A DNA stretch of 64,000 bases, taken from the sequence record AY692264.1; one strand, given 5' to 3'. Below the pieces are notes generated by a model that was not told the origin of the DNA, did not search any database, and saw only the letters and a list, made by a program, of their open reading frames with translations. Source of the stretch: Escherichia phage T5. This document shows, in pieces, positions 1 to 64,000 of the stretch; the first letter of the stretch is position 1, and the number at the start of each line of letters is the position of its first letter. The position numbers and the translations under genes were made by a program.

Positions 1-123
1 TGTCCACTGCCTCCGGCGAAAATACTTAGTCTGCTAACCGCCACCCCCGTTACTATTACCATGCTAACTGTTTCACCCTGCAACCATTTTAATTGCAGGG
101 TGAAACAATTTCAACTTTAATTA

Positions 124-858
124 TTACGCAACTTTTAATTTCTCAATATATTGTTGCGGGCTGCAACTATATTCTGCGCGTTCTTCTTCGGTCATACCTT
201 CCCAACATAATTGCAGGCGGTCGGCTAGGAACTGATAATCATTATCATCCTCAAGAGATTCATCAATAAAGGTTTCACCTATCAATGTCACGCCGATTGA
301 TAGAATATCATTAACGGCTTGTGCGTCCAGCGTTTTAAATCCGTATGACGCTGCCGCTGATAGCACGCCTTTATGATCATCAATCATTGTAAAATCAGCG
401 TTCGGATATAATTGTTTGAATAGCCCAAAATAGTAACTTTTATAAACTGCGTCTTTGCTGTGGTATATCTCGCTAACTTTATCAGCCTCAAAATATTTGT
501 GTAGTGTATCGCGGGAAAATACACGGATATTACTATCACCACGACCGCGCAACCCTTGTTTACGCAAATAATAATAGTCCGACTTGCTCATTAGTCGAGC
601 GGTGCAAATAATGTTTAAAGTATTTGCGTCATTCATGCACTGGCGCATATATGTAACAAGGGGCAATAGTGTATCTTGCATTATTAAATCATGTTTGCAG
701 GCTTCATTTTTATACTTATTTAAATCTAAATTGCCCTCGCTATCAAAGCAAGGCGCTACACGATGAAACGAATTAATGATAGTGCCGTCCAGATCCCAAA
801 TCATGACGCGGGAAATATGCGGGAAATTACGGGTAATATTCGTTTTAACTTGATTCAT
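124..858 (-). CDS. dmp: HAD-superfamily phosphatase, probable 5'-deoxyribonucleotidase (dmp-like)
   Basis: 244 aa ORF with HAD motif I (WDLDGT) near N-terminus; first gene of pre-early block upstream of A1/A2 as in T5. Confidence 0.6.
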   Translation of the reverse strand: MNQVKTNITRNFPHISRVMIWDLDGTIINSFHRVAPCFDSEGNLDLNKYKNEACKHDLIMQDTLLPLVTYMRQCMNDANTLNIICTARLMSKSDYYYLRKQGLRGRGDSNIRVFSRDTLHKYFEADKVSEIYHSKDAVYKSYYFGLFKQLYPNADFTMIDDHKGVLSAAASYGFKTLDAQAVNDILSIGVTLIGETFIDESLEDDNDYQFLADRLQLCWEGMTEEERAEYSCSPQQYIEKLKVA

Positions 859-938
859 TTTGTTACGTTCTCCATTTGAGGGATTAGATTAATTCAGCAT
901 TACCCGCTATTAAATAGCGGGTAATAATAAATTAACTA

Positions 939-1334
939 TTAAAGGCCATACGCTAGCGCATCAGCGATAAAACTAACATCCTCGCCCGATACGCTGGAAC
1001 GAATGCCAGCGCATGTATACACCTTTGCGCTCATTAGCTGATCATCAAGGCAAGCGGGGCAAGGTGCGACTACTGCGAAAGCTAAACCGGATTTTACCGC
1101 GTCAATAATGATTGTTTCCTGTTTCATAGTGTCAACATAAACACCTTTTGCTTTAATATGGCTTGTTAGTTTGCCCTGCATATATGCAAACGTTGTAACT
1201 TGCATCGCGTCATTGAAATCTAATAGCTCATCAATAACGTGACCGGCCTCGACGTGATAACGCTGACCATTAGAATAAACCAGAACAATAGAAGACTGAG
1301 CGCGATCGAATGGGATACGGTTAGATTTAGCCAT
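939..1334 (-). CDS. hypothetical pre-early protein
   Basis: 131 aa ORF co-oriented with pre-early block. Confidence 0.45.
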   Translation of the reverse strand: MAKSNRIPFDRAQSSIVLVYSNGQRYHVEAGHVIDELLDFNDAMQVTTFAYMQGKLTSHIKAKGVYVDTMKQETIIIDAVKSGLAFAVVAPCPACLDDQLMSAKVYTCAGIRSSVSGEDVSFIADALAYGL

Positions 1335-1370
1335 GTTTATAACTCCAATTAGTTTAATAAGGGATTTAAT

Positions 1371-1649
1371 TTATTTGCTAGCTTCAAGACTTACAACAAA
1401 AGCGAGATTTGTTTCTTTCCATACGTCAGGAATATCATTTTCCTGTAAATGGTCTTTCGCTTCATACTCATTTTCAAAAGAATAAAAATCGCCGGACTCA
1501 ATTATATAAATATGCCCGTTTAGTTCATTTTGATAAATATAACAATTATTATCTTTTAAATTGCGGTATACAGTACCATGCCGTAAAACATCAAGCGACC
1601 ATGTATCAGCGGTGTTTTTCATGCTGGGAAGATTAATTTTAATAGCCAT
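1371..1649 (-). CDS. hypothetical pre-early protein
   Basis: 92 aa ORF, tight spacing with neighbours. Confidence 0.4.
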   Translation of the reverse strand: MAIKINLPSMKNTADTWSLDVLRHGTVYRNLKDNNCYIYQNELNGHIYIIESGDFYSFENEYEAKDHLQENDIPDVWKETNLAFVVSLEASK

Positions 1650-1705
1650 TTAATTTAGCTCCTGTAATAGCGGCTATATCTCAAGCCGCTAGGGGAATAA
1701 TTTAA

Positions 1706-3376
1706 TTACGCAAAGAATTTACCATTCTTAAAGTCAATCAAAGTGCGTTGACCGTTTGCATAGGTAATAATATGCGTTTGAGTCCAGCTAGACGCGCCAA
1801 CGTTGTAACCCATGTCCAGACTACCAGTCACGCCAGCGGTATAAACGCCGCCGTAAATGCTGGCGGTGTGGGTGTGTCCGGTGTTTAATTTGCCCAATTT
1901 CTTAAACTGTTTCGGGTTGCCACGGCTCCCGTTAATGCCGTTGTGACCGTGTACGCCGCATTCAATGCCTGCAATCTTGAAAGATTGGTCAGTGGTCAGG
2001 AAAATGGCGTTAAATTCACAGCCTGCAACCTTGCGCAGCGCATAATCAAGCACGTTAAAAGTATCGTCTTTTTCTGCAATAGCTCCATAAATCGCAGCAT
2101 TCAGGCGGTGATATAGTTCCGCGTTTGCTGGGTCGTCTTTAATGTTAGCATTACGATCATCTAACCAGCGGGATAGCGCCAGATCATGATTAGATTCAAC
2201 AATGATTGTTTGAGAAAAATCACGCTCCATTGATTCCAGTACGCGCCCCGTATCGATAAGATCATCTAATACCTTATCACGTCCGGCGGCATATTGTTTC
2301 GCTAGGAATACGCCAGATGCGCGGTTGTGATGGTTGCGTGATGTAAAATCATGCACGTCGTGTACAAACTGATATTTTGGTTTAAGAATATCAACAAGCC
2401 CGTAGGTGTCACCATGCCCCCAAGACGCAGCGGCGCACTCCTCATCTAATTTTTCAGCGTGAATGTCGCCATATTGTAAACCTAAAACGTGCCCCGTTGT
2501 TTCATAACATCCGGCAGGAGTGGCGCAAGTATTCAAATCATAAAACACGCCGCTCTCGTCCATCGTTTCAAGCTGGCGCACAAAAAACTCACCGTCCTCG
2601 TCAAACTCAACAATAAGCGCACCGAAGTTATGCAGCGCCTCGGCCTTTTGTCCTGCTTTCTGCTGGATGTAATTTTTTAGCGTTGCCGTTCCGGTTGAAT
2701 ACATACGGCGCACAATTTCACCTTTTAAAGCTGGCACGCTTTCGGCGGTGATTTTAGCCGCTCCAATTGCTAGACCTTCAAGATTCAGCGCGGTTGCAGT
2801 TTCAGCGAATCCAGAAAGCGGATAATCTGCGGTGGGTAAAACGTTAATTTCAGCCATGAAAGCAAATCGGCGATTATTTAAAAACACGTTTTTATTGCAG
2901 ATATATTTGTCAAATGCGGAATCGTATCTGATACCGTCGGCGCCCTCGCCATTTTGAAAACCGTTTTTGTTATAGATAAACTTGCTAACCAGCAAATCAG
3001 CGCCGATAAATTGGGCGTATTGTTCAAGTGAGGCTAAAAAGTTTTTATGCGGGAACGTATTATTCTGAATCGATGTAATAATAAAGCGTTTACCTTGTTT
3101 TACTTCCCATTGCTCAACCGTGCTAGAAACAATCCCCGCCGCTTCTGGGCGCTCATCGTTTTTAATGGCTTTTGCTACTTTCGCCGCTTTCGGTTTCGCT
3201 GGTTTATTTGCTTCCAGCCAGTCACAAATTGCGGTAGAGTGTTTTGTTGTATCGTAAACCATTTTTGAAATATCGTCGCAAACTTCCAATTTAGTAGCGC
3301 GCAGACGTTTACCGTAGAAATTAAAGTCAGCGGCCATTTTCAGGATAACGGTTTGTTTTTCTGCGGAAATAACCAT
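1706..3376 (-). CDS. A1: A1 protein, calcineurin-like metallophosphatase-fold nuclease
   Basis: 556 aa, same length as T5 A1; metallophosphatase motifs GDIH, GNHD-like, GHTH; followed by 135 aa A2-like ORF. Confidence 0.7.
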   Translation of the reverse strand: MVISAEKQTVILKMAADFNFYGKRLRATKLEVCDDISKMVYDTTKHSTAICDWLEANKPAKPKAAKVAKAIKNDERPEAAGIVSSTVEQWEVKQGKRFIITSIQNNTFPHKNFLASLEQYAQFIGADLLVSKFIYNKNGFQNGEGADGIRYDSAFDKYICNKNVFLNNRRFAFMAEINVLPTADYPLSGFAETATALNLEGLAIGAAKITAESVPALKGEIVRRMYSTGTATLKNYIQQKAGQKAEALHNFGALIVEFDEDGEFFVRQLETMDESGVFYDLNTCATPAGCYETTGHVLGLQYGDIHAEKLDEECAAASWGHGDTYGLVDILKPKYQFVHDVHDFTSRNHHNRASGVFLAKQYAAGRDKVLDDLIDTGRVLESMERDFSQTIIVESNHDLALSRWLDDRNANIKDDPANAELYHRLNAAIYGAIAEKDDTFNVLDYALRKVAGCEFNAIFLTTDQSFKIAGIECGVHGHNGINGSRGNPKQFKKLGKLNTGHTHTASIYGGVYTAGVTGSLDMGYNVGASSWTQTHIITYANGQRTLIDFKNGKFFA

Positions 3377-3417
3377 AATAATAAAACTCCATTAAAGGGA
3401 TTAAAAAACGTTTGTTA

Positions 3418-3433
3418 TTGGCAATATTGCCAA
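3418..3433. promoter_or_regulatory. perfect 16-bp palindrome TTGGCAATATTGCCAA upstream of A1
   Basis: exact self-complementary 16-mer about 40 bp upstream of the A1 start codon; adjacent hairpin AACGCC-N9-GGCGTT at 3438-3459. Confidence 0.5.
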
Positions 3434-3472
3434 ATATAACGCCTTGAATAATAGGCGTTATAATTTGCAACA

Positions 3473-3670
3473 TTAATTTAAAGGCATAAGGCTAGAACTA
3501 ACACCACAAGCAACGGCGGCAATAAAACAAATCAGACCTAAACGCTTTGCTAACTTAGATTTACGTTTAAAATAATACGAATCTAAATCATTTTGAAAAT
3601 AAGCGAACAATAACGAGGCCGCCATAATAAACAAGCCTAGAATGAGGGATTCAGTAGGGTAAAAGATCAT
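3473..3670 (-). CDS. small membrane protein
   Basis: 65 aa ORF with two hydrophobic segments. Confidence 0.35.
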   Translation of the reverse strand: MIFYPTESLILGLFIMAASLLFAYFQNDLDSYYFKRKSKLAKRLGLICFIAAVACGVSSSLMPLN

Positions 3671-3726
3671 TTTAAAACTCCAGTCAAAGGGAAATTATAG
3701 TGGGGAATATTCCCCACTAATTAAAT

Positions 3727-4134
3727 TTATTCGCCTGCGGCTTGTTTTACTTCATCGGCAACGCCTAACAGTTGCGCCACGGCGTCCAGCGTTTCCAATT
3801 TTGCACTTTCCAGTGATGCCAGATCGTCAGCGTCTTTGATAATACCGGAATCGATGGCATGTTTTGCAATCACACGCACGTAGTGCGCTTTGCGGATAGA
3901 ACTGCCGCCGCCAACCTTGCGAGGTTTATCGCTTTTCTGATACGCTTTCGCGCTGGTCAATTTTGAGCGAACAGACACGGGAGAAGCCGCGCCAACTGCT
4001 TTTGCAATCTCTTTTAAACCGTCGCTATTTGCGAAATCTAAACCGTTTTCATTAATTAACTGCTGGTACATGGAAACAGCTTTCTGAGTGTTTTCTTCAT
4101 TCCAAGCGAATTTTGCGGTTTTAGCGTTAGTCAT
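3727..4134 (-). CDS. A2: A2 protein (DNA-transfer associated, pre-early)
   Basis: 135 aa ORF immediately upstream of A1 in transcription order, matching the T5 A2-A1 arrangement and size. Confidence 0.65.
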   Translation of the reverse strand: MTNAKTAKFAWNEENTQKAVSMYQQLINENGLDFANSDGLKEIAKAVGAASPVSVRSKLTSAKAYQKSDKPRKVGGGSSIRKAHYVRVIAKHAIDSGIIKDADDLASLESAKLETLDAVAQLLGVADEVKQAAGE

Positions 4135-4170
4135 GATGTAACTCCTGTTTATTTAATTTAAGGGATAAGA

Positions 4171-4218
4171 TTAACATAATGTTAATCGTTATATCCCCCG
4201 AACTACTAGGGGATATAA
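4171..4218. promoter_or_regulatory. palindrome TTAACATAATGTTAA plus 10-bp inverted repeat TTATATCCCC/GGGGATATAA
   Basis: seen directly between A2 start and upstream ORF stop; candidate operator or terminator hairpin. Confidence 0.4.
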
Positions 4219-4229
4219 AAGTAACACTA

Positions 4230-4481
4230 TTACGCTACGGCTTCCCATTTTTCGTTACGCTGGGCAACCTTTACAACGTCGCCGGATTTAACCCGAACGT
4301 TGTAAACAGTTTTTCCGTTGTTACTCCGTTCCGTTTCAGCGTATACCGCATCAATTACATCAAACGGCATAAGCGCCGCGCCTTTAATGCGTTCGGTTTT
4401 TCCGGTTACCTCATCCGTTTTAGTAACGAAAGGGATAAAAACGGATTGACCAATTTTTGGCGCAGTAGTAACGTTTTGCAT
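4230..4481 (-). CDS. hypothetical pre-early protein
   Basis: 83 aa ORF. Confidence 0.4.
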   Translation of the reverse strand: MQNVTTAPKIGQSVFIPFVTKTDEVTGKTERIKGAALMPFDVIDAVYAETERSNNGKTVYNVRVKSGDVVKVAQRNEKWEAVA

Positions 4482-4683
4482 AATATAAACTCCAGTTTAT
4501 TAAGGGGGATTGTTCCGCATTACCTGCTGTAAAAGTAGTGGCAGGTAATAAGCAACAATCCGCTCGCCAATATAATCAATTTAAAGAACTCCACTCAGGC
4601 CGCTATATCCCAGTTAGGGGGCGGGACACATTATGGTAAGTGCCGACCGTCATATTTTATCAAGTTATCGCTCTCATCGAACT

Positions 4684-4974
4684 GGGTACATCTTAAAGCC
4701 TATCGGCTAGGGTGTCAAACTATTTTTTGCAGTTTTTTATGATTTTCTTTCAAGTCAATCATAATGTTTCGCCAGATCATTTCCAGACCTTGCTGGCGGC
4801 CTTTCTTGTACTGCCTAAATCGATATTTTACCGATTGCTGGGCTATTGTCAACAATTTTTTAGTAGTACCATCTAATTTTTTAGCTGGTTTACCAGTGAT
4901 CAATAAAGTTTGTTTCATATCGTCGATTCCTTATAATATATAAGTTTACCGCCGATAGACTTTAAGATGTACCC
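4684..4974. repeat. 24-bp inverted repeats (23/24 match) flanking a 243-bp segment
   Basis: GGGTACATCTTAAAGCCTATCGGC at 4684-4707 and its near-exact reverse complement at 4951-4974. Confidence 0.6.
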
Positions 4975-5410
4975 AATTTTTAAAGAGCGTGGCGGTAAAC
5001 TTCCCGCCGTGTAGTTCGTCATTGCCGCCCTACGAGATAAATAATAGGGGATACCCAAAAATGGCGCAACCTTATTTTTGTAAAGAAACGTAAAGAAGGC
5101 AACACGTCCGGCGCTCACCTAAGTTTAAAGGAAACGGGCGCGCGAATACCATAAAACCTAGCAGGTTGGCAAGTAATTTTTTCCTTTATATTTGCCTTGC
5201 CCTAGTTGACAAATCTTAGAAAGCTCGTGGTGACGATAAACGGGTTATCCCCTTATGATGGGATGCCTGAAAAATTTACCGCGTCAGAAAGCGTTTTAGG
5301 CGGCTTATTTTCGATTTAACAAATATTTAACAAAAGCAAAATTGAAAAATAGTTGGAAAAGATATTGACTTTTAAAAATCAAGACTAAACGAGTTATTTT
5401 ATAAAATTAA

Positions 5411-5929
5411 TTAATTGACAATTCCAAATTCAGCTTTTTTAGTTTCTACCCATAATAATAACTCTTGTAAATCATAACCTGATTTACTAACACTTTTGTT
5501 ACTAGTAGGATCTTTAACTATAGCGCGCAAATAGTTTCTTCCGTTATTATCAACTCTAGAACCATTATAATAGATATGCTTAGGCAACTTATTAGCACGC
5601 TTATAATCTTTCTTGTTATTCATATTCTGCTTATGGTCTACTAAGCGAAGATTATTAATGTTATTATTAGCACGGTTACGATCATTATGATCGATTGTTA
5701 GATTGCTATCAATCTCACCATTAAATAATACCCATATTATTCTATGCACTGCGTATTGTTCGCCTGCTAACTTTACTCGATAGTAACCTGTGTTACTATA
5801 ATGCCCTGCAATATCACCCACCTTACTATTACCTTTCTGTACTTTCCATCTTAGAAATGATGGGGATGTTTCATCATAATAAAAGTTATCATTAGCAAGC
5901 GAATAATCTATATCTTTAAATAGACCCAT
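5411..5929 (-). CDS. HNH homing endonuclease
   Basis: 172 aa; HNH-type motif ...DHNDRNRANNNINNLRLVDHKQN... Confidence 0.65.
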   Translation of the reverse strand: MGLFKDIDYSLANDNFYYDETSPSFLRWKVQKGNSKVGDIAGHYSNTGYYRVKLAGEQYAVHRIIWVLFNGEIDSNLTIDHNDRNRANNNINNLRLVDHKQNMNNKKDYKRANKLPKHIYYNGSRVDNNGRNYLRAIVKDPTSNKSVSKSGYDLQELLLWVETKKAEFGIVN

Positions 5930-6186
5930 TGTTATAGTTTCCTTATGTTATTAATTTAATCTCTATTATATTATATCAAAACCATTAGCAAACTACCTAA
6001 TGAGTTTTTCAGGTTTAATTAGCAGACTCATAATCACTTTAAAATCCTATTAGCCAACTAACTATATTTTGTTATATAATAACTGCATAAATTAGTTAGT
6101 GAGAAACACTATCATTTAAGTTATCCACAGCCTTATACATTTTGTAAATTAACTTGACACAATAGGAAGGCTTTATAGCACTTTTA

Positions 6187-6228
6187 CACAGACTTATCCA
6201 CAGGTTATTCCACTGTATAAATATACAG
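6187..6228. repeat. DnaA-box-containing repeat, left copy (inverted relative to 9411-9460)
   Basis: TTATCCACA boxes at 6121-6129 and 6195-6203; 16-mer CTGTATAAATATACAG at 6213-6228 identical to 9411-9426. Confidence 0.6.
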
Positions 6229-6443
6229 GGTAAATGGAAAACATATTATAATGATGCCCAAAATAAGCGGCCTAAAACGCTTTCTAACGAGCAAAACGCT
6301 ATAGGGTAATATTAAAGTAAAGCCTCAACGCGTCGCCCTGGTGGCTTCGCCGTGTTTTGCTCTTTACTATACCGCTGCGCGGTTAGCATAAAACTAGGCG
6401 CTAGGCAAGGAAAATAAAAAGGTAAAATAATATTTGCCTATGC

Positions 6444-6473
6444 TAGAAAATTACCTTTATCATTCACTCACCG
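6444..6473 (+). promoter_or_regulatory. candidate sigma70 promoter for plus-strand module
   Basis: TTGCCT, 18-bp spacer, TATCAT upstream of ORF 6495. Confidence 0.3.
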
Positions 6474-6494
6474 ATTAACGAGGGAGGCCAACAA

Positions 6495-7505
6495 ATGCGG
6501 CTATATAAACCAGATAACGCAACCGTCTTAAAGGGCGCCTTGCGCAACCTGCTGGATGGTAGCAGGACAACCAGCATTAAACATTTTATTAACAAGGCTG
6601 AAACTATTCACCAAAACTTTTTTAATGATTATGATGCCTATGATATGGATAGTTTTCTACCCCTATATAAGCAGGGGGCAACGATTATCTTATATAATCG
6701 TGATTGCCATATCTTTACGGGCAGGGGAGCGGGGCCGGATACTGATTTTATTGTTGCGCAGGGTAATAATATCGTTGCGTATCATAGCAATTCAGGCCGT
6801 CAATCATTTAATATAAATAATTTTGAGCTTGTTGGGCTTGAATTAATAAACGGACTTTCTAGCCTTGAGGGATTTTTAGATGTTATCTGGAAGTATTTAT
6901 CTGCTGGATGGCATAGACCTGATAGTGATGGATCTCAATATACGGCTGTAATGGCTTTTGATGGCGACGGTAATTTTTTATTACCATCGGAATTATATCC
7001 GTATGTATATAATGAGCTAGTACAAGAAGCGGGTTTTATTTTCTGGAAAGATGAGAATCAGATCATTGACAACACGGAAAAACATGCTGTAAATTCTAAC
7101 ACTCAAAGCGTTAACACTCAAATCACTGAAAACAAAGGAAAAAATGCCATGACCAAGATCGCTAATATCGTTGCCGCTAATAAATCCGCCGTTGTAAATG
7201 CTGCAAAACTGGAAGCGGGCAAAATTGCATTAACTCAAATCACGAAAGTAGCGGCTAAAAAAGCACCATTTATGATTAAAGGTTATATTGATACGCCTAT
7301 TGGTCGGGTAGTTATTGCTAACCTGCTGAGCGTAGCGGTTGACCAGTACGCCCCTAGCAACCAAAAGGCGAAAGCGGTAGCGGGTGCAGCTATGGAAGCG
7401 GCTATGCTAGAAATGGTGCAAAGTTTTAACATCGCTGAAATGATTGATGAAATGGTGAAAGGTATTGATATTTCTACTTTTACCGTTAACACCGAAAGCG
7501 AGTAA
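6495..7505 (+). CDS. hypothetical protein
   Basis: 336 aa ORF with GGAGG RBS; C-terminal Ala/Lys-rich region. Confidence 0.55.
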   Translation: MRLYKPDNATVLKGALRNLLDGSRTTSIKHFINKAETIHQNFFNDYDAYDMDSFLPLYKQGATIILYNRDCHIFTGRGAGPDTDFIVAQGNNIVAYHSNSGRQSFNINNFELVGLELINGLSSLEGFLDVIWKYLSAGWHRPDSDGSQYTAVMAFDGDGNFLLPSELYPYVYNELVQEAGFIFWKDENQIIDNTEKHAVNSNTQSVNTQITENKGKNAMTKIANIVAANKSAVVNAAKLEAGKIALTQITKVAAKKAPFMIKGYIDTPIGRVVIANLLSVAVDQYAPSNQKAKAVAGAAMEAAMLEMVQSFNIAEMIDEMVKGIDISTFTVNTESE

Positions 7506-7533
7506 TAATTAACCTAATGTAAAGTTTTGTAAA

Positions 7534-7560
7534 GGTCGCCATAATCGGCGGCCTTTTTTG
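7534..7560 (+). terminator. rho-independent terminator
   Basis: GGTCGCC-N5-GGCGGCC hairpin followed by TTTTTT. Confidence 0.55.
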
Positions 7561-7590
7561 TTATAATGCCTTTACACCGTTTGAGGACGG

Positions 7591-7854
7591 TTGAAAATTT
7601 TCCCAAAATTTTGGAGGCTTAAAATGGTTGCTTATTCTTCTTCTGACGCTCTTTTCACTGGAAAAGGCTGGGTATCAAATCGCTGGATCATTCAAGAAAT
7701 GGTGCAGGAGTTCGGCATTGCTAAAACTTACACTACCATTCAGGCGCTTTATGATAATGATCAAATCGATCAGCAAACGGCGGGCTTTTTGCTGGATACC
7801 CTGAAAGCGGAACACTGTACTAAAAAACAAGCCGCCAAAATTGTTTTAATGTAA
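7591..7854 (+). CDS. hypothetical protein
   Basis: 87 aa ORF. Confidence 0.45.
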   Translation: MKIFPKFWRLKMVAYSSSDALFTGKGWVSNRWIIQEMVQEFGIAKTYTTIQALYDNDQIDQQTAGFLLDTLKAEHCTKKQAAKIVLM

Positions 7855-7903
7855 TTAATAACGGGGCGTTACTTTCGCCCCACTAACTAGGGGAGTATTA
7901 CAA

Positions 7904-8083
7904 ATGGTTATTTTTCGAGCTATTCTGGCAGGTATCTTGGGCGCTATTCTGACCCTTTTTGCTACCGCTTACGGTATTCAAGATTCTTATTGTGGTTTAG
8001 TAAATACTAAACCTATGGTTATTATTGGCGCGGGTATCGCTGTATTTTCTTATCTGCTGGGCTGCATGAATAAAGGAGAATAA
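7904..8083 (+). CDS. small membrane protein (59 aa, below ORF-track cutoff)
   Basis: read manually: GGGGAG RBS then ATG; two predicted TM helices (MVIFRAILAGILGAILTLFATAYG...). Confidence 0.4.
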   Translation: MVIFRAILAGILGAILTLFATAYGIQDSYCGLVNTKPMVIIGAGIAVFSYLLGCMNKGE

Positions 8084-8085
8084 AA

Positions 8086-8298
8086 ATGATCCGCAACGTT
8101 TCTCTTGCTCGTTCAAAGGGTTTTAAGCTGGTGGATGTTAACACATTCGAGCGGGAAGATTGTAAAATCGAATATGTAGCACGTAATAAAAACGCCTTTC
8201 GTGTTACAGAAAAGAAATTTGATAAGCGCGGCAACGTGATAGCTGAAACGGTTAAACATTTTGCCACCTTTTACGCGGCTTTTCGTGGAGTGTTATAA
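8086..8298 (+). CDS. hypothetical protein
   Basis: 70 aa ORF with AAAGGAG RBS. Confidence 0.45.
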   Translation: MIRNVSLARSKGFKLVDVNTFEREDCKIEYVARNKNAFRVTEKKFDKRGNVIAETVKHFATFYAAFRGVL

Positions 8299-8299
8299 A

Positions 8300-8644
8300 A
8301 TGGTAATTTATGAAGGCAATCGCTTTGTTGCTATTTGCCGACCGGGATTATTAGCAAACTACTTAAATCAGGTGTCACCTGAATATAAAGGCGTCATTAA
8401 TATTTATGAGGGCAAGGCGCATTATAAGATTAATGCGGTCGTTGCCCGTGAATTAGCATTTCAATTTTTGACTTTCGCATCTTGTGATATTCAGGTCATG
8501 GGTGAAGCGTTAATTGCAGAAAATGAAGATGATTTTATTAATATCTTCCGCAAGGTATACACCGAGCGCCTGATAATGAAAGGCGCATATATTCAGTCAA
8601 CTGCGGAAAGTATTGAAACAGCTTTCAGAAAGGTGGCGCAATGA
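8300..8644 (+). CDS. hypothetical protein (start adjusted to internal ATG)
   Basis: ORF 8261-8644 in track; ATG at 8300 directly follows upstream stop. Confidence 0.4.
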   Translation: MVIYEGNRFVAICRPGLLANYLNQVSPEYKGVINIYEGKAHYKINAVVARELAFQFLTFASCDIQVMGEALIAENEDDFINIFRKVYTERLIMKGAYIQSTAESIETAFRKVAQ

Positions 8645-8953
8645 AGCTATATATTTTCGTTGGTAATGTTGAGGCTGCGAATGATTCCGCTGGTGGCGAT
8701 AACGTTCGCCACTATTGGCAAAAATATATTTACTAGGGTTATTATGATTACACTGATTTGCGTTAAAGCCGAAGGCGACACGATAGCGCGAGAAGGGCAA
8801 AAATATAAAGCCCAAAAAGATCAATTACTCAAAACAATTGAGCGTTACAAAATACCCGATCTCAAGTATTCCGTAGTAGGACGCGATGGGATTCTAAGGG
8901 CGACACTTGAGAACGCTATCTTTGAGATAGTCAACTAATAACGGGGCGTTATT

Positions 8954-9157
8954 ATGAGCAATAAAATTATTGTGACCAAAACTACCACAATGGTAGACGT
9001 TTTTTATGTGCCCGATACGCCGGAGAATCGGGGAGCGGTCGAGCGGGGCGAGTATGATAGCGTTATTTATGATGCCGATGGTTATTATCAGCATTTGGTC
9101 GATTCCTACGGGGAAGAGGAGAAGATCACGCATCGATTACCCGAGGGGGATTTATGA
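8954..9157 (+). CDS. hypothetical protein
   Basis: 67 aa ORF. Confidence 0.4.
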   Translation: MSNKIIVTKTTTMVDVFYVPDTPENRGAVERGEYDSVIYDADGYYQHLVDSYGEEEKITHRLPEGDL

Positions 9158-9272
9158 AACGATGGTTTAATCACTGGTATAAACGGTTTTTAGTACGGCA
9201 TCGCAAGTCTAGACAGCAAGATGATTGGCGGGAAATGGCAAAGCGTAACAATTGCCCACTTCTCTGATAACC

Positions 9273-9297
9273 GACGGGGATCAGCTCCCCGTTTTTC
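9273..9297 (+). terminator. rho-independent terminator
   Basis: ACGGGGA-loop-TCCCCGT hairpin followed by TTTTTC. Confidence 0.6.
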
Positions 9298-9410
9298 ACG
9301 CCTCCAGTTAAATCCCCCTTTGTTTTAGTATCCCCATCAAAATTAAACGCGTTAGAATGCGATCTAGGACGTTTTAGGCATATATTAGAATTATTCACTG
9401 CGTAGGAATA

Positions 9411-9515
9411 CTGTATAAATATACAGTAGGATAACCTGGGGATAAGTCTGTTGATAACGCTTCAAAATGGCTAGGATTTTGTCAAGGCGAATCGTGCTGT
9501 TGATAAGTCTGTGGA
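9411..9515. repeat. DnaA-box-containing repeats, right copies
   Basis: CTGTATAAATATACAG at 9411-9426; GATAAGTCTGT(T/G)GATAAC at 9441-9458 and 9493-9510; TGTGGATAA DnaA box at 9507-9515. Confidence 0.6.
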
Positions 9516-9547
9516 TAACTTAAATAACAGTGTTTCTCACTTCCGTT

Positions 9548-9730
9548 TTTAAATACGAATCATTATCATTCGTATTCCGCTTTTTAAATGAGAATCATTC
9601 CGCTTTTTAAATGAGAATCATTTCACTTCCTGAATAGTTCTCATTCCCTTTCTTAAATGAGAATCATTATCATTTGCATTTCACTTTTTAAATGAGATTG
9701 ATTCTCATTATCATTCGCATTCAGGCGAGC
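9548..9730. repeat. direct repeats of about 19 bp (TTTTTAAATGAGAATCATT), about 5 copies
   Basis: seen directly; irregular 22-43 bp spacing; no regular spacer structure. Confidence 0.6.
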
Positions 9731-9749
9731 AGGGCAATTGCCCTGCGCT

Positions 9750-10500
9750 TTTGTGCAAATCCGACATTTGCCCCCATGGATTACGCGTGGGCGTGTATGT
9801 GCAAATCCGACAATTTTTGGTAGTGTGCGAATCCGACCCGAAAAATTTTTATAGTGTGCAAATCCGACAATGAATTTTCCCAAAAACTCCAGCAATCACG
9901 AACTGCGTTCGAATCCTGTGGAATTAGCTAGAGTATGTGCAAATCCGACATGTGTTGAGATGTGCGAATCCGACAAGATTTTTGTGACTTCGATGGGAGG
10001 GTGTGTGATTGTATGGGTTTGAGGGGAAGATGAGAGAGCGAGAGAAATTTGGGAGGCTAGAAGGATATGGGCGCAGGATTGGTGCGGAGCACCTGATTTG
10101 CGGGGATTTTGGGGAAGAGTTGAGATAATTTGGGAAGATTTGAGATAGGTGCAGAAAAAGTAAAATTTTATTAGCTAAAGGGGGCAAAATAGCTTGACAA
10201 GTGAAAATTTCTGTGGTTCTAAAAACTCAGGCAATCATGGGCCTTCGGCCCGAAATAATGCTGCTATTTTCAGGAGAGTAAGAGTTCCTAAAAACTTAGG
10301 CGTTTGTGCAAATCCGACCATAAATTTCTAGAAACACAATGTGCAAATCCGACAGTAATTTCTGGAAATGTGTTTTCAAAAAATGTCTTCTAGAAATAAC
10401 CGCCCTCCCTATAACCGCCCTGTATTAAACCGCCTATTGCTGGAGTTTCTAGGAACATGAAAACTGCCCTAGAGTATGTGCAAATCCGATGAATATTTTT
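9750..10500. repeat. array of about 9 copies of 14-bp motif TGTGC(A/G)AATCCGAC, all same orientation
   Basis: copies near 9754, 9795, 9822, 9853, 9938, 9961, 10303, 10331, 10478; extra copy inside ORF at about 12151. Confidence 0.65.
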
Positions 10501-10850
10501 GTGTGATCCCTAGAATTTATACTTATCAATTTCCTAGAAACTCAGGAGTCTAGAAGAAAGTGTTGTGCCATCCTAGCAGATGAGCGGCAACAGGTGTATC
10601 ATCTTGAATGTAAATTATATGGTCAAAAGTTTTACTTTTATTTTAAATATAAGATCCCCCAGGGTTCTCATATAGAGCTTTGCCCCCGCCAGAAGGTCTC
10701 GTGATGTTTCTAGTAATTTATATTAAATTACTTATTAACTTGTCCTATCGCTCCGTATCCTCCGCTACAAGTTAGTAATTTTAAATTACTGAACCACCAC
10801 ACCTTCTGTGTGGCAACTCTAAATGGTTAATTCTATTAACTCATAGAGTT

Positions 10851-10879
10851 ATGATAACATACATTTAGCTATCTGTCAA
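10851..10879 (-). promoter_or_regulatory. sigma70 promoter (TTGACA-17-TATCAT) firing into noncoding repeat region
   Basis: minus-strand read TTGACAGATAGCTAAATGTATGTTATCAT; no ORF over 20 aa downstream for several hundred bp. Confidence 0.5.
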
Positions 10880-10935
10880 CGAAAGTTTGTATTTGAGTCT
10901 CGGTACAGGTATTGTGCACCGAGATATGCAGAGTA

Positions 10936-11820
10936 TTATAATAATTCTTGGTATGCTTTTTGATACGCCTCAGTATCTGTAGGTGTATCTTTTGCTAACG
11001 CAATTAGTTCATCTGTTATCTGAACATTCGTACTATAACGTTGGTGGAACTCTTCTGGGATTTCTAGGTATCTATTTATGAACGCTGCAGCAAGCGGTGT
11101 AACTAACCCAATTTCTAGGGATAACTTAACTTGTTTCTCATAAATTAAATACTGAGAATCAGATGGGATTGGTGGGGTTACATCAACTTTTTCTGGTTCT
11201 TTTTCTGGAAGCAATGGATTGTTATACAATGCTTCATCTGGAAGCACAGATTTACGCTCTTTAAATATATAAGTTTCTAGATCCGATGCTTTAGATCCTG
11301 AGTAAACAGCGAAGATGCTAGCTTTACCTTGTGATGCCCTAACTGGTAAATAGTTAGTTGGGTAACTCCTTAATGCATCATGGAATGGACTTCCTGAGTA
11401 TTTGTATGTATCCCCATAGAGATCATCAATATTCATTCGTTCATCTTCAAAGATATGGAAAGAGCTAAATGATGGGATGGTGAAGTATTCCATCTGTAAC
11501 CCATAAACTAAGAAACGATGTGCATATGCGCTAATCTTTAAGACTGTGAATGCTTTCTCACCTTCTTTATAAGAATTGCCCTTTGAAGTAACTTGATAAC
11601 GCTTACAAAACATCTCTACTAAACGTTTCTCATTAATATTGAGTGAGGAATATAAACGTCCATTTAGCCCTAGAAGGGCATCAAACATAAATGCTAACTT
11701 ATCTTTTTCTTCTTGAGACAGTTCTGGAAATGGTAATACTTTGGCATTAGGAACATTATTGTTCTCTTTAGGTTTTGTTTTACCAGCATTTTGTCTTAGT
11801 TTATCTTTAAAGTTATACAT
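10936..11820 (-). CDS. hypothetical protein
   Basis: 294 aa ORF. Confidence 0.55.
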   Translation of the reverse strand: MYNFKDKLRQNAGKTKPKENNNVPNAKVLPFPELSQEEKDKLAFMFDALLGLNGRLYSSLNINEKRLVEMFCKRYQVTSKGNSYKEGEKAFTVLKISAYAHRFLVYGLQMEYFTIPSFSSFHIFEDERMNIDDLYGDTYKYSGSPFHDALRSYPTNYLPVRASQGKASIFAVYSGSKASDLETYIFKERKSVLPDEALYNNPLLPEKEPEKVDVTPPIPSDSQYLIYEKQVKLSLEIGLVTPLAAAFINRYLEIPEEFHQRYSTNVQITDELIALAKDTPTDTEAYQKAYQELL

Positions 11821-11901
11821 TATTTATCTCTCATTTTTTAAGGTCTGGATGACCTTCTTTTTATTTTAGAGCCTCCGTAGAGGCTCATGTATTAGGAATT
11901 A

Positions 11902-12510
11902 TTAATCCTTTTTATTCTCATTAATAACAGCTCCTAGTGCTTCAAGGATAGTATCATTTATACTCCCAGGCCTAAGATTATTAAAGTGAGTAACATAGAT
12001 GGGACTTTTAAAACCTTCAGTATCCACAGGTGCTACGCTTTTCATGTCAGATTCAAAAGCTTCTTGAGTATGTTTCAATTGTGCAGAAGGTCCATAATCT
12101 TCACCAACTCGATATGAGGAATTATTTTCTATAACGCCACCGCATGGAACATTGTGCAAATCCGACGTTATTTTAGGACTGTTCCACATTGTAATTGGCC
12201 CCGATTGCCACGGATCTCGAATAGTCACAGGAGTACTAGGACGGTTAACCTCAGTCTTCACAAGCTTATAACCAGCATCGATTAGTGTATTAATTAGATT
12301 ATCAGCGGGAATACGAGCCTTGCCAAAAATCTTACGAGCGTTGTTGAGCCTACCTTCAAAATCTTTACATGCTTTAATATTAGTGTGTGCAAAGGTTAGC
12401 TTCATAGATTTGAACTGTACGGTAGCAGTTAAATCTTTAAAAGCATAATCCCACGTATTCAGTTCATGATCTGGTACTACTTGAATAGATTGCTGTGCAT
12501 ATAAAGTCAT
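11902..12510 (-). CDS. hypothetical protein
   Basis: 202 aa ORF; contains one copy of the 14-bp motif. Confidence 0.5.
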   Translation of the reverse strand: MTLYAQQSIQVVPDHELNTWDYAFKDLTATVQFKSMKLTFAHTNIKACKDFEGRLNNARKIFGKARIPADNLINTLIDAGYKLVKTEVNRPSTPVTIRDPWQSGPITMWNSPKITSDLHNVPCGGVIENNSSYRVGEDYGPSAQLKHTQEAFESDMKSVAPVDTEGFKSPIYVTHFNNLRPGSINDTILEALGAVINENKKD

Positions 12511-12695
12511 TATTTATTCTCCAGTTTGTCTAACATCTTATGAGCTGCTAGGTTATATTGTTTAAGTTCACGATTAAGGATTTGGTTCTCACATTTTAGT
12601 TCTAGGTTCTCCTTGTTAAGGAGATGGCAGATTAGTAGAAGTGCTAGTATAACTAGCAGAGAACCTACGAGCATTAAAAGAAAAAGAGTTTCCAT
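12510..12695 (-). CDS. small membrane / coiled-coil protein
   Basis: 61 aa, N-terminal TM helix, overlapping start-stop. Confidence 0.4.
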   Translation of the reverse strand: METLFLLMLVGSLLVILALLLICHLLNKENLELKCENQILNRELKQYNLAAHKMLDKLENK

Positions 12696-12928
12696 TATTT
12701 AATTCCCATGTAACGTTTGAGATACGTGATGAAGTCTTCTGTTGTATGTTCTACGCTACCCTGAACCACAAACAACTTTAAAGCCTCACGCTGTAATTTA
12801 AGAGCAGCTAACTCACCACGTAATTTTATTATATCTTCCGCTAGTTCTCTAGCTCTGCGCATAATAGCAAATGATACAAATGTTACAATAAATAACATAA
12901 CTGCTAAAATAATTACTATGATCTCCAT
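12695..12928 (-). CDS. small membrane / coiled-coil protein
   Basis: 77 aa, N-terminal TM helix then coiled-coil. Confidence 0.4.
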   Translation of the reverse strand: MEIIVIILAVMLFIVTFVSFAIMRRARELAEDIIKLRGELAALKLQREALKLFVVQGSVEHTTEDFITYLKRYMGIK

Positions 12929-13206
12929 ATTAACATCCAGCTCTTATCGTATATTTGGGCATGTTCTACTAATTCATTTATCGATGTAGAATTATCGTAG
13001 ATACCCTCTAGTAAACGTTTTCTGTCAAATTTATCAACCAAATACTCCGCGCCATTTATCACTACCCTATACAGCTCTGGAACTAAAGGATGTTTGTTTG
13101 GTATTGGGCGACTACCTAAGTCTATTTCGTTTTTACCCCACTCTGTTTTAAACAGTCTGTTGCTAAGTGCTGCTAGTGGGTTTGACCATACAATATAGCT
13201 ACTCAC
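12916..13206 (-). CDS. hypothetical protein
   Basis: 96 aa ORF. Confidence 0.4.
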   Translation of the reverse strand: MSSYIVWSNPLAALSNRLFKTEWGKNEIDLGSRPIPNKHPLVPELYRVVINGAEYLVDKFDRKRLLEGIYDNSTSINELVEHAQIYDKSWMLIWRS

Positions 13207-13643
13207 TATTTATCTCCATTCTTAGCTTTGAAAACTTATTATACCAAACTATATGATTATCGTCAATTACAAATTTATGGTAACATGCTGGTACGGTATA
13301 AGTTCCATAATCCGTGACACGCTGCACAACCTTGTGTGCGCACAGTCGACATCCATGACCCTCTAAATGAGATCTAGCAGTTTGCCAGTAATAACCCTCA
13401 TGGTCTGGACAATAAATCTCTACTTGTTGCTGCATTGTTTTATAGTTTACACGCTCATACCCAAAGAAAGCCCCGTGAGCTGCAATAGCTTTCTTGATAA
13501 ATATAAGGTTTAGCGCTTCTTGTTGAAAGTCGGGGTGTAGTTGCTTAATCTTAGTTCTATTAATAGATCCATCCGATTTGATGAACCTATTTATTGGAAA
13601 GTTGTTAGCTTCCTCGATTAATAGTTCATTTACTTTCTCTCTC
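13199..13643 (-). CDS. hypothetical Cys/His-rich protein (start adjusted)
   Basis: track ORF 13199-13747 overlaps upstream ORF; internal Met (MREKVNELL) at 13643 fits; CPDH...H..GCRLCAH motif. Confidence 0.4.
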
Positions 13644-13646
13644 ATA

Positions 13647-13850
13647 TTAGATACTCTCACAGTTAAGGTAGAAACATTCGTAAACATCTCCAGTAAACTC
13701 TTTATCTTGTAGTAAACACTTAGCTTGGTCTTCCGGTACTCCAGCATCTAATAATTGTTGTTTACTTGGCTTTTCAGCGAATACTTTTACAAAATACTCA
13801 CCATCCTGATTATACTCATTTATATCTCTGGTAAGGACATATACTTGCAT
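13647..13850 (-). CDS. hypothetical protein
   Basis: 67 aa ORF. Confidence 0.4.
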   Translation of the reverse strand: MQVYVLTRDINEYNQDGEYFVKVFAEKPSKQQLLDAGVPEDQAKCLLQDKEFTGDVYECFYLNCESI

Positions 13851-13863
13851 TTGAAGTTCCTTG

Positions 13864-13898
13864 AAAACATAAAAGGCCAGAACAATTAAGTCCTGGCC
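13864..13898 (-). terminator. rho-independent terminator (minus strand)
   Basis: GGCCAGG-loop-CTGGCC hairpin followed by T-run on minus strand. Confidence 0.5.
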
Positions 13899-13906
13899 TC
13901 CTAAAA

Positions 13907-14278
13907 TTAATGAAGTTGTTTACCACTTCGTAACATAGTGGCCGTTTCCATAAGACCTAGCGTAGTATCACGCTTATTGATCTGTTTACCAAGTTCATCG
14001 GTACGTTTACCAATGTAAGCGTTAATAGCCATATTCATAGCTGTAGCGAGATCTTCTTTGGTTATCTCTTCATCATCTAAAGCTAATTTAGCCAAAGAAT
14101 CAAATGTGCTAGAGAGTCCTATAAGATCTGAGGTTTCTCCAGCCAAAATAGGATTAATATTATCTACTGTTACTTCTAGCATGGAGTTGACAATATCTTC
14201 ACCATCTATTAGACCAGTTTCAATATTACTCTCCCACTCCTTCATCTGCTCCAATAATGGATTTTTCTTTTCTGTCAT
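13907..14278 (-). CDS. hypothetical acidic protein (start adjusted)
   Basis: track ORF 13907-14344; internal Met reduces overlap with upstream ORF. Confidence 0.4.
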   Translation of the reverse strand: MTEKKNPLLEQMKEWESNIETGLIDGEDIVNSMLEVTVDNINPILAGETSDLIGLSSTFDSLAKLALDDEEITKEDLATAMNMAINAYIGKRTDELGKQINKRDTTLGLMETATMLRSGKQLH

Positions 14279-14687
14279 GGTAGAGGTTTCCTGTGTCAGT
14301 CGGTAAGAAGGATGATTGCGTTTTAGGTGGATGTTGCTTAGCAATCCAGTTAAGAATCAGCACGCGACTAGGAACAATATCGGTGTTATACCAAAAATCG
14401 TGAACCCATTGACGAGCATCTTCAAACTTACCAAATTTATATGCTTTCTTAAACAATTCAAATCCAAAACAATCTGGTGTAAAGTCTACTTCGCGATATT
14501 GAATTACTTTAGAACCAGTTAGGTCTTGGATCGCTGCATTAATTTCTGTATGCGAGAATTTTGTTTCATGAAACTTATTAAAGAATCGGTAGTTGAAGCG
14601 TCCGTTCGTTTCGACAAATAACTGGATGAAGAGATCGTTAAATTGGTTATCAAACCAGTAATTTTGTAGTTGTTGTAGTGCTGTCAT
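14226..14687 (-). CDS. hypothetical protein
   Basis: 153 aa ORF. Confidence 0.45.
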   Translation of the reverse strand: MTALQQLQNYWFDNQFNDLFIQLFVETNGRFNYRFFNKFHETKFSHTEINAAIQDLTGSKVIQYREVDFTPDCFGFELFKKAYKFGKFEDARQWVHDFWYNTDIVPSRVLILNWIAKQHPPKTQSSFLPTDTGNLYHDRKEKSIIGADEGVGE

Positions 14688-14884
14688 TTACGAACCCCGT
14701 TAATTGCCATAATGATGCCTTCGTACATAAAAGGAAGTAACCCAGAAGTATAGAATATATTTTCCGTTATTCCTAGATGCCGAAAAAGTATATTAAACAA
14801 TGCTGTTAGAAATACAATCTGAGGCAGTAATACAAAATACTCAGTTACAATCTTTGGTGCCTGATAAACAAGACGTTTTACCAT
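14684..14884 (-). CDS. small membrane protein
   Basis: 66 aa, hydrophobic. Confidence 0.35.
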   Translation of the reverse strand: MVKRLVYQAPKIVTEYFVLLPQIVFLTALFNILFRHLGITENIFYTSGLLPFMYEGIIMAINGVRK

Positions 14885-14983
14885 TGTTTTTAAGTCTCCT
14901 TATTACTTTGGCCTGCTCCACAATAATGAAAACTGCGAGTACTAATAGTGCTATTAGTCCCGCAGTAATTGGTACTAGATCAA

Positions 14984-15361
14984 TCATGGGAGACGCCATA
15001 CGTAATTAGCTGTCTGTAGGACTTCGGAAACATCATCATGTTGCATCACTACAGACGTTGGAGAGTAACTATTCGCCAGTTCTGTACGAACCATCTCACG
15101 TTCTTCTCCAGTTTCAATATTTTTAACAACCACCTTCATTTTGAGAGGTGTCAGTTCAGAGAGCGGTTTCCAAGAGTCCTCAATTGCAATTCCTACCTTT
15201 TTCTCGATTACCATGAGAACTTCTAGTGTGTCATCTGGAATACTAATATTATTATTTACAAACTGTAACAGCTCATGCAAAGTATTTAATTCGTTAAAAT
15301 TAAGTTTCATCTTTAAGAATATCCTCAACCATATCACAGGACTGTTGTAATTCGTCAGCAA
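14984..15361 (-). CDS. hypothetical protein
   Basis: 125 aa ORF. Confidence 0.45.
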   Translation of the reverse strand: MLTNYNSPVIWLRIFLKMKLNFNELNTLHELLQFVNNNISIPDDTLEVLMVIEKKVGIAIEDSWKPLSELTPLKMKVVVKNIETGEEREMVRTELANSYSPTSVVMQHDDVSEVLQTANYVWRLP

Positions 15362-15545
15362 TGCGCTTAATATCGGTCTTCGTCACTTTACCGATTAACA
15401 TCACCAGTAACATAGAAAGTATAATAAGTGGGACTGGAATAACAAATAATGCTACCTTAGCTATATTCTTTGGTGTCCATGTGTGATACTTAGTAACTAG
15501 AACTCCTACCACGATTAGGTAAAATGCTAGAATAAACATCATCAT
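15300..15545 (-). CDS. small membrane protein
   Basis: 81 aa, two TM segments. Confidence 0.4.
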   Translation of the reverse strand: MMMFILAFYLIVVGVLVTKYHTWTPKNIAKVALFVIPVPLIILSMLLVMLIGKVTKTDIKRIADELQQSCDMVEDILKDET

Positions 15546-15823
15546 TTTTTAATCTCCGTGATTATCTGTGTACGCATTACTTTAGCAGGTAATTTACTAT
15601 TCCCAACTATTGCTTCTATATTATTTAATTTTTCCTTAAGAATATCCGAGCGTCTTTGTGCTAATTCAATATCTTGCTCTTGCTCTAGTAACCGGTGATG
15701 TAGCCCATCATTAGTAATGAGCATACTTTCCATGTTTTTTCGTGCGTTTACAATCCCAATAACTCCACCAATCGCTACTAGCGTAGTAAGAATTAGTAAT
15801 CCAATAAGAATTTCAACCAACAT
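15542..15823 (-). CDS. membrane-anchored coiled-coil protein
   Basis: 93 aa, N-terminal TM helix. Confidence 0.4.
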   Translation of the reverse strand: MLVEILIGLLILTTLVAIGGVIGIVNARKNMESMLITNDGLHHRLLEQEQDIELAQRRSDILKEKLNNIEAIVGNSKLPAKVMRTQIITEIKK

Positions 15824-15986
15824 TAAATATCCTTACATTTTTCATTGTTTGGAACTAGTTTACACATCTCCACATTTAACTCGTGGATAGAATTGTCTAG
15901 TTCTGCTAAACGTGTGTGAAGAGAAACTATACTATATATTAATACCCCTAAAAGGAATGATAGCATAAAAATGGATATTCTTTCCA

Positions 15987-16256
15987 TTATTTCTTACCTT
16001 TCAGTTGCTTAACTTCACGCTCAAAAGATGCTGCACGACGTTCGGCAGTCGCTTGATGCTCTTTAGCAAAACGTGCTTCTTGTTTCGCTAAGTTAAAGGC
16101 CATAGCGTTCTTGTTTAGAGAATCATACATCTTTTTCATTGCCGGAATAGACATCTTCATGAGCTGGCCCTCAAAACCCTGCATGTCGAGGAGAATTGCC
16201 AGAACGTTAGCCATTTCATTTTTAGTCATGTTTTCCATTAGAATTTCCTCTCTCAT
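15987..16256 (-). CDS. hypothetical protein
   Basis: 89 aa ORF downstream of promoter at 16271. Confidence 0.45.
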   Translation of the reverse strand: MREEILMENMTKNEMANVLAILLDMQGFEGQLMKMSIPAMKKMYDSLNKNAMAFNLAKQEARFAKEHQATAERRAASFEREVKQLKGKK

Positions 16257-16270
16257 TAATTTATGAACTT

Positions 16271-16299
16271 ATTATACAGAATTTTAAGGCTTAAAGCAA
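16271..16299 (-). promoter_or_regulatory. T5-type early sigma70 promoter (TTGCTT-17-TATAAT)
   Basis: plus strand shows ATTATA at 16271-16276 and AAGCAA at 16294-16299. Confidence 0.7.
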
Positions 16300-16316
16300 C
16301 TGAATTTTTTAATTAC

Positions 16317-16748
16317 TTACCAATCGTTAACAACACCAGAGAACTCAGAAGCAAAAACTTTCTCAAATTTTTCTGCAATTTCAGGATGATCTTTACAGAT
16401 TAACTCAATACATGCTTCTGGAGTCATTCCTTCGTCTTCAGGATCACCGTAATATTTGTCCCAAAGATCATCAGGGATGATGTGCTCTGCCAAATCTTGG
16501 AAAGAAATTAACTGATAACGTTCTGCCTCCTCGGGGATAAGGATTTCACAAAGATCTTTATCTATATCACTACGGTAATCAGCAATTAGCAAGGCATTGC
16601 AAGCATGGCACTCCCAGACCATCAAGCGTTCAGAAATAGGATTAGACTTATCCTGAACGTAGGACTGAAACAGGGTTCGGAAAGTAGCTTTAACTTGTTC
16701 AAACTTATCTGCTGCTGCGAAAACTAGAGCTTTATCAACTTTGTTCAT
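16317..16748 (-). CDS. hypothetical acidic protein
   Basis: 143 aa ORF. Confidence 0.5.
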   Translation of the reverse strand: MNKVDKALVFAAADKFEQVKATFRTLFQSYVQDKSNPISERLMVWECHACNALLIADYRSDIDKDLCEILIPEEAERYQLISFQDLAEHIIPDDLWDKYYGDPEDEGMTPEACIELICKDHPEIAEKFEKVFASEFSGVVNDW

Positions 16749-16778
16749 TTTGTTTCCTTCTCATCAATTTATAAAGTA

Positions 16779-16807
16779 ATTATACAGAAACTTAAGCATT
16801 TTAGCAA
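16779..16807 (-). promoter_or_regulatory. T5-type early sigma70 promoter (TTGCTA-17-TATAAT)
   Basis: ATTATA 16779-16784 and TAGCAA 16802-16807 on plus strand. Confidence 0.7.
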
Positions 16808-16915
16808 ATAAAACTTTTAATTAAAATACCTAGTCCTGTACCAATAGCAATACAAATGATTATAAGTATTGCTACTGCTTGTATGACTCGTTTAATAATA
16901 GCCTCAGCTATATAC

Positions 16916-17437
16916 TTAGACATTTAACATCCAGCTAGTTTTATCATGAGAAGTATACTTACCACTCATAATGTCTTCCAGTCGTACTGGTGATTTTGCA
17001 TACTCTACACAAACGTTAATATAGCGAGAGTCTCCCATTAACTCAAAATGAGTATGCCCGTGTAAGTTCTTCTTGCCCCTTAACTCTTCTGGATGTACTG
17101 GAGCATGGGAAAGCCAAAAGTTTTTATACTTAACTAGGGATTGTACATTATCTACTACTCCTACTAAGTCTTTGAAAGATAACCTTTCTCGTTCTAAGTC
17201 GTGGTTCCCCAAAACTAACGTAGTTCTAACATTACTAAAGAGTTTTTCGAATTTCTCCAAACCATCCCTAGATACAAATGCATCCCCTAAAATATAGAAT
17301 ACTGTACGCTTATCTTTCATGGATATAATAGTATCCATAATAAATTCATCATGCTCTTCCATAGTAGAGAAGATTGGCCTGAATTTAGTAATATTTGCAT
17401 GCCCTAAGTGGAGATCGCTCCAAAAGCAGACTTTCAT
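16916..17437 (-). CDS. calcineurin-like metallophosphoesterase
   Basis: 173 aa; motifs SDLHLGH, GDAF, GNHD, GHTH. Confidence 0.7.
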   Translation of the reverse strand: MKVCFWSDLHLGHANITKFRPIFSTMEEHDEFIMDTIISMKDKRTVFYILGDAFVSRDGLEKFEKLFSNVRTTLVLGNHDLERERLSFKDLVGVVDNVQSLVKYKNFWLSHAPVHPEELRGKKNLHGHTHFELMGDSRYINVCVEYAKSPVRLEDIMSGKYTSHDKTSWMLNV

Positions 17438-18312
17438 TAAAGAATCCTCTGTATGCCACAGCTATCTTCTCGAAGCGTGGTAAATGTTGTGATTTTCCCA
17501 GTTTCATCATTAACTTGCGCAACCGTCAACTGCCCGTTGAAAACACCGCCAGTATCTAGGTAAACACGATTCTGGTATAAAATAGGGTAAGGTACTCCGG
17601 TATGTCCATGAAATACAAAGTCTACTCCATTAACTGGAGGTACTTCTACCATGTATTTTTCTTTAAACTCAGAATAACGCTGGAAATACGGGTGTTCCTC
17701 ACCATTTTTAGACAAATGGAGGCCTATTTCTTGGATTACATCTCGATCCCATAAGTATGGTTCCACATGGTACCCAGGATGGTCATGTGGGTCTTCCTTA
17801 GCTGCTTCTACTTGTGCAATAAGGTTATCCCATACTGGGGTTTCTACTTCGTTACCACATTCTTTGTACGTAAAAGGTACACCACCATGAACAACACCAT
17901 ACTTCTTGCCACGATGTTTAACAGTTAGGAATACTGGAAGTTTTTCAGCCATGTCTTCGGCAATATTTTTAATGGTATCTGCATCTAGTTCATTCATAGC
18001 CCATATACCACCGTTATACATCCAGTTAGCCCAATCTCCTACAATCATAAACTGGTCATGATTTCCACGAACGCTACAGAAACGTGGATTATATAAGAAT
18101 TTAGCTAGAACTTGTAGATTCTGCGTGCCTCGGTCAATTAAATCCCCTACACATACAACGCAATCTTTCTTACCGTTATAGCCAGCTAATTGTAGAGCAT
18201 CTTCTAGCAAATCGTTGCACCCATGAATATCTCCAACAAAGAATAAGTTAACATCATCAGGTACTACTAGTGTTTTATGTACATTAAATTCTTTTTTCAT
18301 AATTATTCCCAA
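17437..18312 (-). CDS. serine/threonine protein phosphatase (PPP family, lambda-PPase-like)
   Basis: 291 aa; GDIHG, GDLIDRG, RGNHD motifs. Confidence 0.75.
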   Translation of the reverse strand: MGIIMKKEFNVHKTLVVPDDVNLFFVGDIHGCNDLLEDALQLAGYNGKKDCVVCVGDLIDRGTQNLQVLAKFLYNPRFCSVRGNHDQFMIVGDWANWMYNGGIWAMNELDADTIKNIAEDMAEKLPVFLTVKHRGKKYGVVHGGVPFTYKECGNEVETPVWDNLIAQVEAAKEDPHDHPGYHVEPYLWDRDVIQEIGLHLSKNGEEHPYFQRYSEFKEKYMVEVPPVNGVDFVFHGHTGVPYPILYQNRVYLDTGGVFNGQLTVAQVNDETGKITTFTTLREDSCGIQRIL

Positions 18313-18548
18313 ATAACATTTAAAATAGTTGTACCATAATTATTTGATAGTTTTAGAGTATAACCCTCTTTATTGAGGGCTTTTATAGCTTCATAACTAA
18401 TTTCGTCACGATTAAGCTGTACAAAAGAACCTCCAATCTCTACAGAAGATACTATCCTCCGCTTAACCCATCTATACGTTTTCTTTCTGCTCTTGAGAAG
18501 AGCAGCTCTATTAACTCTAGATAAACGTTTTGCTTGCTCTGCTAACAT
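18303..18548 (-). CDS. hypothetical protein
   Basis: 81 aa ORF downstream of promoter 18576. Confidence 0.4.
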   Translation of the reverse strand: MLAEQAKRLSRVNRAALLKSRKKTYRWVKRRIVSSVEIGGSFVQLNRDEISYEAIKALNKEGYTLKLSNNYGTTILNVIWE

Positions 18549-18575
18549 TTAATCCTCCTATCAATCTATACAAAT

Positions 18576-18604
18576 ATTATACCAAAATTTTTAGCTGAAA
18601 GCAA
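18576..18604 (-). promoter_or_regulatory. T5-type early promoter (TTGCTT-17-TATAAT)
   Basis: ATTATA 18576-18581, AAGCAA 18599-18604. Confidence 0.7.
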
Positions 18605-18605
18605 G

Positions 18606-18638
18606 TAAAATAAAAGCCTGATCCGCTAAGATCAGGCT
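18606..18638 (-). terminator. rho-independent terminator (minus)
   Basis: AGCCTGATC-loop-GATCAGGCT hairpin with T-run on minus strand. Confidence 0.55.
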
Positions 18639-18645
18639 TGGTTTA

Positions 18646-18936
18646 TTAATCCTCTGGATTATCATCCAGGAAATTTTTAATGGCTTCGTGCATAGTTTCT
18701 TTACGAAGCTGACGTCCAATCAAAATATGATTAGCTTCTACTCGACCATTAGGTAATCGATCTGCCAGAACTACTACAGGAACTTGGCGTACACCAAATT
18801 TCTGCATTAATTCTGTATTATCAGTCTCTTTATGGATTTCCAAATTATAGTCATTGACTACTTTATCAAATACTGGCTCAAACATTTTGCAAGGATTGCA
18901 AGTGGAACCTTTTAATAGGTATACTAATTTACTCAT
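18646..18936 (-). CDS. thioredoxin/glutaredoxin-like protein
   Basis: 96 aa with CNPC redox-type motif near N-terminus. Confidence 0.45.
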   Translation of the reverse strand: MSKLVYLLKGSTCNPCKMFEPVFDKVVNDYNLEIHKETDNTELMQKFGVRQVPVVVLADRLPNGRVEANHILIGRQLRKETMHEAIKNFLDDNPED

Positions 18937-19360
18937 AGTTATTAATGGCCTCTAAGAAGTTTTTCATAGTTTTTACGGTTGCGGTGCTCAGATCAAGATT
19001 TACACCCAAACACTCGGTTAATGCTTCCTGATAAGGAGCCTTTAATCTGCCTTCTGGGACTTCTACCTTCTTATATTCTTTATTTTTGACCTTTTTAATC
19101 ATAGTCTCTAGTACAAGAAGCGGTAATTTAGCACCTTCAATATCAGTACCCAAAAGTTCAGTTAAAATTTTATTAAGATCAAGACGAGTTAACTTTTTGC
19201 CCTTAGACATAGATGCACCTACCTTTGTATCAATAGATTTTTCCGCTTTCTTTTCGAGCTTTTTGTACTCAGGAGAGTCATGATCACGGAGTGCAATGTT
19301 TAGCTCGTAATGTGGTATACGAAAATGTTCCGCCATTTGAGTGTAGAAACGATCAGACAT
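18929..19360 (-). CDS. hypothetical protein
   Basis: 143 aa ORF downstream of consensus promoter. Confidence 0.5.
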   Translation of the reverse strand: MSDRFYTQMAEHFRIPHYELNIALRDHDSPEYKKLEKKAEKSIDTKVGASMSKGKKLTRLDLNKILTELLGTDIEGAKLPLLVLETMIKKVKNKEYKKVEVPEGRLKAPYQEALTECLGVNLDLSTATVKTMKNFLEAINNYE

Positions 19361-19393
19361 AATATATACCTCTCTTAACTAATTTATGTATAT

Positions 19394-19422
19394 ATTATAT
19401 AATAACTAGGGCTAAAAGTCAA
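19394..19422 (-). promoter_or_regulatory. sigma70 promoter (TTGACT-17-TATAAT)
   Basis: minus-strand read TTGACTTTTAGCCCTAGTTATTATATAAT. Confidence 0.7.
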
Positions 19423-19435
19423 CTACTTTTTTATC

Positions 19436-19852
19436 TTAATCTACTACATGTATAAATCTTTTCCTAACTAGATACATAGTTATTGGATAAATTGAGTACA
19501 TAAGTATCGGGGAGAAAAGGGTGAAATACGCTGTAACTCCCCCAGCTAACATCAAAGGTATTAATGCTAGAGTAAGGGCCATAAGAACCATACCGAATGA
19601 AACAGCCAAAGCTATGGATATAGGATTCTCTAGTTCCATCCATAACCAACAATATTTCGTATCTCTATGGCAATTGCATTTACAAACACCGAATGAACCC
19701 ATAATTATATACTCTAGTACGTGAATAACCTTTATTAATAAGCTATTTCTAGTAGTTAATGCAAGGATAGTAAAGACTATCATTAAAACGAATACCACTA
19801 GACTTATTTTCCAGATACCTAGCAGCATCATAGTGAATAGTTCTGCAAACAT
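19436..19852 (-). CDS. polytopic membrane protein (lysis-associated?)
   Basis: 138 aa with 3-4 hydrophobic helices, adjacent to endolysin. Confidence 0.4.
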   Translation of the reverse strand: MFAELFTMMLLGIWKISLVVFVLMIVFTILALTTRNSLLIKVIHVLEYIIMGSFGVCKCNCHRDTKYCWLWMELENPISIALAVSFGMVLMALTLALIPLMLAGGVTAYFTLFSPILMYSIYPITMYLVRKRFIHVVD

Positions 19853-19893
19853 GGCTTTCTCCTATCTTCAAAAAATTATTAAAGCCCCCTTTG

Positions 19894-19919
19894 CCTAAAA
19901 AGGCGGGAGTACTCCCGCC
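19894..19919 (-). terminator. rho-independent terminator (minus)
   Basis: GGCGGGAGTACTCCCGCC hairpin followed by T-run on minus strand. Confidence 0.6.
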
Positions 19920-19930
19920 TAAGTTATTAA

Positions 19931-20344
19931 TTAAACTAGTTCGACATGACCGCCATCATAGGTACCACGTTTTATTTCATCGTGATAGTCTCCCGAAGCA
20001 TTCCAATCAGCACCAAAACGAAGTTTAATGCCTAGTTCTTTACCAGCTTGTTCAAAAGCCTTTTTAACTGCCCAAAATGCTTCCAAGTCATTCCAATCAA
20101 TTTTGCCATTAATATACGGAGCAAAATCAATAGCATCCCCAGTAATATGTTTGCTTTTACTAGGATCTTTTAGAAATGAAGTGCCATTAGCAATGTTCTG
20201 GGCACTTTGTGCTACTGTACGAATACCTTGCACGATTGTGAAATCATACGGAGATAATTCTAAAGCCCTACGAGCTACTTTTTGTAGTTCGGGCTTAACG
20301 GTGGCTAATTGTTTTTCGCTATTTTTACCAAATTTAAAACTCAT
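19931..20344 (-). CDS. lys: endolysin, zinc L-alanyl-D-glutamate peptidase type
   Basis: 137 aa, same size as T5 endolysin; H..D...H metal-binding pattern (HITGDAIDF ... GGHVEL). Confidence 0.7.
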   Translation of the reverse strand: MSFKFGKNSEKQLATVKPELQKVARRALELSPYDFTIVQGIRTVAQSAQNIANGTSFLKDPSKSKHITGDAIDFAPYINGKIDWNDLEAFWAVKKAFEQAGKELGIKLRFGADWNASGDYHDEIKRGTYDGGHVELV

Positions 20345-21051
20345 ATTGACCTACCTAAAGATCTCTGTTGTGGGGAACAGAGCTTTGTTAAGTATTCCTT
20401 AAATTGTTCTGAATCGGCAATATCTACTGGTTTATCTCTCCAAGCAATACCAATATACCCAGCATAGATATTGTTTAGATTGAAATACGGACACGTGTAA
20501 ATATAATTAAATATTACGTTTTTAAACGAAGGGATATCTTTCCCCATATATTTATTAACCTTTACAGTTAAATCCGAAGCATAGTTAAAGCCTTCTAGGT
20601 GACGTCTGTATAATTCAGACGTTTTATTTACTGCTTTATCGGCCAAGTCAGCCCTATCTAATTGCGCATTGCTTTCCCATGCAATAATGTTAGAGTAATC
20701 ATTAATGGCATCGGGTTTATACTTGACGACAAAAACAGCATCCGCACCCGTTTGAGAAAAGAGTACCATGCTCTTTTCTCTAGCTACATTAGGAAAGTTA
20801 TCTATCCTTTGAGTTTGAACATCCTGTAGAACCGCAGACGTGGAGAAAGTCTTTAAGAATGACATCACCTCACTAGTATTACTAACAAATAAGAAAATAA
20901 TGACAGCAACTAAGATAGTTAGCAGACGTTTAAGAAGCGATGCTGGGTCTTTCGCTTCTTGGAGCAGTACTGTTAATAATTGTAAGAACTTTTCCAATTT
21001 GTAACCTCCTCTAACCAGTACCATTATACTAATTTTGGAGGAAAATTTCAA
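20341..21051 (-). CDS. putative holin / membrane protein upstream of endolysin
   Basis: 236 aa, N-terminal TM segment, start overlaps lys. Confidence 0.4.
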   Translation of the reverse strand: MKFSSKISIMVLVRGGYKLEKFLQLLTVLLQEAKDPASLLKRLLTILVAVIIFLFVSNTSEVMSFLKTFSTSAVLQDVQTQRIDNFPNVAREKSMVLFSQTGADAVFVVKYKPDAINDYSNIIAWESNAQLDRADLADKAVNKTSELYRRHLEGFNYASDLTVKVNKYMGKDIPSFKNVIFNYIYTCPYFNLNNIYAGYIGIAWRDKPVDIADSEQFKEYLTKLCSPQQRSLGRSI

Positions 21052-21153
21052 TGGGTTTTTAAATGTTACACTTGGAGCATAAAATTATGTCGTTGTCAAG
21101 AAGAATTTTAGATAAAAGAAAAGCCAGGGTACTTAACCCTGGCTTAAAATTAC

Positions 21154-21753
21154 TTACTCTTCATTGTGCTCCCCGGATTGAGGTAACTGCGCTTTATTGT
21201 ATTGCTCAGATCGATATTTTGCCAAGATTTCGATACGCTTATGAATTTCCTTGCTATCTAGATAGATATTTTTGTTGTCTTTTACCATCTCGTCGATTTC
21301 ATCTATTGAGAAGAACGGATAGTAGACATCTAGCATCATATCTTCTACGAACTTGTTGTAAGATTCATAGGCTTTCTTGATTTCTTGACCTTTCTCACAG
21401 AACCCGCCAGAGAACGTGTGTCCCATTAACGTAGCATGTGGATGTACTACCCATCCATGACAAGATAGGAAAATTGTGCAGTAAGCAGAAGCACTAGGAC
21501 CAATCAGGTGTCCTATAACTGTTCCACGGCAATTAGCAATTAAGTTAGATAACTGTGCAGCAGTATCAACATAACCACCGGGGCCATTAATCATCAGATT
21601 AATTTCGTCGTCCTCATTTGCCTGCATAAGTACCATTGATAAATCACGGTATTCATCCGGCGGACCAAGTTCTTCATCAAAGAAAAAGGTATACTCATTA
21701 GATTGGCGAATGGAGTGGAACAGGTTAGTCTTTTCTTCTTTTTTATTAGTCAT
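21154..21753 (-). CDS. ClpP-like serine protease
   Basis: 199 aa; INGPGGYV and GPSASAYC motifs resemble the ClpP catalytic core. Confidence 0.6.
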   Translation of the reverse strand: MTNKKEEKTNLFHSIRQSNEYTFFFDEELGPPDEYRDLSMVLMQANEDDEINLMINGPGGYVDTAAQLSNLIANCRGTVIGHLIGPSASAYCTIFLSCHGWVVHPHATLMGHTFSGGFCEKGQEIKKAYESYNKFVEDMMLDVYYPFFSIDEIDEMVKDNKNIYLDSKEIHKRIEILAKYRSEQYNKAQLPQSGEHNEE

Positions 21754-21765
21754 AGCGATCCTTGA

Positions 21766-22518
21766 TTATCCAACTAGTGGTTCTAGCTCTAAGTCACAGA
21801 AGTTATACATTTCTAGTTTAAGGTTATTGATACCATCGAATTTATTAACTAATTCGTGAGTGATATATTTTGCAGGAATACCACTTTCAGATGGATGATC
21901 TGATTTAATAGTGAACTTCTGCTCAGCGGGCACTACATTTACTAGTAAAGAATCCATATCTAAATGGTTCGTCTCTCTGAGTAACTCTCCTTCATTGGGG
22001 AATCTCACATCTGTTATTACGGCGACATCTGGGTCGTCTTTAGCGATGGATTGCTCCAGAATTATGAGCCAAATGCGTTCATGTACCAGCTGCCTTCCTA
22101 GCTCCGTTCCTACGAGCTGTAACATTTTTCTCGGAGAAATAAATAAACTATAAAGTCCGTCTTCTTTATTCTCTGAGATAAGTTGTTGAGGATTAAGATA
22201 TTTTTCCTCAAAAATCGGCCAAACGTACGAGAAGTCTTCAAACTTATCGATACCGTATTTAAACCATACGTCTCTAGCTCGCTCCAATTGAGATTGTGTG
22301 ACCGTAAACCATTGGTCAATCTCTTTCCCCCTGCGCTCTCCTAGAAACTCTGGAGTTACGCCGAGGATTACGGATGCAAGTTCATAAACGGGCTTAGCAA
22401 AACTGTAACGACGGGATAAACACGTTGGATACGTGTCATTACACCAATCGATAATTAATTTTGCAACGGTATCTTTTCCCGAACCAGCTTCACCATGTAA
22501 ACCGACTAATACTGACAT
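21766..22518 (-). CDS. dnk: deoxynucleoside monophosphate kinase
   Basis: 250 aa, Walker A GEAGSGKDT at N-terminus. Confidence 0.6.
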   Translation of the reverse strand: MSVLVGLHGEAGSGKDTVAKLIIDWCNDTYPTCLSRRYSFAKPVYELASVILGVTPEFLGERRGKEIDQWFTVTQSQLERARDVWFKYGIDKFEDFSYVWPIFEEKYLNPQQLISENKEDGLYSLFISPRKMLQLVGTELGRQLVHERIWLIILEQSIAKDDPDVAVITDVRFPNEGELLRETNHLDMDSLLVNVVPAEQKFTIKSDHPSESGIPAKYITHELVNKFDGINNLKLEMYNFCDLELEPLVG

Positions 22519-22871
22519 TAATCTTTCCTATTGTTAATTGGTGGATAATATACTAAACAACGTTTTTCTTGCAAATCTTGGCGGTAGAAGCAAACCATAC
22601 TTGTCAGTCGTGAGATATAAGAATATTCTGCCTCACGGCATTTTGCCAACATATTCCAATCTTTATATGGTACAACAACTACTACGCCATCTTCCCCATT
22701 TGTAGCTAATTTCTTTTCAAACTTAAAGTCAAAGCTACAAGGTTGAAGCCCTTTAGGCCAATCTACGTGAGCTGTTGGTAGCTCATGTGTAGGTTCTGGC
22801 TTTATTTCTTGTGCACAGCCTGTGATTGTGATTGCGGCTGCGAGCAGTATTCCAAGTTTCCAGTTAAACAT
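22518..22871 (-). CDS. lipoprotein, candidate o-spanin
   Basis: 117 aa; signal peptide with lipobox ITGC; overlaps 3' end of upstream TM/coiled-coil ORF. Confidence 0.4.
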   Translation of the reverse strand: MFNWKLGILLAAAITITGCAQEIKPEPTHELPTAHVDWPKGLQPCSFDFKFEKKLATNGEDGVVVVVPYKDWNMLAKCREAEYSYISRLTSMVCFYRQDLQEKRCLVYYPPINNRKD

Positions 22872-23245
22872 GCTAATCTTTCCTCGAACTCCTTACTCTG
22901 CTTTTTAGCAATTAATGTAACCAATCCAGGCTTTGCAGCTATAATATCTTGACGACTAAGTGCCTTATCAAGCTGATTAATTTTCTTGTCTAGATCTGCT
23001 TGCGAAACATTATTCATTGTGAAATACTGATTCATTCGAGTCTCACGAAGTTCACTCTCAGCCCTCACATTATTAAGGGAGGTTTCTAGAGAAGAGATCT
23101 TTTTAGTAGCTACTGCAAGATCGCCTGCTAGAGTCTCAACCTTATTAACTAAGTGATAAGCACCGAATCCTATGCCTATCGCTAGACCTGCTCCCAGGAT
23201 ATACATCTTGTTATTCCAAACTAAGTCTACAAACCATTTCCGCAT
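22802..23245 (-). CDS. TM plus coiled-coil protein, candidate i-spanin
   Basis: 147 aa; N-terminal TM helix then long coiled-coil. Confidence 0.4.
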   Translation of the reverse strand: MRKWFVDLVWNNKMYILGAGLAIGIGFGAYHLVNKVETLAGDLAVATKKISSLETSLNNVRAESELRETRMNQYFTMNNVSQADLDKKINQLDKALSRQDIIAAKPGLVTLIAKKQSKEFEERLACLTGNLEYCSQPQSQSQAVHKK

Positions 23246-23742
23246 TAGCCTGTACTCGCAAACTCACCGTGGAGTTCTTTGAGTTTGGTATCCCGCCATT
23301 TTATAGCCTCTTCCAAACTCTTAAGTGTTTTCGAAACTTGCTTACCATGTTTGGTAATTCTTACTTGGTAAGTCCCATTTGTTTTTCTATGGATATTTTT
23401 AACGCCTAAATGGTTATCGCTTCTTACTTTTTGGTTACAAGCGTTATCAGATCTTGTAGCAGGCCTTAGATTCTCAAATCTATCATTAGTTGAGTCTTTG
23501 TCCTTGTGATCAACTATTTCAGGCCATTCTCCAGTATGCCATGCATAGATTAATCTATGTGCCCCTATAGCTAGGGAACCATTATATAGTTCAACTACTC
23601 TATGCCCTGTACTTTGTCTAGATCCTGCTACTGTTCCGGCGAATATCTTATTAAAATGTTCGTCCCCTTCCCTGGGTTTCCAGATAAGATTACCATCTTC
23701 TTGGTAATCGAACATTCTTCTTAGCTCTTCCTTACTGATCAT
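23245..23742 (-). CDS. HNH homing endonuclease
   Basis: 165 aa; HNH motif (HRLIYAWHTG...VDHKDKDSTNDRFENLR). Confidence 0.65.
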   Translation of the reverse strand: MISKEELRRMFDYQEDGNLIWKPREGDEHFNKIFAGTVAGSRQSTGHRVVELYNGSLAIGAHRLIYAWHTGEWPEIVDHKDKDSTNDRFENLRPATRSDNACNQKVRSDNHLGVKNIHRKTNGTYQVRITKHGKQVSKTLKSLEEAIKWRDTKLKELHGEFASTG

Positions 23743-24437
23743 CTTTTCATATTCCTAAAAGAAGTAACAGTATCAAATCCATGTGCAGCTAAGCGATCCT
23801 TATCGGAAATCGTAATAGTATTTGGTTCACCGGTTCCTAACACGCCCCAGATATATTGCTCGATCATCTGGTGCAAACGGTATAAGTTACTTTCAATTTC
23901 TTGCCACGGAATACCTGACTGATGGAAACGAATGTTAGTCTGAATCACGAAGTTACGAACATCATCGTTATCGTTCTTCTTGATACCTTTCACATACGCA
24001 ATCGGTACACGCAGTTCGGACAAGATACGTTCTGCTTTAGGTTTTGCTTCAACGAGCAAATCACGCATTGTTTCACGAACATCTCCACGACTCTTATCCA
24101 TTAAGTAGGAGCGAGCATGCAACCCCATCTCTTCCATTTTATCGAACATAGTGTCGAGGTCGAACGTTTTGAAGCTAAATGCTGGATGCCAGCAGTACAG
24201 CTCGTGCAGCCAGTAAACTTCACCTGCAACAAACAGTGGGTTTACAAAGTATTCGAAGTCGCCACGGAAAGATAGTGAACCCTCACGAAATACTTGGCGA
24301 GTATGCACAATGTTCTTTTCTGCATCATCAGTTACCTTAACCAGTAACTCTTCAGTTTTACGCTCCCAAACACGATCGGGGTCAAACAAACTGTTCTGCA
24401 AATCATACACATCTGCAAATTTAGAAATGATTCTCAT
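23739..24437 (-). CDS. hypothetical protein
   Basis: 232 aa ORF. Confidence 0.55.
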   Translation of the reverse strand: MRIISKFADVYDLQNSLFDPDRVWERKTEELLVKVTDDAEKNIVHTRQVFREGSLSFRGDFEYFVNPLFVAGEVYWLHELYCWHPAFSFKTFDLDTMFDKMEEMGLHARSYLMDKSRGDVRETMRDLLVEAKPKAERILSELRVPIAYVKGIKKNDNDDVRNFVIQTNIRFHQSGIPWQEIESNLYRLHQMIEQYIWGVLGTGEPNTITISDKDRLAAHGFDTVTSFRNMKR

Positions 24438-24468
24438 ATTTAATCCTCTTGCCTCAATCTATGAATAT

Positions 24469-24497
24469 ATTATACAAAAGTTTGGGCATCTATGCAA
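24469..24497 (-). promoter_or_regulatory. T5-type early promoter (TTGCAT-17-TATAAT)
   Basis: ATTATA 24469-24474, ATGCAA 24492-24497. Confidence 0.65.
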
Positions 24498-24510
24498 CTA
24501 AAATTTTATT

Positions 24511-24548
24511 ACAAAAATAGCCCAGTCGCAAAAGTGCAGGCTGGGCTT
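24511..24548 (-). terminator. rho-independent terminator (minus)
   Basis: AGCCCAG-loop-CTGGGCT hairpin with T-run on minus strand. Confidence 0.55.
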
Positions 24549-24591
24549 TGTCATTATTTGCTTTTGCTAGTAAGTTGACTTAGTGTCAATC

Positions 24592-24972
24592 TTATGTAAT
24601 ATTAGTTTCTCTAGCTTTGCGTAGTACCCCTGCATTTCTCCATAGCTTAATATCGTCCACTGTTTCTTTATAAGGAGCTATGGTAAAACCTAGCGGGCCA
24701 GCACTAAATAATCCTAAGAATCCTATTGCACGCATATAGAATAAACATTCTTCACCTGTCATTTCTTCAACTGCTTTTCTTTGTTTTTCGTTTTCAAACT
24801 CGTGCTCCTTGTTGTCTATACGAAGGTGTTTAATGAACCATTCAGCAGAATATTCATCTAAGTGTCTAAGTATAGCTACTGCATACCCGGCGCCAATTAA
24901 AAACCAAGTGGTAACAAGAATTAGTACTATGGTCATATCATCTCCAGTTAAGGTCAGCGACCAACTCACCAC
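24592..24972 (-). CDS. membrane protein
   Basis: 126 aa, N-terminal TM helices. Confidence 0.45.
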   Translation of the reverse strand: MVSWSLTLTGDDMTIVLILVTTWFLIGAGYAVAILRHLDEYSAEWFIKHLRIDNKEHEFENEKQRKAVEEMTGEECLFYMRAIGFLGLFSAGPLGFTIAPYKETVDDIKLWRNAGVLRKARETNIT

Positions 24973-25046
24973 TTACCGCACTAAGGGGCACGACTCCCTT
25001 ATCCGTAACAGTTGCAGGTGACGCAACTCGGTCCTACGCGAGTTCT

Positions 25047-25331
25047 TTAGTTATTCTGCATTTCTGCTTTAAATTTTTTCATATTACGAGTTTTTCTGTA
25101 ATAGAAAAATACAGATGCTGGTCCTAGCAGAATATCCATAATAAATATTGCAGCTCTAGCACATCTTAGCAGCGTTTTATCGTCAAGAGGTGGCAGGTCT
25201 GATGGACGTGTTTTATGCGCAACATACAAGAGCACATCTTTATTCTTAGAGATGAATAAATCATCTATTAGGCTGTAGATAGCAACTACAGACCCGATAA
25301 CAAACCAAAGAGCAAATGGAGAGATAATCAT
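25047..25331 (-). CDS. membrane protein
   Basis: 94 aa, two TM helices. Confidence 0.4.
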   Translation of the reverse strand: MIISPFALWFVIGSVVAIYSLIDDLFISKNKDVLLYVAHKTRPSDLPPLDDKTLLRCARAAIFIMDILLGPASVFFYYRKTRNMKKFKAEMQNN

Positions 25332-25657
25332 TTCAGATCCTTTTCACTAATTAAAATATTTGTAAATAGTGGAGTATTTCCTAAACTCATGGCTGGTCCA
25401 AATGTATTCATGGCTACCCATAACTGCACGGTTATCATACCGTCTTTAATCGCCGGATCTTTATACTCCTCGATACGTTTCTTGGCAAAAGCAACTATGT
25501 CTGGATTATTTTTATTTTCCTGAATATAGTCATGCCAAAACTGGGTATTCTCACTACGTAGGAATGTTAAAATATCCTTAGTTGCTGGAATCTGCACTGT
25601 GCTGTTGATGTTTAGTCTTTTCACGTTCTTCTCTCTGTTATTCTTTAGGAAACCCAT
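25328..25657 (-). CDS. hypothetical protein
   Basis: 109 aa ORF. Confidence 0.4.
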   Translation of the reverse strand: MGFLKNNREKNVKRLNINSTVQIPATKDILTFLRSENTQFWHDYIQENKNNPDIVAFAKKRIEEYKDPAIKDGMITVQLWVAMNTFGPAMSLGNTPLFTNILISEKDLK

Positions 25658-26150
25658 TAAACTCTTCGATGACTGCTAGAGTTCCGTGCAATTCTAATCG
25701 TAATCCATTAGCTTTGTATACTGCAGATTCTAAGTCTTCATAGTTAAAATAACCACCAAATATATTATTTCCCGTGGAATTTCGCACCATTACTTGCCAT
25801 TTCTGTGCCTTTGTACTCCAAGACACACCTAAGTATCCAGAGTTACTAGTGGATTTACGATTTCTACTATTTTCTTGTCTGTTAGATTCTCTAAGATTAA
25901 CCCATCTGTTATCCGACCTAATCCTATTAATGTGATCAACTTCCTCTGGAAGTTTACCTGTCATATATAGGAAAGCTAGTTGTTGTGCATAATATGCTTT
26001 TTTATCAAGCCTTATTTGGATATACCCATCAGACCTTAACGTGCCTGCAAATGCACCTACCTTTAGTCTACCTCTTAGGATTTTATTAGTAAATTGTCCT
26101 GTCTCAGGATTATATTCTAGCAGTTCTTTTAACCTTTCTTGAGTAATCAT
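25638..26150 (-). CDS. HNH homing endonuclease
   Basis: 170 aa; VDHINRIRSDNRWVNLRESNRQEN motif; paralogous to 41331-41855 and 61574-62107. Confidence 0.65.
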   Translation of the reverse strand: MITQERLKELLEYNPETGQFTNKILRGRLKVGAFAGTLRSDGYIQIRLDKKAYYAQQLAFLYMTGKLPEEVDHINRIRSDNRWVNLRESNRQENSRNRKSTSNSGYLGVSWSTKAQKWQVMVRNSTGNNIFGGYFNYEDLESAVYKANGLRLELHGTLAVIEEFNGFPKE

Positions 26151-26554
26151 TCTTCTACTTCCACATCACAATCATAACGACAAGTAAACGAGTCAGAATT
26201 GTTGGAACGTTGGGTAGTAATATTACCGTTACGCTGAATGGTAATAGCTGGAGTAGAGAAGTTTTTATTGGTCATAATTTCTATATTACCATTACGCTCC
26301 CTTACTAATCTGACTTTACCATATTCAGTAATGATGCCATTTTGTTGGACTTTAACATTACCGTTTTTCATAAAAACTTTGGTAGATGCTAGAGAACCGA
26401 AACTAACTGCCGAAACCATCAGTGCAACAATAAACTTATTCATCATGGTCTTCCTCACTACAGTCACGGCATACATCATAATCGTTGAAGGAATGTTCGT
26501 GAGCTTCACACCACCAAGAACAAGAATCACAGAGGAATATTTCGGTTTTCTCAA
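26147..26554 (-). CDS. secreted or membrane-anchored protein
   Basis: 135 aa with N-terminal signal or TM segment. Confidence 0.4.
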   Translation of the reverse strand: MRKPKYSSVILVLGGVKLTNIPSTIMMYAVTVVRKTMMNKFIVALMVSAVSFGSLASTKVFMKNGNVKVQQNGIITEYGKVRLVRERNGNIEIMTNKNFSTPAITIQRNGNITTQRSNNSDSFTCRYDCDVEVEE

Positions 26555-26717
26555 GTGCTTGGCCTAAAAGATCATCAGCTTCCCCAGCAGTAATCTTCAA
26601 TCCACATACATCTGCCACACGTTCTTTAATTAAGCGACCTGCCCCATGATAAGACATGCAGGTTCCAACAACACTATGCTCGACAACGTGAATGGCACAG
26701 TCTAGACGAGTTTTCAT
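26436..26717 (-). CDS. Cys-rich small protein
   Basis: 93 aa; multiple Cys/His; 3' overlap with downstream ORF so one of the two may be miscalled. Confidence 0.35.
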   Translation of the reverse strand: MKTRLDCAIHVVEHSVVGTCMSYHGAGRLIKERVADVCGLKITAGEADDLLGQALEKTEIFLCDSCSWWCEAHEHSFNDYDVCRDCSEEDHDE

Positions 26718-26747
26718 TTCAAACCTCCCTCATCAATTTATATAAAT

Positions 26748-26776
26748 ATTATAACAAGAAAAGAGAGGTTTAGCAA
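26748..26776 (-). promoter_or_regulatory. T5-type early promoter (TTGCTA-17-TATAAT)
   Basis: ATTATA 26748-26753, TAGCAA 26771-26776; flanks nearly identical to promoters at 28626 and 32030. Confidence 0.7.
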
Positions 26777-26793
26777 ATGAATTATTTCAGAAA

Positions 26794-27141
26794 TTAGTCG
26801 TAGCACCACCATAACCCACGCTTACGCATGTCATGATCGCGATTATAGTCGTAATTTTCTGGATCTTTCATCACGCGGTGGAGTTCTTGACGATTACCTT
26901 GACGAACCATTTTATTAGAATGCCACTTAACACTCTTACTAACAGAACTCCAGCTATAACCATCCTTTTTCTCATTACGAATGGTTGCTTCTTCCATTTC
27001 TTGTTCTACCTTATCCCAGGATTTAGCATAAGTAACACGAATCCAGTAGCCACCCGCTTTGAGGAAAGTATATTCCTGGGTGTAATTAGCTTTAGACTTC
27101 CACCACTGATCACCAGATTGTTTACGATAAGTACGGCTCAT
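26794..27141 (-). CDS. hypothetical protein
   Basis: 115 aa ORF. Confidence 0.45.
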   Translation of the reverse strand: MSRTYRKQSGDQWWKSKANYTQEYTFLKAGGYWIRVTYAKSWDKVEQEMEEATIRNEKKDGYSWSSVSKSVKWHSNKMVRQGNRQELHRVMKDPENYDYNRDHDMRKRGLWWCYD

Positions 27142-27226
27142 ATTACCTCCATTAAGTCTTTTAAATTAACCTAATGTGGATGAATTTTATTATACATAAA
27201 TTATTTACCTATATACAGAAAAACCC

Positions 27227-27261
27227 CAGACTACTTATTCAATAGCTGGGGTTTGTTATTA
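27227..27261 (-). terminator. rho-independent terminator (minus)
   Basis: CCCCAG-loop-CTGGGG hairpin followed by TTTTT on minus strand. Confidence 0.55.
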
Positions 27262-27262
27262 A

Positions 27263-27577
27263 TCACAGATCGGGGTGCTTATCTTCTAAACAGTCCGAGC
27301 TAATATATTCTCCGGATCCTACGAAGCCATCAAATTCATCATTTGAAATATCCGTAATCATTGCTTCCATTTTCCTAATCTCCGAGGTTTTCATCCCTGC
27401 TTTACTATTCTTAAAGTGTTTGCGAGGATTCCCGCACATCCAACAAGAACAGATACAAGGAGTAGTAGTGATAATACCTAACCGTTTAGGGCTTTCTTCA
27501 TGTGGGAAGACTGTCCAGTATTTCTTGCGGTTGTTCTTCACACGTTGCCGGTGATGACGTCTTAATGCTCGATCCAC
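27263..27577 (-). CDS. Cys-rich small protein
   Basis: 104 aa; TPCICSCWMCGNPRKH motif. Confidence 0.4.
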   Translation of the reverse strand: MDRALRRHHRQRVKNNRKKYWTVFPHEESPKRLGIITTTPCICSCWMCGNPRKHFKNSKAGMKTSEIRKMEAMITDISNDEFDGFVGSGEYISSDCLEDKHPDL

Positions 27578-27658
27578 ACATTTCTCCTAAAACTTGGGAG
27601 ATAAATGGAGTTTGCTCGACTACCTTACGTAGTTCGTAGAAACTGTATCCAAGCCCCA

Positions 27659-28027
27659 TTACATCGCCTGAGTAAATGTACGACTAATAACGTCGTTCTG
27701 CTGTTCACGCGTCAGTGCGTTAAAACGCACAGCGTACCCTGAAACACGGATAGTTAATTGAGGGTATTTTTCAGGATGTTTCTGTGCATCCAAAAGCTGA
27801 TCACGACTTAACACATTGACATTTAGGTGTTGACCACCTTCAATTTGAGGGGCGACTTCCACTTTGACTTCACGAAAGGATTCGGGGTCAAAATGAGGTG
27901 TAATACCTTCTAGATCTTCAACTAGAACTTTTTGTTTAAGTTCACCATCTTTAGAATATAATTGAATAATCTGATTATTATGAACAATATTAATTACGCC
28001 AGATTTAAGATTTTGATACGCTTTCAT
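27659..28027 (-). CDS. hypothetical protein (start adjusted; N-terminal 25 codons of track ORF lie inside a tRNA)
   Basis: internal Met MKAYQNL preceded by AGGAG RBS. Confidence 0.45.
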
Positions 28028-28040
28028 TAGATCTCCTGGT

Positions 28041-28116
28041 TGGTAGTTAGTAGTGGATTTGAACCACTGTAGTCGCTCCGTATGAAGGAGGTGCATAACC
28101 ACTCTGCCAACTAACT
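28041..28116 (-). tRNA. tRNA, anticodon CAU (Met or lysidine-Ile)
   Basis: manual cloverleaf: acceptor AGTTAGT/ACTAACT, T-arm AGTGG-TTCAAAT-CCACT, anticodon loop TTCATAC, CCA encoded. Confidence 0.6.
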
Positions 28117-28212
28117 ATTATGTTTTACTAGGCTAAGTAAGTATTCTTTGTACTCCTTAGACCAACTAGCTTTTTTAAACTTTCCTGGACGCATAGTCTT
28201 AATTCCTAGATT

Positions 28213-28289
28213 TGGTACTCCGGGAGGGATTTAAACCCCCGATCTCTCGGTTATCAGCCGAGTGCTTTAGATCGCTAAGCTACCGAAGT
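28213..28289 (-). tRNA. tRNA-Ile (GAU)
   Basis: acceptor pairing ACTTCGG/CCGGAGT, anticodon stem CTCGG/CCGAG with loop CTGATAA; atypical T-loop TTTAAAT. Confidence 0.55.
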
Positions 28290-28304
28290 ATTAAAATATT
28301 TACA

Positions 28305-28595
28305 TCACACACTGTCTAAGTAAGAAGTATAATGGAACTTAGTTTCTCCAGCCTTATCTACTTCTACCTCAGTTCGAGGTACTTGACGAACCACACCATA
28401 AATCATCTTATATCGGATGCCTCTAGCTGGTTCATGATCTTTTGGAAATACTTGTTTGACCGTTACTACTTTATACCCTTCACGCGGTGTTAACACAACT
28501 ACTTGATCACCCTCTTTGATTTTCCAAGAAGATGGAAATTCATAGGTGTATCTTTGGCCACCAGTTTGGAATACTACAGAAAGATAACGTTTCAT
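28305..28595 (-). CDS. hypothetical protein
   Basis: 96 aa ORF downstream of promoter 28626. Confidence 0.45.
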   Translation of the reverse strand: MKRYLSVVFQTGGQRYTYEFPSSWKIKEGDQVVVLTPREGYKVVTVKQVFPKDHEPARGIRYKMIYGVVRQVPRTEVEVDKAGETKFHYTSYLDSV

Positions 28596-28625
28596 TTGGT
28601 TTCCCTCTCATTAACTTATATAAAT

Positions 28626-28654
28626 ATTATAGCAATAAATAAGAGAGAAAGCAA
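28626..28654 (-). promoter_or_regulatory. T5-type early promoter (TTGCTT-17-TATAAT)
   Basis: ATTATA 28626-28631, AAGCAA 28649-28654. Confidence 0.7.
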
Positions 28655-28669
28655 ATGAATTTTTAAGTT

Positions 28670-28744
28670 TGGTGCTCCCACTAGGAATCGAACCCGGTTC
28701 AGATGCTTATAAGGCAACTGCATCACCAACAATGCTTTAGGAGC
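28670..28744 (-). tRNA. tRNA, anticodon UAU as read (Ile-like)
   Basis: acceptor GCTCCTA/TGGGAGC, D-stem GCAT/ATGC, anticodon loop CTTATAA, T-loop TTCGATT, CCA encoded. Confidence 0.5.
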
Positions 28745-28911
28745 GATGATCCCGTTATTTCAACGGGATTTCTTTTTCAAATACAGGGGATTTATCTGAC
28801 ATTACTGTCATTGCCAACTGCTGAAGAAACTCGAAAGTTAGCTTTAAACGTTCTTCGCCTAATTCAATCTCAACGTATTTCTTTTGTTTGTCAACCTTTA
28901 ATTTTAGGTTA

Positions 28912-29163
28912 TCAGCCATTAGAGAGTACAGTACTGGTAGTTGGCAATACTACAGATGAAGCAACAGTGTTTAAATGCTTTCTCCAGTCTAGGTTAAATT
29001 GTTTTCGAAACTCTTCATAAGGTTCTTCTGGATAAAAGCTAAAACCTCCTTTCTCATCATTCAGGATAACAGAGCCGTCAGTTTGTTCATATGCTCGATA
29101 TGTTTCTCCAATAATGATAACTCGCTTATCAGTACTTTTATTACGAAACTCAAAAACGTGCAT
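28912..29163 (-). CDS. hypothetical protein
   Basis: 83 aa ORF. Confidence 0.4.
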   Translation of the reverse strand: MHVFEFRNKSTDKRVIIIGETYRAYEQTDGSVILNDEKGGFSFYPEEPYEEFRKQFNLDWRKHLNTVASSVVLPTTSTVLSNG

Positions 29164-29179
29164 AGTGTTTCCTTAAAGT

Positions 29180-29255
29180 TGGAGCGGCTAGAGGGAATCG
29201 AACCCTACTCAGCGAGGCTTGGAAGGCCTGCGACACAACCCGTGTGCTTAACCGC
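29180..29255 (-). tRNA. tRNA-Gly (UCC)
   Basis: acceptor GCGGTTA/TAGCCGC, anticodon loop CTTCCAA, T-arm GGG-TTCGATT-CCC, CCA encoded. Confidence 0.55.
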
Positions 29256-29262
29256 GATTATT

Positions 29263-29340
29263 TGGCAGGGGATATTGGATTTGAACCAATGATCTCGACT
29301 TCAAAGGCCGAAGCTTTAGGCCAAGCTAAGCTAATCCCCA
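29263..29340 (-). tRNA. tRNA-Gln (UUG)
   Basis: T-arm ATTGG-TTCAAAT-CCAAT, anticodon stem TCGGC/GTCGA with loop CTTTGAA. Confidence 0.5.
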
Positions 29341-29346
29341 ATTGTT

Positions 29347-29422
29347 TGGCAGAAGGTAGTGGGTTCGAACCACGATCAGTGGTTTCAGAGATCCCAGCCT
29401 TAACCGACTTGGCTAACCTTCT
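29347..29422 (-). tRNA. tRNA, anticodon unresolved
   Basis: perfect acceptor pairing AGAAGGT/ACCTTCT, T-loop TTCGAAC, CCA encoded; anticodon arm could not be folded cleanly by hand; 5' end overlaps HNH ORF 3' end. Confidence 0.45.
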
Positions 29423-29981
29423 TCTTAATACTTTTTGGATCTTTACCTGTTAAGGATTTATAACGTTTACGTAGTCCGTTATCAGATAATCCTAACTCTT
29501 TTGATGCTTTAACCCATGAATAGTTTATTACCCAATATTCTATTTGCTCTGCTGTAATATCAGGGCTACTCTTAGGTTTACAATCAAAACAAGTTTTAGA
29601 TGAAGAATTTATTTGTTTATTACAGTAAGGGCATTTATTACCACCTATTGTATGTCCTCTTTCAACTGTAGTTTTTATTCTATGATCTTGCTTGGTCATG
29701 ACTACTAGATTATCTAAGGAAAAATTCAATTTATTCCTATCTTTGTGATCCACTTCTAGCTCAGATTCTAGTGAAGGTAAATCTTTAAATACTCTAGCTA
29801 GTAATCTATGTAATACGATAGAGACATTCTTGCCCTGTTCATAGAATGTTACAAACGGATATCCTGCACTACCTAAATGATGTGTGAGTAATTTATTACT
29901 CTTGGTAGAGTAAACTTCTCCATATGGAGAGATTAAGTATTCGGGATATTCCGGAATTACTTTGAAATTTTCTAATTTCAT
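29400..29981 (-). CDS. HNH homing endonuclease with C-terminal HTH-like domain
   Basis: 193 aa; HNH motif EVDHKDRNKLNFSLDNLVVMTKQDH; paralog of 31025-31609. Confidence 0.65.
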   Translation of the reverse strand: MKLENFKVIPEYPEYLISPYGEVYSTKSNKLLTHHLGSAGYPFVTFYEQGKNVSIVLHRLLARVFKDLPSLESELEVDHKDRNKLNFSLDNLVVMTKQDHRIKTTVERGHTIGGNKCPYCNKQINSSSKTCFDCKPKSSPDITAEQIEYWVINYSWVKASKELGLSDNGLRKRYKSLTGKDPKSIKKKVSQVG

Positions 29982-29982
29982 C

Positions 29983-30183
29983 TTATTCTACAGGAACCGT
30001 GGCGATTGGCTCAGGTTCTTCAAGGCGCTTACCTTCATGATCTACTCGAATGACTCCGCATCCTTCGCAAACCACAACTGCACCATAACCTTCTTTGACT
30101 TCGGCTTCTGTAATCAGACCAGATAAGTCACCAGTATCTCTGCCCCACATATCAATGGAGCATTGTTTGCAGAAATCAGCCAT
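29983..30183 (-). CDS. small zinc-ribbon protein
   Basis: 66 aa with two CxxC pairs (CKQC ... CEGC). Confidence 0.4.
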   Translation of the reverse strand: MADFCKQCSIDMWGRDTGDLSGLITEAEVKEGYGAVVVCEGCGVIRVDHEGKRLEEPEPIATVPVE

Positions 30184-30208
30184 ATTTTATTTCCTATTTA
30201 AGTTAATT

Positions 30209-30285
30209 TGGGGTGGCTAGTGGAATTCGAATCCACATAGGCCTGATTCACAATCAGGATCATTAACCAATTATGATATAGCCAC
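30209..30285 (-). tRNA. tRNA-His (GUG)
   Basis: acceptor GTGGCTA/TAGCCAC, D-stem TCAT/ATGA, anticodon stem CCTGA/TCAGG with loop TTGTGAA, T-arm GTGGA-TTCGAAT-TCCAC, CCA encoded. Confidence 0.75.
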
Positions 30286-30514
30286 AATTGAAAACTCGCA
30301 GGGTTAGCGAAACCATCCTCAATTAGCATGTTCTAGAATACTAATCAAGTTATCTCCTATTGCACGCAGCTCAAGACGAGTACGAATTTTCAATTGTGGC
30401 GGCTCTCAGAAACTCTTCTATTCTAGCCCCAGAAGCTTACCCCCGAACGCATGTCGGGAAAGTCTTTCCAAGCGCATCAAATAGCACCGTTACACTTTGA
30501 GCCATTGATATATC

Positions 30515-30599
30515 AAGGAACAGAAGGAGTTGAACCTTCACGAGATAGACCATTTATCTCAACCGCTTTTAAGGTATATTTCTAGGAGTGGATGTTCCT
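30515..30599 (-). ncRNA. tRNA-like element, long-arm type, fold unresolved
   Basis: T-arm GAAGG-TTCAACT-CCTTC and acceptor pairing AGGAACA/TGTTCCT seen; D and anticodon arms not resolved by hand. Confidence 0.3.
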
Positions 30600-30654
30600 A
30601 GTAAACCTATTCGGCAGTCCCGTCTACCAATTCCGGCATATTCCAAGAATTTTT

Positions 30655-30828
30655 TATAAACCAGCAGAAGCCTCATTTAAAGCATCAACAATAGCTTCAC
30701 GCTGGGTCATTCCATACCCAGTGGAGTCTAGGTGAGGCAAATAGGCTGCCCATCCATTATCTGTTTCATGAAGGCATGCTTTAAATTTTTTACCGTCCTT
30801 CATTGTTACAGTAACTGTTTTGCTCATA
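30655..30828 (-). CDS. small protein (57 aa, below track cutoff)
   Basis: read manually; AAGGA RBS then ATG (MSKTVTVTMKDGKKFKACLHETDNGWAAYLPH...). Confidence 0.35.
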
Positions 30829-30847
30829 AGGATTCCTTATAGTTAAT

Positions 30848-30937
30848 TGGAGGAAGGTAATGGAGTCGAACCATCACCGTATCACTACAGCGGGCTAGTT
30901 TTCAAGACTAGTTGCGTACCACTACGCCCTACCTTCC
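30848..30937 (-). tRNA. tRNA-Ser (UGA), type II
   Basis: 90 nt; acceptor GGAAGGT/ACCTTCC, anticodon stem CTAGT/ACTAG with loop CTTGAAA, long variable arm, T-loop TTCGACT, CCA encoded. Confidence 0.65.
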
Positions 30938-30944
30938 ATTTGTT

Positions 30945-31038
30945 TGGCGGAAAAGATGGGAGTTGAACCCATAAGGCAATATTGCTATTACTCAACCGAT
31001 TTCCAATCGGGTTTAGTCGCCAGTCTATTTGCTTTTCC
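30945..31038 (-). tRNA. tRNA-Ser (GGA)-like, type II
   Basis: acceptor GGAAAAG/CTTTTCC, anticodon loop TTGGAAA, variable-arm hairpin GCAAT/ATTGC, T-arm ATGGG-TTCAACT-CCCAT; unusually long (94 nt); 5' end overlaps HNH ORF. Confidence 0.45.
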
Positions 31039-31609
31039 GTTGTTCTGTTAATACTTTTGGGCTTAATCCAGTTAGTTTAGTATACCTCCTGCGCAAAGTG
31101 GACTCTGATACTTCTAACTCTTTAGCTGCCTTAACCCACCCCATTAATAAAACCTTTTCAGTTATGTCGTCTAAAGACAATTCTGGTTTTATCAACCTTC
31201 CTGTAGGTTTTGGCTTACAATTTGTACATGTTACAGATCTCTGAAGCATTAGACTCCCACATAGGGGGCAAGGTACTCTACTGTCAGACCACCCATTATC
31301 TTTATTAGTTTTCCTCTGATGTTCTATTTTTGATAGGACTTGAAGATTATCTTTAGATAGATTCAGTCTATCTCTATCCTTATGATCTACCTCTAATTCA
31401 GGGTCAAATAGATTATATAAGTCCCCAAATACATGAGAAATAATTCGGTGTATAAGTACAGAGGTTTGTTTACCATTTATCTGTAATTTTACAGCAGGGT
31501 ATCCATCAACTATATATCTTGATAAAACTTTATTAGTAAATGTAGAGAACACATCCCCCGCCTCATTTACTAAATACCCTGGTGCATCTTTTATTGGTAC
31601 AAACTGCAT
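31025..31609 (-). CDS. HNH homing endonuclease with C-terminal HTH-like domain
   Basis: 194 aa; ELEVDHKDRDRLNLSKDNLQVLSKIEH; paralog of 29400-29981. Confidence 0.65.
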   Translation of the reverse strand: MQFVPIKDAPGYLVNEAGDVFSTFTNKVLSRYIVDGYPAVKLQINGKQTSVLIHRIISHVFGDLYNLFDPELEVDHKDRDRLNLSKDNLQVLSKIEHQRKTNKDNGWSDSRVPCPLCGSLMLQRSVTCTNCKPKPTGRLIKPELSLDDITEKVLLMGWVKAAKELEVSESTLRRRYTKLTGLSPKVLTEQRKSK

Positions 31610-31626
31610 ACATAAATCCTATGAGT

Positions 31627-31711
31627 TGGTGGGGCTAGGGAGACTCGAACTCCCACGCATTTAAGCTACGGAATCTAAGGCCGTATTGTCTACCAGTTCC
31701 AGCATAGCCCC
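31627..31711 (-). tRNA. tRNA-Leu (UAG), type II
   Basis: 85 nt; acceptor GGGGCTA/TAGCCCC, anticodon loop CTTAGAT, T-arm GGGAG-TTCGAGT-CTCCC, CCA encoded. Confidence 0.65.
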
Positions 31712-31716
31712 GAATT

Positions 31717-31791
31717 TGGTGGACAAAGAGGGACTCGAACCCTCCCTACCAGATTGCAAGTCTGGTGTGCTCCCGCTGACACTATTCGCCC
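31717..31791 (-). tRNA. tRNA-Ala (UGC)
   Basis: acceptor GGGCGAA/TTTGTCC with G-U pairs, D-stem GTGT/ACAC, anticodon stem CCAGA/TCTGG with loop CTTGCAA, T-arm GAGGG-TTCGAGT-CCCTC. Confidence 0.7.
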
Positions 31792-31990
31792 AAATTATTT
31801 AGTTTACTAAGGCTATTAGCTCGGCGTAACTACAGCACCTTCGCTTCAAGCGGAAGGAACCGCGTCATCTCGCAAACCCAATACACTATTCAGTTGCCGC
31901 TGAATCTAGTGGACTAATCTAGAACTTCTCCCAAATCGTAGGGATCGTGCTTTTTGGCAGCCAGTCCTAGGTCGAGCTAATACCTTAGTG
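31792..31990 (-). ncRNA. unassigned structured segment (candidate stable RNA or tRNA-operon leader)
   Basis: about 200 nt between promoter 32030 and tRNA-Ala with no ORF over 12 aa; hairpins CCTTCGC-TTCAA-GCGGAAGG and CTAG-N9-CTAG. Confidence 0.3.
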
Positions 31991-32029
31991 AACTATGATG
32001 GGGATTTCTCCTCATCAATTTATATAAAT

Positions 32030-32058
32030 ATTATAACAAGAAATTAAGCATTAAGCAA
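32030..32058 (-). promoter_or_regulatory. T5-type early promoter (TTGCTT-17-TATAAT) heading the tRNA operon
   Basis: ATTATA 32030-32035, AAGCAA 32053-32058. Confidence 0.7.
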
Positions 32059-32083
32059 CTGCGTTTTTGAAATTTCTTGGACT

Positions 32084-32157
32084 TGGTACTCGGTGATAGA
32101 ATCGAACTATCACAACCGCCGTGTAAAGGCGGGGTTCTCCCATTATACTAACCGAGC
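32084..32157 (-). tRNA. tRNA-Val (UAC)
   Basis: acceptor GCTCGGT/ACCGAGT, anticodon stem CCGCC/GGCGG with loop TTTACAC, T-arm GATAG-TTCGATT-CTATC, CCA encoded. Confidence 0.7.
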
Positions 32158-32164
32158 AAAAATT

Positions 32165-32242
32165 TGGTGGGTTGCACAGGACTCGAACCTGTAACCTATG
32201 GTTTAAAAGACCAGTGCTCTAAACCAGTTGAGCTAGCAACCC
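32165..32242 (-). tRNA. tRNA-Lys (UUU)
   Basis: acceptor GGGTTGC/GCAACCC, D-stem GCTC/GAGC, anticodon loop CTTTTAA, T-arm ACAGG-TTCGAGT-CCTGT, CCA encoded. Confidence 0.7.
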
Positions 32243-32410
32243 TTAGTAACCATTATATACTTCTTTAATAGTATGGACTTTCAAATAAAGGTGATTAGTA
32301 CTAAACTCCGCCATTACTTCTTTTTCATTTTTTCCATAATGTGCAAGTAAGGATTTTGATGTATTCTTACCTAAACGTTTGTCACTTACTACTAATCGAA
32401 ATACTTTCAT
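32243..32410 (-). CDS. small protein (55 aa, below track cutoff)
   Basis: read manually; GAGGA RBS then ATG (MKVFRLVVSDKRLGKNTSKSLLAHYGKNEKEVMAEF...). Confidence 0.35.
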   Translation of the reverse strand: MKVFRLVVSDKRLGKNTSKSLLAHYGKNEKEVMAEFSTNHLYLKVHTIKEVYNGY

Positions 32411-32430
32411 TTCGAAATCCTCTATTAAAA

Positions 32431-32508
32431 TGGAAGCGGGTGCAGGAATCGAACCTACCTCTTTCTAGCTTATGAGACTAGCGATCTCTACCAGAGATCT
32501 AACCCGCA
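32431..32508 (-). tRNA. tRNA-Met (CAU)
   Basis: D-stem GATC/GATC, anticodon stem CTAGT/GCTAG with loop CTCATAA, T-loop TTCGATT, CCA encoded. Confidence 0.65.
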
Positions 32509-32514
32509 ATTGTT

Positions 32515-32591
32515 TGGTCTCCAATGAAGGACTCGAACCTTCAACCCCACCGCCCCAAACGGTGTACTCTAGCCAATTGAGCTAATCGGAG
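32515..32591 (-). tRNA. tRNA-Pro (UGG)
   Basis: acceptor CTCCGAT/ATTGGAG, D-stem GCTC/GAGT, anticodon stem CACCG/CGGTG with loop TTTGGGG, T-arm GAAGG-TTCGAGT-CCTTC. Confidence 0.7.
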
Positions 32592-32595
32592 AAAA

Positions 32596-32754
32596 TTATT
32601 TCTTCAGCCACAACATGCTTAATCCTAGCATTGTAAAGCCTGTACTTAATCCTATTACCTTTTCTATCATAGAAAAGTTATCTATGTTAAATCCTACTAT
32701 TACTATAGGGATAACCCAAGTACACATGAATACTGATGCAATTTTATACTTCAC
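32596..32754 (-). CDS. small hydrophobic peptide (about 43-52 aa)
   Basis: read manually; GAGAAGGAAAG RBS, GTG or downstream ATG start; TM-like sequence (WVIPIVIVGF...). Confidence 0.3.
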   Translation of the reverse strand: MKYKIASVFMCTWVIPIVIVGFNIDNFSMIEKVIGLSTGFTMLGLSMLWLKK

Positions 32755-32787
32755 TTAGCTTTCCTTCTCTTCACTTTATAAGATATA

Positions 32788-32815
32788 TTATACAGAGAAT
32801 TAAGCATAATAGCAA
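32788..32815 (-). promoter_or_regulatory. T5-type early promoter (TTGCTA-16-TATAAT)
   Basis: ATTATA 32788-32793, TAGCAA 32810-32815. Confidence 0.6.
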
Positions 32816-32959
32816 CTACATTTTTCATAAATTTACTTATTGTGTAGGCCACCTGGAGGCTACCAACCCCACGGCTGACAAAGAAGTTTGCGAGACTTCT
32901 CTTAAAAGCCAGAATAGACCCGCCGATCTATCGGAACCTACATAATAAGTAAACTTTAT

Positions 32960-33110
32960 AGTGTCATCCTAGACAGGATTCGAACCTGCTATCACTTGTG
33001 CGGACTTACGAGAACCATTCTTTCACTCGAATCGAACGAGCTTCTGCCCTCGCCAAGTTGGTTTCCCCATCAACCACGCTAGAATGTTAGATTGTTTTCA
33101 GTGCAAGAGT
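32960..33110 (-). ncRNA. two T-arm-like motifs without resolvable cloverleaf (degenerate tRNA or structured RNA)
   Basis: GCAGG-TTCGAAT-CCTGT and GCTCG-TTCGATT-CGAGT equivalents on minus strand; no matching acceptor stems found by hand. Confidence 0.25.
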
Positions 33111-33207
33111 CCGAGTCTTGGACACGACCGCTTCGCAAGTACATAGGCAGCTTATCATGAGTCAGCACTTCCGAATTGCTAGCTCCGTGTTCTGCACTGA
33201 AATTTTA

Positions 33208-33555
33208 TTAGTTTAACCGTAAAGTATTATCTACTTCACCATTAATTGTTCGGCACTCCTCTGGGATTGCCGGAGTGGCCTTGTATTCCCACCACTCAGC
33301 ACCATCATATTCCCCACGTTCTAGCCAAGTTCCGTCGGCAAACCATACATTACCATAAAGTAATTGTCCACCGTATCCAGAATCATATTCAAAGTCTAGG
33401 TTATCAAGAAAATCCTCAATATCTTCTTCTGTATAACCTAAAGGTAATACCCAAACTTTTTTATCCCCATAATACCCGAATTCTATTTTAATACACTTAA
33501 CTTCAGAATTAGTATTTTTTAAGGCAAGTAACAGCTCTTCTTTGGCATTACGCAT
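33208..33555 (-). CDS. hypothetical protein (start adjusted; track ORF start runs into tRNA-Asp)
   Basis: internal Met MRNAKEELL at 33555. Confidence 0.45.
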   Translation of the reverse strand: MRNAKEELLLALKNTNSEVKCIKIEFGYYGDKKVWVLPLGYTEEDIEDFLDNLDFEYDSGYGGQLLYGNVWFADGTWLERGEYDGAEWWEYKATPAIPEECRTINGEVDNTLRLN

Positions 33556-33580
33556 AGTATATTCCCATACTGAATTAATT

Positions 33581-33657
33581 TGGCGCGACCGATGGGATTT
33601 GAACCCACATTCTCTCCCGTGACAGGGGAGTACCATTACCAAGCCAGCCCCGGTCGC
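33581..33657 (-). tRNA. tRNA-Asp (GUC)
   Basis: acceptor GCGACCG/CGGTCGC, anticodon stem CTCCC/GGGAG with loop CTGTCAC, T-arm GTGGG-TTCAAAT-CCCAT, CCA encoded. Confidence 0.7.
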
Positions 33658-33666
33658 ATAATTTAT

Positions 33667-33846
33667 TTACTCAGCTTTGAGTTGTGATTTCAACCAGTTA
33701 GTAAACCCCAGCTCAGTTACGCAATCTTTATCAATACGTTGCAGGTCTCCTAGAACCGTACTTAGATGCTTAACTGATACAGCGTCACCACTTTTGCGAG
33801 CAGCTTCAATCAACTCTCGCAGTACATAAAGCATATTCATGCCCAT
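33667..33846 (-). CDS. small protein (59 aa)
   Basis: read manually; start overlaps upstream stop (TAATG). Confidence 0.35.
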   Translation of the reverse strand: MGMNMLYVLRELIEAARKSGDAVSVKHLSTVLGDLQRIDKDCVTELGFTNWLKSQLKAE

Positions 33847-34016
33847 TATTTCATCCCCAATGCTTGGTTAAAAGATTGTTCTGTCATAACTGCTGAAACT
33901 TTGGCGAAATCAAACTTTTTAGGGTTCGTAGTGATCTCAGCAACGTTGGAAGTTTTAACAGTTTTCGTAGTACGAATACCGCGAGTGTTAACACCAATGA
34001 CGATCAAGTTTTTCAT
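33846..34016 (-). CDS. small protein (56 aa)
   Basis: read manually; GAGGAAG RBS, downstream of promoter 34048. Confidence 0.35.
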   Translation of the reverse strand: MKNLIVIGVNTRGIRTTKTVKTSNVAEITTNPKKFDFAKVSAVMTEQSFNQALGMK

Positions 34017-34047
34017 ATTTCGCTTCCTCTCATTAATTTATGAAAGT

Positions 34048-34076
34048 ATTATACAGAAGTTTAAGTATTTAAGCAA
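34048..34076 (-). promoter_or_regulatory. T5-type early promoter (TTGCTT-17-TATAAT)
   Basis: ATTATA 34048-34053, AAGCAA 34071-34076. Confidence 0.7.
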
Positions 34077-34084
34077 ATAAATTT

Positions 34085-34552
34085 TTAAGTTTTAGTGACA
34101 GCAGGCTTATAAAATGTATGTCCCTTAATCTTAGTTGTTTTCTTAAACTTCTTTGTCCAGTATGGTTTATCTTTACCACTATGGAAGTATAAAGCTCCAT
34201 GTGTAGGATCTTGTGGTAAATCAACGTAGTATATCACTCTAGCTAAATTCTTGGCGGTTTGCCAAGCCTCATCGGTTTTATCGACTTTTGGTCTCTTAGA
34301 TACCCAAGAGAACTGGTTAGACTGATATACTACTTTACAGTAGGAATCTGGAAATTTGCCGGAGTTTACACGGTTTTTAGTAACCTGTGCAACCGCCATC
34401 ATTCCCTTTATGCCCTCACCACGACTCTCGAAATAGATATTTTTAGCAATGCAATCTATTTCTTTTGCATCGTGCGATGCTTGACTACTAAAGCTGAAGG
34501 TAAGGGCAGCTACTAAAAGCAAAGCTGCCTTCATTCTTTTTACTCCTGCCAA
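34085..34552 (-). CDS. secreted SleB-like cell-wall hydrolase
   Basis: 155 aa; N-terminal signal peptide; NIYFESRGEG ... QVTKNRV ... YQSNQFSW resembles SleB/Hydrolase_2 signature. Confidence 0.55.
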   Translation of the reverse strand: MAGVKRMKAALLLVAALTFSFSSQASHDAKEIDCIAKNIYFESRGEGIKGMMAVAQVTKNRVNSGKFPDSYCKVVYQSNQFSWVSKRPKVDKTDEAWQTAKNLARVIYYVDLPQDPTHGALYFHSGKDKPYWTKKFKKTTKIKGHTFYKPAVTKT

Positions 34553-34857
34553 TCGTATTCAATACGATTGGGGTTTTCTTTGTATCCCAAGTCAAGCAAA
34601 TCATTACGCATAGTTTGCTTAGCTACGGGATTCGAGGTTACTAGTACCACTTTCTTTGGTCTCTGCCCAAATTCTAAAAGTAAACGAAGAATTTGATAAC
34701 CTTCCATACCATCTACAGCCAAATCGTTATCGAAATAAACAAAATGGCCAGTGGTATCAGTTTTATTCAGAAACTCGATAGCGGCTTCTGGGGTTCGAAT
34801 GATAATGTCCATTCCGTGAAGATTACGCACATCATCAATCAAAATATGAAAAGTCAT
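34540..34857 (-). CDS. hypothetical protein (possible receiver-like fold)
   Basis: 105 aa ORF; weak resemblance only. Confidence 0.35.
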   Translation of the reverse strand: MTFHILIDDVRNLHGMDIIIRTPEAAIEFLNKTDTTGHFVYFDNDLAVDGMEGYQILRLLLEFGQRPKKVVLVTSNPVAKQTMRNDLLDLGYKENPNRIEYDWQE

Positions 34858-34887
34858 AATAGCCTCGTTTCATCAATTTAAAAATAT

Positions 34888-34916
34888 ATTATACAGAAAA
34901 CTTAATAAATTAGCAA
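34888..34916 (-). promoter_or_regulatory. T5-type early promoter (TTGCTA-17-TATAAT)
   Basis: ATTATA 34888-34893, TAGCAA 34911-34916. Confidence 0.7.
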
Positions 34917-35299
34917 ATACATTTTTAAATTGTGAAACTAGTAAACCGATAAACAGCCTAGAGGCGCCACAGGCCATATCTTACGAGCCATGTACCTTTG
35001 ATCTAGGGTTTGAATCATCAACGAATACTTTGCATCTTTTAGCTTTAGAAGTTTAGAAGTTTGAGTTCTTTAAACTTTTCAGCTTTCATACTTAAATGTT
35101 GATCTTTGAAGTTGTGTCGGTAATATCAACGACTTTTTGTTTTTACGTGTCAGATTAAATGTCTGATGTAATAAACATAATCTCCAATAGATTATACTTT
35201 ATAGTATGGTCAGCGGTCTTATTTAACCTCGTATTTCAACCGCTGCTGCGAGGTAAGATGCTTGGGCTTTCGTCTACCGATTTACTAGCTTTTAAATTA

Positions 35300-35938
35300 T
35301 TACTCTACTTCAATGAAGGTAGAGGCATTAGACTCGGACAGAACAAAGTCAACATTTGTTGCAAAGTCCTGGTATTCCTCGTCATGCTGTTTAATCAGCT
35401 TCTCCAGTCCCAGCGGATCAATCAAGAATGGAGTATTCTTGAGTTCCAACAGGTTGAGCTGCATTTTAACTTCATCTTCGGAAGTTTTCTTATCGCGGGT
35501 AGCCATGCTATCCTGCAAACGCTCATATTTAGCATCAAACTGTGCTTTCTGCGTATTAAACTTAACCGTAGCGGCATGGAACTGCTTACGCATATTAGCC
35601 AGCAACTGAGCTTTAAGCTCCATAGAACGCTTAGCTTCAATTGCTTCTGCAACAGTCATTTTACGAGAACCGATCTCAACGATCGTTTCTGCGTTGCTCT
35701 TAATCAGAGCAGCTTTGATACGATCACGCTGGGACATCATATCCAGCAGAGACTGGAAATCAGTCTTAATACGAGTAGACAGGGCATCTACTTCGATTGC
35801 GGCGCCAACTACAACCTGGTTTTTATCCTTACCTTCACCAACAGCGATCAGAAGCTGTTGTTCAGTAGCTTTACGGATTTTAGCTTCCAGAGATTTGATG
35901 GTTGCCAGAGCACGAGTTTTAGAAATACGAGTGGTCAT
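35300..35938 (-). CDS. coiled-coil protein
   Basis: 212 aa; chosen over antisense plus-strand ORFs on operon direction and residue composition. Confidence 0.5.
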   Translation of the reverse strand: MTTRISKTRALATIKSLEAKIRKATEQQLLIAVGEGKDKNQVVVGAAIEVDALSTRIKTDFQSLLDMMSQRDRIKAALIKSNAETIVEIGSRKMTVAEAIEAKRSMELKAQLLANMRKQFHAATVKFNTQKAQFDAKYERLQDSMATRDKKTSEDEVKMQLNLLELKNTPFLIDPLGLEKLIKQHDEEYQDFATNVDFVLSESNASTFIEVE

Positions 35939-35990
35939 TGTTTCTTCCTTATATGAAGTTTAAGATTTGAATTTGTTTAAAGTTGGTCTA

Positions 35991-36173
35991 TTACAGACCA
36001 ATTGCCAGTAGGGTACGCAGAACAGTATCTTTACTGTTATCAATTTTAGGATTAGCACGATTTAGCAGATCAAAGATTTTCTGGACACCTGATTGACGTT
36101 CAGCCATACGACGGATACCCAGATTACGAGTAGCTTTCTTACCATTTTTACGAACATTTTTAGATACTGGCAT
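35991..36173 (-). CDS. small basic protein
   Basis: 60 aa, Lys/Arg-rich; downstream of promoter 36214. Confidence 0.4.
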   Translation of the reverse strand: MPVSKNVRKNGKKATRNLGIRRMAERQSGVQKIFDLLNRANPKIDNSKDTVLRTLLAIGL

Positions 36174-36213
36174 ATTTGTTTTCCTTTTGTTGTTTTCTCA
36201 AATTTATGAATAT

Positions 36214-36242
36214 ATTATACAGAATTTTGAAGCTGGAAGCAA
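36214..36242 (-). promoter_or_regulatory. T5-type early promoter (TTGCTT-17-TATAAT)
   Basis: ATTATA 36214-36219, AAGCAA 36237-36242. Confidence 0.7.
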
Positions 36243-36243
36243 A

Positions 36244-36945
36244 TCAAATTTTGATTTTTTCGACCATAGCTGCAACACAATAGCTCTCAACTAAGGCATC
36301 GAATGCTGGGTCATGTTTAACTGGGTAGATTCCATAACGAATGGTGTCCATCTTCTCCATCTTAGCTTTTGCCCAGCTAATCCCCTCTGCTTCTAGGTCT
36401 TTGTAGCTATAACCAGCCTGCATCCAGAGATTGCGGAGAGATCGAACATTGCCCAAGTTCCAGAATTTCCACGGAACTATTTCTTCATTGGTTCCAGCAT
36501 GAAACGTATTTGCAGAATAGATAGTCATATCAAATTCTGGGCCGTTGCCATAATACAAAGCATTCTCACCTAGAGCCAACTCCATAATATTTTGGGCCAT
36601 AGAGTAAGCAGCATAGTTAGAGCCGAGTTTATTAGTACAACGATGTTTACCATTTTGGAATGCAATCAGCTTTGGATTACGATCGTTCATAGCTTCCATA
36701 ATATGGAGAGCTGATGGACTATTTTTAGCTTGATCCATCCAGAATGCTAGAGTAGATGCCGTAACTTTAGCTCCAGAATTAAGCTGATCTTGTACATCCA
36801 AAGTAACAAACACTAGATCGGGGTCTTTATCAATTCCATGCATAGCCACAAAAGCGAAAGAAGGCATTGCGATATGAGTAGTACCGCAATCTCCTGGAGT
36901 TCCTAGAGATTCAATATCTAGCATACCAAATGGTTTTACTTTCAT
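36244..36945 (-). CDS. hypothetical protein, possible DEDD-type exonuclease
   Basis: 233 aa; N-terminal FGMLDIESLG resembles exonuclease motif I; weak. Confidence 0.35.
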   Translation of the reverse strand: MKVKPFGMLDIESLGTPGDCGTTHIAMPSFAFVAMHGIDKDPDLVFVTLDVQDQLNSGAKVTASTLAFWMDQAKNSPSALHIMEAMNDRNPKLIAFQNGKHRCTNKLGSNYAAYSMAQNIMELALGENALYYGNGPEFDMTIYSANTFHAGTNEEIVPWKFWNLGNVRSLRNLWMQAGYSYKDLEAEGISWAKAKMEKMDTIRYGIYPVKHDPAFDALVESYCVAAMVEKIKI

Positions 36946-36973
36946 AACTTATCTTTTATTGCGTAGAAAACTA

Positions 36974-37210
36974 TTAAAGAGCTGTCTCTTTAATAGACTC
37001 CCACTTCTTGAGGTCTTTAGAACCAGGAAGCATATCCTCACTGACATCCCAGTTCTCTTCCATAGAGAAGTCAGGCCATTCATTCCAGCTACCTTCCAGC
37101 TCTTCATAACAGGTATTCATTACCTCATGACTAGAAAGTCGTGTATAATCTCTAGCGGATTTATGGGTGCTAGCACGGTTAAAATCATTCTTTGCTACAA
37201 AATTACGCAT
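36974..37210 (-). CDS. hypothetical acidic protein
   Basis: 78 aa ORF. Confidence 0.4.
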   Translation of the reverse strand: MRNFVAKNDFNRASTHKSARDYTRLSSHEVMNTCYEELEGSWNEWPDFSMEENWDVSEDMLPGSKDLKKWESIKETAL

Positions 37211-37252
37211 AGTTTCTCCAAAATATGAGGGGCTTTCGCCCCTATTTATCTA

Positions 37253-37768
37253 TTACTTCGCTTTACGCTTGCGAGCTGGTTTAGCAGATTTACGAGCAGA
37301 ATCGCCCGTGAATTTAATCCCTACACCGTAGCACAGAGCACGAACGTTATCTTTGCTATACTCTACACCGAAGATATTTGGCTTAACAGAACCAAACTGT
37401 CCACGAGCATCACGCAGTACATCTGCCGTTGGTTTACGCTTCTGGTTAACTGCTTTCTCATAATCTTTCATGGCCATGCCATTACGAGAGAACAATTCAG
37501 CTCCAGCATTGAAACTCAGTGTTACTGGAACAGATTTGTGACCATAACCCTGTACATAGGTCACAAGGCGGGCTACAGAACGAGTAGCATTCTTAGCCTT
37601 CGGCTTTTGACGAATCGGAGCCGGACGATTCAGTGCCTGTGCAGCTTGAGCATCAGTAGGATGCTTGCGCAGGTGGCGTTCCAGACGAGCTTTGCGGTTA
37701 GCCTCAGTCTGCGGGAAAGTTTTAACTGTAGTAGCTGCTTGAGTTTTTGCGTTTTTCTGCTTAGCCAT
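37253..37768 (-). CDS. basic, probably nucleic-acid-binding protein
   Basis: 171 aa, strongly Lys/Arg-rich at both termini. Confidence 0.5.
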   Translation of the reverse strand: MAKQKNAKTQAATTVKTFPQTEANRKARLERHLRKHPTDAQAAQALNRPAPIRQKPKAKNATRSVARLVTYVQGYGHKSVPVTLSFNAGAELFSRNGMAMKDYEKAVNQKRKPTADVLRDARGQFGSVKPNIFGVEYSKDNVRALCYGVGIKFTGDSARKSAKPARKRKAK

Positions 37769-37806
37769 TATTTGTTTTCCTTTTTGTTTATCAATTTATG
37801 AAGTAT

Positions 37807-37835
37807 ATTATACGAGAATTTGAAGCGTTTAGCAA
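37807..37835 (-). promoter_or_regulatory. T5-type early promoter (TTGCTA-17-TATAAT)
   Basis: ATTATA 37807-37812, TAGCAA 37830-37835. Confidence 0.7.
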
Positions 37836-37851
37836 ATGAATTTTTTAAAAA

Positions 37852-38130
37852 TTATCTGCCGACCATCTTAGCTTGTTCTTCATCAGAAACGTATTGATAT
37901 GCACCCTTGTTATACGCCGGAGCAGTGCACATCTTCTTACGCTCAATTTCTTCTTGAGCTTTACGTTCACGTTCTGCCAATTCCTCATCCAGATAAACTA
38001 AACGTTGTTCTGGAGGAGGTGGAAGACGTGTTTCTGGCTCACCAATATTAGCCTTTCTTATTTGACGAGGTGATTGTGCACGTTTTCTCAACGGTTTAAA
38101 TCCTAATGAATTTGAGTTATAAATTCGCAT
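37852..38130 (-). CDS. hypothetical protein
   Basis: 92 aa ORF. Confidence 0.4.
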   Translation of the reverse strand: MRIYNSNSLGFKPLRKRAQSPRQIRKANIGEPETRLPPPPEQRLVYLDEELAERERKAQEEIERKKMCTAPAYNKGAYQYVSDEEQAKMVGR

Positions 38131-38157
38131 AAAGCCCTCCTCACTTTCAATACGAAT

Positions 38158-38186
38158 ATTATACTAAATTAGAGGGCTTTAAGCAA
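38158..38186 (-). promoter_or_regulatory. T5-type early promoter (TTGCTT-17-TATAAT)
   Basis: ATTATA 38158-38163, AAGCAA 38181-38186. Confidence 0.7.
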
Positions 38187-38206
38187 GAAGATTTTTAATT
38201 TATTTA

Positions 38207-38695
38207 TCACATCTCGGCCATTTCAGCTTCAGTAATAACTGTGTTACACAATGCATCTACAGCTTCATTACCACTAATACCAGAATGTCCTTTAACCTTA
38301 ATAAAGGTAGGATTAGTATTGTGGAAGTTAATGTATTGCTGGGTTAATTTAAATGCTTCTTGCCAAAGTTCTAGATTAAGAGGAACTTCACCATCTGCTT
38401 TCTTCCAGCCTTTCCTTTGCCAAGAGAACATCCAGCTTTCCATACCATTTTTGCAATAAGCAGAATCAGTATAGATAACAATTGGTCTATTATCTTTTTT
38501 AACTGACCAACGTAGAGCTTCTACAATAGCTGTGAGTTCCATCTCATTATTTGTAGTTTTAGGACTATAACCAGATTTAGAGCCTAAACGATCGTCGTTA
38601 TCATCATAGACAATAAAACCCCAAGCACCCGGGCCAGGGTTGGACTTACAAGCGCCATCTGTATAAACATGGAAAACTGACATTATTTGCTCCAA
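38207..38695 (-). CDS. rnh: ribonuclease H
   Basis: 162 aa; RNase H1 signature (YTDGAC ... ELTAIVEAL ... YTDSAY ... GHSGISGNEAVDAL). Confidence 0.85.
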   Translation of the reverse strand: MEQIMSVFHVYTDGACKSNPGPGAWGFIVYDDNDDRLGSKSGYSPKTTNNEMELTAIVEALRWSVKKDNRPIVIYTDSAYCKNGMESWMFSWQRKGWKKADGEVPLNLELWQEAFKLTQQYINFHNTNPTFIKVKGHSGISGNEAVDALCNTVITEAEMAEM

Positions 38696-38744
38696 TTAAT
38701 AGTTACCCAATAGCCTTCACGCTAATTATGATCAAGTAAAATAT

Positions 38745-38774
38745 ATTATATTTGAAATTATACCTAATAAGCAA
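38745..38774 (-). promoter_or_regulatory. T5-type early promoter (TTGCTT-18-TATAAT)
   Basis: ATTATA 38745-38750, AAGCAA 38769-38774; GCCC-loop-GGGC hairpin at 38791-38810 between thyA stop and promoter. Confidence 0.6.
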
Positions 38775-38816
38775 GTACAATTTCAAATATAATAGCCCCC
38801 GAAAGGGCTATTTGAG

Positions 38817-39656
38817 TTAAGAAGACATCTTAGCTTTAAGAGCTGGGTGAGGATCGTACCCCTCTAAATGGAATGACCAAGCTGCCGTATTATTTTCTAG
38901 TAAGTCGTAAAGATCTACAAATTCTGGCATTACTAGAGTCGGTAGAGGGCGTGGCTTGCGTTTTACCTGTTCTTCTACCTGTTCCATGTGGTCATTATAG
39001 ATATGAGTATCACCGCCACTAAAGATAAGATAACGAGGTTTTAATCCTGTCAGTTTTGCTAATATATGCGTTAGCAAAGCATAGCTAGCAATATTGAAAG
39101 GTAAACCGAGGAAACAATCCACAGAGCGTTGTGTCCATTTAAGATCTAGGTATCCATCGTTACTTACATAGCACTGGAAGCCGTAGTGGCAAGGGGGTAA
39201 TGCCATTTTATCAAGTTCAGCTACGTTCCATGCAGAAACTAGATGTCTGCGGCCATGAGGATTATTCTTGAGTCCTTCAATAAGTTCTAGAATCTGATCT
39301 CGCCCACCAAAGTTACGCCACTGTTTACCATATACTGGTCCTAGATTACCCTTATCATACCCCATACTTATAGCTTGGTCTTCATAATTTGGAGTCCAGA
39401 TGGTCCACTGTCCTTCGTCACGACCAAATGTGAATACACGTAGATCATGAAGATTTGTGGAACCAGACAAGAACCATAAAAGTTCTCCTACTACTGATTT
39501 CCAGGCTAGGCGTTTAGTAGTTACAGCCGGGAACCCTTCACGTAGGTCAAACTTAGCATAGGAATCAAAAATTGAAACTGTGCCCGTTCCTGTACGGTCA
39601 TTACGGGGTTCACCTAGTAAAATTACATCTGTCAAAATTTTTAAGTATTGTTGCAT
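38817..39656 (-). CDS. thyA: thymidylate synthase
   Basis: 279 aa; conserved ThyA blocks including PPCH active-site region. Confidence 0.9.
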   Translation of the reverse strand: MQQYLKILTDVILLGEPRNDRTGTGTVSIFDSYAKFDLREGFPAVTTKRLAWKSVVGELLWFLSGSTNLHDLRVFTFGRDEGQWTIWTPNYEDQAISMGYDKGNLGPVYGKQWRNFGGRDQILELIEGLKNNPHGRRHLVSAWNVAELDKMALPPCHYGFQCYVSNDGYLDLKWTQRSVDCFLGLPFNIASYALLTHILAKLTGLKPRYLIFSGGDTHIYNDHMEQVEEQVKRKPRPLPTLVMPEFVDLYDLLENNTAAWSFHLEGYDPHPALKAKMSS

Positions 39657-40189
39657 TAATAAGTAACCAATTCCTGTACAAATCGCAGGCTGTTATCACT
39701 GTTTGCGCCAACTGCATAGACTAATCGAGTGGATTCATAGTTATAATCCAGTATCATACTATCTAGGTGTGTATCTGCTTCTAGTTTCTGCTCGCTAAAG
39801 ATTGTAGATACAAAAGCACTTTCAATATGCCCATGTTGGTACATTTCTAGAAGAAGATTAGCTCCACCTAGAACTACTGTTTGCTGATCTTTTAGAAAAG
39901 TAGGTAATGTATCACCTATCATTGATATGGGAGTGTAAATATCGTGTGTAATATCATCTGGCAGTGGACGATCAGCACGAATAAATAGGTCAGAAGCCCC
40001 AATCATACGTTCCCTAACGGCATATGGAAGAGCTAAATAAGTACCTGCCCCAATAATAATATTATCAGGATTTAGTACATCTAATTGTGAATAAAAAGCA
40101 TCTAGTTCTTCTTTAAAAGAACCCCAGGGAAGCTTACCTCGGAGGCCGAACTCCCCATTCGGCCCAACTGCATACATTGCTGTAATCAT
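39656..40189 (-). CDS. frd: dihydrofolate reductase
   Basis: 177 aa; N-terminal MI-A-AV-G...LPW motif; follows thyA as in T5. Confidence 0.65.
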   Translation of the reverse strand: MITAMYAVGPNGEFGLRGKLPWGSFKEELDAFYSQLDVLNPDNIIIGAGTYLALPYAVRERMIGASDLFIRADRPLPDDITHDIYTPISMIGDTLPTFLKDQQTVVLGGANLLLEMYQHGHIESAFVSTIFSEQKLEADTHLDSMILDYNYESTRLVYAVGANSDNSLRFVQELVTY

Positions 40190-41331
40190 AGGAAATCTCC
40201 AAATTCATTGCCCAGATCTTTCAGAGTATCAGTAGAGGTCTCAGTTACCTGACCTACACGGTAGGCTGCACCAATCTGGATTTCTTGTGGAGCAGGCTGT
40301 AGAGAAGTAGTATCCAACCAGTTCATGATCCACGGAATAGGGTTTTTAGTGATTACTGGTAAGTGACTAGGCCATTCTACACCAATGTGCATAAATGCAT
40401 TACGCCCCACAAAGTACAAGTATTCTTCTAGAAGTTCTGCATTCAAACCAATCAGACTACGACCTTTGAAGATGAAATGACCCCATTCAATTTCAGTTTT
40501 CAGAGTTTTCAGGAGCTGTGCTGGTGCTTTAGCCACTGCTTCGTCTACCAGATCTTTGTCAAACTGCTGGAACATAATCTGGATGATTGCTTTAGACATC
40601 TGGGTGTGCAGAGCCTCATCTTTAGCAATTAATTGCAGATTTTTAGCAATACCTTGCAGAATATCGTTCTCTGCTAGAGCAAAAGTACATGCAAAGGATG
40701 CGTAGAACTGCATTGCTTCCAGACCGTAGATTGCAAAATAAGCGTCTAATAACTTAGCCTGAGTTTCACGTTTAACTTCAGGGAACTCAGTTTCTGGATA
40801 TGTATTGTCACCACGATGATCACGTACTGCGATGAAATACTGACCTAATTGGTACAGTTCATCGAACAGTTCAACAGAATCTGCGATACGTGCAAATGCT
40901 TCTTGGTTTTTAGTTACAGAATCAATAAATTCTGCTGGATCAGTCAGCACATTACGAATAATATTACTATAAGCACGACTATGCAGGTCTTCAAAATAGC
41001 TCCACTGCTTGAGCATACCTTCCAATTCTGGACGGCTTACAAGCGGCATAATAGCTGCTTCAGGCGCGCGACTAATGAAAGAATCTGTTTGAGTCTGCCA
41101 TGCTAAGTTCAGGAGTGTGATTTCCTGGATTTCACGTGGGAGATTGGGCCATTGTTTCTTATCTGCTTCCAGACTGATTTCAGTTTCAGTCCAAAATTGA
41201 GAGCGAGCTAATAACGCCAGCCTTTCTAGCTCTGGATGGGCTACTCGTACATAATCTGCAATACCAAGAGAATCACCGAGAAATAGATCTTTATTGGTAT
41301 GATCCCAGTTTAAGTTAAGTAAAGTTGTCAT
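40186..41331 (-). CDS. nrdB: ribonucleotide reductase small subunit
   Basis: 381 aa, ferritin-like RNR R2 profile, adjacent to nrdA. Confidence 0.8.
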   Translation of the reverse strand: MTTLLNLNWDHTNKDLFLGDSLGIADYVRVAHPELERLALLARSQFWTETEISLEADKKQWPNLPREIQEITLLNLAWQTQTDSFISRAPEAAIMPLVSRPELEGMLKQWSYFEDLHSRAYSNIIRNVLTDPAEFIDSVTKNQEAFARIADSVELFDELYQLGQYFIAVRDHRGDNTYPETEFPEVKRETQAKLLDAYFAIYGLEAMQFYASFACTFALAENDILQGIAKNLQLIAKDEALHTQMSKAIIQIMFQQFDKDLVDEAVAKAPAQLLKTLKTEIEWGHFIFKGRSLIGLNAELLEEYLYFVGRNAFMHIGVEWPSHLPVITKNPIPWIMNWLDTTSLQPAPQEIQIGAAYRVGQVTETSTDTLKDLGNEFGDFL

Positions 41332-41855
41332 TAGTTCTCCTGTTTATCTGTGTTTCTAAGTAGTGTTGGGTCTTTGGTTATAGAGAGAATTAAAGAATCT
41401 CGATACTCTATCGCCTCTTCTAGAGTTGGGAGAGTTTTCACATATTCTTTTCCGTTAATGGATTTTCTAACTTGAAATCCAGACCCTTTCTTCCGAATAT
41501 TCTTAGTACCCAATATATTGTTTTTACTGGTTTTTCTATTTTGACTATTTAACTGCCAGTCCGCTTCTCTTAGATTAGTCCACTTATAGTTTAGTGAATC
41601 TCCATCTATATGGTCAACCATAACTTTAGGTAAGTTTCCTGTCATGTACAGGAAAGCAATATTTTGTGCGGGATACTTCTTACCCTTGATTTGTATTACT
41701 AAGTCTTTTCGGTTAGGATCTACTGAGTGGGGTTTTAAACAGCCAGCAGGTAGTCCTCTTACTTTATTGTGTACTTCCTGGTTATTTAACCAAGTAAATG
41801 TTCCTTCATCTGGATTATACTCCAGAATCCTTTTTAATTCATCTTGTGTTATCAA
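41331..41855 (-). CDS. HNH homing endonuclease inserted between nrdA and nrdB
   Basis: 174 aa; paralog of 25638-26150 and 61574-62107 (shared MITQE(E/D)LKR N-terminus). Confidence 0.7.
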   Translation of the reverse strand: MITQDELKRILEYNPDEGTFTWLNNQEVHNKVRGLPAGCLKPHSVDPNRKDLVIQIKGKKYPAQNIAFLYMTGNLPKVMVDHIDGDSLNYKWTNLREADWQLNSQNRKTSKNNILGTKNIRKKGSGFQVRKSINGKEYVKTLPTLEEAIEYRDSLILSITKDPTLLRNTDKQEN

Positions 41856-41957
41856 AACTAATCTCCTTAACTAATGGAGATATTATAGCAAATCAGGTAG
41901 CGATTAGCAAGTAAAATTTCAAAGAAAAAGGAGACCCGAAGATCTCCTTGTTTTTTA

Positions 41958-44289
41958 TTATAACTGGCAACCACCAGAAGCACAACCCGCTGCTTCTTCA
42001 CCAGCTCCTCCACCATTCGCAGTGTTGAAGTTTGCGTAGTACCAAGTCTTCCAACCATATTTAACAGCAGTCATGAAATCACGAACTACTACCGGGCCAG
42101 GAATGATTTCATTCTCAAACTTGGTGTAGTCATAGTACATATTAGTACTGATAGACTGGCTGAAGAATTTCTGCATAGTTGCTACCCATTTGATCCATTC
42201 AATACGATCTACATCATAAGCCAGTTTATAGCTCATTAACGTTTCCCAGTCGGTTGCACCTGGAGCAATTGCAATTACTTTATTCACTGCACTACCCTTG
42301 ATAGATACAATCTTACGGGGTGGTTCAATAGAGTTAGTAACCCCTAACAGAACGGAAGAACTTTCTCCCGGCATCTGCGCAGTCAGAACAGAATTACGCA
42401 TACCGTACTTCAGAATGTCTGCACGCAGAGATTCCCAATCCATTTCTAGACCTACGGATACCAACTCATCAACAGTTTTCTTATACGTGTCGATTACCAG
42501 GATTCCTTTGGATGGTTTAGTACGATTAAACCATTCACATGCACCTTGCTCTTTGGCTAGACGTACAGAGGCTTTATGCAGGAAGTAGGACAATTTTTCA
42601 GCTTCACGATGAATCCAGTTACGAGCCTCAATACCTTCATAAGCCAGACCTTCTGCTGCCATTGCACCTGCTGCGTTCATAAGGCCAATACCAACGTTAC
42701 GACGTTTCTTAGCTGTATATTCCATGGTCGGGAACGGATAGTCCTGAATTTCAATAATTGTATCAACGAATTTCAGGAGGATGTAGCAAGTTTTTTCCCA
42801 CTCAGCCAGAGATTCCATGCGTCCAAGTACAACACCACCTAAGTTACACAGAGATACTTCACCAATATCCTCCGGCTTCATTTGATCAAGTTGTTCTTTT
42901 GTTTTATACAGTTCCGTGATATGATGGAACGGGCGTGTAGGTTGAGTAATTTCAACACAAAGGTTTGTCATACGGATCGGATCAAGGAAGTTACCGTGAC
43001 GATTAGATTCCCCGATGTGGTGAGCATACATACGTCCTGTTTCCATTCGGATACGTAGCCAAGTATCTAGGATTTCTTTTGCAGAGACTTTAGGAGCTGT
43101 TGGAACTGTTTTTCCTTCGTGGTCGATCTTTGTAAGAGATGCCACACGTTTCTCCGCTGCCACATAGATTTCTTCAAATTTAGCCTCGTCATCACTATAA
43201 AACGCTTCATGAACTTCTGGAGCATAGAAGTATGACATTAGCGTAATATCTTCATTTTTCAGATAACGTTTTAACAAAAGATTGTTGAAGCTCAGGGAAT
43301 AATCCATCTTATCGATTTTATTCTCATCTGTAGCACGTTGTTGCTTAACCTGCATCAATTGAATGATTTCAGGGTCAAAGTATGGATAAGATACTGTAGC
43401 AGAACCACCACGAGTTTGCTGAGTATTAGCCTTTACTGATCGGTCAATGTGTCGATAATATGGCAGTTTTCCGGAATGCGGGAATGCCCCATTTCGCACC
43501 GGATCAGCAATTGATCGGCTTTCAAGATGATACCCGATTCCCGCTCTGGCTGCGACCATTTTGAAAACGATGTGCTCGGCTGTGTCGATTGAATCCAATG
43601 TGTCAGTGGAATCCACGAGGCAGCAACTAGCAAATCCACGGTCACTAGAGCGCAAGCCAACCAATGGCGGCGTAGGAACGTTGATTTTGTGGAGCGACAT
43701 TGCATTGTAGAGATCGATTGCATCTAGAATTGTCCAGTTGGGTTGAGATAACATCGCCATTGCCATACCCATATAGGCAAATTGCGGAGTTTCGTAAATT
43801 TCGCCAGTTGCGATATTACGACGGGAATACTTATCAAAGAATTGTTTCAATCCTCCGCTAGTGAAAAGACGGTCACGATCATGGTCAATAACCTGATTCA
43901 AAGCCTCAAACTGCTCATCGGTAATCCATGCACTCATGTCTTCCCATGCACCTACACTAACCATATGATCGTGGAAGAAGCGTAGAGAAGGTGGTTCGAA
44001 GGAATCATAAAGACGTTTACGCATCTGCGCAAGACGTAATTCCTTTGCTGGCACGTCGTATGCTGGATTATCTTTAATAAGACTTTCAGCAGCCTTAATT
44101 AAAGCATCCATCAGAGTATCGGAATCTACAACCCCTTTAGGCAGAGTTTTTTGAGCAGCCATAGTAATGGCAGACCAACTTACATCAACTGTTTTACAAC
44201 CATACTCTGCCCAACCATTGAGTTTTTCAGGAGCAAAGTCTTCTACAGTACCGTCACGTTTAATTACTTTTTCAATGCGATGGCTCATT
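41958..44289 (-). CDS. nrdA: ribonucleotide reductase large subunit (class I)
   Basis: ATP-cone start VIKRDGTVEDF; start set to MSHRIEKV with AGGA RBS (track ORF extends 34 codons further upstream). Confidence 0.85.
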
Positions 44290-44631
44290 TGGTTTTCCTT
44301 TTTATAGTTATCAAGATTTAGGAAATAGTTTACTTTATTCTCAGTCATTTGGCAAATAAAATTTTCTGATAGAAAAGGCCCGAGTATTTTCATACCCAGG
44401 CCTTCTGTGTTGTCAGTCTAGTTTTTGGCCACTTAAGTTCTCAGCAGAATATCTATTGAGGTACTTAGTTCATTATAATTGAAGGGCCGATTTGGATTTG
44501 AGGTTACAATTTTCCACGCTAGGGTAGTCTTAGGACTTTCTTCCCCTTCCTTACGTGTAATCATATTAGCAGCACTCAATGAGGTACGGTGAATTTTAGT
44601 TTTTCGGTGTAGATGTACAACGTTTCCCATA

Positions 44632-45393
44632 TTACACCTTCCCCATGTCTTTAAAAATATCGTAGAATGCTTTAGACTCAGCAGAACGAACGTTATCAAT
44701 TAATTCGATCATTGAGAATGGAGCATTTTCATATTTCTCATAAACTTCCATAAGAAGTGCTAGACCTGAGTCACCTTTAATGTCTTTCTGAGCTATATCT
44801 CCGCAGATAATTAAACGGCAGTCTTGTCCTACACGAGTTAGTAGACAAACCATTGCCTCAACGGAAATATTCTGAGCTTCATCGACAATTACATAGGAGT
44901 TGTTGAAAGTTCTGCCACGAGCATGTTCTATAGCCAAAAATTTAATTTTCTGACGTTCGACATATCCCTTATAGGCATGATCACCGATGGCCCATTTCAT
45001 ACCATCAGCTATTGGCTCCAACCAAGGCTCTAGCTTTTCTGCTAGATCACCAGGAAGCATACCAAGAGACTTACCTAGAGGTTCATTAGGACGTACGAGA
45101 ATCACTTGCTCAATATCTGAGTGAATGTCTACGAGTTCCTGAGCTGCAAGAACAGACGGGATAAAGGTTTTACCAGTACCCGGCTCACCAATACCCACAG
45201 TCACTGTATTGTTCTTGATCATATTGATATATGATTTTTGCTCTCGGTTTTTACCTACTAGGGATTTAGCAACTGGATTAGCGTAATCATTAGAAAAATC
45301 AGCCTGAATTACGTTATTCTCATATTTGTTGCCACGCTTTCTTGAACCATTACGGTTCTCTCTTTTTTGACGTGCTTTTCCCATAAATAACAC
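44632..45393 (-). CDS. phoH: PhoH-like ATPase
   Basis: 253 aa, Walker A GIGEPGTGKT. Confidence 0.8.
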   Translation of the reverse strand: MLFMGKARQKRENRNGSRKRGNKYENNVIQADFSNDYANPVAKSLVGKNREQKSYINMIKNNTVTVGIGEPGTGKTFIPSVLAAQELVDIHSDIEQVILVRPNEPLGKSLGMLPGDLAEKLEPWLEPIADGMKWAIGDHAYKGYVERQKIKFLAIEHARGRTFNNSYVIVDEAQNISVEAMVCLLTRVGQDCRLIICGDIAQKDIKGDSGLALLMEVYEKYENAPFSMIELIDNVRSAESKAFYDIFKDMGKV

Positions 45394-45457
45394 TCCTATA
45401 GTGTACTTCGCTAACAGAGGATCAACAAAAAGATCTTGTTTATCAACTTACAAATAT

Positions 45458-45486
45458 ATTATACCAATATATACAGTAAAAAGCAA
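45458..45486 (-). promoter_or_regulatory. T5-type early promoter (TTGCTT-17-TATAAT) for phoH operon
   Basis: ATTATA 45458-45463, AAGCAA 45481-45486. Confidence 0.7.
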
Positions 45487-45696
45487 CTACAATTTTAAAT
45501 AAGCCTATGATATTGCATTTAAATAAAAAATTTGCTTGCTTTTAATGGGAAATGTGTGGTATTAGATAATCATTTTATACCGCGTACATAGGCGCAGGAT
45601 TATACTATTTTAAGTACAAAATAGCAAATAAATTTTTTAACAATTTGCTAACCTTTTAGCACAGATCAAAATACAACATCTAAGAGAAAAATTATA

Positions 45697-45725
45697 TTGA
45701 CATCTGCCCTTGAATAAGCTATAAT
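45697..45725 (+). promoter_or_regulatory. consensus sigma70 promoter (TTGACA-17-TATAAT) for nrdD
   Basis: exact consensus hexamers; divergent from the phoH promoter, marking the strand switch. Confidence 0.8.
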
Positions 45726-45754
45726 AGTAGTCTTAGTTAGAGAAGGAGGGTATA

Positions 45755-47629
45755 ATGAATCGCAATGATGAACTAAAATACAAGGAAATGCAGTCCTTGA
45801 TTAGAAACTGCAAAGAAATTATTGAGGGTTCTGCTGATGAAGAGCTTCTCTTTAATAATGCGAATAAACCCTCTGAGCGTTTCCCTACACAAAGGGATAT
45901 GCTTGCAGGGGAATTGAGTAAATATCTGATTCTAGAAGAAATGCCAGTTCAGATTCGAAATGCTCATATGATTGGAGATATTCATTTCCATGATGCTGAC
46001 TACGCTGCATTAGGCATGACTAACTGTTGCCTAGTAGCTCTAGAAGATATGTTGAAAAATGGTATGAAAGTTGGTAATGCTGAAATTAGTACACCAAATT
46101 CTATTACTACTGCGGCGGCTATTACAGCTCAAATTATCACACAGGTTAGCTCCCATCAGTATGGTGGTACTTCTGTAGACCGATTAGATGAAGTATTGGC
46201 CCCTTATGTTCGTAAGTCTTATGATAAGAATCATGCGTTTGCAAAACGTTGGACTAAGGATGAAGCCAAAGCATCAGTAATGGCTACGGAGATGACTGAA
46301 AAAGAAGTCTATGATGCTTGTCAGGGTCTAGAGTATGAGATCAATACGATGTTCAACTCTAATGGTCAGAGTCCATTTATTACTTTTGGTTTTGGTCTAG
46401 GAACTTCTTGGGAAGCACGTCTAATACAGAAAGCAATACTGAAAGTACGTATGGATGGCTTAGGCATCAATAAACGTACAGCTATCTTTCCGAAACTGGT
46501 GTTTGTTCTGCGTGATGGCGTAAATATGAAGCCTGGAGATGTTAATTATGACATCAAGAAGTTAGCTATGAAATGTACTGCTGAACGTATGTATCCAGAC
46601 TATATCAGCTATGATAAGGTTGTGGAAGTTACTGGTGACTATAAAGTTTCTATGGGCTGCCGTTCATTCTTAGCTGCTACAGAAGATGGTGAAACTGCCG
46701 GTCGTAATAACTTGGGTGTTGTTTCTGTAAACTTGCCTAGAATTGCTATCGAAGCTGAAGGGAATATTGATCTATTCTTTGATTTGCTTGAGCTACGTGT
46801 GGATACAGCGTTAAAAGCATTGGAGTGGAGAGTTGATCGCTTAAAATACATTCAAGCTAAAGCCGCACCCATCCTCTATATGTCAGGGGCCTTTGGATTA
46901 CGCTTAGGGCCTGATGAATATGTATTCGATCATTTCTATAACCGTGCTTCTGTATCTCTGGGGTATATTGGTTGCCATGAAATGCTACAGTTCATGTTTG
47001 GCAAAGATGTAGATACAATGTCTGAGACCTGCATCAAGTTTGTTCAGCGTGTATTGCAGTACATGCGGGATAGGGTCGATCAGAAGAAGGAAGAGACTAA
47101 GTTAGGTTATAGCCTGTATGCTACACCATCAGAGTCCCTATGTGATCGCTTCTGTCGTCTAGACCGTGAATATTTTCCGGAGCATGAAGATATTCTGTCC
47201 AAAGGATACTACACTAACTCTCACCACCTTGATGTGGAACGTAAAGTTGCTCCTAACGTGAAATTTGATTACGAATCTAACTTTACTCCGATTGCTTCTG
47301 GTGGGTGTATCTCTTATGTAGAACTACCAGATATGAAACGATTCCCAGATGCACTGGAATGGGTTATTAATTATGCTGCTAGTAAGGTTCATTACTTCGG
47401 TATTAATACTCCAGTGGATTCCTGTGGTAAATGTGGATTCTTAGGTGAAACAGTAGCATCCGAAGATGGATTTAAGTGCCCTATCTGTGGTAATCATGAC
47501 CCTGAAACTCTTGAAGTAACTCGTCGAGTTTGTGGGTATCTTGGAAATCCAGGTGCTCGTCCGTTTAACCCAGGAAAACAACATGAGGTTATGGGCAGGG
47601 TGAAACATCAGGATATTCGAGCTAAATAA
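45755..47629 (+). CDS. nrdD: anaerobic ribonucleoside-triphosphate reductase (class III)
   Basis: 624 aa; C-terminal glycyl-radical motif RVCGYLG and Cys-rich zinc site. Confidence 0.9.
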   Translation: MNRNDELKYKEMQSLIRNCKEIIEGSADEELLFNNANKPSERFPTQRDMLAGELSKYLILEEMPVQIRNAHMIGDIHFHDADYAALGMTNCCLVALEDMLKNGMKVGNAEISTPNSITTAAAITAQIITQVSSHQYGGTSVDRLDEVLAPYVRKSYDKNHAFAKRWTKDEAKASVMATEMTEKEVYDACQGLEYEINTMFNSNGQSPFITFGFGLGTSWEARLIQKAILKVRMDGLGINKRTAIFPKLVFVLRDGVNMKPGDVNYDIKKLAMKCTAERMYPDYISYDKVVEVTGDYKVSMGCRSFLAATEDGETAGRNNLGVVSVNLPRIAIEAEGNIDLFFDLLELRVDTALKALEWRVDRLKYIQAKAAPILYMSGAFGLRLGPDEYVFDHFYNRASVSLGYIGCHEMLQFMFGKDVDTMSETCIKFVQRVLQYMRDRVDQKKEETKLGYSLYATPSESLCDRFCRLDREYFPEHEDILSKGYYTNSHHLDVERKVAPNVKFDYESNFTPIASGGCISYVELPDMKRFPDALEWVINYAASKVHYFGINTPVDSCGKCGFLGETVASEDGFKCPICGNHDPETLEVTRRVCGYLGNPGARPFNPGKQHEVMGRVKHQDIRAK

Positions 47630-47637
47630 GCTAATCA

Positions 47638-47670
47638 GCCAGGTTGCTAGTCGACCTGGCTTTTATTTTA
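47638..47670 (+). terminator. rho-independent terminator
   Basis: GCCAGGT-loop-ACCTGGC hairpin followed by TTTTATTTTATTT. Confidence 0.65.
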
Positions 47671-47671
47671 T

Positions 47672-47700
47672 TTGCTTTCAGCTAAAAATATATGTATAAT
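47672..47700 (+). promoter_or_regulatory. T5-type promoter (TTGCTT-17-TATAAT)
   Basis: TTGCTT 47672-47677, TATAAT 47695-47700, then GAGGAGG RBS. Confidence 0.75.
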
Positions 47701-47729
47701 AGATTTATAAATTTGAGGAGGTAGGAATT

Positions 47730-48110
47730 ATGACTTTAAAACCGTATATAGTGGAGTCTACGTGTGGTGGTTTCCACCTGGGTGTGGATGATATTGCTGA
47801 GGCTGTCTTTGCTGCCACAGGTGATTACTCTCATATAGAGGGTGCTGGATACCCCACCGTTATTGGTGATTGGGTGGAAACAAATCTAGATGTATCGCCT
47901 TATAACCCGTATTGCTTGTTTGATGAAGATAGAGATGAGGTAAAGTGTAATCTTGAATTTGTGTATAATAGAGTATTAAAAGTATACCAACGTAGTCCCG
48001 ATGGGTACGAAGATATTACTTGTAGTATTAAACAGTATCTTAAAGATGTATACTCTAGTTTTTCTGACGAAGACCTAGAAACAGTTGCAGTGGAGTTTAA
48101 TAATGACTAA
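47730..48110 (+). CDS. hypothetical protein
   Basis: 126 aa ORF; no radical-SAM CxxxCxxC motif, so not an NrdG activase. Confidence 0.5.
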   Translation: MTLKPYIVESTCGGFHLGVDDIAEAVFAATGDYSHIEGAGYPTVIGDWVETNLDVSPYNPYCLFDEDRDEVKCNLEFVYNRVLKVYQRSPDGYEDITCSIKQYLKDVYSSFSDEDLETVAVEFNND

Positions 48111-48336
48111 GAATGTGAAACACCTTAAATATCGCTTAATCTATAACGGACGTATGGAAACGGAAGAGCTAGCTCAATTAGCTATTAATTCTAATGAGGT
48201 TATGGTGCGTGCGCTAGCAATTGAAAAGTTGCGGGCTTCTTATGAAAGTCGTATTATGGAATTAGAGGAGAAACTTTATGGACTTCTTGAATCAGAAGCT
48301 AAAAGTAGTCCAGAGGGCGAGACTTCTAATCAGTAG
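48085..48336 (+). CDS. hypothetical protein
   Basis: 83 aa ORF. Confidence 0.4.
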   Translation: MQWSLIMTKNVKHLKYRLIYNGRMETEELAQLAINSNEVMVRALAIEKLRASYESRIMELEEKLYGLLESEAKSSPEGETSNQ

Positions 48337-48390
48337 TGGAGTAATTTTACTCCAAAATATTATCTAGGGGTTCAAGAGAGGAATCATATA

Positions 48391-49209
48391 ATGCGTAGGC
48401 TAATTATTATTAGTGGTGCAGGTTTGAGTGTTGAAAGTGGTGTACGAGCCTTCCGTACGGATACTGCTAGTGGTAAAGCATTGTGGGATGATTATGATCT
48501 AGAAGAGGTATGTAATATTCATGCCTTTCGTGGTAACTTTTATCATAAAACCCATATGTTTTACAACAAGCGACGTGAAGAGCTAAAAACTGTTGAACCT
48601 AATCTTGCGCATCTTCGTATTGGTGAATGGTATAAGAAATATCCGGGTCAAGTAGTAAATTTGACTACTAACGTTGATGACCTTATTGAGCGTGCTGGTG
48701 TTCCGCATAGTGACATTCTGCATATTCATGGGTATTTAAAAGAGGTTGTTGTAGCTGACAGCTACAATAGTAGCAATAAACGAGTTATTGATGTAGGGTA
48801 CAATTCTATTGACCCAGATGATTATAAATGGGTTAAACCTAATGTAATCTTCTTTGGTGAGCATGCTCCAGCGTACACAGAAATGTATAATATTTTTGAT
48901 GGTATTACCAGTCAAGATATGATCGTTGTAGTTGGTTGCTCTAACCAAGTAATTAACTTCTACTGGGAATTATTCCCTATTCTTAACCGTACTGCTGCGA
49001 AACTTATGGTAGTTAACTACTATGATAGTGCCCTAGCATCGAAACCAGGCTATCAAGGTATGACTCGTAGTGATATGTACCAACTGGAAGATCGTGGTAT
49101 TCCTTACTGGAGTAAAGGTGCGGTAGATGCTTTCAGTGATCCTGGTTTTATTGCTCGTGTAGAAGCTCATCTAGAGGGTAGACCTTATGTGTCAGGAAGT
49201 AAGAAATAA
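48391..49209 (+). CDS. Sir2-like (sirtuin family) NAD-dependent protein
   Basis: 272 aa; GAGLSVESGVRAFR (Rossmann NAD motif), TTNVDDL, HIHGYL blocks in sirtuin order. Confidence 0.55.
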   Translation: MRRLIIISGAGLSVESGVRAFRTDTASGKALWDDYDLEEVCNIHAFRGNFYHKTHMFYNKRREELKTVEPNLAHLRIGEWYKKYPGQVVNLTTNVDDLIERAGVPHSDILHIHGYLKEVVVADSYNSSNKRVIDVGYNSIDPDDYKWVKPNVIFFGEHAPAYTEMYNIFDGITSQDMIVVVGCSNQVINFYWELFPILNRTAAKLMVVNYYDSALASKPGYQGMTRSDMYQLEDRGIPYWSKGAVDAFSDPGFIARVEAHLEGRPYVSGSKK

Positions 49210-49372
49210 TGAATGGGATATTTTCATAACTGAGTCTGGCACTTGGTGCTATAGATTTGCCTATAGGTTTCCTAGTGTAAGAAAACGGCTGGGATACACA
49301 TATAAAATTATCTACACTACAGATAATATATGGTTATCCTCTGGAGATGAGGGGAAACAGATATGTCCATAG
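49187..49372 (+). CDS. small protein, paralog of next ORF
   Basis: 61 aa; shares G(T/S)WCYR core with 49363-49545. Confidence 0.35.
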   Translation: MCQEVRNNEWDIFITESGTWCYRFAYRFPSVRKRLGYTYKIIYTTDNIWLSSGDEGKQICP

Positions 49373-49545
49373 TTAAATCTGTGTATACACATCCCGATGA
49401 TATATTTGTATGGGCGGATGGTAGTTGGTGCTATCGATGTGAGCTATGGGAAATGGACTATAAATCCGATGACTATGGTGTCATATATGTTGATACAGTT
49501 GAGTATGATACGTTCTTAGAAAGGGACAAAAATGGAAATAAGTAA
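49363..49545 (+). CDS. small protein, paralog of previous ORF
   Basis: 60 aa. Confidence 0.35.
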   Translation: MSIVKSVYTHPDDIFVWADGSWCYRCELWEMDYKSDDYGVIYVDTVEYDTFLERDKNGNK

Positions 49546-50038
49546 TACTCCAATTATTTTTCTAGACATTGATGGGGTGCTCAATTCGAGCATCTCCCAC
49601 CATCATGCACCTGATGATGAAAAGATTTTCTTTGGAAGTGACTGGGTTTTTAAACCGCTTCTCAAGGCTTTTCAGGACTTTATTCGTCCTTCTCCAATAA
49701 TGATTGTTGGGGTATCTTCATGGTTCTCTGTCAGGAATGAGATGGAGAACGTTCAGATTATGACCGGGTTAGGTCTTATAGACCGTTTTCTTGGTACAAC
49801 GGATTTTACTGGTGGTGGGCTATCTAGGGGTAATTCTGTTCTTCGCTTCGTTGAAAAGCATAAGCTCAAACATTGGTGTGTGCTGGATGATGCTGGTGCT
49901 ATGATGTATCAGTATCCAACGGTTATAGTCAATGGTAGAACTGGAATAAATCTTCAAGATTTAAGAGCTGTTAGCTATATGTTAGAATTTAGTCCAGATC
50001 TTGAAATGTGTAAAGCCCTACAACAATTTAAGGTGTAA
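49532..50038 (+). CDS. HAD-like hydrolase
   Basis: 168 aa; HAD motif I FLDIDGVLN at N-terminus. Confidence 0.5.
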   Translation: MEISNTPIIFLDIDGVLNSSISHHHAPDDEKIFFGSDWVFKPLLKAFQDFIRPSPIMIVGVSSWFSVRNEMENVQIMTGLGLIDRFLGTTDFTGGGLSRGNSVLRFVEKHKLKHWCVLDDAGAMMYQYPTVIVNGRTGINLQDLRAVSYMLEFSPDLEMCKALQQFKV

Positions 50039-50040
50039 AT

Positions 50041-50469
50041 ATGTTTAATAATGTATTCTCTAAAGAAGCTAATCCAATATTGGTTAATTTTTGGCGTACT
50101 CTTCCAGCCAACCTGTACAATGAGGCTATTAATGCTCTAAAAATATGGTGTGAGAATAATGAAATCTCCTTTGCTTTTAAAGGCGAGATTGAAGAAGCTC
50201 CCTGTATTGGTTTAATTGTGCAGGTAGAGGATGGTCTTGAAGAGATTGTCGGCTGGAAAGAGTTAGATGAAATGGGCTTGGTTTTTGCATTAAACTATAA
50301 GCTGTTTATGCCTAATAAACACCGTATTGTTGTTAACTATAAAACCAGTGAATCTCCTGGCTTTCAAGTTAATGAACATTACGGTTGGTCTTACTCACCG
50401 GAAGAAGTAAATGATGGTATCCAAAAACTTCGTCGTTTTGGTTATCAAATTCCGGGTTTAACTGCCTAA
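50041..50469 (+). CDS. hypothetical protein, tandem paralog A
   Basis: 142 aa; shares PCIG ... MGL(V/I)(F/V)ALN(Y/F)(K/S)LF ... PGL with next ORF. Confidence 0.45.
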   Translation: MFNNVFSKEANPILVNFWRTLPANLYNEAINALKIWCENNEISFAFKGEIEEAPCIGLIVQVEDGLEEIVGWKELDEMGLVFALNYKLFMPNKHRIVVNYKTSESPGFQVNEHYGWSYSPEEVNDGIQKLRRFGYQIPGLTA

Positions 50470-50478
50470 GGAGGCACA

Positions 50479-50871
50479 ATGGAACAAATATATTGGCGTC
50501 AGATTGATCCTAGTTTGGTGAAGTGTGCAGAGAAGCTGCTACAACGTTGGTTGGGGGTAAGACAAGCCTCCTTCACTTTTCCGGAGCAGCAAATAGACGA
50601 TCCCTGTATTGGTGTTTTCCTATCAGGCTACGCTGGGGAATGGGAATTGGATTGGAATGAATTGTCTGCTATGGGTTTAATTGTTGCACTAAATTTCTCT
50701 TTGTTCCATCCACGTGGTTTGGCTATATGTCGTGTGCCTGATGATGGTTGTTCGCCCCATCTTTTACGGGTGGAAGATGATATTTGGGAGTACACTCCAG
50801 ATACTCTCAAAGAAGCTAAAGAACAGTTAAACCGTGTTGGGATCTATGTTCCAGGCCTGAATGATGAATGA
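50479..50871 (+). CDS. hypothetical protein, tandem paralog B
   Basis: 130 aa. Confidence 0.45.
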   Translation: MEQIYWRQIDPSLVKCAEKLLQRWLGVRQASFTFPEQQIDDPCIGVFLSGYAGEWELDWNELSAMGLIVALNFSLFHPRGLAICRVPDDGCSPHLLRVEDDIWEYTPDTLKEAKEQLNRVGIYVPGLNDE

Positions 50872-50895
50872 TTTTTATTAGCTGAACTCTGATTA

Positions 50896-50922
50896 CCGAG
50901 TCATTTTGGCTCGGTTTTCTCT
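50896..50922 (+). terminator. rho-independent terminator
   Basis: CCGAG-loop-CTCGG hairpin followed by TTTTCT. Confidence 0.55.
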
Positions 50923-50962
50923 GTACTCAAAGACACTGATAGCACCATCCGGAAAATTTTAC

Positions 50963-50991
50963 TTGCAGGATGCCCAAAATCTTGATATAAT
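50963..50991 (+). promoter_or_regulatory. sigma70 promoter (TTGCAG-17-TATAAT)
   Basis: TTGCAG 50963-50968, TATAAT 50986-50991; about 500 bp without ORF follows. Confidence 0.65.
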
Positions 50992-51488
50992 ATTTATATT
51001 GAATTGAGAGACATTAGTAAAAATTGATTTTGCTAATTTTTCTTGTTTACAATCCGCGATACGGAACAGTTAGGCTGCCCCATTAAGGGTTGTTTTAACT
51101 GTTACTAGTGTTTATATTGCATTAGTTAATATTCAATTAAGTGATCTGTGTACCCTGAATTCGGAAAGGTAAATCCAAACCGTGCATATTTAGCTCGTTA
51201 TATAGGCAGAGTTTTATATGGGGGTGCGAACGAAAAGAGCAGCGAATGGCGGCACGTACAGTAGTCACCTACCAATAGGATAGTGAGGACAAATAGAATC
51301 GGCTTAGCGGCCAATGACCTAGGTTCTATTCTGTATATGAGCGAAGAGAGCACAGCACTGAGATATGATAACTTATTCATATTGTTTGATGATAATTGAT
51401 GTTTACGTAAATAGTAGTAATAGTTGTTCTATTCTTTCTGAATAGTCCTAAAGAAAAGATTTCGATTAACCAACACAGGAGTATTGTT
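50992..51488 (+). other. ORF-free segment of about 500 bp (candidate replication origin or ncRNA)
   Basis: promoter-proximal, no ORF of 60 aa or more; inverted repeat AACAGTTA...TAACTGTT; immediately upstream of helicase-like gene. Confidence 0.3.
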
Positions 51489-54275
51489 GTGTTTTCTATC
51501 CTCCAAGGTCACGCCGGATTTTCTCGTGATTTAGCAACAGGTATTTGGCGAGAAATCAAAGCGGAAGATTATACCTTTGCCAAGCGATTCTCGAAAGAGC
51601 ATCCAGAAGGTAAACCAGCTTCTATGCCCTTCAAATTTGATGTAATAGAAGAGCACGACCCACAAAGCCTTGCCGAAATGTTACCCCTCATGAGACGTTT
51701 AACGTCTGACCCTCATATCGTTGCGGTGCGAGGTCGATGTCTCGCACCTAAAAATAATGTGCGACGTAAGAAAGGTAACTTTAATGTATCTAATCCTAGT
51801 AATATTATTGCTATGGACGTGGATGGTATCCTAGATACCGGTGGGTATGACAAATTTAATCTTGTTGGTATGGCCCGCCACATTATTAAGATGTTGAATA
51901 GTATTAGTGAGGATATGTTTCCTCTTGATGCAGGGTTTATTGCTCATGCATCGTCTTCGGCTGGGCTAAAACCAGGTATCCGAATGCACTTAATGCTAGA
52001 ATCTAACGTCAAGGTAACTCAGGGTCAGCTAAAGTTCTTATTTACATCTATCAACGATAGTAGTAAGCAAAAATTTGGTTTTGATATTGCCGACCTAGCT
52101 TATTATTCATCTGTCCAGCTCCACTATTTTGCCGACCCCTTATTTAGCGATGGTATTGTTGATCCGTTTAAAGCGGAGAGTAAGCCACGTCTGGTGTATG
52201 TTAAAGGTTCGAAAGTAAATTTGCCCAATAATCTGGTTGACTATGAAACAACTAGAGGGGAGTTTAAGGAAGGGTTTTATTCTTTACTTGATCAAATTAA
52301 AGGCAAAAAGATTGCTTCTGATAAAGTAGAAGAAACCATCAGCGAGTTAGAAGAGGCTGATGATGGAGTGTATTTGCGTATTATCCCCAAACTATACCAT
52401 AGAGCATTAGAGGATGGTGTTGATTTTGCATGGCTAGAACGTGAGATTAAACCAGCTTTATCTGAATATATTGCAACTAAAGATAACAGTCGTAATATTC
52501 AAGATTACTTTAATAACGGTCGTAAGCAGGCTCTCAAAGCGTTTGTTAATAATTCTAAACGTGAGATTCCATTAAATCTGAAAGGTGTTCCACTTAAGAA
52601 ATTAGAAGTGGATTCTCCACCAGAAGTTCCATACCTGAAGATTAACATTGTGCCCCCAAAAGGCCATATAACATTTGTTAAGGCAAGTCTTGGTACTGGT
52701 AAAACTACGGCAGTAACTAAATGGCTGGACGCAGGTGTTCTTCCAGGCAACTTTTTAGCAGTTACAAATACTAGAGCACTGGTATCTTCAAATGCCAAGA
52801 AATTTAGTGCAGGACAATACGATAAGTCTGTAGATATGCTCAACTTTAAACGTGGAGCTATCGATCGTATGTCCACAACTATTCACTCTTTGCATAAGTT
52901 CAAAAGTTTTATTGGGCAAATAGACACCATTTTTATTGATGAATGTGACGCTGTAATGAATGACCTATTATTCGCCCCTGTTGTTAAACAACGTCGCGAG
53001 TGTATTCAAGTTCTACGTGACATCCTTATGACAGCTAAGACTGTAATCTTATCCGATGGTGATATTAGTGCTGAGACGATTGAAGCATATGGTTCTCTAA
53101 TTGATTTTGATAAACCAGTAGCATTTTATAATCATCACCGTAAAATGCTGTCAAAAGCACACGCTTATGAGTTTCCTGATGAATCCAGTATTTGGGTTGC
53201 ACTTCAGACTTCTCTAGAGATGGGTGAGAAATCTATTCTAGTATCTGATTGTGGCCCGGATGAGCTGAATGAGAAGGGTATGGCACTGCGTCGTAATACG
53301 GGTGCGTTAGTTAAGGAAATCCATTCAAACTCCACCTCAGATGTGGATATTCGACGTATTCTGGATTATACAACTAATGAGCTAATTGATCAACAAATTG
53401 ATTGCTTATTATGTAGTCCATCCGTAACGAGTGGCGTTGACTTTAACTATTTCGATAATGTGTTTGTTATTACTAGAACCAGTAATCAAGCGCCAAACAT
53501 GCGTTTCCAAGCAATCAGGCGCGACCGTGGTGCCCAGAACATCTATTATTTTATTGATAAATCTACGAGTGGATTCTCTGCAGGTTCTGAGCAATATAAT
53601 ATTGATGAAGGTTGGCTGGAGTTAGCACAGCAATTATACGCACGTCGTAGAGAGCTGGAATCTAGAAACTATACTAGTACCTTACGTTATTATTTGCTTG
53701 ATCAGGGTGCAACTATTGATATTTTCAGCGAAAGCTGGGGAACTATTGAAGGTGCTGGTAAAGAATATACAGAAGAGCGAATCAAAGCTATTCTGCATTC
53801 AACTCCAGATTATTGTGCCCCACGTCATGCAGATGCATATGAAGCTAAACTACTTCTTGTTCGCTATTATCATCTTGAGTCTATTAAAGATGTAACAGTT
53901 GAGCATGTCGAACAATATATCAAAGATAAACCGAATGATCGAGCTGCATTCTTCCATAAGATGCACGAGATGTTCTGGGAAGATATTAAGAAGTGTTCAA
54001 ATGTGACCATTAAACCATTCATAGAGGCTCTGAAAGGTAAGAAGAAAGACTTCTTCCTTAAAACAGGTCAGAGTGCCAACCCAAAATATGCTAGAATGTA
54101 TCTTGGTATGATGGGTATTGGTAAGGATATGAACACTGAAAATATTGTAGACTGGTACAGAACCTATTGTAAAATCGAGTGTATGCCAATTCCTTTCAAA
54201 TTCATGACAGAGGAAGAGAGGGCTATGGCAGAAGAAGTAATGTCCGAACTTGGAGCAACTAATGAAGATGCATAA
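51489..54275 (+). CDS. large Walker A/B NTPase, probable SF2 helicase or origin-binding protein
   Basis: 928 aa; GTG start with AGGAG RBS; Walker A SLGTGKTTAV and Walker B IFIDECD. Confidence 0.6.
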   Translation: MFSILQGHAGFSRDLATGIWREIKAEDYTFAKRFSKEHPEGKPASMPFKFDVIEEHDPQSLAEMLPLMRRLTSDPHIVAVRGRCLAPKNNVRRKKGNFNVSNPSNIIAMDVDGILDTGGYDKFNLVGMARHIIKMLNSISEDMFPLDAGFIAHASSSAGLKPGIRMHLMLESNVKVTQGQLKFLFTSINDSSKQKFGFDIADLAYYSSVQLHYFADPLFSDGIVDPFKAESKPRLVYVKGSKVNLPNNLVDYETTRGEFKEGFYSLLDQIKGKKIASDKVEETISELEEADDGVYLRIIPKLYHRALEDGVDFAWLEREIKPALSEYIATKDNSRNIQDYFNNGRKQALKAFVNNSKREIPLNLKGVPLKKLEVDSPPEVPYLKINIVPPKGHITFVKASLGTGKTTAVTKWLDAGVLPGNFLAVTNTRALVSSNAKKFSAGQYDKSVDMLNFKRGAIDRMSTTIHSLHKFKSFIGQIDTIFIDECDAVMNDLLFAPVVKQRRECIQVLRDILMTAKTVILSDGDISAETIEAYGSLIDFDKPVAFYNHHRKMLSKAHAYEFPDESSIWVALQTSLEMGEKSILVSDCGPDELNEKGMALRRNTGALVKEIHSNSTSDVDIRRILDYTTNELIDQQIDCLLCSPSVTSGVDFNYFDNVFVITRTSNQAPNMRFQAIRRDRGAQNIYYFIDKSTSGFSAGSEQYNIDEGWLELAQQLYARRRELESRNYTSTLRYYLLDQGATIDIFSESWGTIEGAGKEYTEERIKAILHSTPDYCAPRHADAYEAKLLLVRYYHLESIKDVTVEHVEQYIKDKPNDRAAFFHKMHEMFWEDIKKCSNVTIKPFIEALKGKKKDFFLKTGQSANPKYARMYLGMMGIGKDMNTENIVDWYRTYCKIECMPIPFKFMTEEERAMAEEVMSELGATNEDA

Positions 54276-54780
54276 ACCAATGCCTCCTATGGCATTTATC
54301 CTAGAAAAGCTTAGGTATGACGAAAGTACCGGGGACTTAATTTGGTTATCTGGCCCAAGGAAGGGAAAGGTGGCGGGCTCCAAAATGAAAACTGGAAGAC
54401 AGTTAGAGTTTACGATAAATGGGGAGCGGACAGCTTACTTAGCCCATAGAATAATCTGGTTTATAAAGACAGGCGAAGATCCTGGGGATAAAACTATCGA
54501 CCACAAAGACGGTGATAGTTTAAACAACTTGTGGGATAATTTACGTAAGGCTACCTATTCCGAAAATGGAAAGAATAAGAAGTGTTCTACTAATTCTACC
54601 GGATTCACTGGAGTTGTAAAACGAGGTAATAGATATATGGCCTACGCTTACTGCGAGGGAAAGCAGCATATTTTTGGTAGACGAGATACCCCGGAAGAAG
54701 CCCATCAGCTATACCTTAGGGGAGTTAAAGAACTGTTTGGTGAATTTAATCCCTCGGAGAGATATGACAGTGAAGAATAA
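54250..54780 (+). CDS. HNH homing endonuclease
   Basis: 176 aa; HRIIWFIKTG...IDHKDGDSLNNLWDNLR. Confidence 0.65.
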   Translation: MEQLMKMHKPMPPMAFILEKLRYDESTGDLIWLSGPRKGKVAGSKMKTGRQLEFTINGERTAYLAHRIIWFIKTGEDPGDKTIDHKDGDSLNNLWDNLRKATYSENGKNKKCSTNSTGFTGVVKRGNRYMAYAYCEGKQHIFGRRDTPEEAHQLYLRGVKELFGEFNPSERYDSEE

Positions 54781-54997
54781 AAAATGGGAAACAAGGAAGT
54801 TTCCAGTAAAAGAACGTAAAGTTCCTGTTTATGATACTTCGGAGAAGCTATGTAGGGTGGTACCGCACAGATTAGCTGGCATCCCTAACATATCCGAATG
54901 GTTACTTAAACAACGGAGGACTAGCGTATCCCTTCGCATAGGGTTTGAGTTAGATAAAGTATATGCTGAACTTTCTTCTTTGCTCAAAGAATCATAA
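54764..54997 (+). CDS. hypothetical basic protein (start adjusted)
   Basis: track ORF 54674-54997 overlaps HNH gene; internal ATG at 54764. Confidence 0.35.
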   Translation: MTVKNKKWETRKFPVKERKVPVYDTSEKLCRVVPHRLAGIPNISEWLLKQRRTSVSLRIGFELDKVYAELSSLLKES

Positions 54998-55006
54998 AAA
55001 ATTTAT

Positions 55007-55035
55007 TTGCTTTCAGGAAAATTTTTCTGTATAAT
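55007..55035 (+). promoter_or_regulatory. T5-type promoter (TTGCTT-17-TATAAT)
   Basis: TTGCTT 55007-55012, TATAAT 55030-55035, then GAGAGGAG RBS. Confidence 0.75.
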
Positions 55036-55066
55036 AGATTCATAAATTTGAGAGAGGAGTTTAAAT

Positions 55067-55771
55067 ATGGCTGGTTCTCGCAGAAAGAAACATATCCATG
55101 AAATCCCGGATGAAGTCTTTAAAAAAGTTATAGAGCATCTGGAAAACGGTGGTACTAAGAAAGCAGCATGTGAAATGCTCGGCGTATCATCCAATCCAAC
55201 TATGGAAAGGATGATTGAAGAGTGGCAAGACCGCCAGATTCAAGTTGCCGAAATGAAGAAAAAGAAACGTGGTACACTCATTGAAGGTATTGAGTTGGCC
55301 AACGTTATTGAACAGTATCTATCTGGCGATTCTTTCGAAGAGATTGCCGATCGTAATTACCGCTCTGTAGCAATGGTTAAATCTGTTCTGGAACGCTATG
55401 GTGCTCTGCTTCGTTTGAACGATATTGTAGATCCATTGAATCCACCAATTATTCCTGATGATGCTGTAGCAGAAGAATTTGAGGTAGGTGAGCTTGTTTG
55501 GGTTCCTGGATACCAGTGTATTGGTGAAATCAAAAAAGCAATGGATAACCCTGTTGGTTGTTACCGTGTTTGGCTTCTATCAGAAGGCAAACAACAGAAC
55601 GTTCATTATATGAATTATGAGCTGGCCTCTGTTAAACACCTGGAAAAGTTAGGGGTTGATGTAAAATCTCTGGGGTATAAATGGACTCGGGAAGAAGTCA
55701 TTACGTTGATTAACGAAGCTGTTAAGGCCGCCTTGAAACTTGATAAAGAAAAAGGAAAACGCCGTGAGTAG
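55067..55771 (+). CDS. hypothetical protein, possible HTH regulator
   Basis: 234 aa; N-terminal region resembles an HTH (TKKAACEMLGVSSNPTMERM). Confidence 0.45.
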   Translation: MAGSRRKKHIHEIPDEVFKKVIEHLENGGTKKAACEMLGVSSNPTMERMIEEWQDRQIQVAEMKKKKRGTLIEGIELANVIEQYLSGDSFEEIADRNYRSVAMVKSVLERYGALLRLNDIVDPLNPPIIPDDAVAEEFEVGELVWVPGYQCIGEIKKAMDNPVGCYRVWLLSEGKQQNVHYMNYELASVKHLEKLGVDVKSLGYKWTREEVITLINEAVKAALKLDKEKGKRRE

Positions 55772-56015
55772 ACTAACTGATTTACTTAAAGATGGGGAAG
55801 TAAAAACACTATATCGTAGAAGCTGGGATAACGATAATAACGGCTTAGTGTTACTAACTTTAGATGCTGACTCGGATGTAGCTACTCAGCATACCTGGGT
55901 AGCCGGTAATTATCCATATAGCGAGGTTGTTTCATTAACAGTATGCGAAGCTATTGCAGACGATTGGGAGGTTGCCAGCATTGAGGGTATGCTCGCTGTT
56001 GGCCTGGTGGAGTAA
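55740..56015 (+). CDS. hypothetical protein
   Basis: 91 aa ORF. Confidence 0.4.
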   Translation: MIKKKENAVSRLTDLLKDGEVKTLYRRSWDNDNNGLVLLTLDADSDVATQHTWVAGNYPYSEVVSLTVCEAIADDWEVASIEGMLAVGLVE

Positions 56016-56032
56016 CTACTTAAAAATTTCAG

Positions 56033-56061
56033 TTGCTTAATCCTACAATTCTTGATATAAT
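56033..56061 (+). promoter_or_regulatory. T5-type promoter (TTGCTT-17-TATAAT)
   Basis: TTGCTT 56033-56038, TATAAT 56056-56061. Confidence 0.75.
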
Positions 56062-56118
56062 ATTCTCATAGTTTGAAAGAACTATTCTGTTTAATTCTTA
56101 ATTAAGGAAATATAAAAT

Positions 56119-56529
56119 ATGACTACTCCAACTCAGTGGACTGATGAACTGTTCGAAAAAATGTCTTCCGAATACGTTGCTCGTATGGAGCAATTCCCAG
56201 AGGATGAACGTCCGGGTGTTAGCATGGAAATTGTTAGCGAAATTGCCCAGGAAAATGGTGTAACTCCGAACGGTTTTCGTATGAAGCTGACTAAAGCAGG
56301 TTTGTATATTAAGAAAGCTGCTGGTTCTACTTCTAAATCTAGCGCATCTACTGGAGAAAAAGCTTCCGGTGGTTCTCGTACCTCCAAAGCTCAAGCCCAC
56401 GCCGACCTTCGCGCAGCATTCTCTGATGCTGGCTTAGCACCAGATTTTCTGGATGATGCAATTATCGACAAACTGACCGGTAAAGCGGCTGCTCATCTGG
56501 CAGAAGCAATCCGAGCTATCACTAAGTAA
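56119..56529 (+). CDS. hypothetical protein
   Basis: 136 aa; Ser/Ala/Lys-rich C-terminal half. Confidence 0.5.
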   Translation: MTTPTQWTDELFEKMSSEYVARMEQFPEDERPGVSMEIVSEIAQENGVTPNGFRMKLTKAGLYIKKAAGSTSKSSASTGEKASGGSRTSKAQAHADLRAAFSDAGLAPDFLDDAIIDKLTGKAAAHLAEAIRAITK

Positions 56530-56565
56530 TTTTAGATAAATCCACCAACAAAAGGAACTATAGCT

Positions 56566-56862
56566 ATGACTAAAGCTGAAATTATTGCACAGTGCGAAAA
56601 ATTTGGTGAGTTTTATCTTCATTACGAGAAACTTCGTCAGAAAGGAACCACGTACCTTCAGGGTACAATGGAATTTGATCCGGCCCAAGATAAATATCTG
56701 GCTGAGCGTATTAAACGCGAACGTATTCGTAAAGCGAAAGATGATGAAATCCTTGTCTTCTCTCGTACTAATGATAGCTTCCGTTTTATTCCTGTCGAGA
56801 AAGTCCGTCGTGTGACTAGCCTCCAATCAGAGTTAGATCGTGCTTCTCCAGTAGGCCGATAA
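56566..56862 (+). CDS. hypothetical protein
   Basis: 98 aa ORF. Confidence 0.45.
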   Translation: MTKAEIIAQCEKFGEFYLHYEKLRQKGTTYLQGTMEFDPAQDKYLAERIKRERIRKAKDDEILVFSRTNDSFRFIPVEKVRRVTSLQSELDRASPVGR

Positions 56863-56872
56863 GAAAACAATT

Positions 56873-56895
56873 AGCCCCTATATGGGGCTTTTTGT
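56873..56895 (+). terminator. rho-independent terminator
   Basis: AGCCCC-TATAT-GGGGCT hairpin followed by TTTTTG. Confidence 0.65.
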
Positions 56896-56912
56896 GTATT
56901 TGGGATATGTAA

Positions 56913-57221
56913 ATGAGCGAACAGGTAAATCAAAACTATGAAGGACACGTTGATGACCAGTCCATCATACTTTGGGAGAAGGAGGGGGAACAAGTAAGAT
57001 TAACAGTATCTGAATTTCGTGGGAATCTATACATGGGTATTCGTTACTGGCTTCTTGATATTAATGATGAATGGTTTCCAACGAAATCTGGCTTCTCTTT
57101 TCCTTACACCCTAGAAACAACATCACAGCTTTTCTATGCGTTTACACAGATTCTTAGCGAATCTGAGGTTTTACATGAAGTACAGAAACGAGCTGAAGAA
57201 CTCAAAGCCAAGAATGCCTAG
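56913..57221 (+). CDS. hypothetical protein
   Basis: 102 aa ORF. Confidence 0.45.
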   Translation: MSEQVNQNYEGHVDDQSIILWEKEGEQVRLTVSEFRGNLYMGIRYWLLDINDEWFPTKSGFSFPYTLETTSQLFYAFTQILSESEVLHEVQKRAEELKAKNA

Positions 57222-57235
57222 TTCTTGGCTTTTTC
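57207..57235 (+). terminator. rho-independent terminator
   Basis: GCCAAGAA-loop-TTCTTGGC hairpin followed by TTTTTC. Confidence 0.55.
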
Positions 57236-57248
57236 TTTATAAATGTAT

Positions 57249-57277
57249 TTGCTTTCAACTCAGTTTTGTTATATAAT
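57249..57277 (+). promoter_or_regulatory. T5-type promoter (TTGCTT-17-TATAAT)
   Basis: TTGCTT 57249-57254, TATAAT 57272-57277. Confidence 0.75.
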
Positions 57278-57308
57278 ATTTATATAAATTAATGAGAGAT
57301 ATAAATAA

Positions 57309-58280
57309 ATGACTAATGTAAAAGAATTTATTAAACGCTGTCAAGAAGCATATTATCAAGGCATGTCTTTAATCTCTGATGAAGAATATGATCGCCTGGT
57401 AAAACGCTTCCCGTTAGAGGAAGAGATCGGGCCTAAGGGTGATATTCCACATCTATATCGTATGTATTCTTTACAGAAAGTTTACTATAACCGTGGTGAT
57501 AAACCACCATTCAATCCTTTAGGTCAGGTGGAAACCGATAAGTTAGATGGTTGTGCAATTTCTCTGCTATATATTAACGGCGAATTTGTTCAAGCATTAA
57601 CCCGCGGTAATGGTATTCTGGGGAATGATGTCACAAGCAACGTAAGATTGCTGAACATTCCTAAAAAGATTTCCCAAAAAGTACCTACTCAAATCACTGG
57701 TGAAGTTCTAATTACAAAAGAAGTAGAAAATAAACGTAACTTTGCCTCTGGTGCTATTAACCTCAAAGATAGCGATGATTTCGTACAACGTATCGGGGAA
57801 GGTGGTTTAATCTTCGTTGCATACGGTATCCAGTGTTCTGCTGAATCTGTAGGTATTACAGAAGCATATTTAAAAGATATGCTTTGGCTAGAGAATGAGA
57901 ACTTCTTAACAGTTGTTAATGTGCGTTCCTTCTTTAAATGGATTCCGACGGACGGTAAAGTTGTTCGTATTAATGACAACAACAAATTCTTCCGTGAAGG
58001 CTGGACTAATAAATTCCCTCGTGGAGCATTCGCTATTAAAGAGGATGAAGAAGGCGAGATTACAACTCTTACTAAAGTTGAATGGCAGGTAGGGGCTTCG
58101 GGTAAAGTAACTCCAGTTGGTTATTTTGAACCGGTAATTATTGATGATGCTACAATTGTTAAAGCAACTCTTAATAACGTTGATTATATTAACTCTCTCG
58201 ATCTAGAGATCGGTTGCCAGATTCGAGTGATTCGTGCTGGTGGTGTAATCCCGTGCATAGTAGAGCGAGTATACGATTAA
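57309..58280 (+). CDS. ligA: NAD-dependent DNA ligase, N-terminal (adenylation/OB) subunit
   Basis: 323 aa; KxDG adenylation motif (KLDGCAIS); ORF ends before the zinc-finger/HhH/BRCT part, which is a separate downstream ORF. Confidence 0.8.
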   Translation: MTNVKEFIKRCQEAYYQGMSLISDEEYDRLVKRFPLEEEIGPKGDIPHLYRMYSLQKVYYNRGDKPPFNPLGQVETDKLDGCAISLLYINGEFVQALTRGNGILGNDVTSNVRLLNIPKKISQKVPTQITGEVLITKEVENKRNFASGAINLKDSDDFVQRIGEGGLIFVAYGIQCSAESVGITEAYLKDMLWLENENFLTVVNVRSFFKWIPTDGKVVRINDNNKFFREGWTNKFPRGAFAIKEDEEGEITTLTKVEWQVGASGKVTPVGYFEPVIIDDATIVKATLNNVDYINSLDLEIGCQIRVIRAGGVIPCIVERVYD

Positions 58281-58423
58281 TACATAACCCTTTGCTACCC
58301 ATCTACCATATCGGAATTATAAAGTGGTTATTGACATTTTCGCCGCTTAGGTATATACTATTATCATTCAGTTGAGGGATAGAAAGTTATGGCGAGGGTA
58401 AGCAAAGTTAGTTAAAATTGTAG

Positions 58424-58452
58424 TTGCTAAATGCTTAAATACTTGCTATAAT
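58424..58452 (+). promoter_or_regulatory. T5-type promoter (TTGCTA-17-TATAAT) between the ligase halves
   Basis: TTGCTA 58424-58429, TATAAT 58447-58452. Confidence 0.75.
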
Positions 58453-58479
58453 ATTTATATAAATTGATAAGGAAGAAAT

Positions 58480-59262
58480 TTGATGAAAATCGAAATTCCA
58501 ACACAATGTCCCTCTTGTGGTTCTAAGCTAGATCTTGTCAACGGACAATTATTCTGTCGTAATAAGTCCAACTGTCCAGCGCAATCAAGTAAGTTAATTG
58601 AGAACTTCTGTACAAAAATGAAGTTAAAGGGCTTTGGCCCGAAAACTATTGAGAAGCTGGAGCTGACGAAGATTTCAGAACTATTTTACCTAACCGAAGA
58701 AGATTTGGTTAGAGCCGTGGGTAGCAAGGTTGCCGCTAAGTTAATTAGCGAATTAAATACTAAAGTTCGCGGAGACATTGACTTTGGTTCAGTTCTCGGT
58801 TCTTTAGGAATCCCTCTAATTGGAGAGGTTGCAGCAAAGAAATTATCCCAAAATTGCACTAGCTTTCAAGATGTGAAGGCTGACGGCAAGGCTGGAGAAA
58901 ACTATAAAGCCTGGCTAAATTCCCCACAAGGCAAGGATGTAATCGAATTACCGTGGAAATTCTCAAAGGGTATTAAGGGTGCTAAAGCTGAGGTCATCAT
59001 CACTGATGGTCTAGTAGCCCAGCCAAATGGAATCACGGTGTGTATTACCGGATCTTTGCAAGATTTTGCAAATCGAACGGATGCAACAAACTATTTAGAA
59101 GGTCTAGGATATACGGTTAAGAAATCCGTTACCAAAGACGTCAAATACCTAATCTGTGAGGATGAATCGAAGCGTTCTTCCTCATCTTATAAGAAAGCCG
59201 AAACGAATGGGATAGAAATCCTGTCGATTAAAGAACTATTGGAGAAAAATAATAATGTCTAA
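58480..59262 (+). CDS. ligB: NAD-dependent DNA ligase, C-terminal (zinc-finger/HhH/BRCT) subunit
   Basis: 260 aa; four-Cys zinc finger CPSCGS...CRNKSNCPAQ, HhH-like and C-terminal BRCT-like region. Confidence 0.75.
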   Translation: MMKIEIPTQCPSCGSKLDLVNGQLFCRNKSNCPAQSSKLIENFCTKMKLKGFGPKTIEKLELTKISELFYLTEEDLVRAVGSKVAAKLISELNTKVRGDIDFGSVLGSLGIPLIGEVAAKKLSQNCTSFQDVKADGKAGENYKAWLNSPQGKDVIELPWKFSKGIKGAKAEVIITDGLVAQPNGITVCITGSLQDFANRTDATNYLEGLGYTVKKSVTKDVKYLICEDESKRSSSSYKKAETNGIEILSIKELLEKNNNV

Positions 59263-60022
59263 ACTGAACTGGAACGTAGAAGGTGTAACCGAGTCTCTGA
59301 AAGCAAAAGCCACTGCTCTGGGTGTTGATGTAATCTCTCAAGAACAAGTAGCTGCTATCGCTGCTGAACTGGCTGCTGAAACTGGCAAAGACGTTACCGC
59401 TCGCTCTGTTGGCTCTAAGCTGCGTAAAGAAGGTTTCGAAGTACAGAAAGCTAACGAAGTACAGAAATCCCCGTGGACTCCTGAGCAGGAAGCTGAACTG
59501 GTTGATTTCCTGAACGCTCATGCTGGTCAGTATACTTATGCTGAAATCGCTGCTGCTGTAGCTGGTGGTCAATTTGGTGCTAAGCAGGTACAGGGTAAGA
59601 TCCTGAGTCTGGAAATGACAGCATCTGTTAAGCCGACCGAAAAAGCTGCCGCTGTTCGTTCCTTCACTCCGGATGAAGAAACTGACTTTGTTAATCAGGT
59701 TGTTGCTGGTGCTACTATTGAAGCTATCGCTGCTCACTTCGGTCGCAATATTAAGCAGATCCGTGGTAAAGCTCTGAGTCTGCTTCGTGAAGGTCGTATC
59801 GCGGCTATGCCGGTACAGGAAACTTCAAGTGCTAAAACTCGTGAAGATCTGCTAGAAGGTCTGGATCTGGTTAACATGACCGTTGCTGAGATCGCTGAGA
59901 AAACTGGTAAGTCTGAGCGTGGTGTTAAATCTATGCTGTCTCGTCGTGGTCTGGTTGCTAAGGACTATGATGGTGCCGCTAAGCGTGCTAAACTGGATGC
60001 AAAAGCTGCGGCTGCTGAATAA
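59255..60022 (+). CDS. abundant-type DNA-binding protein (D5-like) with internal repeats
   Basis: 255 aa; strongly biased codon usage (ctg/gct/ggt/aaa); about four ~50-aa repeats. Confidence 0.45.
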   Translation: MSKLNWNVEGVTESLKAKATALGVDVISQEQVAAIAAELAAETGKDVTARSVGSKLRKEGFEVQKANEVQKSPWTPEQEAELVDFLNAHAGQYTYAEIAAAVAGGQFGAKQVQGKILSLEMTASVKPTEKAAAVRSFTPDEETDFVNQVVAGATIEAIAAHFGRNIKQIRGKALSLLREGRIAAMPVQETSSAKTREDLLEGLDLVNMTVAEIAEKTGKSERGVKSMLSRRGLVAKDYDGAAKRAKLDAKAAAAE

Positions 60023-60040
60023 TCTGGTAAATTAAACCTA

Positions 60041-60072
60041 AGGGGAGGGGGCTATGCTCCTTCCCCTTTTTG
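60041..60072 (+). terminator. rho-independent terminator
   Basis: AGGGGAGGGGG-loop-CTCCTTCCCCT hairpin followed by TTTTT. Confidence 0.7.
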
Positions 60073-60105
60073 CATTTAGAAGGCACGAAAGCGTGCAAAG
60101 GAGAA

Positions 60106-61577
60106 TGACCTTGTTTAACGTGCAAGCTGTAGTGTTGAAGATGCTTCTAGCTTCCGAACAGAAGCAAATAGCATTGGAAACATTCTCAAAACTGCATAAA
60201 GATCATTTTAATGACGCTTTCTCCTCAATTTACCAAGCCGTCCAGAATTATTATAAAAAATATAACACAATGCCGTCCATTGACGCACTGATGCTTGAGG
60301 CTAATAGGAACGCCCGCCTTTCTCAAGCTCTAGTCGTTTTAGCTAACACTCAAATTCCAGAAGTTAGCATGGAACAGGCACTTGAAGTCCTAGAGGCCGA
60401 GTATACACAGGATTTATTCCTGAAGCTTCTAGAAACAGACGTGCTTCAAGATTTAACAATGCTGGATCAGGGAGAAATTCTTAACCGAGTTGCCTCCCTT
60501 CACTTAAAATTAGAAGAGAAAGTAACGAATACTGGAAAAGTATTCAACGCAGATAACATGCGTATTTTCCAGAGAGAAGAAGATACCAAACTGAACTTAA
60601 TCGCTCTTGGTATTTGTAATGAGTTCGACGCTCAAATTGGTTTAGCTCGCACAGAAACGTTACTGCTTGGTGGTTGGCGTGGTACTGGTAAATCCATTAT
60701 CTGTTCAAACATACAGGTTCAGCAATATTTGAATGGAGATATTGCTCCATACTTCTCAATTGAGATGAAAGAACATGAAGTATTTAGACGTAATCTAGCC
60801 ATGTTAGCTGGTGTATCAGCACTAGCAATGCGAAATAATACTCTAGAAGGTGCAGCTCTGTTGAGATTAGCCAGAACTAGAGCTAGAATGTTTAACGGTG
60901 GTGAAGAGCTTTTCGATAACTTCGTTAAACAATACACAATGGCTAAGATGAGTGATTTCTACGATATGGAAAGTAAGCTAATAGAAGGATATGAGCTACA
61001 TACTCCTATGATTATTGTTTATGATCCTGAGCTGTCTATTACAACAGTTGACGTAGAATTAAATAAATTAGTTGCTAGATATGGGGATAAAGTTACAGTA
61101 GCTTTACTTGACTATATTAACCAAACCCGACTTCCAGATTCTAAAACCATTGATATGTATGACTGGAAAGAACAGATGGTTGTTAGCTCGTCTTTCAAAT
61201 CCATCTGCCAGAAACATAACGTGGCTGGTGTAGCTCCTTACCAGATTGATCAAGATGGTAGAACACGTATGTCAAAAGGGATTCTTGATTCCGCAGACAT
61301 GGCTGCTAATCTTAATGCTGCAAAAGCTGATAATGGTCAAGGTGCTATTATGTTTGACTTCGTTAAGACCCGTTCTTCTGATAGCGTGAAGTTTATGCCT
61401 AAAATGAACTGGGAAACCCTGCGGATGGATAACACTACCAACCTAGCAATGGAAGATATATCTCAAATGGAAGCTGAGTTCGTTATCCCTATTGAGAAGG
61501 ATAAGCCGGCTCAATCTAAACGTGCTAAGAAAGACAAAGCTGAAAATTCAACAGGTGAACAGGCCAGCGATATATGA
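60106..61577 (+). CDS. replicative DNA helicase (DnaB/RecA-fold)
   Basis: Walker A GGWRGTGKS; start set to MTLFNVQ with AAGGAG RBS (track ORF starts inside the terminator). Confidence 0.7.
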
Positions 61578-62107
61578 TAACACAGGAAAGGCTAAAAGAG
61601 TTATTTGATTACTCCCCAGGAACTGGGGAGTTTACTAGAAAAGTATCTAGAGGTAATCAGAAAGCTGGTAGTATAGTAACCAGAAAAGACTCTAACGGTT
61701 ATATAATTATTGGTATAGATGGCAAGGATTACAAAGCCCATCGGATGGCTTTTCTATTTATGGAAAATACATTACCGGAAAAAGTAGACCATGTAAATAG
61801 AATACCCTTTGATAATAGGTGGTGTAATCTAAGAGATGCCACAGCCCAGGAAAATAGTAGAAATAAAACCGCATGTAGTAAGTCTGGATACTTGGGAGTT
61901 GCTTGGGATATCGAAAAACAAAGATGGAGAGTTCAGGTAAGAGACTCTAATAGCACTCTTAAAAATGGTGGCAGATTTAAGTATGAGGAGCTAGAGCTAG
62001 CTGTAAATTCAGCAAATATACTAAGGACTAAGTTACATGGAGAACGTGCTGTTATAGAAATTTTTGATACATCTAATTATCCTTCACTGGAGGAGTTAAA
62101 TTCATGA
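61574..62107 (+). CDS. HNH homing endonuclease between helicase and primase
   Basis: 177 aa; paralog of 25638-26150 and 41331-41855. Confidence 0.7.
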   Translation: MITQERLKELFDYSPGTGEFTRKVSRGNQKAGSIVTRKDSNGYIIIGIDGKDYKAHRMAFLFMENTLPEKVDHVNRIPFDNRWCNLRDATAQENSRNKTACSKSGYLGVAWDIEKQRWRVQVRDSNSTLKNGGRFKYEELELAVNSANILRTKLHGERAVIEIFDTSNYPSLEELNS

Positions 62108-62994
62108 GTCGAATAACAGAATTACTTGATCTTAAGGGAATTGAGTATAAAGATACTGGTGGAGATATTTTAATCTGTTGTCTCAATCCAGATCATGACG
62201 ATAAACACCCAAGTTTGCGTATTGACCCTGAAACAGGTATTATGCACTGCTTGAGTTGTGGCTTCGGTAAAGGTATACCGAGCATTTACCATTATTTTAA
62301 TGAGACTCAGTACCGACAGTCCCCAAGGCTATCGCAAGTACGTAAAAAGATTTCAGAGATTAGGAATGGATCAACGAATCTTGCAATTCCTGAATCTGCT
62401 TACCTTTTCGAAGGTGATTTCCGAGGTATAAGTTCTAAGACCTTGAAGAAATATTTTGCTTTCCAACACCAAGCAGACTGGGAAGGCAGAATTGTATTCC
62501 CAATCACAGATGCTGTTGGACGCAATATCCTATTTTTGGGTCGTTCTATAAACAGTTCTGCCCCTCCTAAATACTTAGTAAAACCAAAACAAGTTTCACC
62601 ACCAATTTTTCCTGTACGATATAATACTCCGGTTCTTATTCTAGTTGAAGGCATCTTTGATATGCTGAACCTAGAGGATAATGGTATAGACTATGCTTCT
62701 TGCTGCTTTGGTACACATCAGTTTACTTCGGATAACATTGCAGATAAGTTCAGTCCTTATATTATTGCCGGTGTAAAAATTGTTGTTATCTTACTAGATA
62801 ATGATGCTTCTGGTAATAAAGCTGCACAAGCATTGGCCAAGCTAATTCGTACAAAAACGCGTTTAACACCTGTAGTTGCTAACTTTCTTCTGCCTGAAGG
62901 TAAAGACCCGGGTGACTTAAATAAAGAAGAGATTGATACGTTAGCAAAACGTATTGAAATTTTAGTTGCTGAATCGCTTAAAGATTTGGTATAA
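62104..62994 (+). CDS. DNA primase (zinc finger plus Toprim)
   Basis: 296 aa; N-terminal Cys/His zinc-binding region, Toprim-like acidic motifs (LVEGIFDM, LDNDASG). Confidence 0.75.
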   Translation: MSRITELLDLKGIEYKDTGGDILICCLNPDHDDKHPSLRIDPETGIMHCLSCGFGKGIPSIYHYFNETQYRQSPRLSQVRKKISEIRNGSTNLAIPESAYLFEGDFRGISSKTLKKYFAFQHQADWEGRIVFPITDAVGRNILFLGRSINSSAPPKYLVKPKQVSPPIFPVRYNTPVLILVEGIFDMLNLEDNGIDYASCCFGTHQFTSDNIADKFSPYIIAGVKIVVILLDNDASGNKAAQALAKLIRTKTRLTPVVANFLLPEGKDPGDLNKEEIDTLAKRIEILVAESLKDLV

Positions 62995-63056
62995 TATATT
63001 GGTAAGTTAGAGAAGAAACACTGAAGTTATACTTACTTACCAAGAGGAGATTAAAT

Positions 63057-64000
63057 TTGAAAATCGCAGTAGTTGATAAAGCTCTAAACAACACTCGTTA
63101 TGATAAACATTTCCAGCTATACGGCGAGGAAGTTGATGTATTCCATATGTGTAACGAGAAGTTGTCCGGTCGTTTGCTCAAAAAGCATATTACTATCGGA
63201 ACTCCGGAAAACCCATTTGACCCGAATGATTATGATTTTGTTATACTGGTAGGTGCCGAACCTTTCCTGTACTTTGCAGGTAAGAAAGGTATTGGTGATT
63301 ATACCGGTAAACGTGTAGAGTATAATGGATATGCTAACTGGATTGCGAGTATCAGCCCAGCCCAGTTACACTTTAAACCTGAAATGAAACCAGTTTTTGA
63401 TGCAACAGTAGAGAATATCCACGATATTATCAATGGTCGTGAGAAGATTGCAAAAGCTGGTGATTACCGTCCTATTACTGACCCTGATGAGGCTGAAGAA
63501 TATATCAAGATGGTGTATAATATGGTTATCGGACCCGTCGCATTCGACTCCGAAACCTCAGCACTATACTGTCGAGATGGTTATCTGCTTGGTGTTTCTA
63601 TTTCTCACCAAGAGTATCAGGGTGTATATATCGATTCTGATTGTCTCACAGAGGTTGCAGTATATTATCTCCAGAAAATTCTGGATAGTGAAAACCACAC
63701 TATTGTTTTTCACAACTTGAAGTTTGATATGCACTTTTATAAGTACCATCTGGGACTTACTTTTGATAAAGCACATAAAGAACGCAGGCTCCATGATACC
63801 ATGTTGCAGCACTATGTTTTAGATGAACGTCGTGGTACTCATGGCTTGAAATCTCTAGCAATGAAGTATACCGATATGGGTGACTATGACTTCGAACTAG
63901 ATAAGTTCAAAGATGATTACTGTAAAGCACATAAAATCAAGAAAGAAGATTTCACCTATGATTTAATTCCGTTTGATATTATGTGGCCATATGCTGCGAA
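63057..64000 (+). CDS. DNA polymerase (family A), N-terminal part with 3'-5' exonuclease domain; truncated by window end
   Basis: open frame to window end from TTG at 63057 after AGGAGA RBS; Exo I motif FDSETSAL; not in ORF track because no stop in window. Confidence 0.7.
   Translation, partial: MKIAVVDKALNNTRYDKHFQLYGEEVDVFHMCNEKLSGRLLKKHITIGTPENPFDPNDYDFVILVGAEPFLYFAGKKGIGDYTGKRVEYNGYANWIASISPAQLHFKPEMKPVFDATVENIHDIINGREKIAKAGDYRPITDPDEAEEYIKMVYNMVIGPVAFDSETSALYCRDGYLLGVSISHQEYQGVYIDSDCLTEVAVYYLQKILDSENHTIVFHNLKFDMHFYKYHLGLTFDKAHKERRLHDTMLQHYVLDERRGTHGLKSLAMKYTDMGDYDFELDKFKDDYCKAHKIKKEDFTYDLIPFDIMWPYAA

Follow-up and report, generated by a model that had tools for sequence, protein, structure and literature searches.

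A conserved structured RNA element upstream of the T5.108 helicase gene of bacteriophage T5

RNA II of plasmid ColE1 is a promoter-driven, untranslated primer precursor of about 500 nt, the fold of which is conserved while its sequence is split into specificity groups. Promoter-proximal RNA also has a second job in phage T4, i.e. as the origin R-loop at ori(uvsY) and ori(34) and in autogenous control at the operators of gene 32 and gene 43. The put RNA of phage HK022 consists of promoter-proximal hairpins that bind the transcribing RNA polymerase and cause read-through of terminators. New large structured RNAs are rare and have often proved to be ribozymes or ribonucleoprotein scaffolds. The gene 32 leader RNAs have been discussed (PMC10690425). 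Origins of the lactococcal phage c2 type fall into three types with >90% identity within a type, none between types and no recombinants; chimeras were reported to be non-functional, with transcript sequence or structure being important, and both the structure and the length of the c2 transcript PE1-T were reported to matter (PMC7150918). The T5 origin is to date without a sequence-level definition and, while the biochemistry of T5.108 (i.e. D2 helicase) has been published, the role of this UL9-like helicase is still open (PMC3632103).

The intergenic gap that precedes T5.108 was analysed within a 64,000-nucleotide stretch of Escherichia phage T5 DNA (AY692264.1; hereafter the window, to which all coordinates refer unless another record is named). 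This gap encodes a large, conserved plus-strand folded RNA shared by enterobacterial T5-like phages of several genera. Its domain of >300 nt, situated directly before T5.108, is absent from Rfam and was annotated in none of the records inspected.

The T5.107-T5.108 gap and its early promoter

The gap between T5.107 and T5.108 comprises 617 bp of non-coding DNA (50872-51488), bounded on the left by the stop codon of T5.107 and on the right by the GTG start codon (51489) of the 928-aa gene. An earlier sequence-only reading had drawn attention to a long ORF-free stretch of a length unusual for this tightly packed genome. Both observations were borne out, as the longest ORF in the gap is exactly 60 aa (minus strand, 51198-51380) and, in the part of the genome concerned, the T5 annotation leaves no larger stretch free of CDS and RNA features, the injection-stop region excepted. 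The large downstream gene with a GTG start, described in the same reading as helicase-like with Walker A/B motifs, was identified as the UL9-like T5.108, which is annotated as a 'replication origin binding protein'. Pfam family Herpes_ori_bp matched residues 389-533, with the Walker A motif at residue 402, and further matches were to origin-binding proteins in the PDB and to PHROG 3712. The start position of T5.108 was conserved in all homologues. An intrinsic terminator closes the upstream operon T5.100-T5.107, isolating the next transcription unit, and the element thus isolated heads the replication module, directly 5' of T5.108, the only origin-binding-protein homologue.

The sigma-70 promoter TTGCAG-17-TATAAT that had been proposed at 50963-50991 turned out to be a canonical T5 early promoter, annotated and conserved. 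The -35 element TTGCAG (50963-50968) and the -10 element TATAAT (50986-50991) are separated by a 17-nt spacer and accompanied by an extended -10 TG (50983-50984) and an A/T tract upstream of the -35. Alignment with the T5 early promoters P-N25, P-N26 and P-K28a/b was column for column, all sharing a TTGC.. -35, TATAAT and, downstream, ..TTGAGAGA. The promoter is carried as an annotated feature in T5 record AY543070 (58999-59073) and is kept in Klebsiella and Pectobacterium relatives; in relatives its position is about -525 relative to the gene start. With only three of six positions of TTGCAG matching TTGACA, the site was passed over by a generic sigma-70 scan. By homology to P-N25, the transcription start is predicted at A 50998. 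No ribosome-binding site was present directly behind the promoter and a terminator scan predicted no terminator between the promoter and the T5.108 start. Promoter sequence and annotation, taken with the ORF scan, point to a promoter-driven untranslated transcript across the element.

The coding potential of the gap was examined for unannotated small protein genes, which, like spacer DNA with chance folds, are a scarcely credible explanation of this region. Some deposited records annotate 'hypothetical proteins' of 38 to 42 aa in the gap (at least eight among the 90 records listed) and T5 itself has the 60-aa minus-strand ORF, as small genes would predict; the short 'hypothetical proteins' are, however, probably spurious. 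No ORF was common to the sequence types, with strand, frame and length all differing, the 60-aa ORF is cut off early in close relatives (L013), and ORFs in the gap had no Pfam match. Both small genes and chance folds are at odds with the substitutions in the helices, which are compensatory and not codon-like, and with a leader that is better conserved than the flanking genes: between T5 and L013-type phages the leader is 87-99% identical whereas the upstream genes are 61-86% identical.

Searches for known RNAs were also negative. An Rfam 15 cmscan with permissive filters, which took in ROOL, GOLLD, RNase P, 6S, group I/II introns, riboswitches and tmRNA, gave no match in 50872-51488 at E<=10, and the homologous gaps of eight relatives were without a match at E<=1. 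ARAGORN detected no tRNA or tmRNA in the gap, and the leader RNA had no similarity to T5 RNAX. A folded RNA was annotated in none of the records inspected, and no description of the element was found in literature on the T5 origin, T5 ncRNA or T5-like intergenic regions. Motifs in a catalogue of >10,000 phage structured RNAs are at most 151 nt in length, and a fragment of the leader RNA could therefore be listed there.

A plus-strand fold conserved by compensatory changes

Minimum-free-energy (MFE) folding gave -128.2 kcal/mol (z -2.6) for the plus strand versus -95.1 kcal/mol (z -1.3) for the minus strand. The consensus fold scored -105.6 on the plus strand as compared to -49.0 when mirrored, with G-U pairs making up 18 of its 130 pairs. 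As one MAFFT alignment of all types misaligns helices, and yields almost no consensus structure, two alignable groups (i.e. A2 and A3) were aligned and folded separately with RNAalifold and then joined by covariance models. The same architecture was obtained from the two independently aligned groups. In A2, 90.7% of cells were paired (38-50% in slid controls) and 41 pairs had changes on both sides (9-15 in controls); the corresponding values for A3 were 96.3% (32-49%) and 26 pairs (1-6). None of 500 shuffles reached the observed values in either alignment. A model-aligned set of 21 distinct sequences had 91.1% of cells paired versus 35-47%, with covariation in 32 of 36 pairs. The only match of the covariance models, R1 and R2, in the window and in 64 kb of T5 was at this site.

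The sequence-only reading had offered a structured leader or ncRNA among its suggestions, to be checked by covariance and secondary-structure analysis across T5-like phages, and had named a conserved small ORF or a lack of any conservation as grounds for abandoning it. The suggestion is strongly supported: the plus strand folds far better, the fold is kept by compensatory substitutions across genera, no ORF is shared and the leader is conserved. Coordinates of the helices and of the flanking signals are listed in Table 1.

Table 1. Positions in the window of the leader RNA helices, transcription and translation signals, and T5.108
Feature	Position	Strand	Description and basis
Intrinsic terminator	50895-50915	+	Terminator scan: 9-bp stem then T run; annotated terminator in AY543070
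T5 early-type sigma-70 promoter	50950-50998	+	Sequence, alignment to named early promoters, annotation
Hairpin A	51006-51044	+	Transcript 5' end; base GAGAGA paired with UUUUCUU
Hairpin H1	51049-51093	+	RNAalifold; near-invariant apex ACGGAACAGUUAGGCUGCCCC (51061-51081)
Core domain, 331 nt	51096-51426	+	Closed by ~45-bp long-range rod H2+H3+H4; RNAalifold
Rod helix H2	51096-51115 with 51407-51426	+	
Rod helix H3	51119-51136 with 51386-51402	+	
Rod helix H4	51140-51151 with 51350-51359	+	
Arm H5-H8	51152-51225	+	Inner junction; compensatory changes in H5 and H8; equivalent arm in other group
Arm H10-H13	51256-51336	+	Tip is invariant hairpin GGCU-UAGC-GGCC (51301-51312)
Side hairpin H14	51362-51383	+	3' side of rod; covarying stem
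Hairpin H15	51429-51445	+	CUAUUC/GAAUAG; RNAalifold; directly 3' of core
Initiation region of T5.108	51477-51491	+	Shine-Dalgarno AGGAG (51477-51481), GTG at 51489
T5.108	51489-54275	+	928-aa UL9-like SF2 helicase ('D2 helicase'); ORF; Pfam, PDB and PHROG matches

MFE folding yielded hairpin A for T5, the alternative type, Klebsiella, Pectobacterium and My1, with a stem sequence that differs in each; phiR2-01 and some others have an additional hairpin of ~105 nt after it. Within the leader, sequence conservation is highest in H1. Its sequence is 100% identical between T5 and the alternative type and nearly so in Pectobacterium and Klebsiella phages, one inner pair having changed from G-C to A-U in the Klebsiella type, and the H1 motif occurs once in the window. 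Two adjacent hairpins just downstream of +1, 100% conserved between the T5 and alternative core types, would suit a put-like RNA, as in HK022, for processive antitermination, with hairpin A and H1 binding RNA polymerase for read-through of terminators in the replication operon. This explanation is very improbable, as the 331-nt core would be left unexplained, hairpin A is replaced or lengthened in some relatives and similarity to the Rfam put or EAR RNAs was absent; the likeness to put appears to be one of position only.

The core topology was also present in single-sequence MFE folds of most representatives. Covariation was strong in H12, with up to five pair types per position, and the motif at the tip of arm H10-H13 is single copy in the window and was found at the same place in 31 loci. 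In most types the H14 loop reads ..GUUGCCA.., for which the T5 type has UAACUUAU. The H15 stem takes the forms CUUUCC/GGAAAG in Pectobacterium and CUAUC/GAUAG in Klebsiella phages; it has no U tract and no terminator was predicted there. Two segments are A/T-rich (80% in 50992-51050 and 74% in 51360-51476) and both belong to covarying helices.

An inverted repeat had been noted in the gap, and both of its arms, AACAGTTA (51067-51074) and TAACTGTT (51097-51104), are present but they do not form the conserved pairing. The second arm is instead the 5' strand of a long-range helix with its partner at 51415-51426. Other T5-type phages pair TAACTATT with AATAGTT and the alternative type pairs TAACTGTT with AACAGTT. 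The local hairpin was rejected in favour of H2, which covariation keeps while breaking the hairpin. Two further candidates were set aside. Pairing of the H1 loop (GAACAG) with sequence 3' of the rod, as a pseudoknot, was feasible in T5 and Klebsiella and impossible in Pectobacterium, while a direct repeat, GTTCTATTCT (51323 and 51426), considered as a possible switch, was absent from the alternative type.

Sequence types and candidate functions

The core exists as discrete sequence types that are 40-63% identical, lie between near-identical flanks and share one fold and a few invariant loops. Among 31 genomes, no breakpoints were detected inside the core. The invariant loop was 170-188 nt away from the start codon in all types but one, and the position of the leader relative to the T5.108 start was fixed in every genome compared. 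A gap length of ~600-710 nt was retained where the neighbouring gene was only 36-49% identical. Insertions, of homing endonucleases among others, lay either 5' of the promoter or in the interval from hairpin A to H1, and never in the core. In its segregation the core type followed the N-terminal half of T5.108, which is the more divergent half, and did not follow the upstream gene.

The distribution of the RNA was assessed more widely. One further type (L285) was found in a metagenome scan. IMG/VR motif scans gave mostly chance matches, and R1, when run on the matches of one scan, confirmed only known T5-like loci. Covariance-model searches of T5 and of the IMG/VR motif matches detected no second copy or relative of the RNA in another context. 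Vibrio T5-like phages have a promoter-driven non-coding stretch of 0.7 to >1 kb at the same position; R1 and R2 had no match in these gaps, including with filters off, and the covariation term of a Vibrio gap alignment was positive (i.e. unfavourable).

Our best reading, adopted tentatively, is that the element is a new cis-acting structured 5' leader RNA, of ~490 nt, of the T5.108 mRNA. The element is positioned between promoter and start codon on the sense strand, is without its own terminator and has a fold conserved by compensatory changes, as expected of a leader. Transcription of the plus strand from the canonical early promoter, with +1 near 50998, would read on into T5.108, and the transcript would fold into a 5' hairpin, H1, the 331-nt rod-closed domain and a last hairpin, followed by the ribosome-binding site. 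This RNA may act in cis as a platform controlling T5.108 output, and the fold may shield the long untranslated leader from Rho and RNases. H1 and the UUAGCG loop may provide type-specific binding sites for a phage replication protein, the most plausible binder being T5.108 itself, which could feed back on translation or stability. The long rod would be a plausible RNase III site, cleavage of which could free the core as a stable RNA.

The initiation region was predicted to be partly paired in nine of nine representatives, each with different partners, and in these representatives neither a conserved helix that would mask the start codon or the Shine-Dalgarno sequence nor a conserved attenuator was detected. 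No expression platform was identified, and the domain is far bigger than known phage translational operators; both observations count against a cis-acting leader. Likewise, linkage alone can explain co-segregation of the core with the N-terminal half of T5.108, and discrete non-recombining types suit an origin at least as well.

Excision of the core from the leader, for example by RNase III cleavage in the rod in the style of an rRNA precursor, could alternatively yield a stable trans-acting ncRNA that would serve as a scaffold, decoy or catalyst in host takeover or anti-defence. A closed 331-nt multi-helix domain with a ~45-bp rod and invariant loops has the anatomy of a large stand-alone RNA, the T5 annotation already lists several stable RNAs without an assigned function, including the 719-nt RNAX, and the allele-like diversification could mirror an arms race. 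A trans-acting role is nevertheless improbable for an RNA that lacks its own terminator, keeps a strict positional link to the start of T5.108 in all genomes, has no copy or relative detected in other contexts and resembles neither RNAX nor any Rfam family.

The locus could also be a transcription-activated origin, which the sequence-only reading had suggested too and which we regard as a serious rival, though on the unlikely side. The folded untranslated early transcript would prime or open the DNA as an R-loop or processed primer, the folded species being either the RNA or the displaced plus DNA strand of the same sequence, and UL9-like T5.108 would then be loaded; the models are c2 PE1-T, ColE1 RNA II and T4 ori(uvsY), whose origin transcript is also an mRNA. 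The place of the element at the head of the replication module, immediately before the origin-binding-protein homologue, favours an origin, as does a strong early promoter without a ribosome-binding site behind it. The site lies at 48.7% of AY543070, and electron microscopy by Bourguignon et al. in 1976 reportedly located the first T5 origin close to the centre of the genome. Retention of a promoter-driven non-coding stretch at this position in the Vibrio relatives points in the same direction, as do core types of low identity between near-identical flanks, free of internal breakpoints, a pattern that is the same as that reported for c2-type origins (PMC7150918).

Several features do not fit an origin. 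Iterons, repeat families of at least three copies and DnaA boxes were all sought; only two-copy repeats were found, and there were no DnaA boxes in 50872-51520. A promoter scan detected no minus-strand promoter in the element for an antisense RNA like ColE1 RNA I. The long-range helices and conserved loops go beyond the needs of R-loop origins of the T4 or T7 type. The cumulative GC-skew minimum is at 45-46 kb of the window, at the divergent promoters, and not at 51 kb, which is weak evidence; this turning point, ~5.5 kb to the left of the element, coincides with the gene-orientation switch, and GC skew is therefore uninformative as an origin marker. The sequence GTGCGAACG (51224-51232), which corresponds to the HSV UL9 box I core on the complementary strand, was considered as a UL9-type site; it is absent from other types and was treated as coincidence.

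A more specific proposal, that the RNA (or the identical sequence on the displaced DNA strand) is a type-specific origin element recognised by the N-terminal half of T5.108, is distinctly doubtful. If true, initiation would depend on a large structured RNA paired with a cognate initiator; we know of no phage or herpesvirus-type origin-binding protein for which such an arrangement has been described. Whether it proves to serve feedback control of the initiator, to be an origin RNA or to give rise to a processed stable RNA, the element offers, in a classical model phage, a concrete and mutable entry point to how T5-like phages initiate or adjust replication. The natural types, with a common fold and different sequences, are a ready-made swap test of specificity versus the cognate helicase.

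Comparison with known systems

Like PE1-T of lactococcal phage c2 (Ceduovirus ori types c2, bIL67 and 923), the T5 element is an untranslated region of several hundred nt with an early promoter and no ribosome-binding site behind it, and both occur as discrete types with high identity within each, no possible alignment from one type to another and no recombinants. The c2 origin, unlike that proposed for T5, has divergent early and late blocks on its two sides, is delimited by a second promoter and replicates plasmids without phage proteins. The T5 transcript, unlike that of c2, enters an initiator-type gene, and its types share one fold and invariant loops; the two have no sequence relationship.

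ColE1 RNA II is similarly a long promoter-driven untranslated RNA of ~500 nt with conserved folding and divergent sequence. ColE1 differs in its requirement for the antisense RNA I and for RNase H cleavage at a defined origin, whereas the T5 RNA runs into an ORF, no antisense promoter was found and there was no Rfam match. In size class, number of covarying helices and frequent association with phages, the element resembles the large bacterial and phage RNAs ROOL, GOLLD, OLE and raiA, and it is found in a phage for which stable RNAs (RNAX, RNAI and others) have already been annotated; it is distinguished from ROOL, GOLLD, OLE, raiA and RNAX by a lack of any Rfam or RNAX match, by having no terminator of its own and by its fixed position upstream of one gene. 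As with T4 ori(uvsY) and ori(34) and the gene 32 and gene 43 operators, a replication gene would have a second job for its own 5' RNA. The T4 elements are short, i.e. a ~50-bp unwinding element, a pseudoknot or a hairpin, whereas T5 has a 331-nt multi-helix domain with long-range helices.

Promoter and reading frames of the gap upstream of T5.108

The leader lies in a 617-bp gap (50872-51488) between T5.107 and T5.108, which is 100% identical to positions 58928-59544 of Escherichia phage T5 AY543070 and is matched by sequences in 523 phage records. The window represents the left-hand 64 kb of a T5 variant lacking ~8.2 kb of the reference, and in this part of it AY543070 coordinates are obtained by adding 8056. 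The absent segment (T5 33681-41878; deletion junction at window 33674-33683) breaks collinearity and takes out the 719-nt RNAX along with several tRNA genes; ~140 nt inside nrdD (window 46933-47075) did not align to the reference.

A sigma70-like promoter had been proposed from the sequence, and this is borne out by TTGCAG and TATAAT, 17 nt apart, at 50963-50991, together with an extended -10 TG. The site was absent from a generic promoter scan because its -35 agrees with TTGACA at only three of six positions. A 75-nt promoter window aligned column by column with the T5 early promoters P-N25, P-N26 and P-K28a/b, sharing with them an A/T tract, a TTGC.. -35, TATAAT and a downstream ..TTGAGAGA; homology with P-N25 predicts a transcription start at A 50998. 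Behind these early promoters TTGAGAGA runs on into GGAG and an ORF, whereas no ribosome-binding site follows it at the leader promoter. No terminator was detected between promoter and T5.108 in the scan. The longest ORF in the gap is of 60 aa, on the - strand. The injection-stop region excepted, no stretch without a CDS or RNA feature is larger in this part of the annotated T5 genome. Promoter, absence of a longer ORF across 617 bp and size rank together confirm the first observation of an unusually long, promoter-driven untranslated segment.

A coding reading was rejected as the gap contains no conserved ORF and no Pfam match; across relatives the DNA is conserved and its ORFs are not, and coding or chance is scarcely credible as an explanation. 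'Hypothetical proteins' of 38-42 aa annotated inside the leader in some records, e.g. MT233524 (L002:1511-2028), are probably annotation artefacts since these ORFs are not conserved. A scan of the gap for tRNA or tmRNA found none, excluding that identity, and no Rfam family matched the T5 gap or the homologous gaps of eight relatives. The T5 record lists eight 'stable RNAs with unknown functions' (RNAI, RNAIII, RNAIV, RNA1, RNA2, RNA2H, RNA3 and RNAX), the places concerned being the RNAX locus and the - strand tRNA region at about 30.3-33.1 kb of the window. The leader has no similarity to RNAX (719 nt, promoter-driven, - strand; L293:848-1566, i.e. AY543070 40848-41566), which is missing from the genome of the window and is therefore dispensable.

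Conservation and exchange of the leader

Among 31 T5-like genomes (IMG/VR), the gene start was fixed and the gap measured ~600-620 nt, or longer where an insertion was present. Gap length was maintained in distant relatives (590-712 nt), with 598-600 nt in Klebsiella Sugarland-type phages and Pectobacterium DU_PP_V, whose upstream gene is only 36-49% identical, 590 nt in Pectobacterium My1, 712 nt in Yersinia phiR2-01 and 711 nt in Providencia PSTCR5. Spacing of the element to the T5.108 start codon is fixed across relatives.

Block-wise identity separated two sharply distinct versions of the central part, with the T5 and alternative types being 40-63% identical over 51089-51388. On the left this divergent block is bounded by the base of helix H2; identity is 100% over the preceding 100 nt and 84-100% in the upstream genes. 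For T5.108, identity was 62-97% per 100-nt window (mostly 76-87%) in the 5' half and 89-99% in the 3' half. The reverse pattern was observed between T5 and the L013 group (relatives near the T5 type in the leader), i.e. 87-99% in the leader and 61-86% in the upstream genes. These opposite patterns indicate that non-coding DNA is under selection and is swapped as a module. Core type and the N-terminal half of T5.108 co-segregate, for which physical linkage alone could account.

Insertions are tolerated only outside the 331-nt core (51096-51426), either as an ORF upstream of the promoter or as an extra hairpin between hairpin A and H1. The former is a 168-aa HNH homing-endonuclease-like ORF between the T5.107 homologue and the promoter (L012:1961-2467, L020:1959-2465, L029:1838-2344, L031:1961-2467), leaving the promoter-to-gene unit intact. 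The latter is a ~105-nt segment with its own hairpin (AUUUACGG...CCGUAAAU) in phiR2-01 (L037:1956-2060); the same position, upstream of the H1 homologue, is also occupied in L018, L024 and L030, and the segment is a peripheral part of the leader that varies between phages.

Folded structure and covariation

On the + strand, the T5 leader had a minimum free energy (MFE) of -128.2 kcal/mol (z -2.6), as compared to -95.1 (z -1.3) for the - strand. RNAalifold was applied separately to two alignment groups, A2 (alternative type, Klebsiella, Pectobacterium and My1) and A3 (T5 type and phiR2-01), and one architecture emerged from both.

Features of the leader and its flanks (window coordinates)
Feature	Position	Strand	Source	Remark
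T5.106	50041-50469			
T5.107	50479-50871		T5 record annotation	
Terminator	50895-50915		T5 record annotation; terminator scan	
Promoter	upstream of T5.108		T5 record annotation	unnamed
Hairpin A	51006-51044		MFE folds	5'-terminal
H1	51049-51093	+	RNAalifold	hairpin
H2	51096-51115 with 51407-51426	+	RNAalifold	long-range rod
H3	51119-51136 with 51386-51402	+	RNAalifold	long-range rod
H4	51140-51151 with 51350-51359	+	RNAalifold	long-range rod
Arm H5-H8	51152-51225	+	RNAalifold	inner junction, with H9
Arm H10-H13	51256-51336	+	RNAalifold	inner junction
GGCU-UAGC-GGCC	51301-51312	+		invariant hairpin, tip of arm H10-H13
H14	51362-51383	+	RNAalifold	side hairpin
H15	51429-51445	+		hairpin; then A-rich linker, AGGAG (51477-51481), GTG
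T5.108	GTG start 51489		T5 record annotation	'putative replication origin binding protein'

In A2, 90.7% of cells were paired as compared to 38-50% with the 3' partners slid, and both sides changed in 41 of 78 pairs (9-15 when slid). The corresponding values for A3 were 96.3% (32-49% slid) and 26 of 131 pairs (1-6 slid). None of 500 shuffles equalled the observed values in either group. Helix H12 covaries between AAUAGAAU/GUUCUAUU in T5, AUCAGAAU/GUUCUGAU in L013, GAUUGAGG/CCUCAAUU in phiR2-01 and GCAAAUC/GAUUUGU in the alternative type, and H4 between CUGUGU/GCACAG, CUGCGU/GCGCAG and CCAUAU/GUAUGG. Single-sequence MFE folds recovered the rod-closed topology in most of seven representatives and contained hairpin A, the stem of which differs in each type. 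These results bear out the proposal of a structured leader or ncRNA, and the existence of a conserved + strand structured element is very probable.

The inverted repeats of the sequence-only reading stood in part: the second arm belongs to helix H2, but the proposed hairpin is not the selected pairing. This arm covaries with 51415-51426 (A-U in T5-type relatives, G-C in the alternative type, G-U in T5), whereas the partner proposed for it, C 51069, never changes.

G-U pairs make up 18 of the 130 pairs of the T5 consensus and are lost when it is mirrored on the - strand (-49.0 versus -105.6 kcal/mol), indicating that the folded strand is the +, or promoter's sense, strand. The folded species may be RNA or a displaced + DNA strand, both being equally compatible with these data.

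R1, a covariance model derived solely from the second group and spanning the H10-H14 sub-domain, matched on the + strand at the expected position. It scored 63 bits in L285, a new metagenomic type, 52 bits in phiR2-01, 17-19 bits in the T5 type (E about 0.003-0.008) and 17 bits in Providencia PSTCR5, with no other match at E<1 in the 64-kb window. When 21 distinct sequences were aligned to the model, 91.1% of cells were paired (35-47% slid) and covariation was seen at 32 of 36 pairs, figures that are favoured since the alignment was fitted to the model. With a rebuilt model (R2), T5 scored 59 bits as the sole significant match in 64 kb of T5.

In Vibrio T5-like phages, the T5.108 homologue is preceded by 0.7 to >1 kb of non-coding DNA (JSF12, L039:1-1041; IW18, L038:1706-2416), and the 0.7-kb leaders of the IW18 group have a TTGACA-17-TATAAA promoter in front of them, being the only Vibrio leaders for which one was seen. 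The JSF12 stretch has 50% G+C as compared to 42% in the gene, and blocks such as GUGACUAACC are common to the Vibrio stretches. Neither R1 nor R2 matched these stretches, which may be either a distinct large RNA or a highly diverged one. In one metagenome (IMG/VR sample 3300045988), many contigs (including L081, L084, L087, L090, L092, L097, L100 and L111) match AGAAGTG-N62-CTTAGCGG with an identical 77-nt span; none matched the leader model, and the span is some other conserved sequence of an unrelated phage group.

Possible functions and related systems

The early promoter, the lack of a terminator before T5.108, the conserved fold, the fixed start-codon distance and the insertion-free core lead to a cis-linked structured leader as the minimal reading. 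Our tentative preference is for a cis-regulatory or stabilising leader of the T5.108 mRNA. The structure would guard a long untranslated RNA against Rho and nucleases, and its sequence-invariant elements (candidates being the H1 apex ACGGAACAGUUAGGCUGCCCC, the UUAGCG loop and, in most types, the GAGAAGUG junction) could be offered to a protein, most plausibly T5.108 itself. The rod of ~45 bp would be a plausible RNase III substrate. Among the other readings, a processed trans-acting RNA is improbable, and an antitermination RNA very improbable. No conserved expression platform was found by the terminator scan or in pairing of the initiation region across types, and the regulatory model is the weaker for it.

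The main rival, a transcription-activated origin or origin RNA, is possible but somewhat unlikely. The element, located at 48.7% of the genome, adjoins the sole T5 homologue of origin-binding proteins; it contains no iterons or DnaA boxes, and GC skew was uninformative. Residues 389-533 of T5.108 match Pfam Herpes_ori_bp, and the protein also matches solved herpesvirus origin-binding proteins and PHROG 3712. The sequence GTGCGAACG (51224-51232), adjoining this UL9-like gene, is the complement of the HSV UL9 recognition box I core, CGTTCGCAC. It is confined to the T5 type (phiR2-01 has TGCGAACG only) and does not occur in other types, so this likeness is probably coincidence. In the N-terminal 380 residues of T5.108, D110 and D112 (both in IIAMDVDG, residues 106-113, window 51804-51827), H167 and D202 are invariant across genera, a pattern reminiscent of the DxD and H motifs of archaeo-eukaryotic primases. 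T5.106 and T5.107, upstream of the leader, form a paralogous pair with two DUF7415 repeats each, and a homologue also precedes the leader in Klebsiella and Pectobacterium phages. From its Walker A position (residue 402), T5.108 is identified as the bipolar 'D2 helicase' of Wong et al., who proposed a replication-initiation role (PMC3632103).

The feature is real and of interest. No description of it was found in annotation, Rfam or the searched literature, and a fragment may sit in a bulk phage RNA motif catalogue (<=151 nt). In c2-type lactococcal phages, an early-promoter-driven non-coding transcript at the origin occurs as three unalignable types without recombinants, and its structure is reported to matter (PMC7150918). 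Both systems are early-promoter-driven, non-coding and of discrete types, and this shared population pattern favours the origin reading. The element is a new family within known kinds, i.e. structured leaders and large phage RNAs, and is unusual in its size and its allele-like types.
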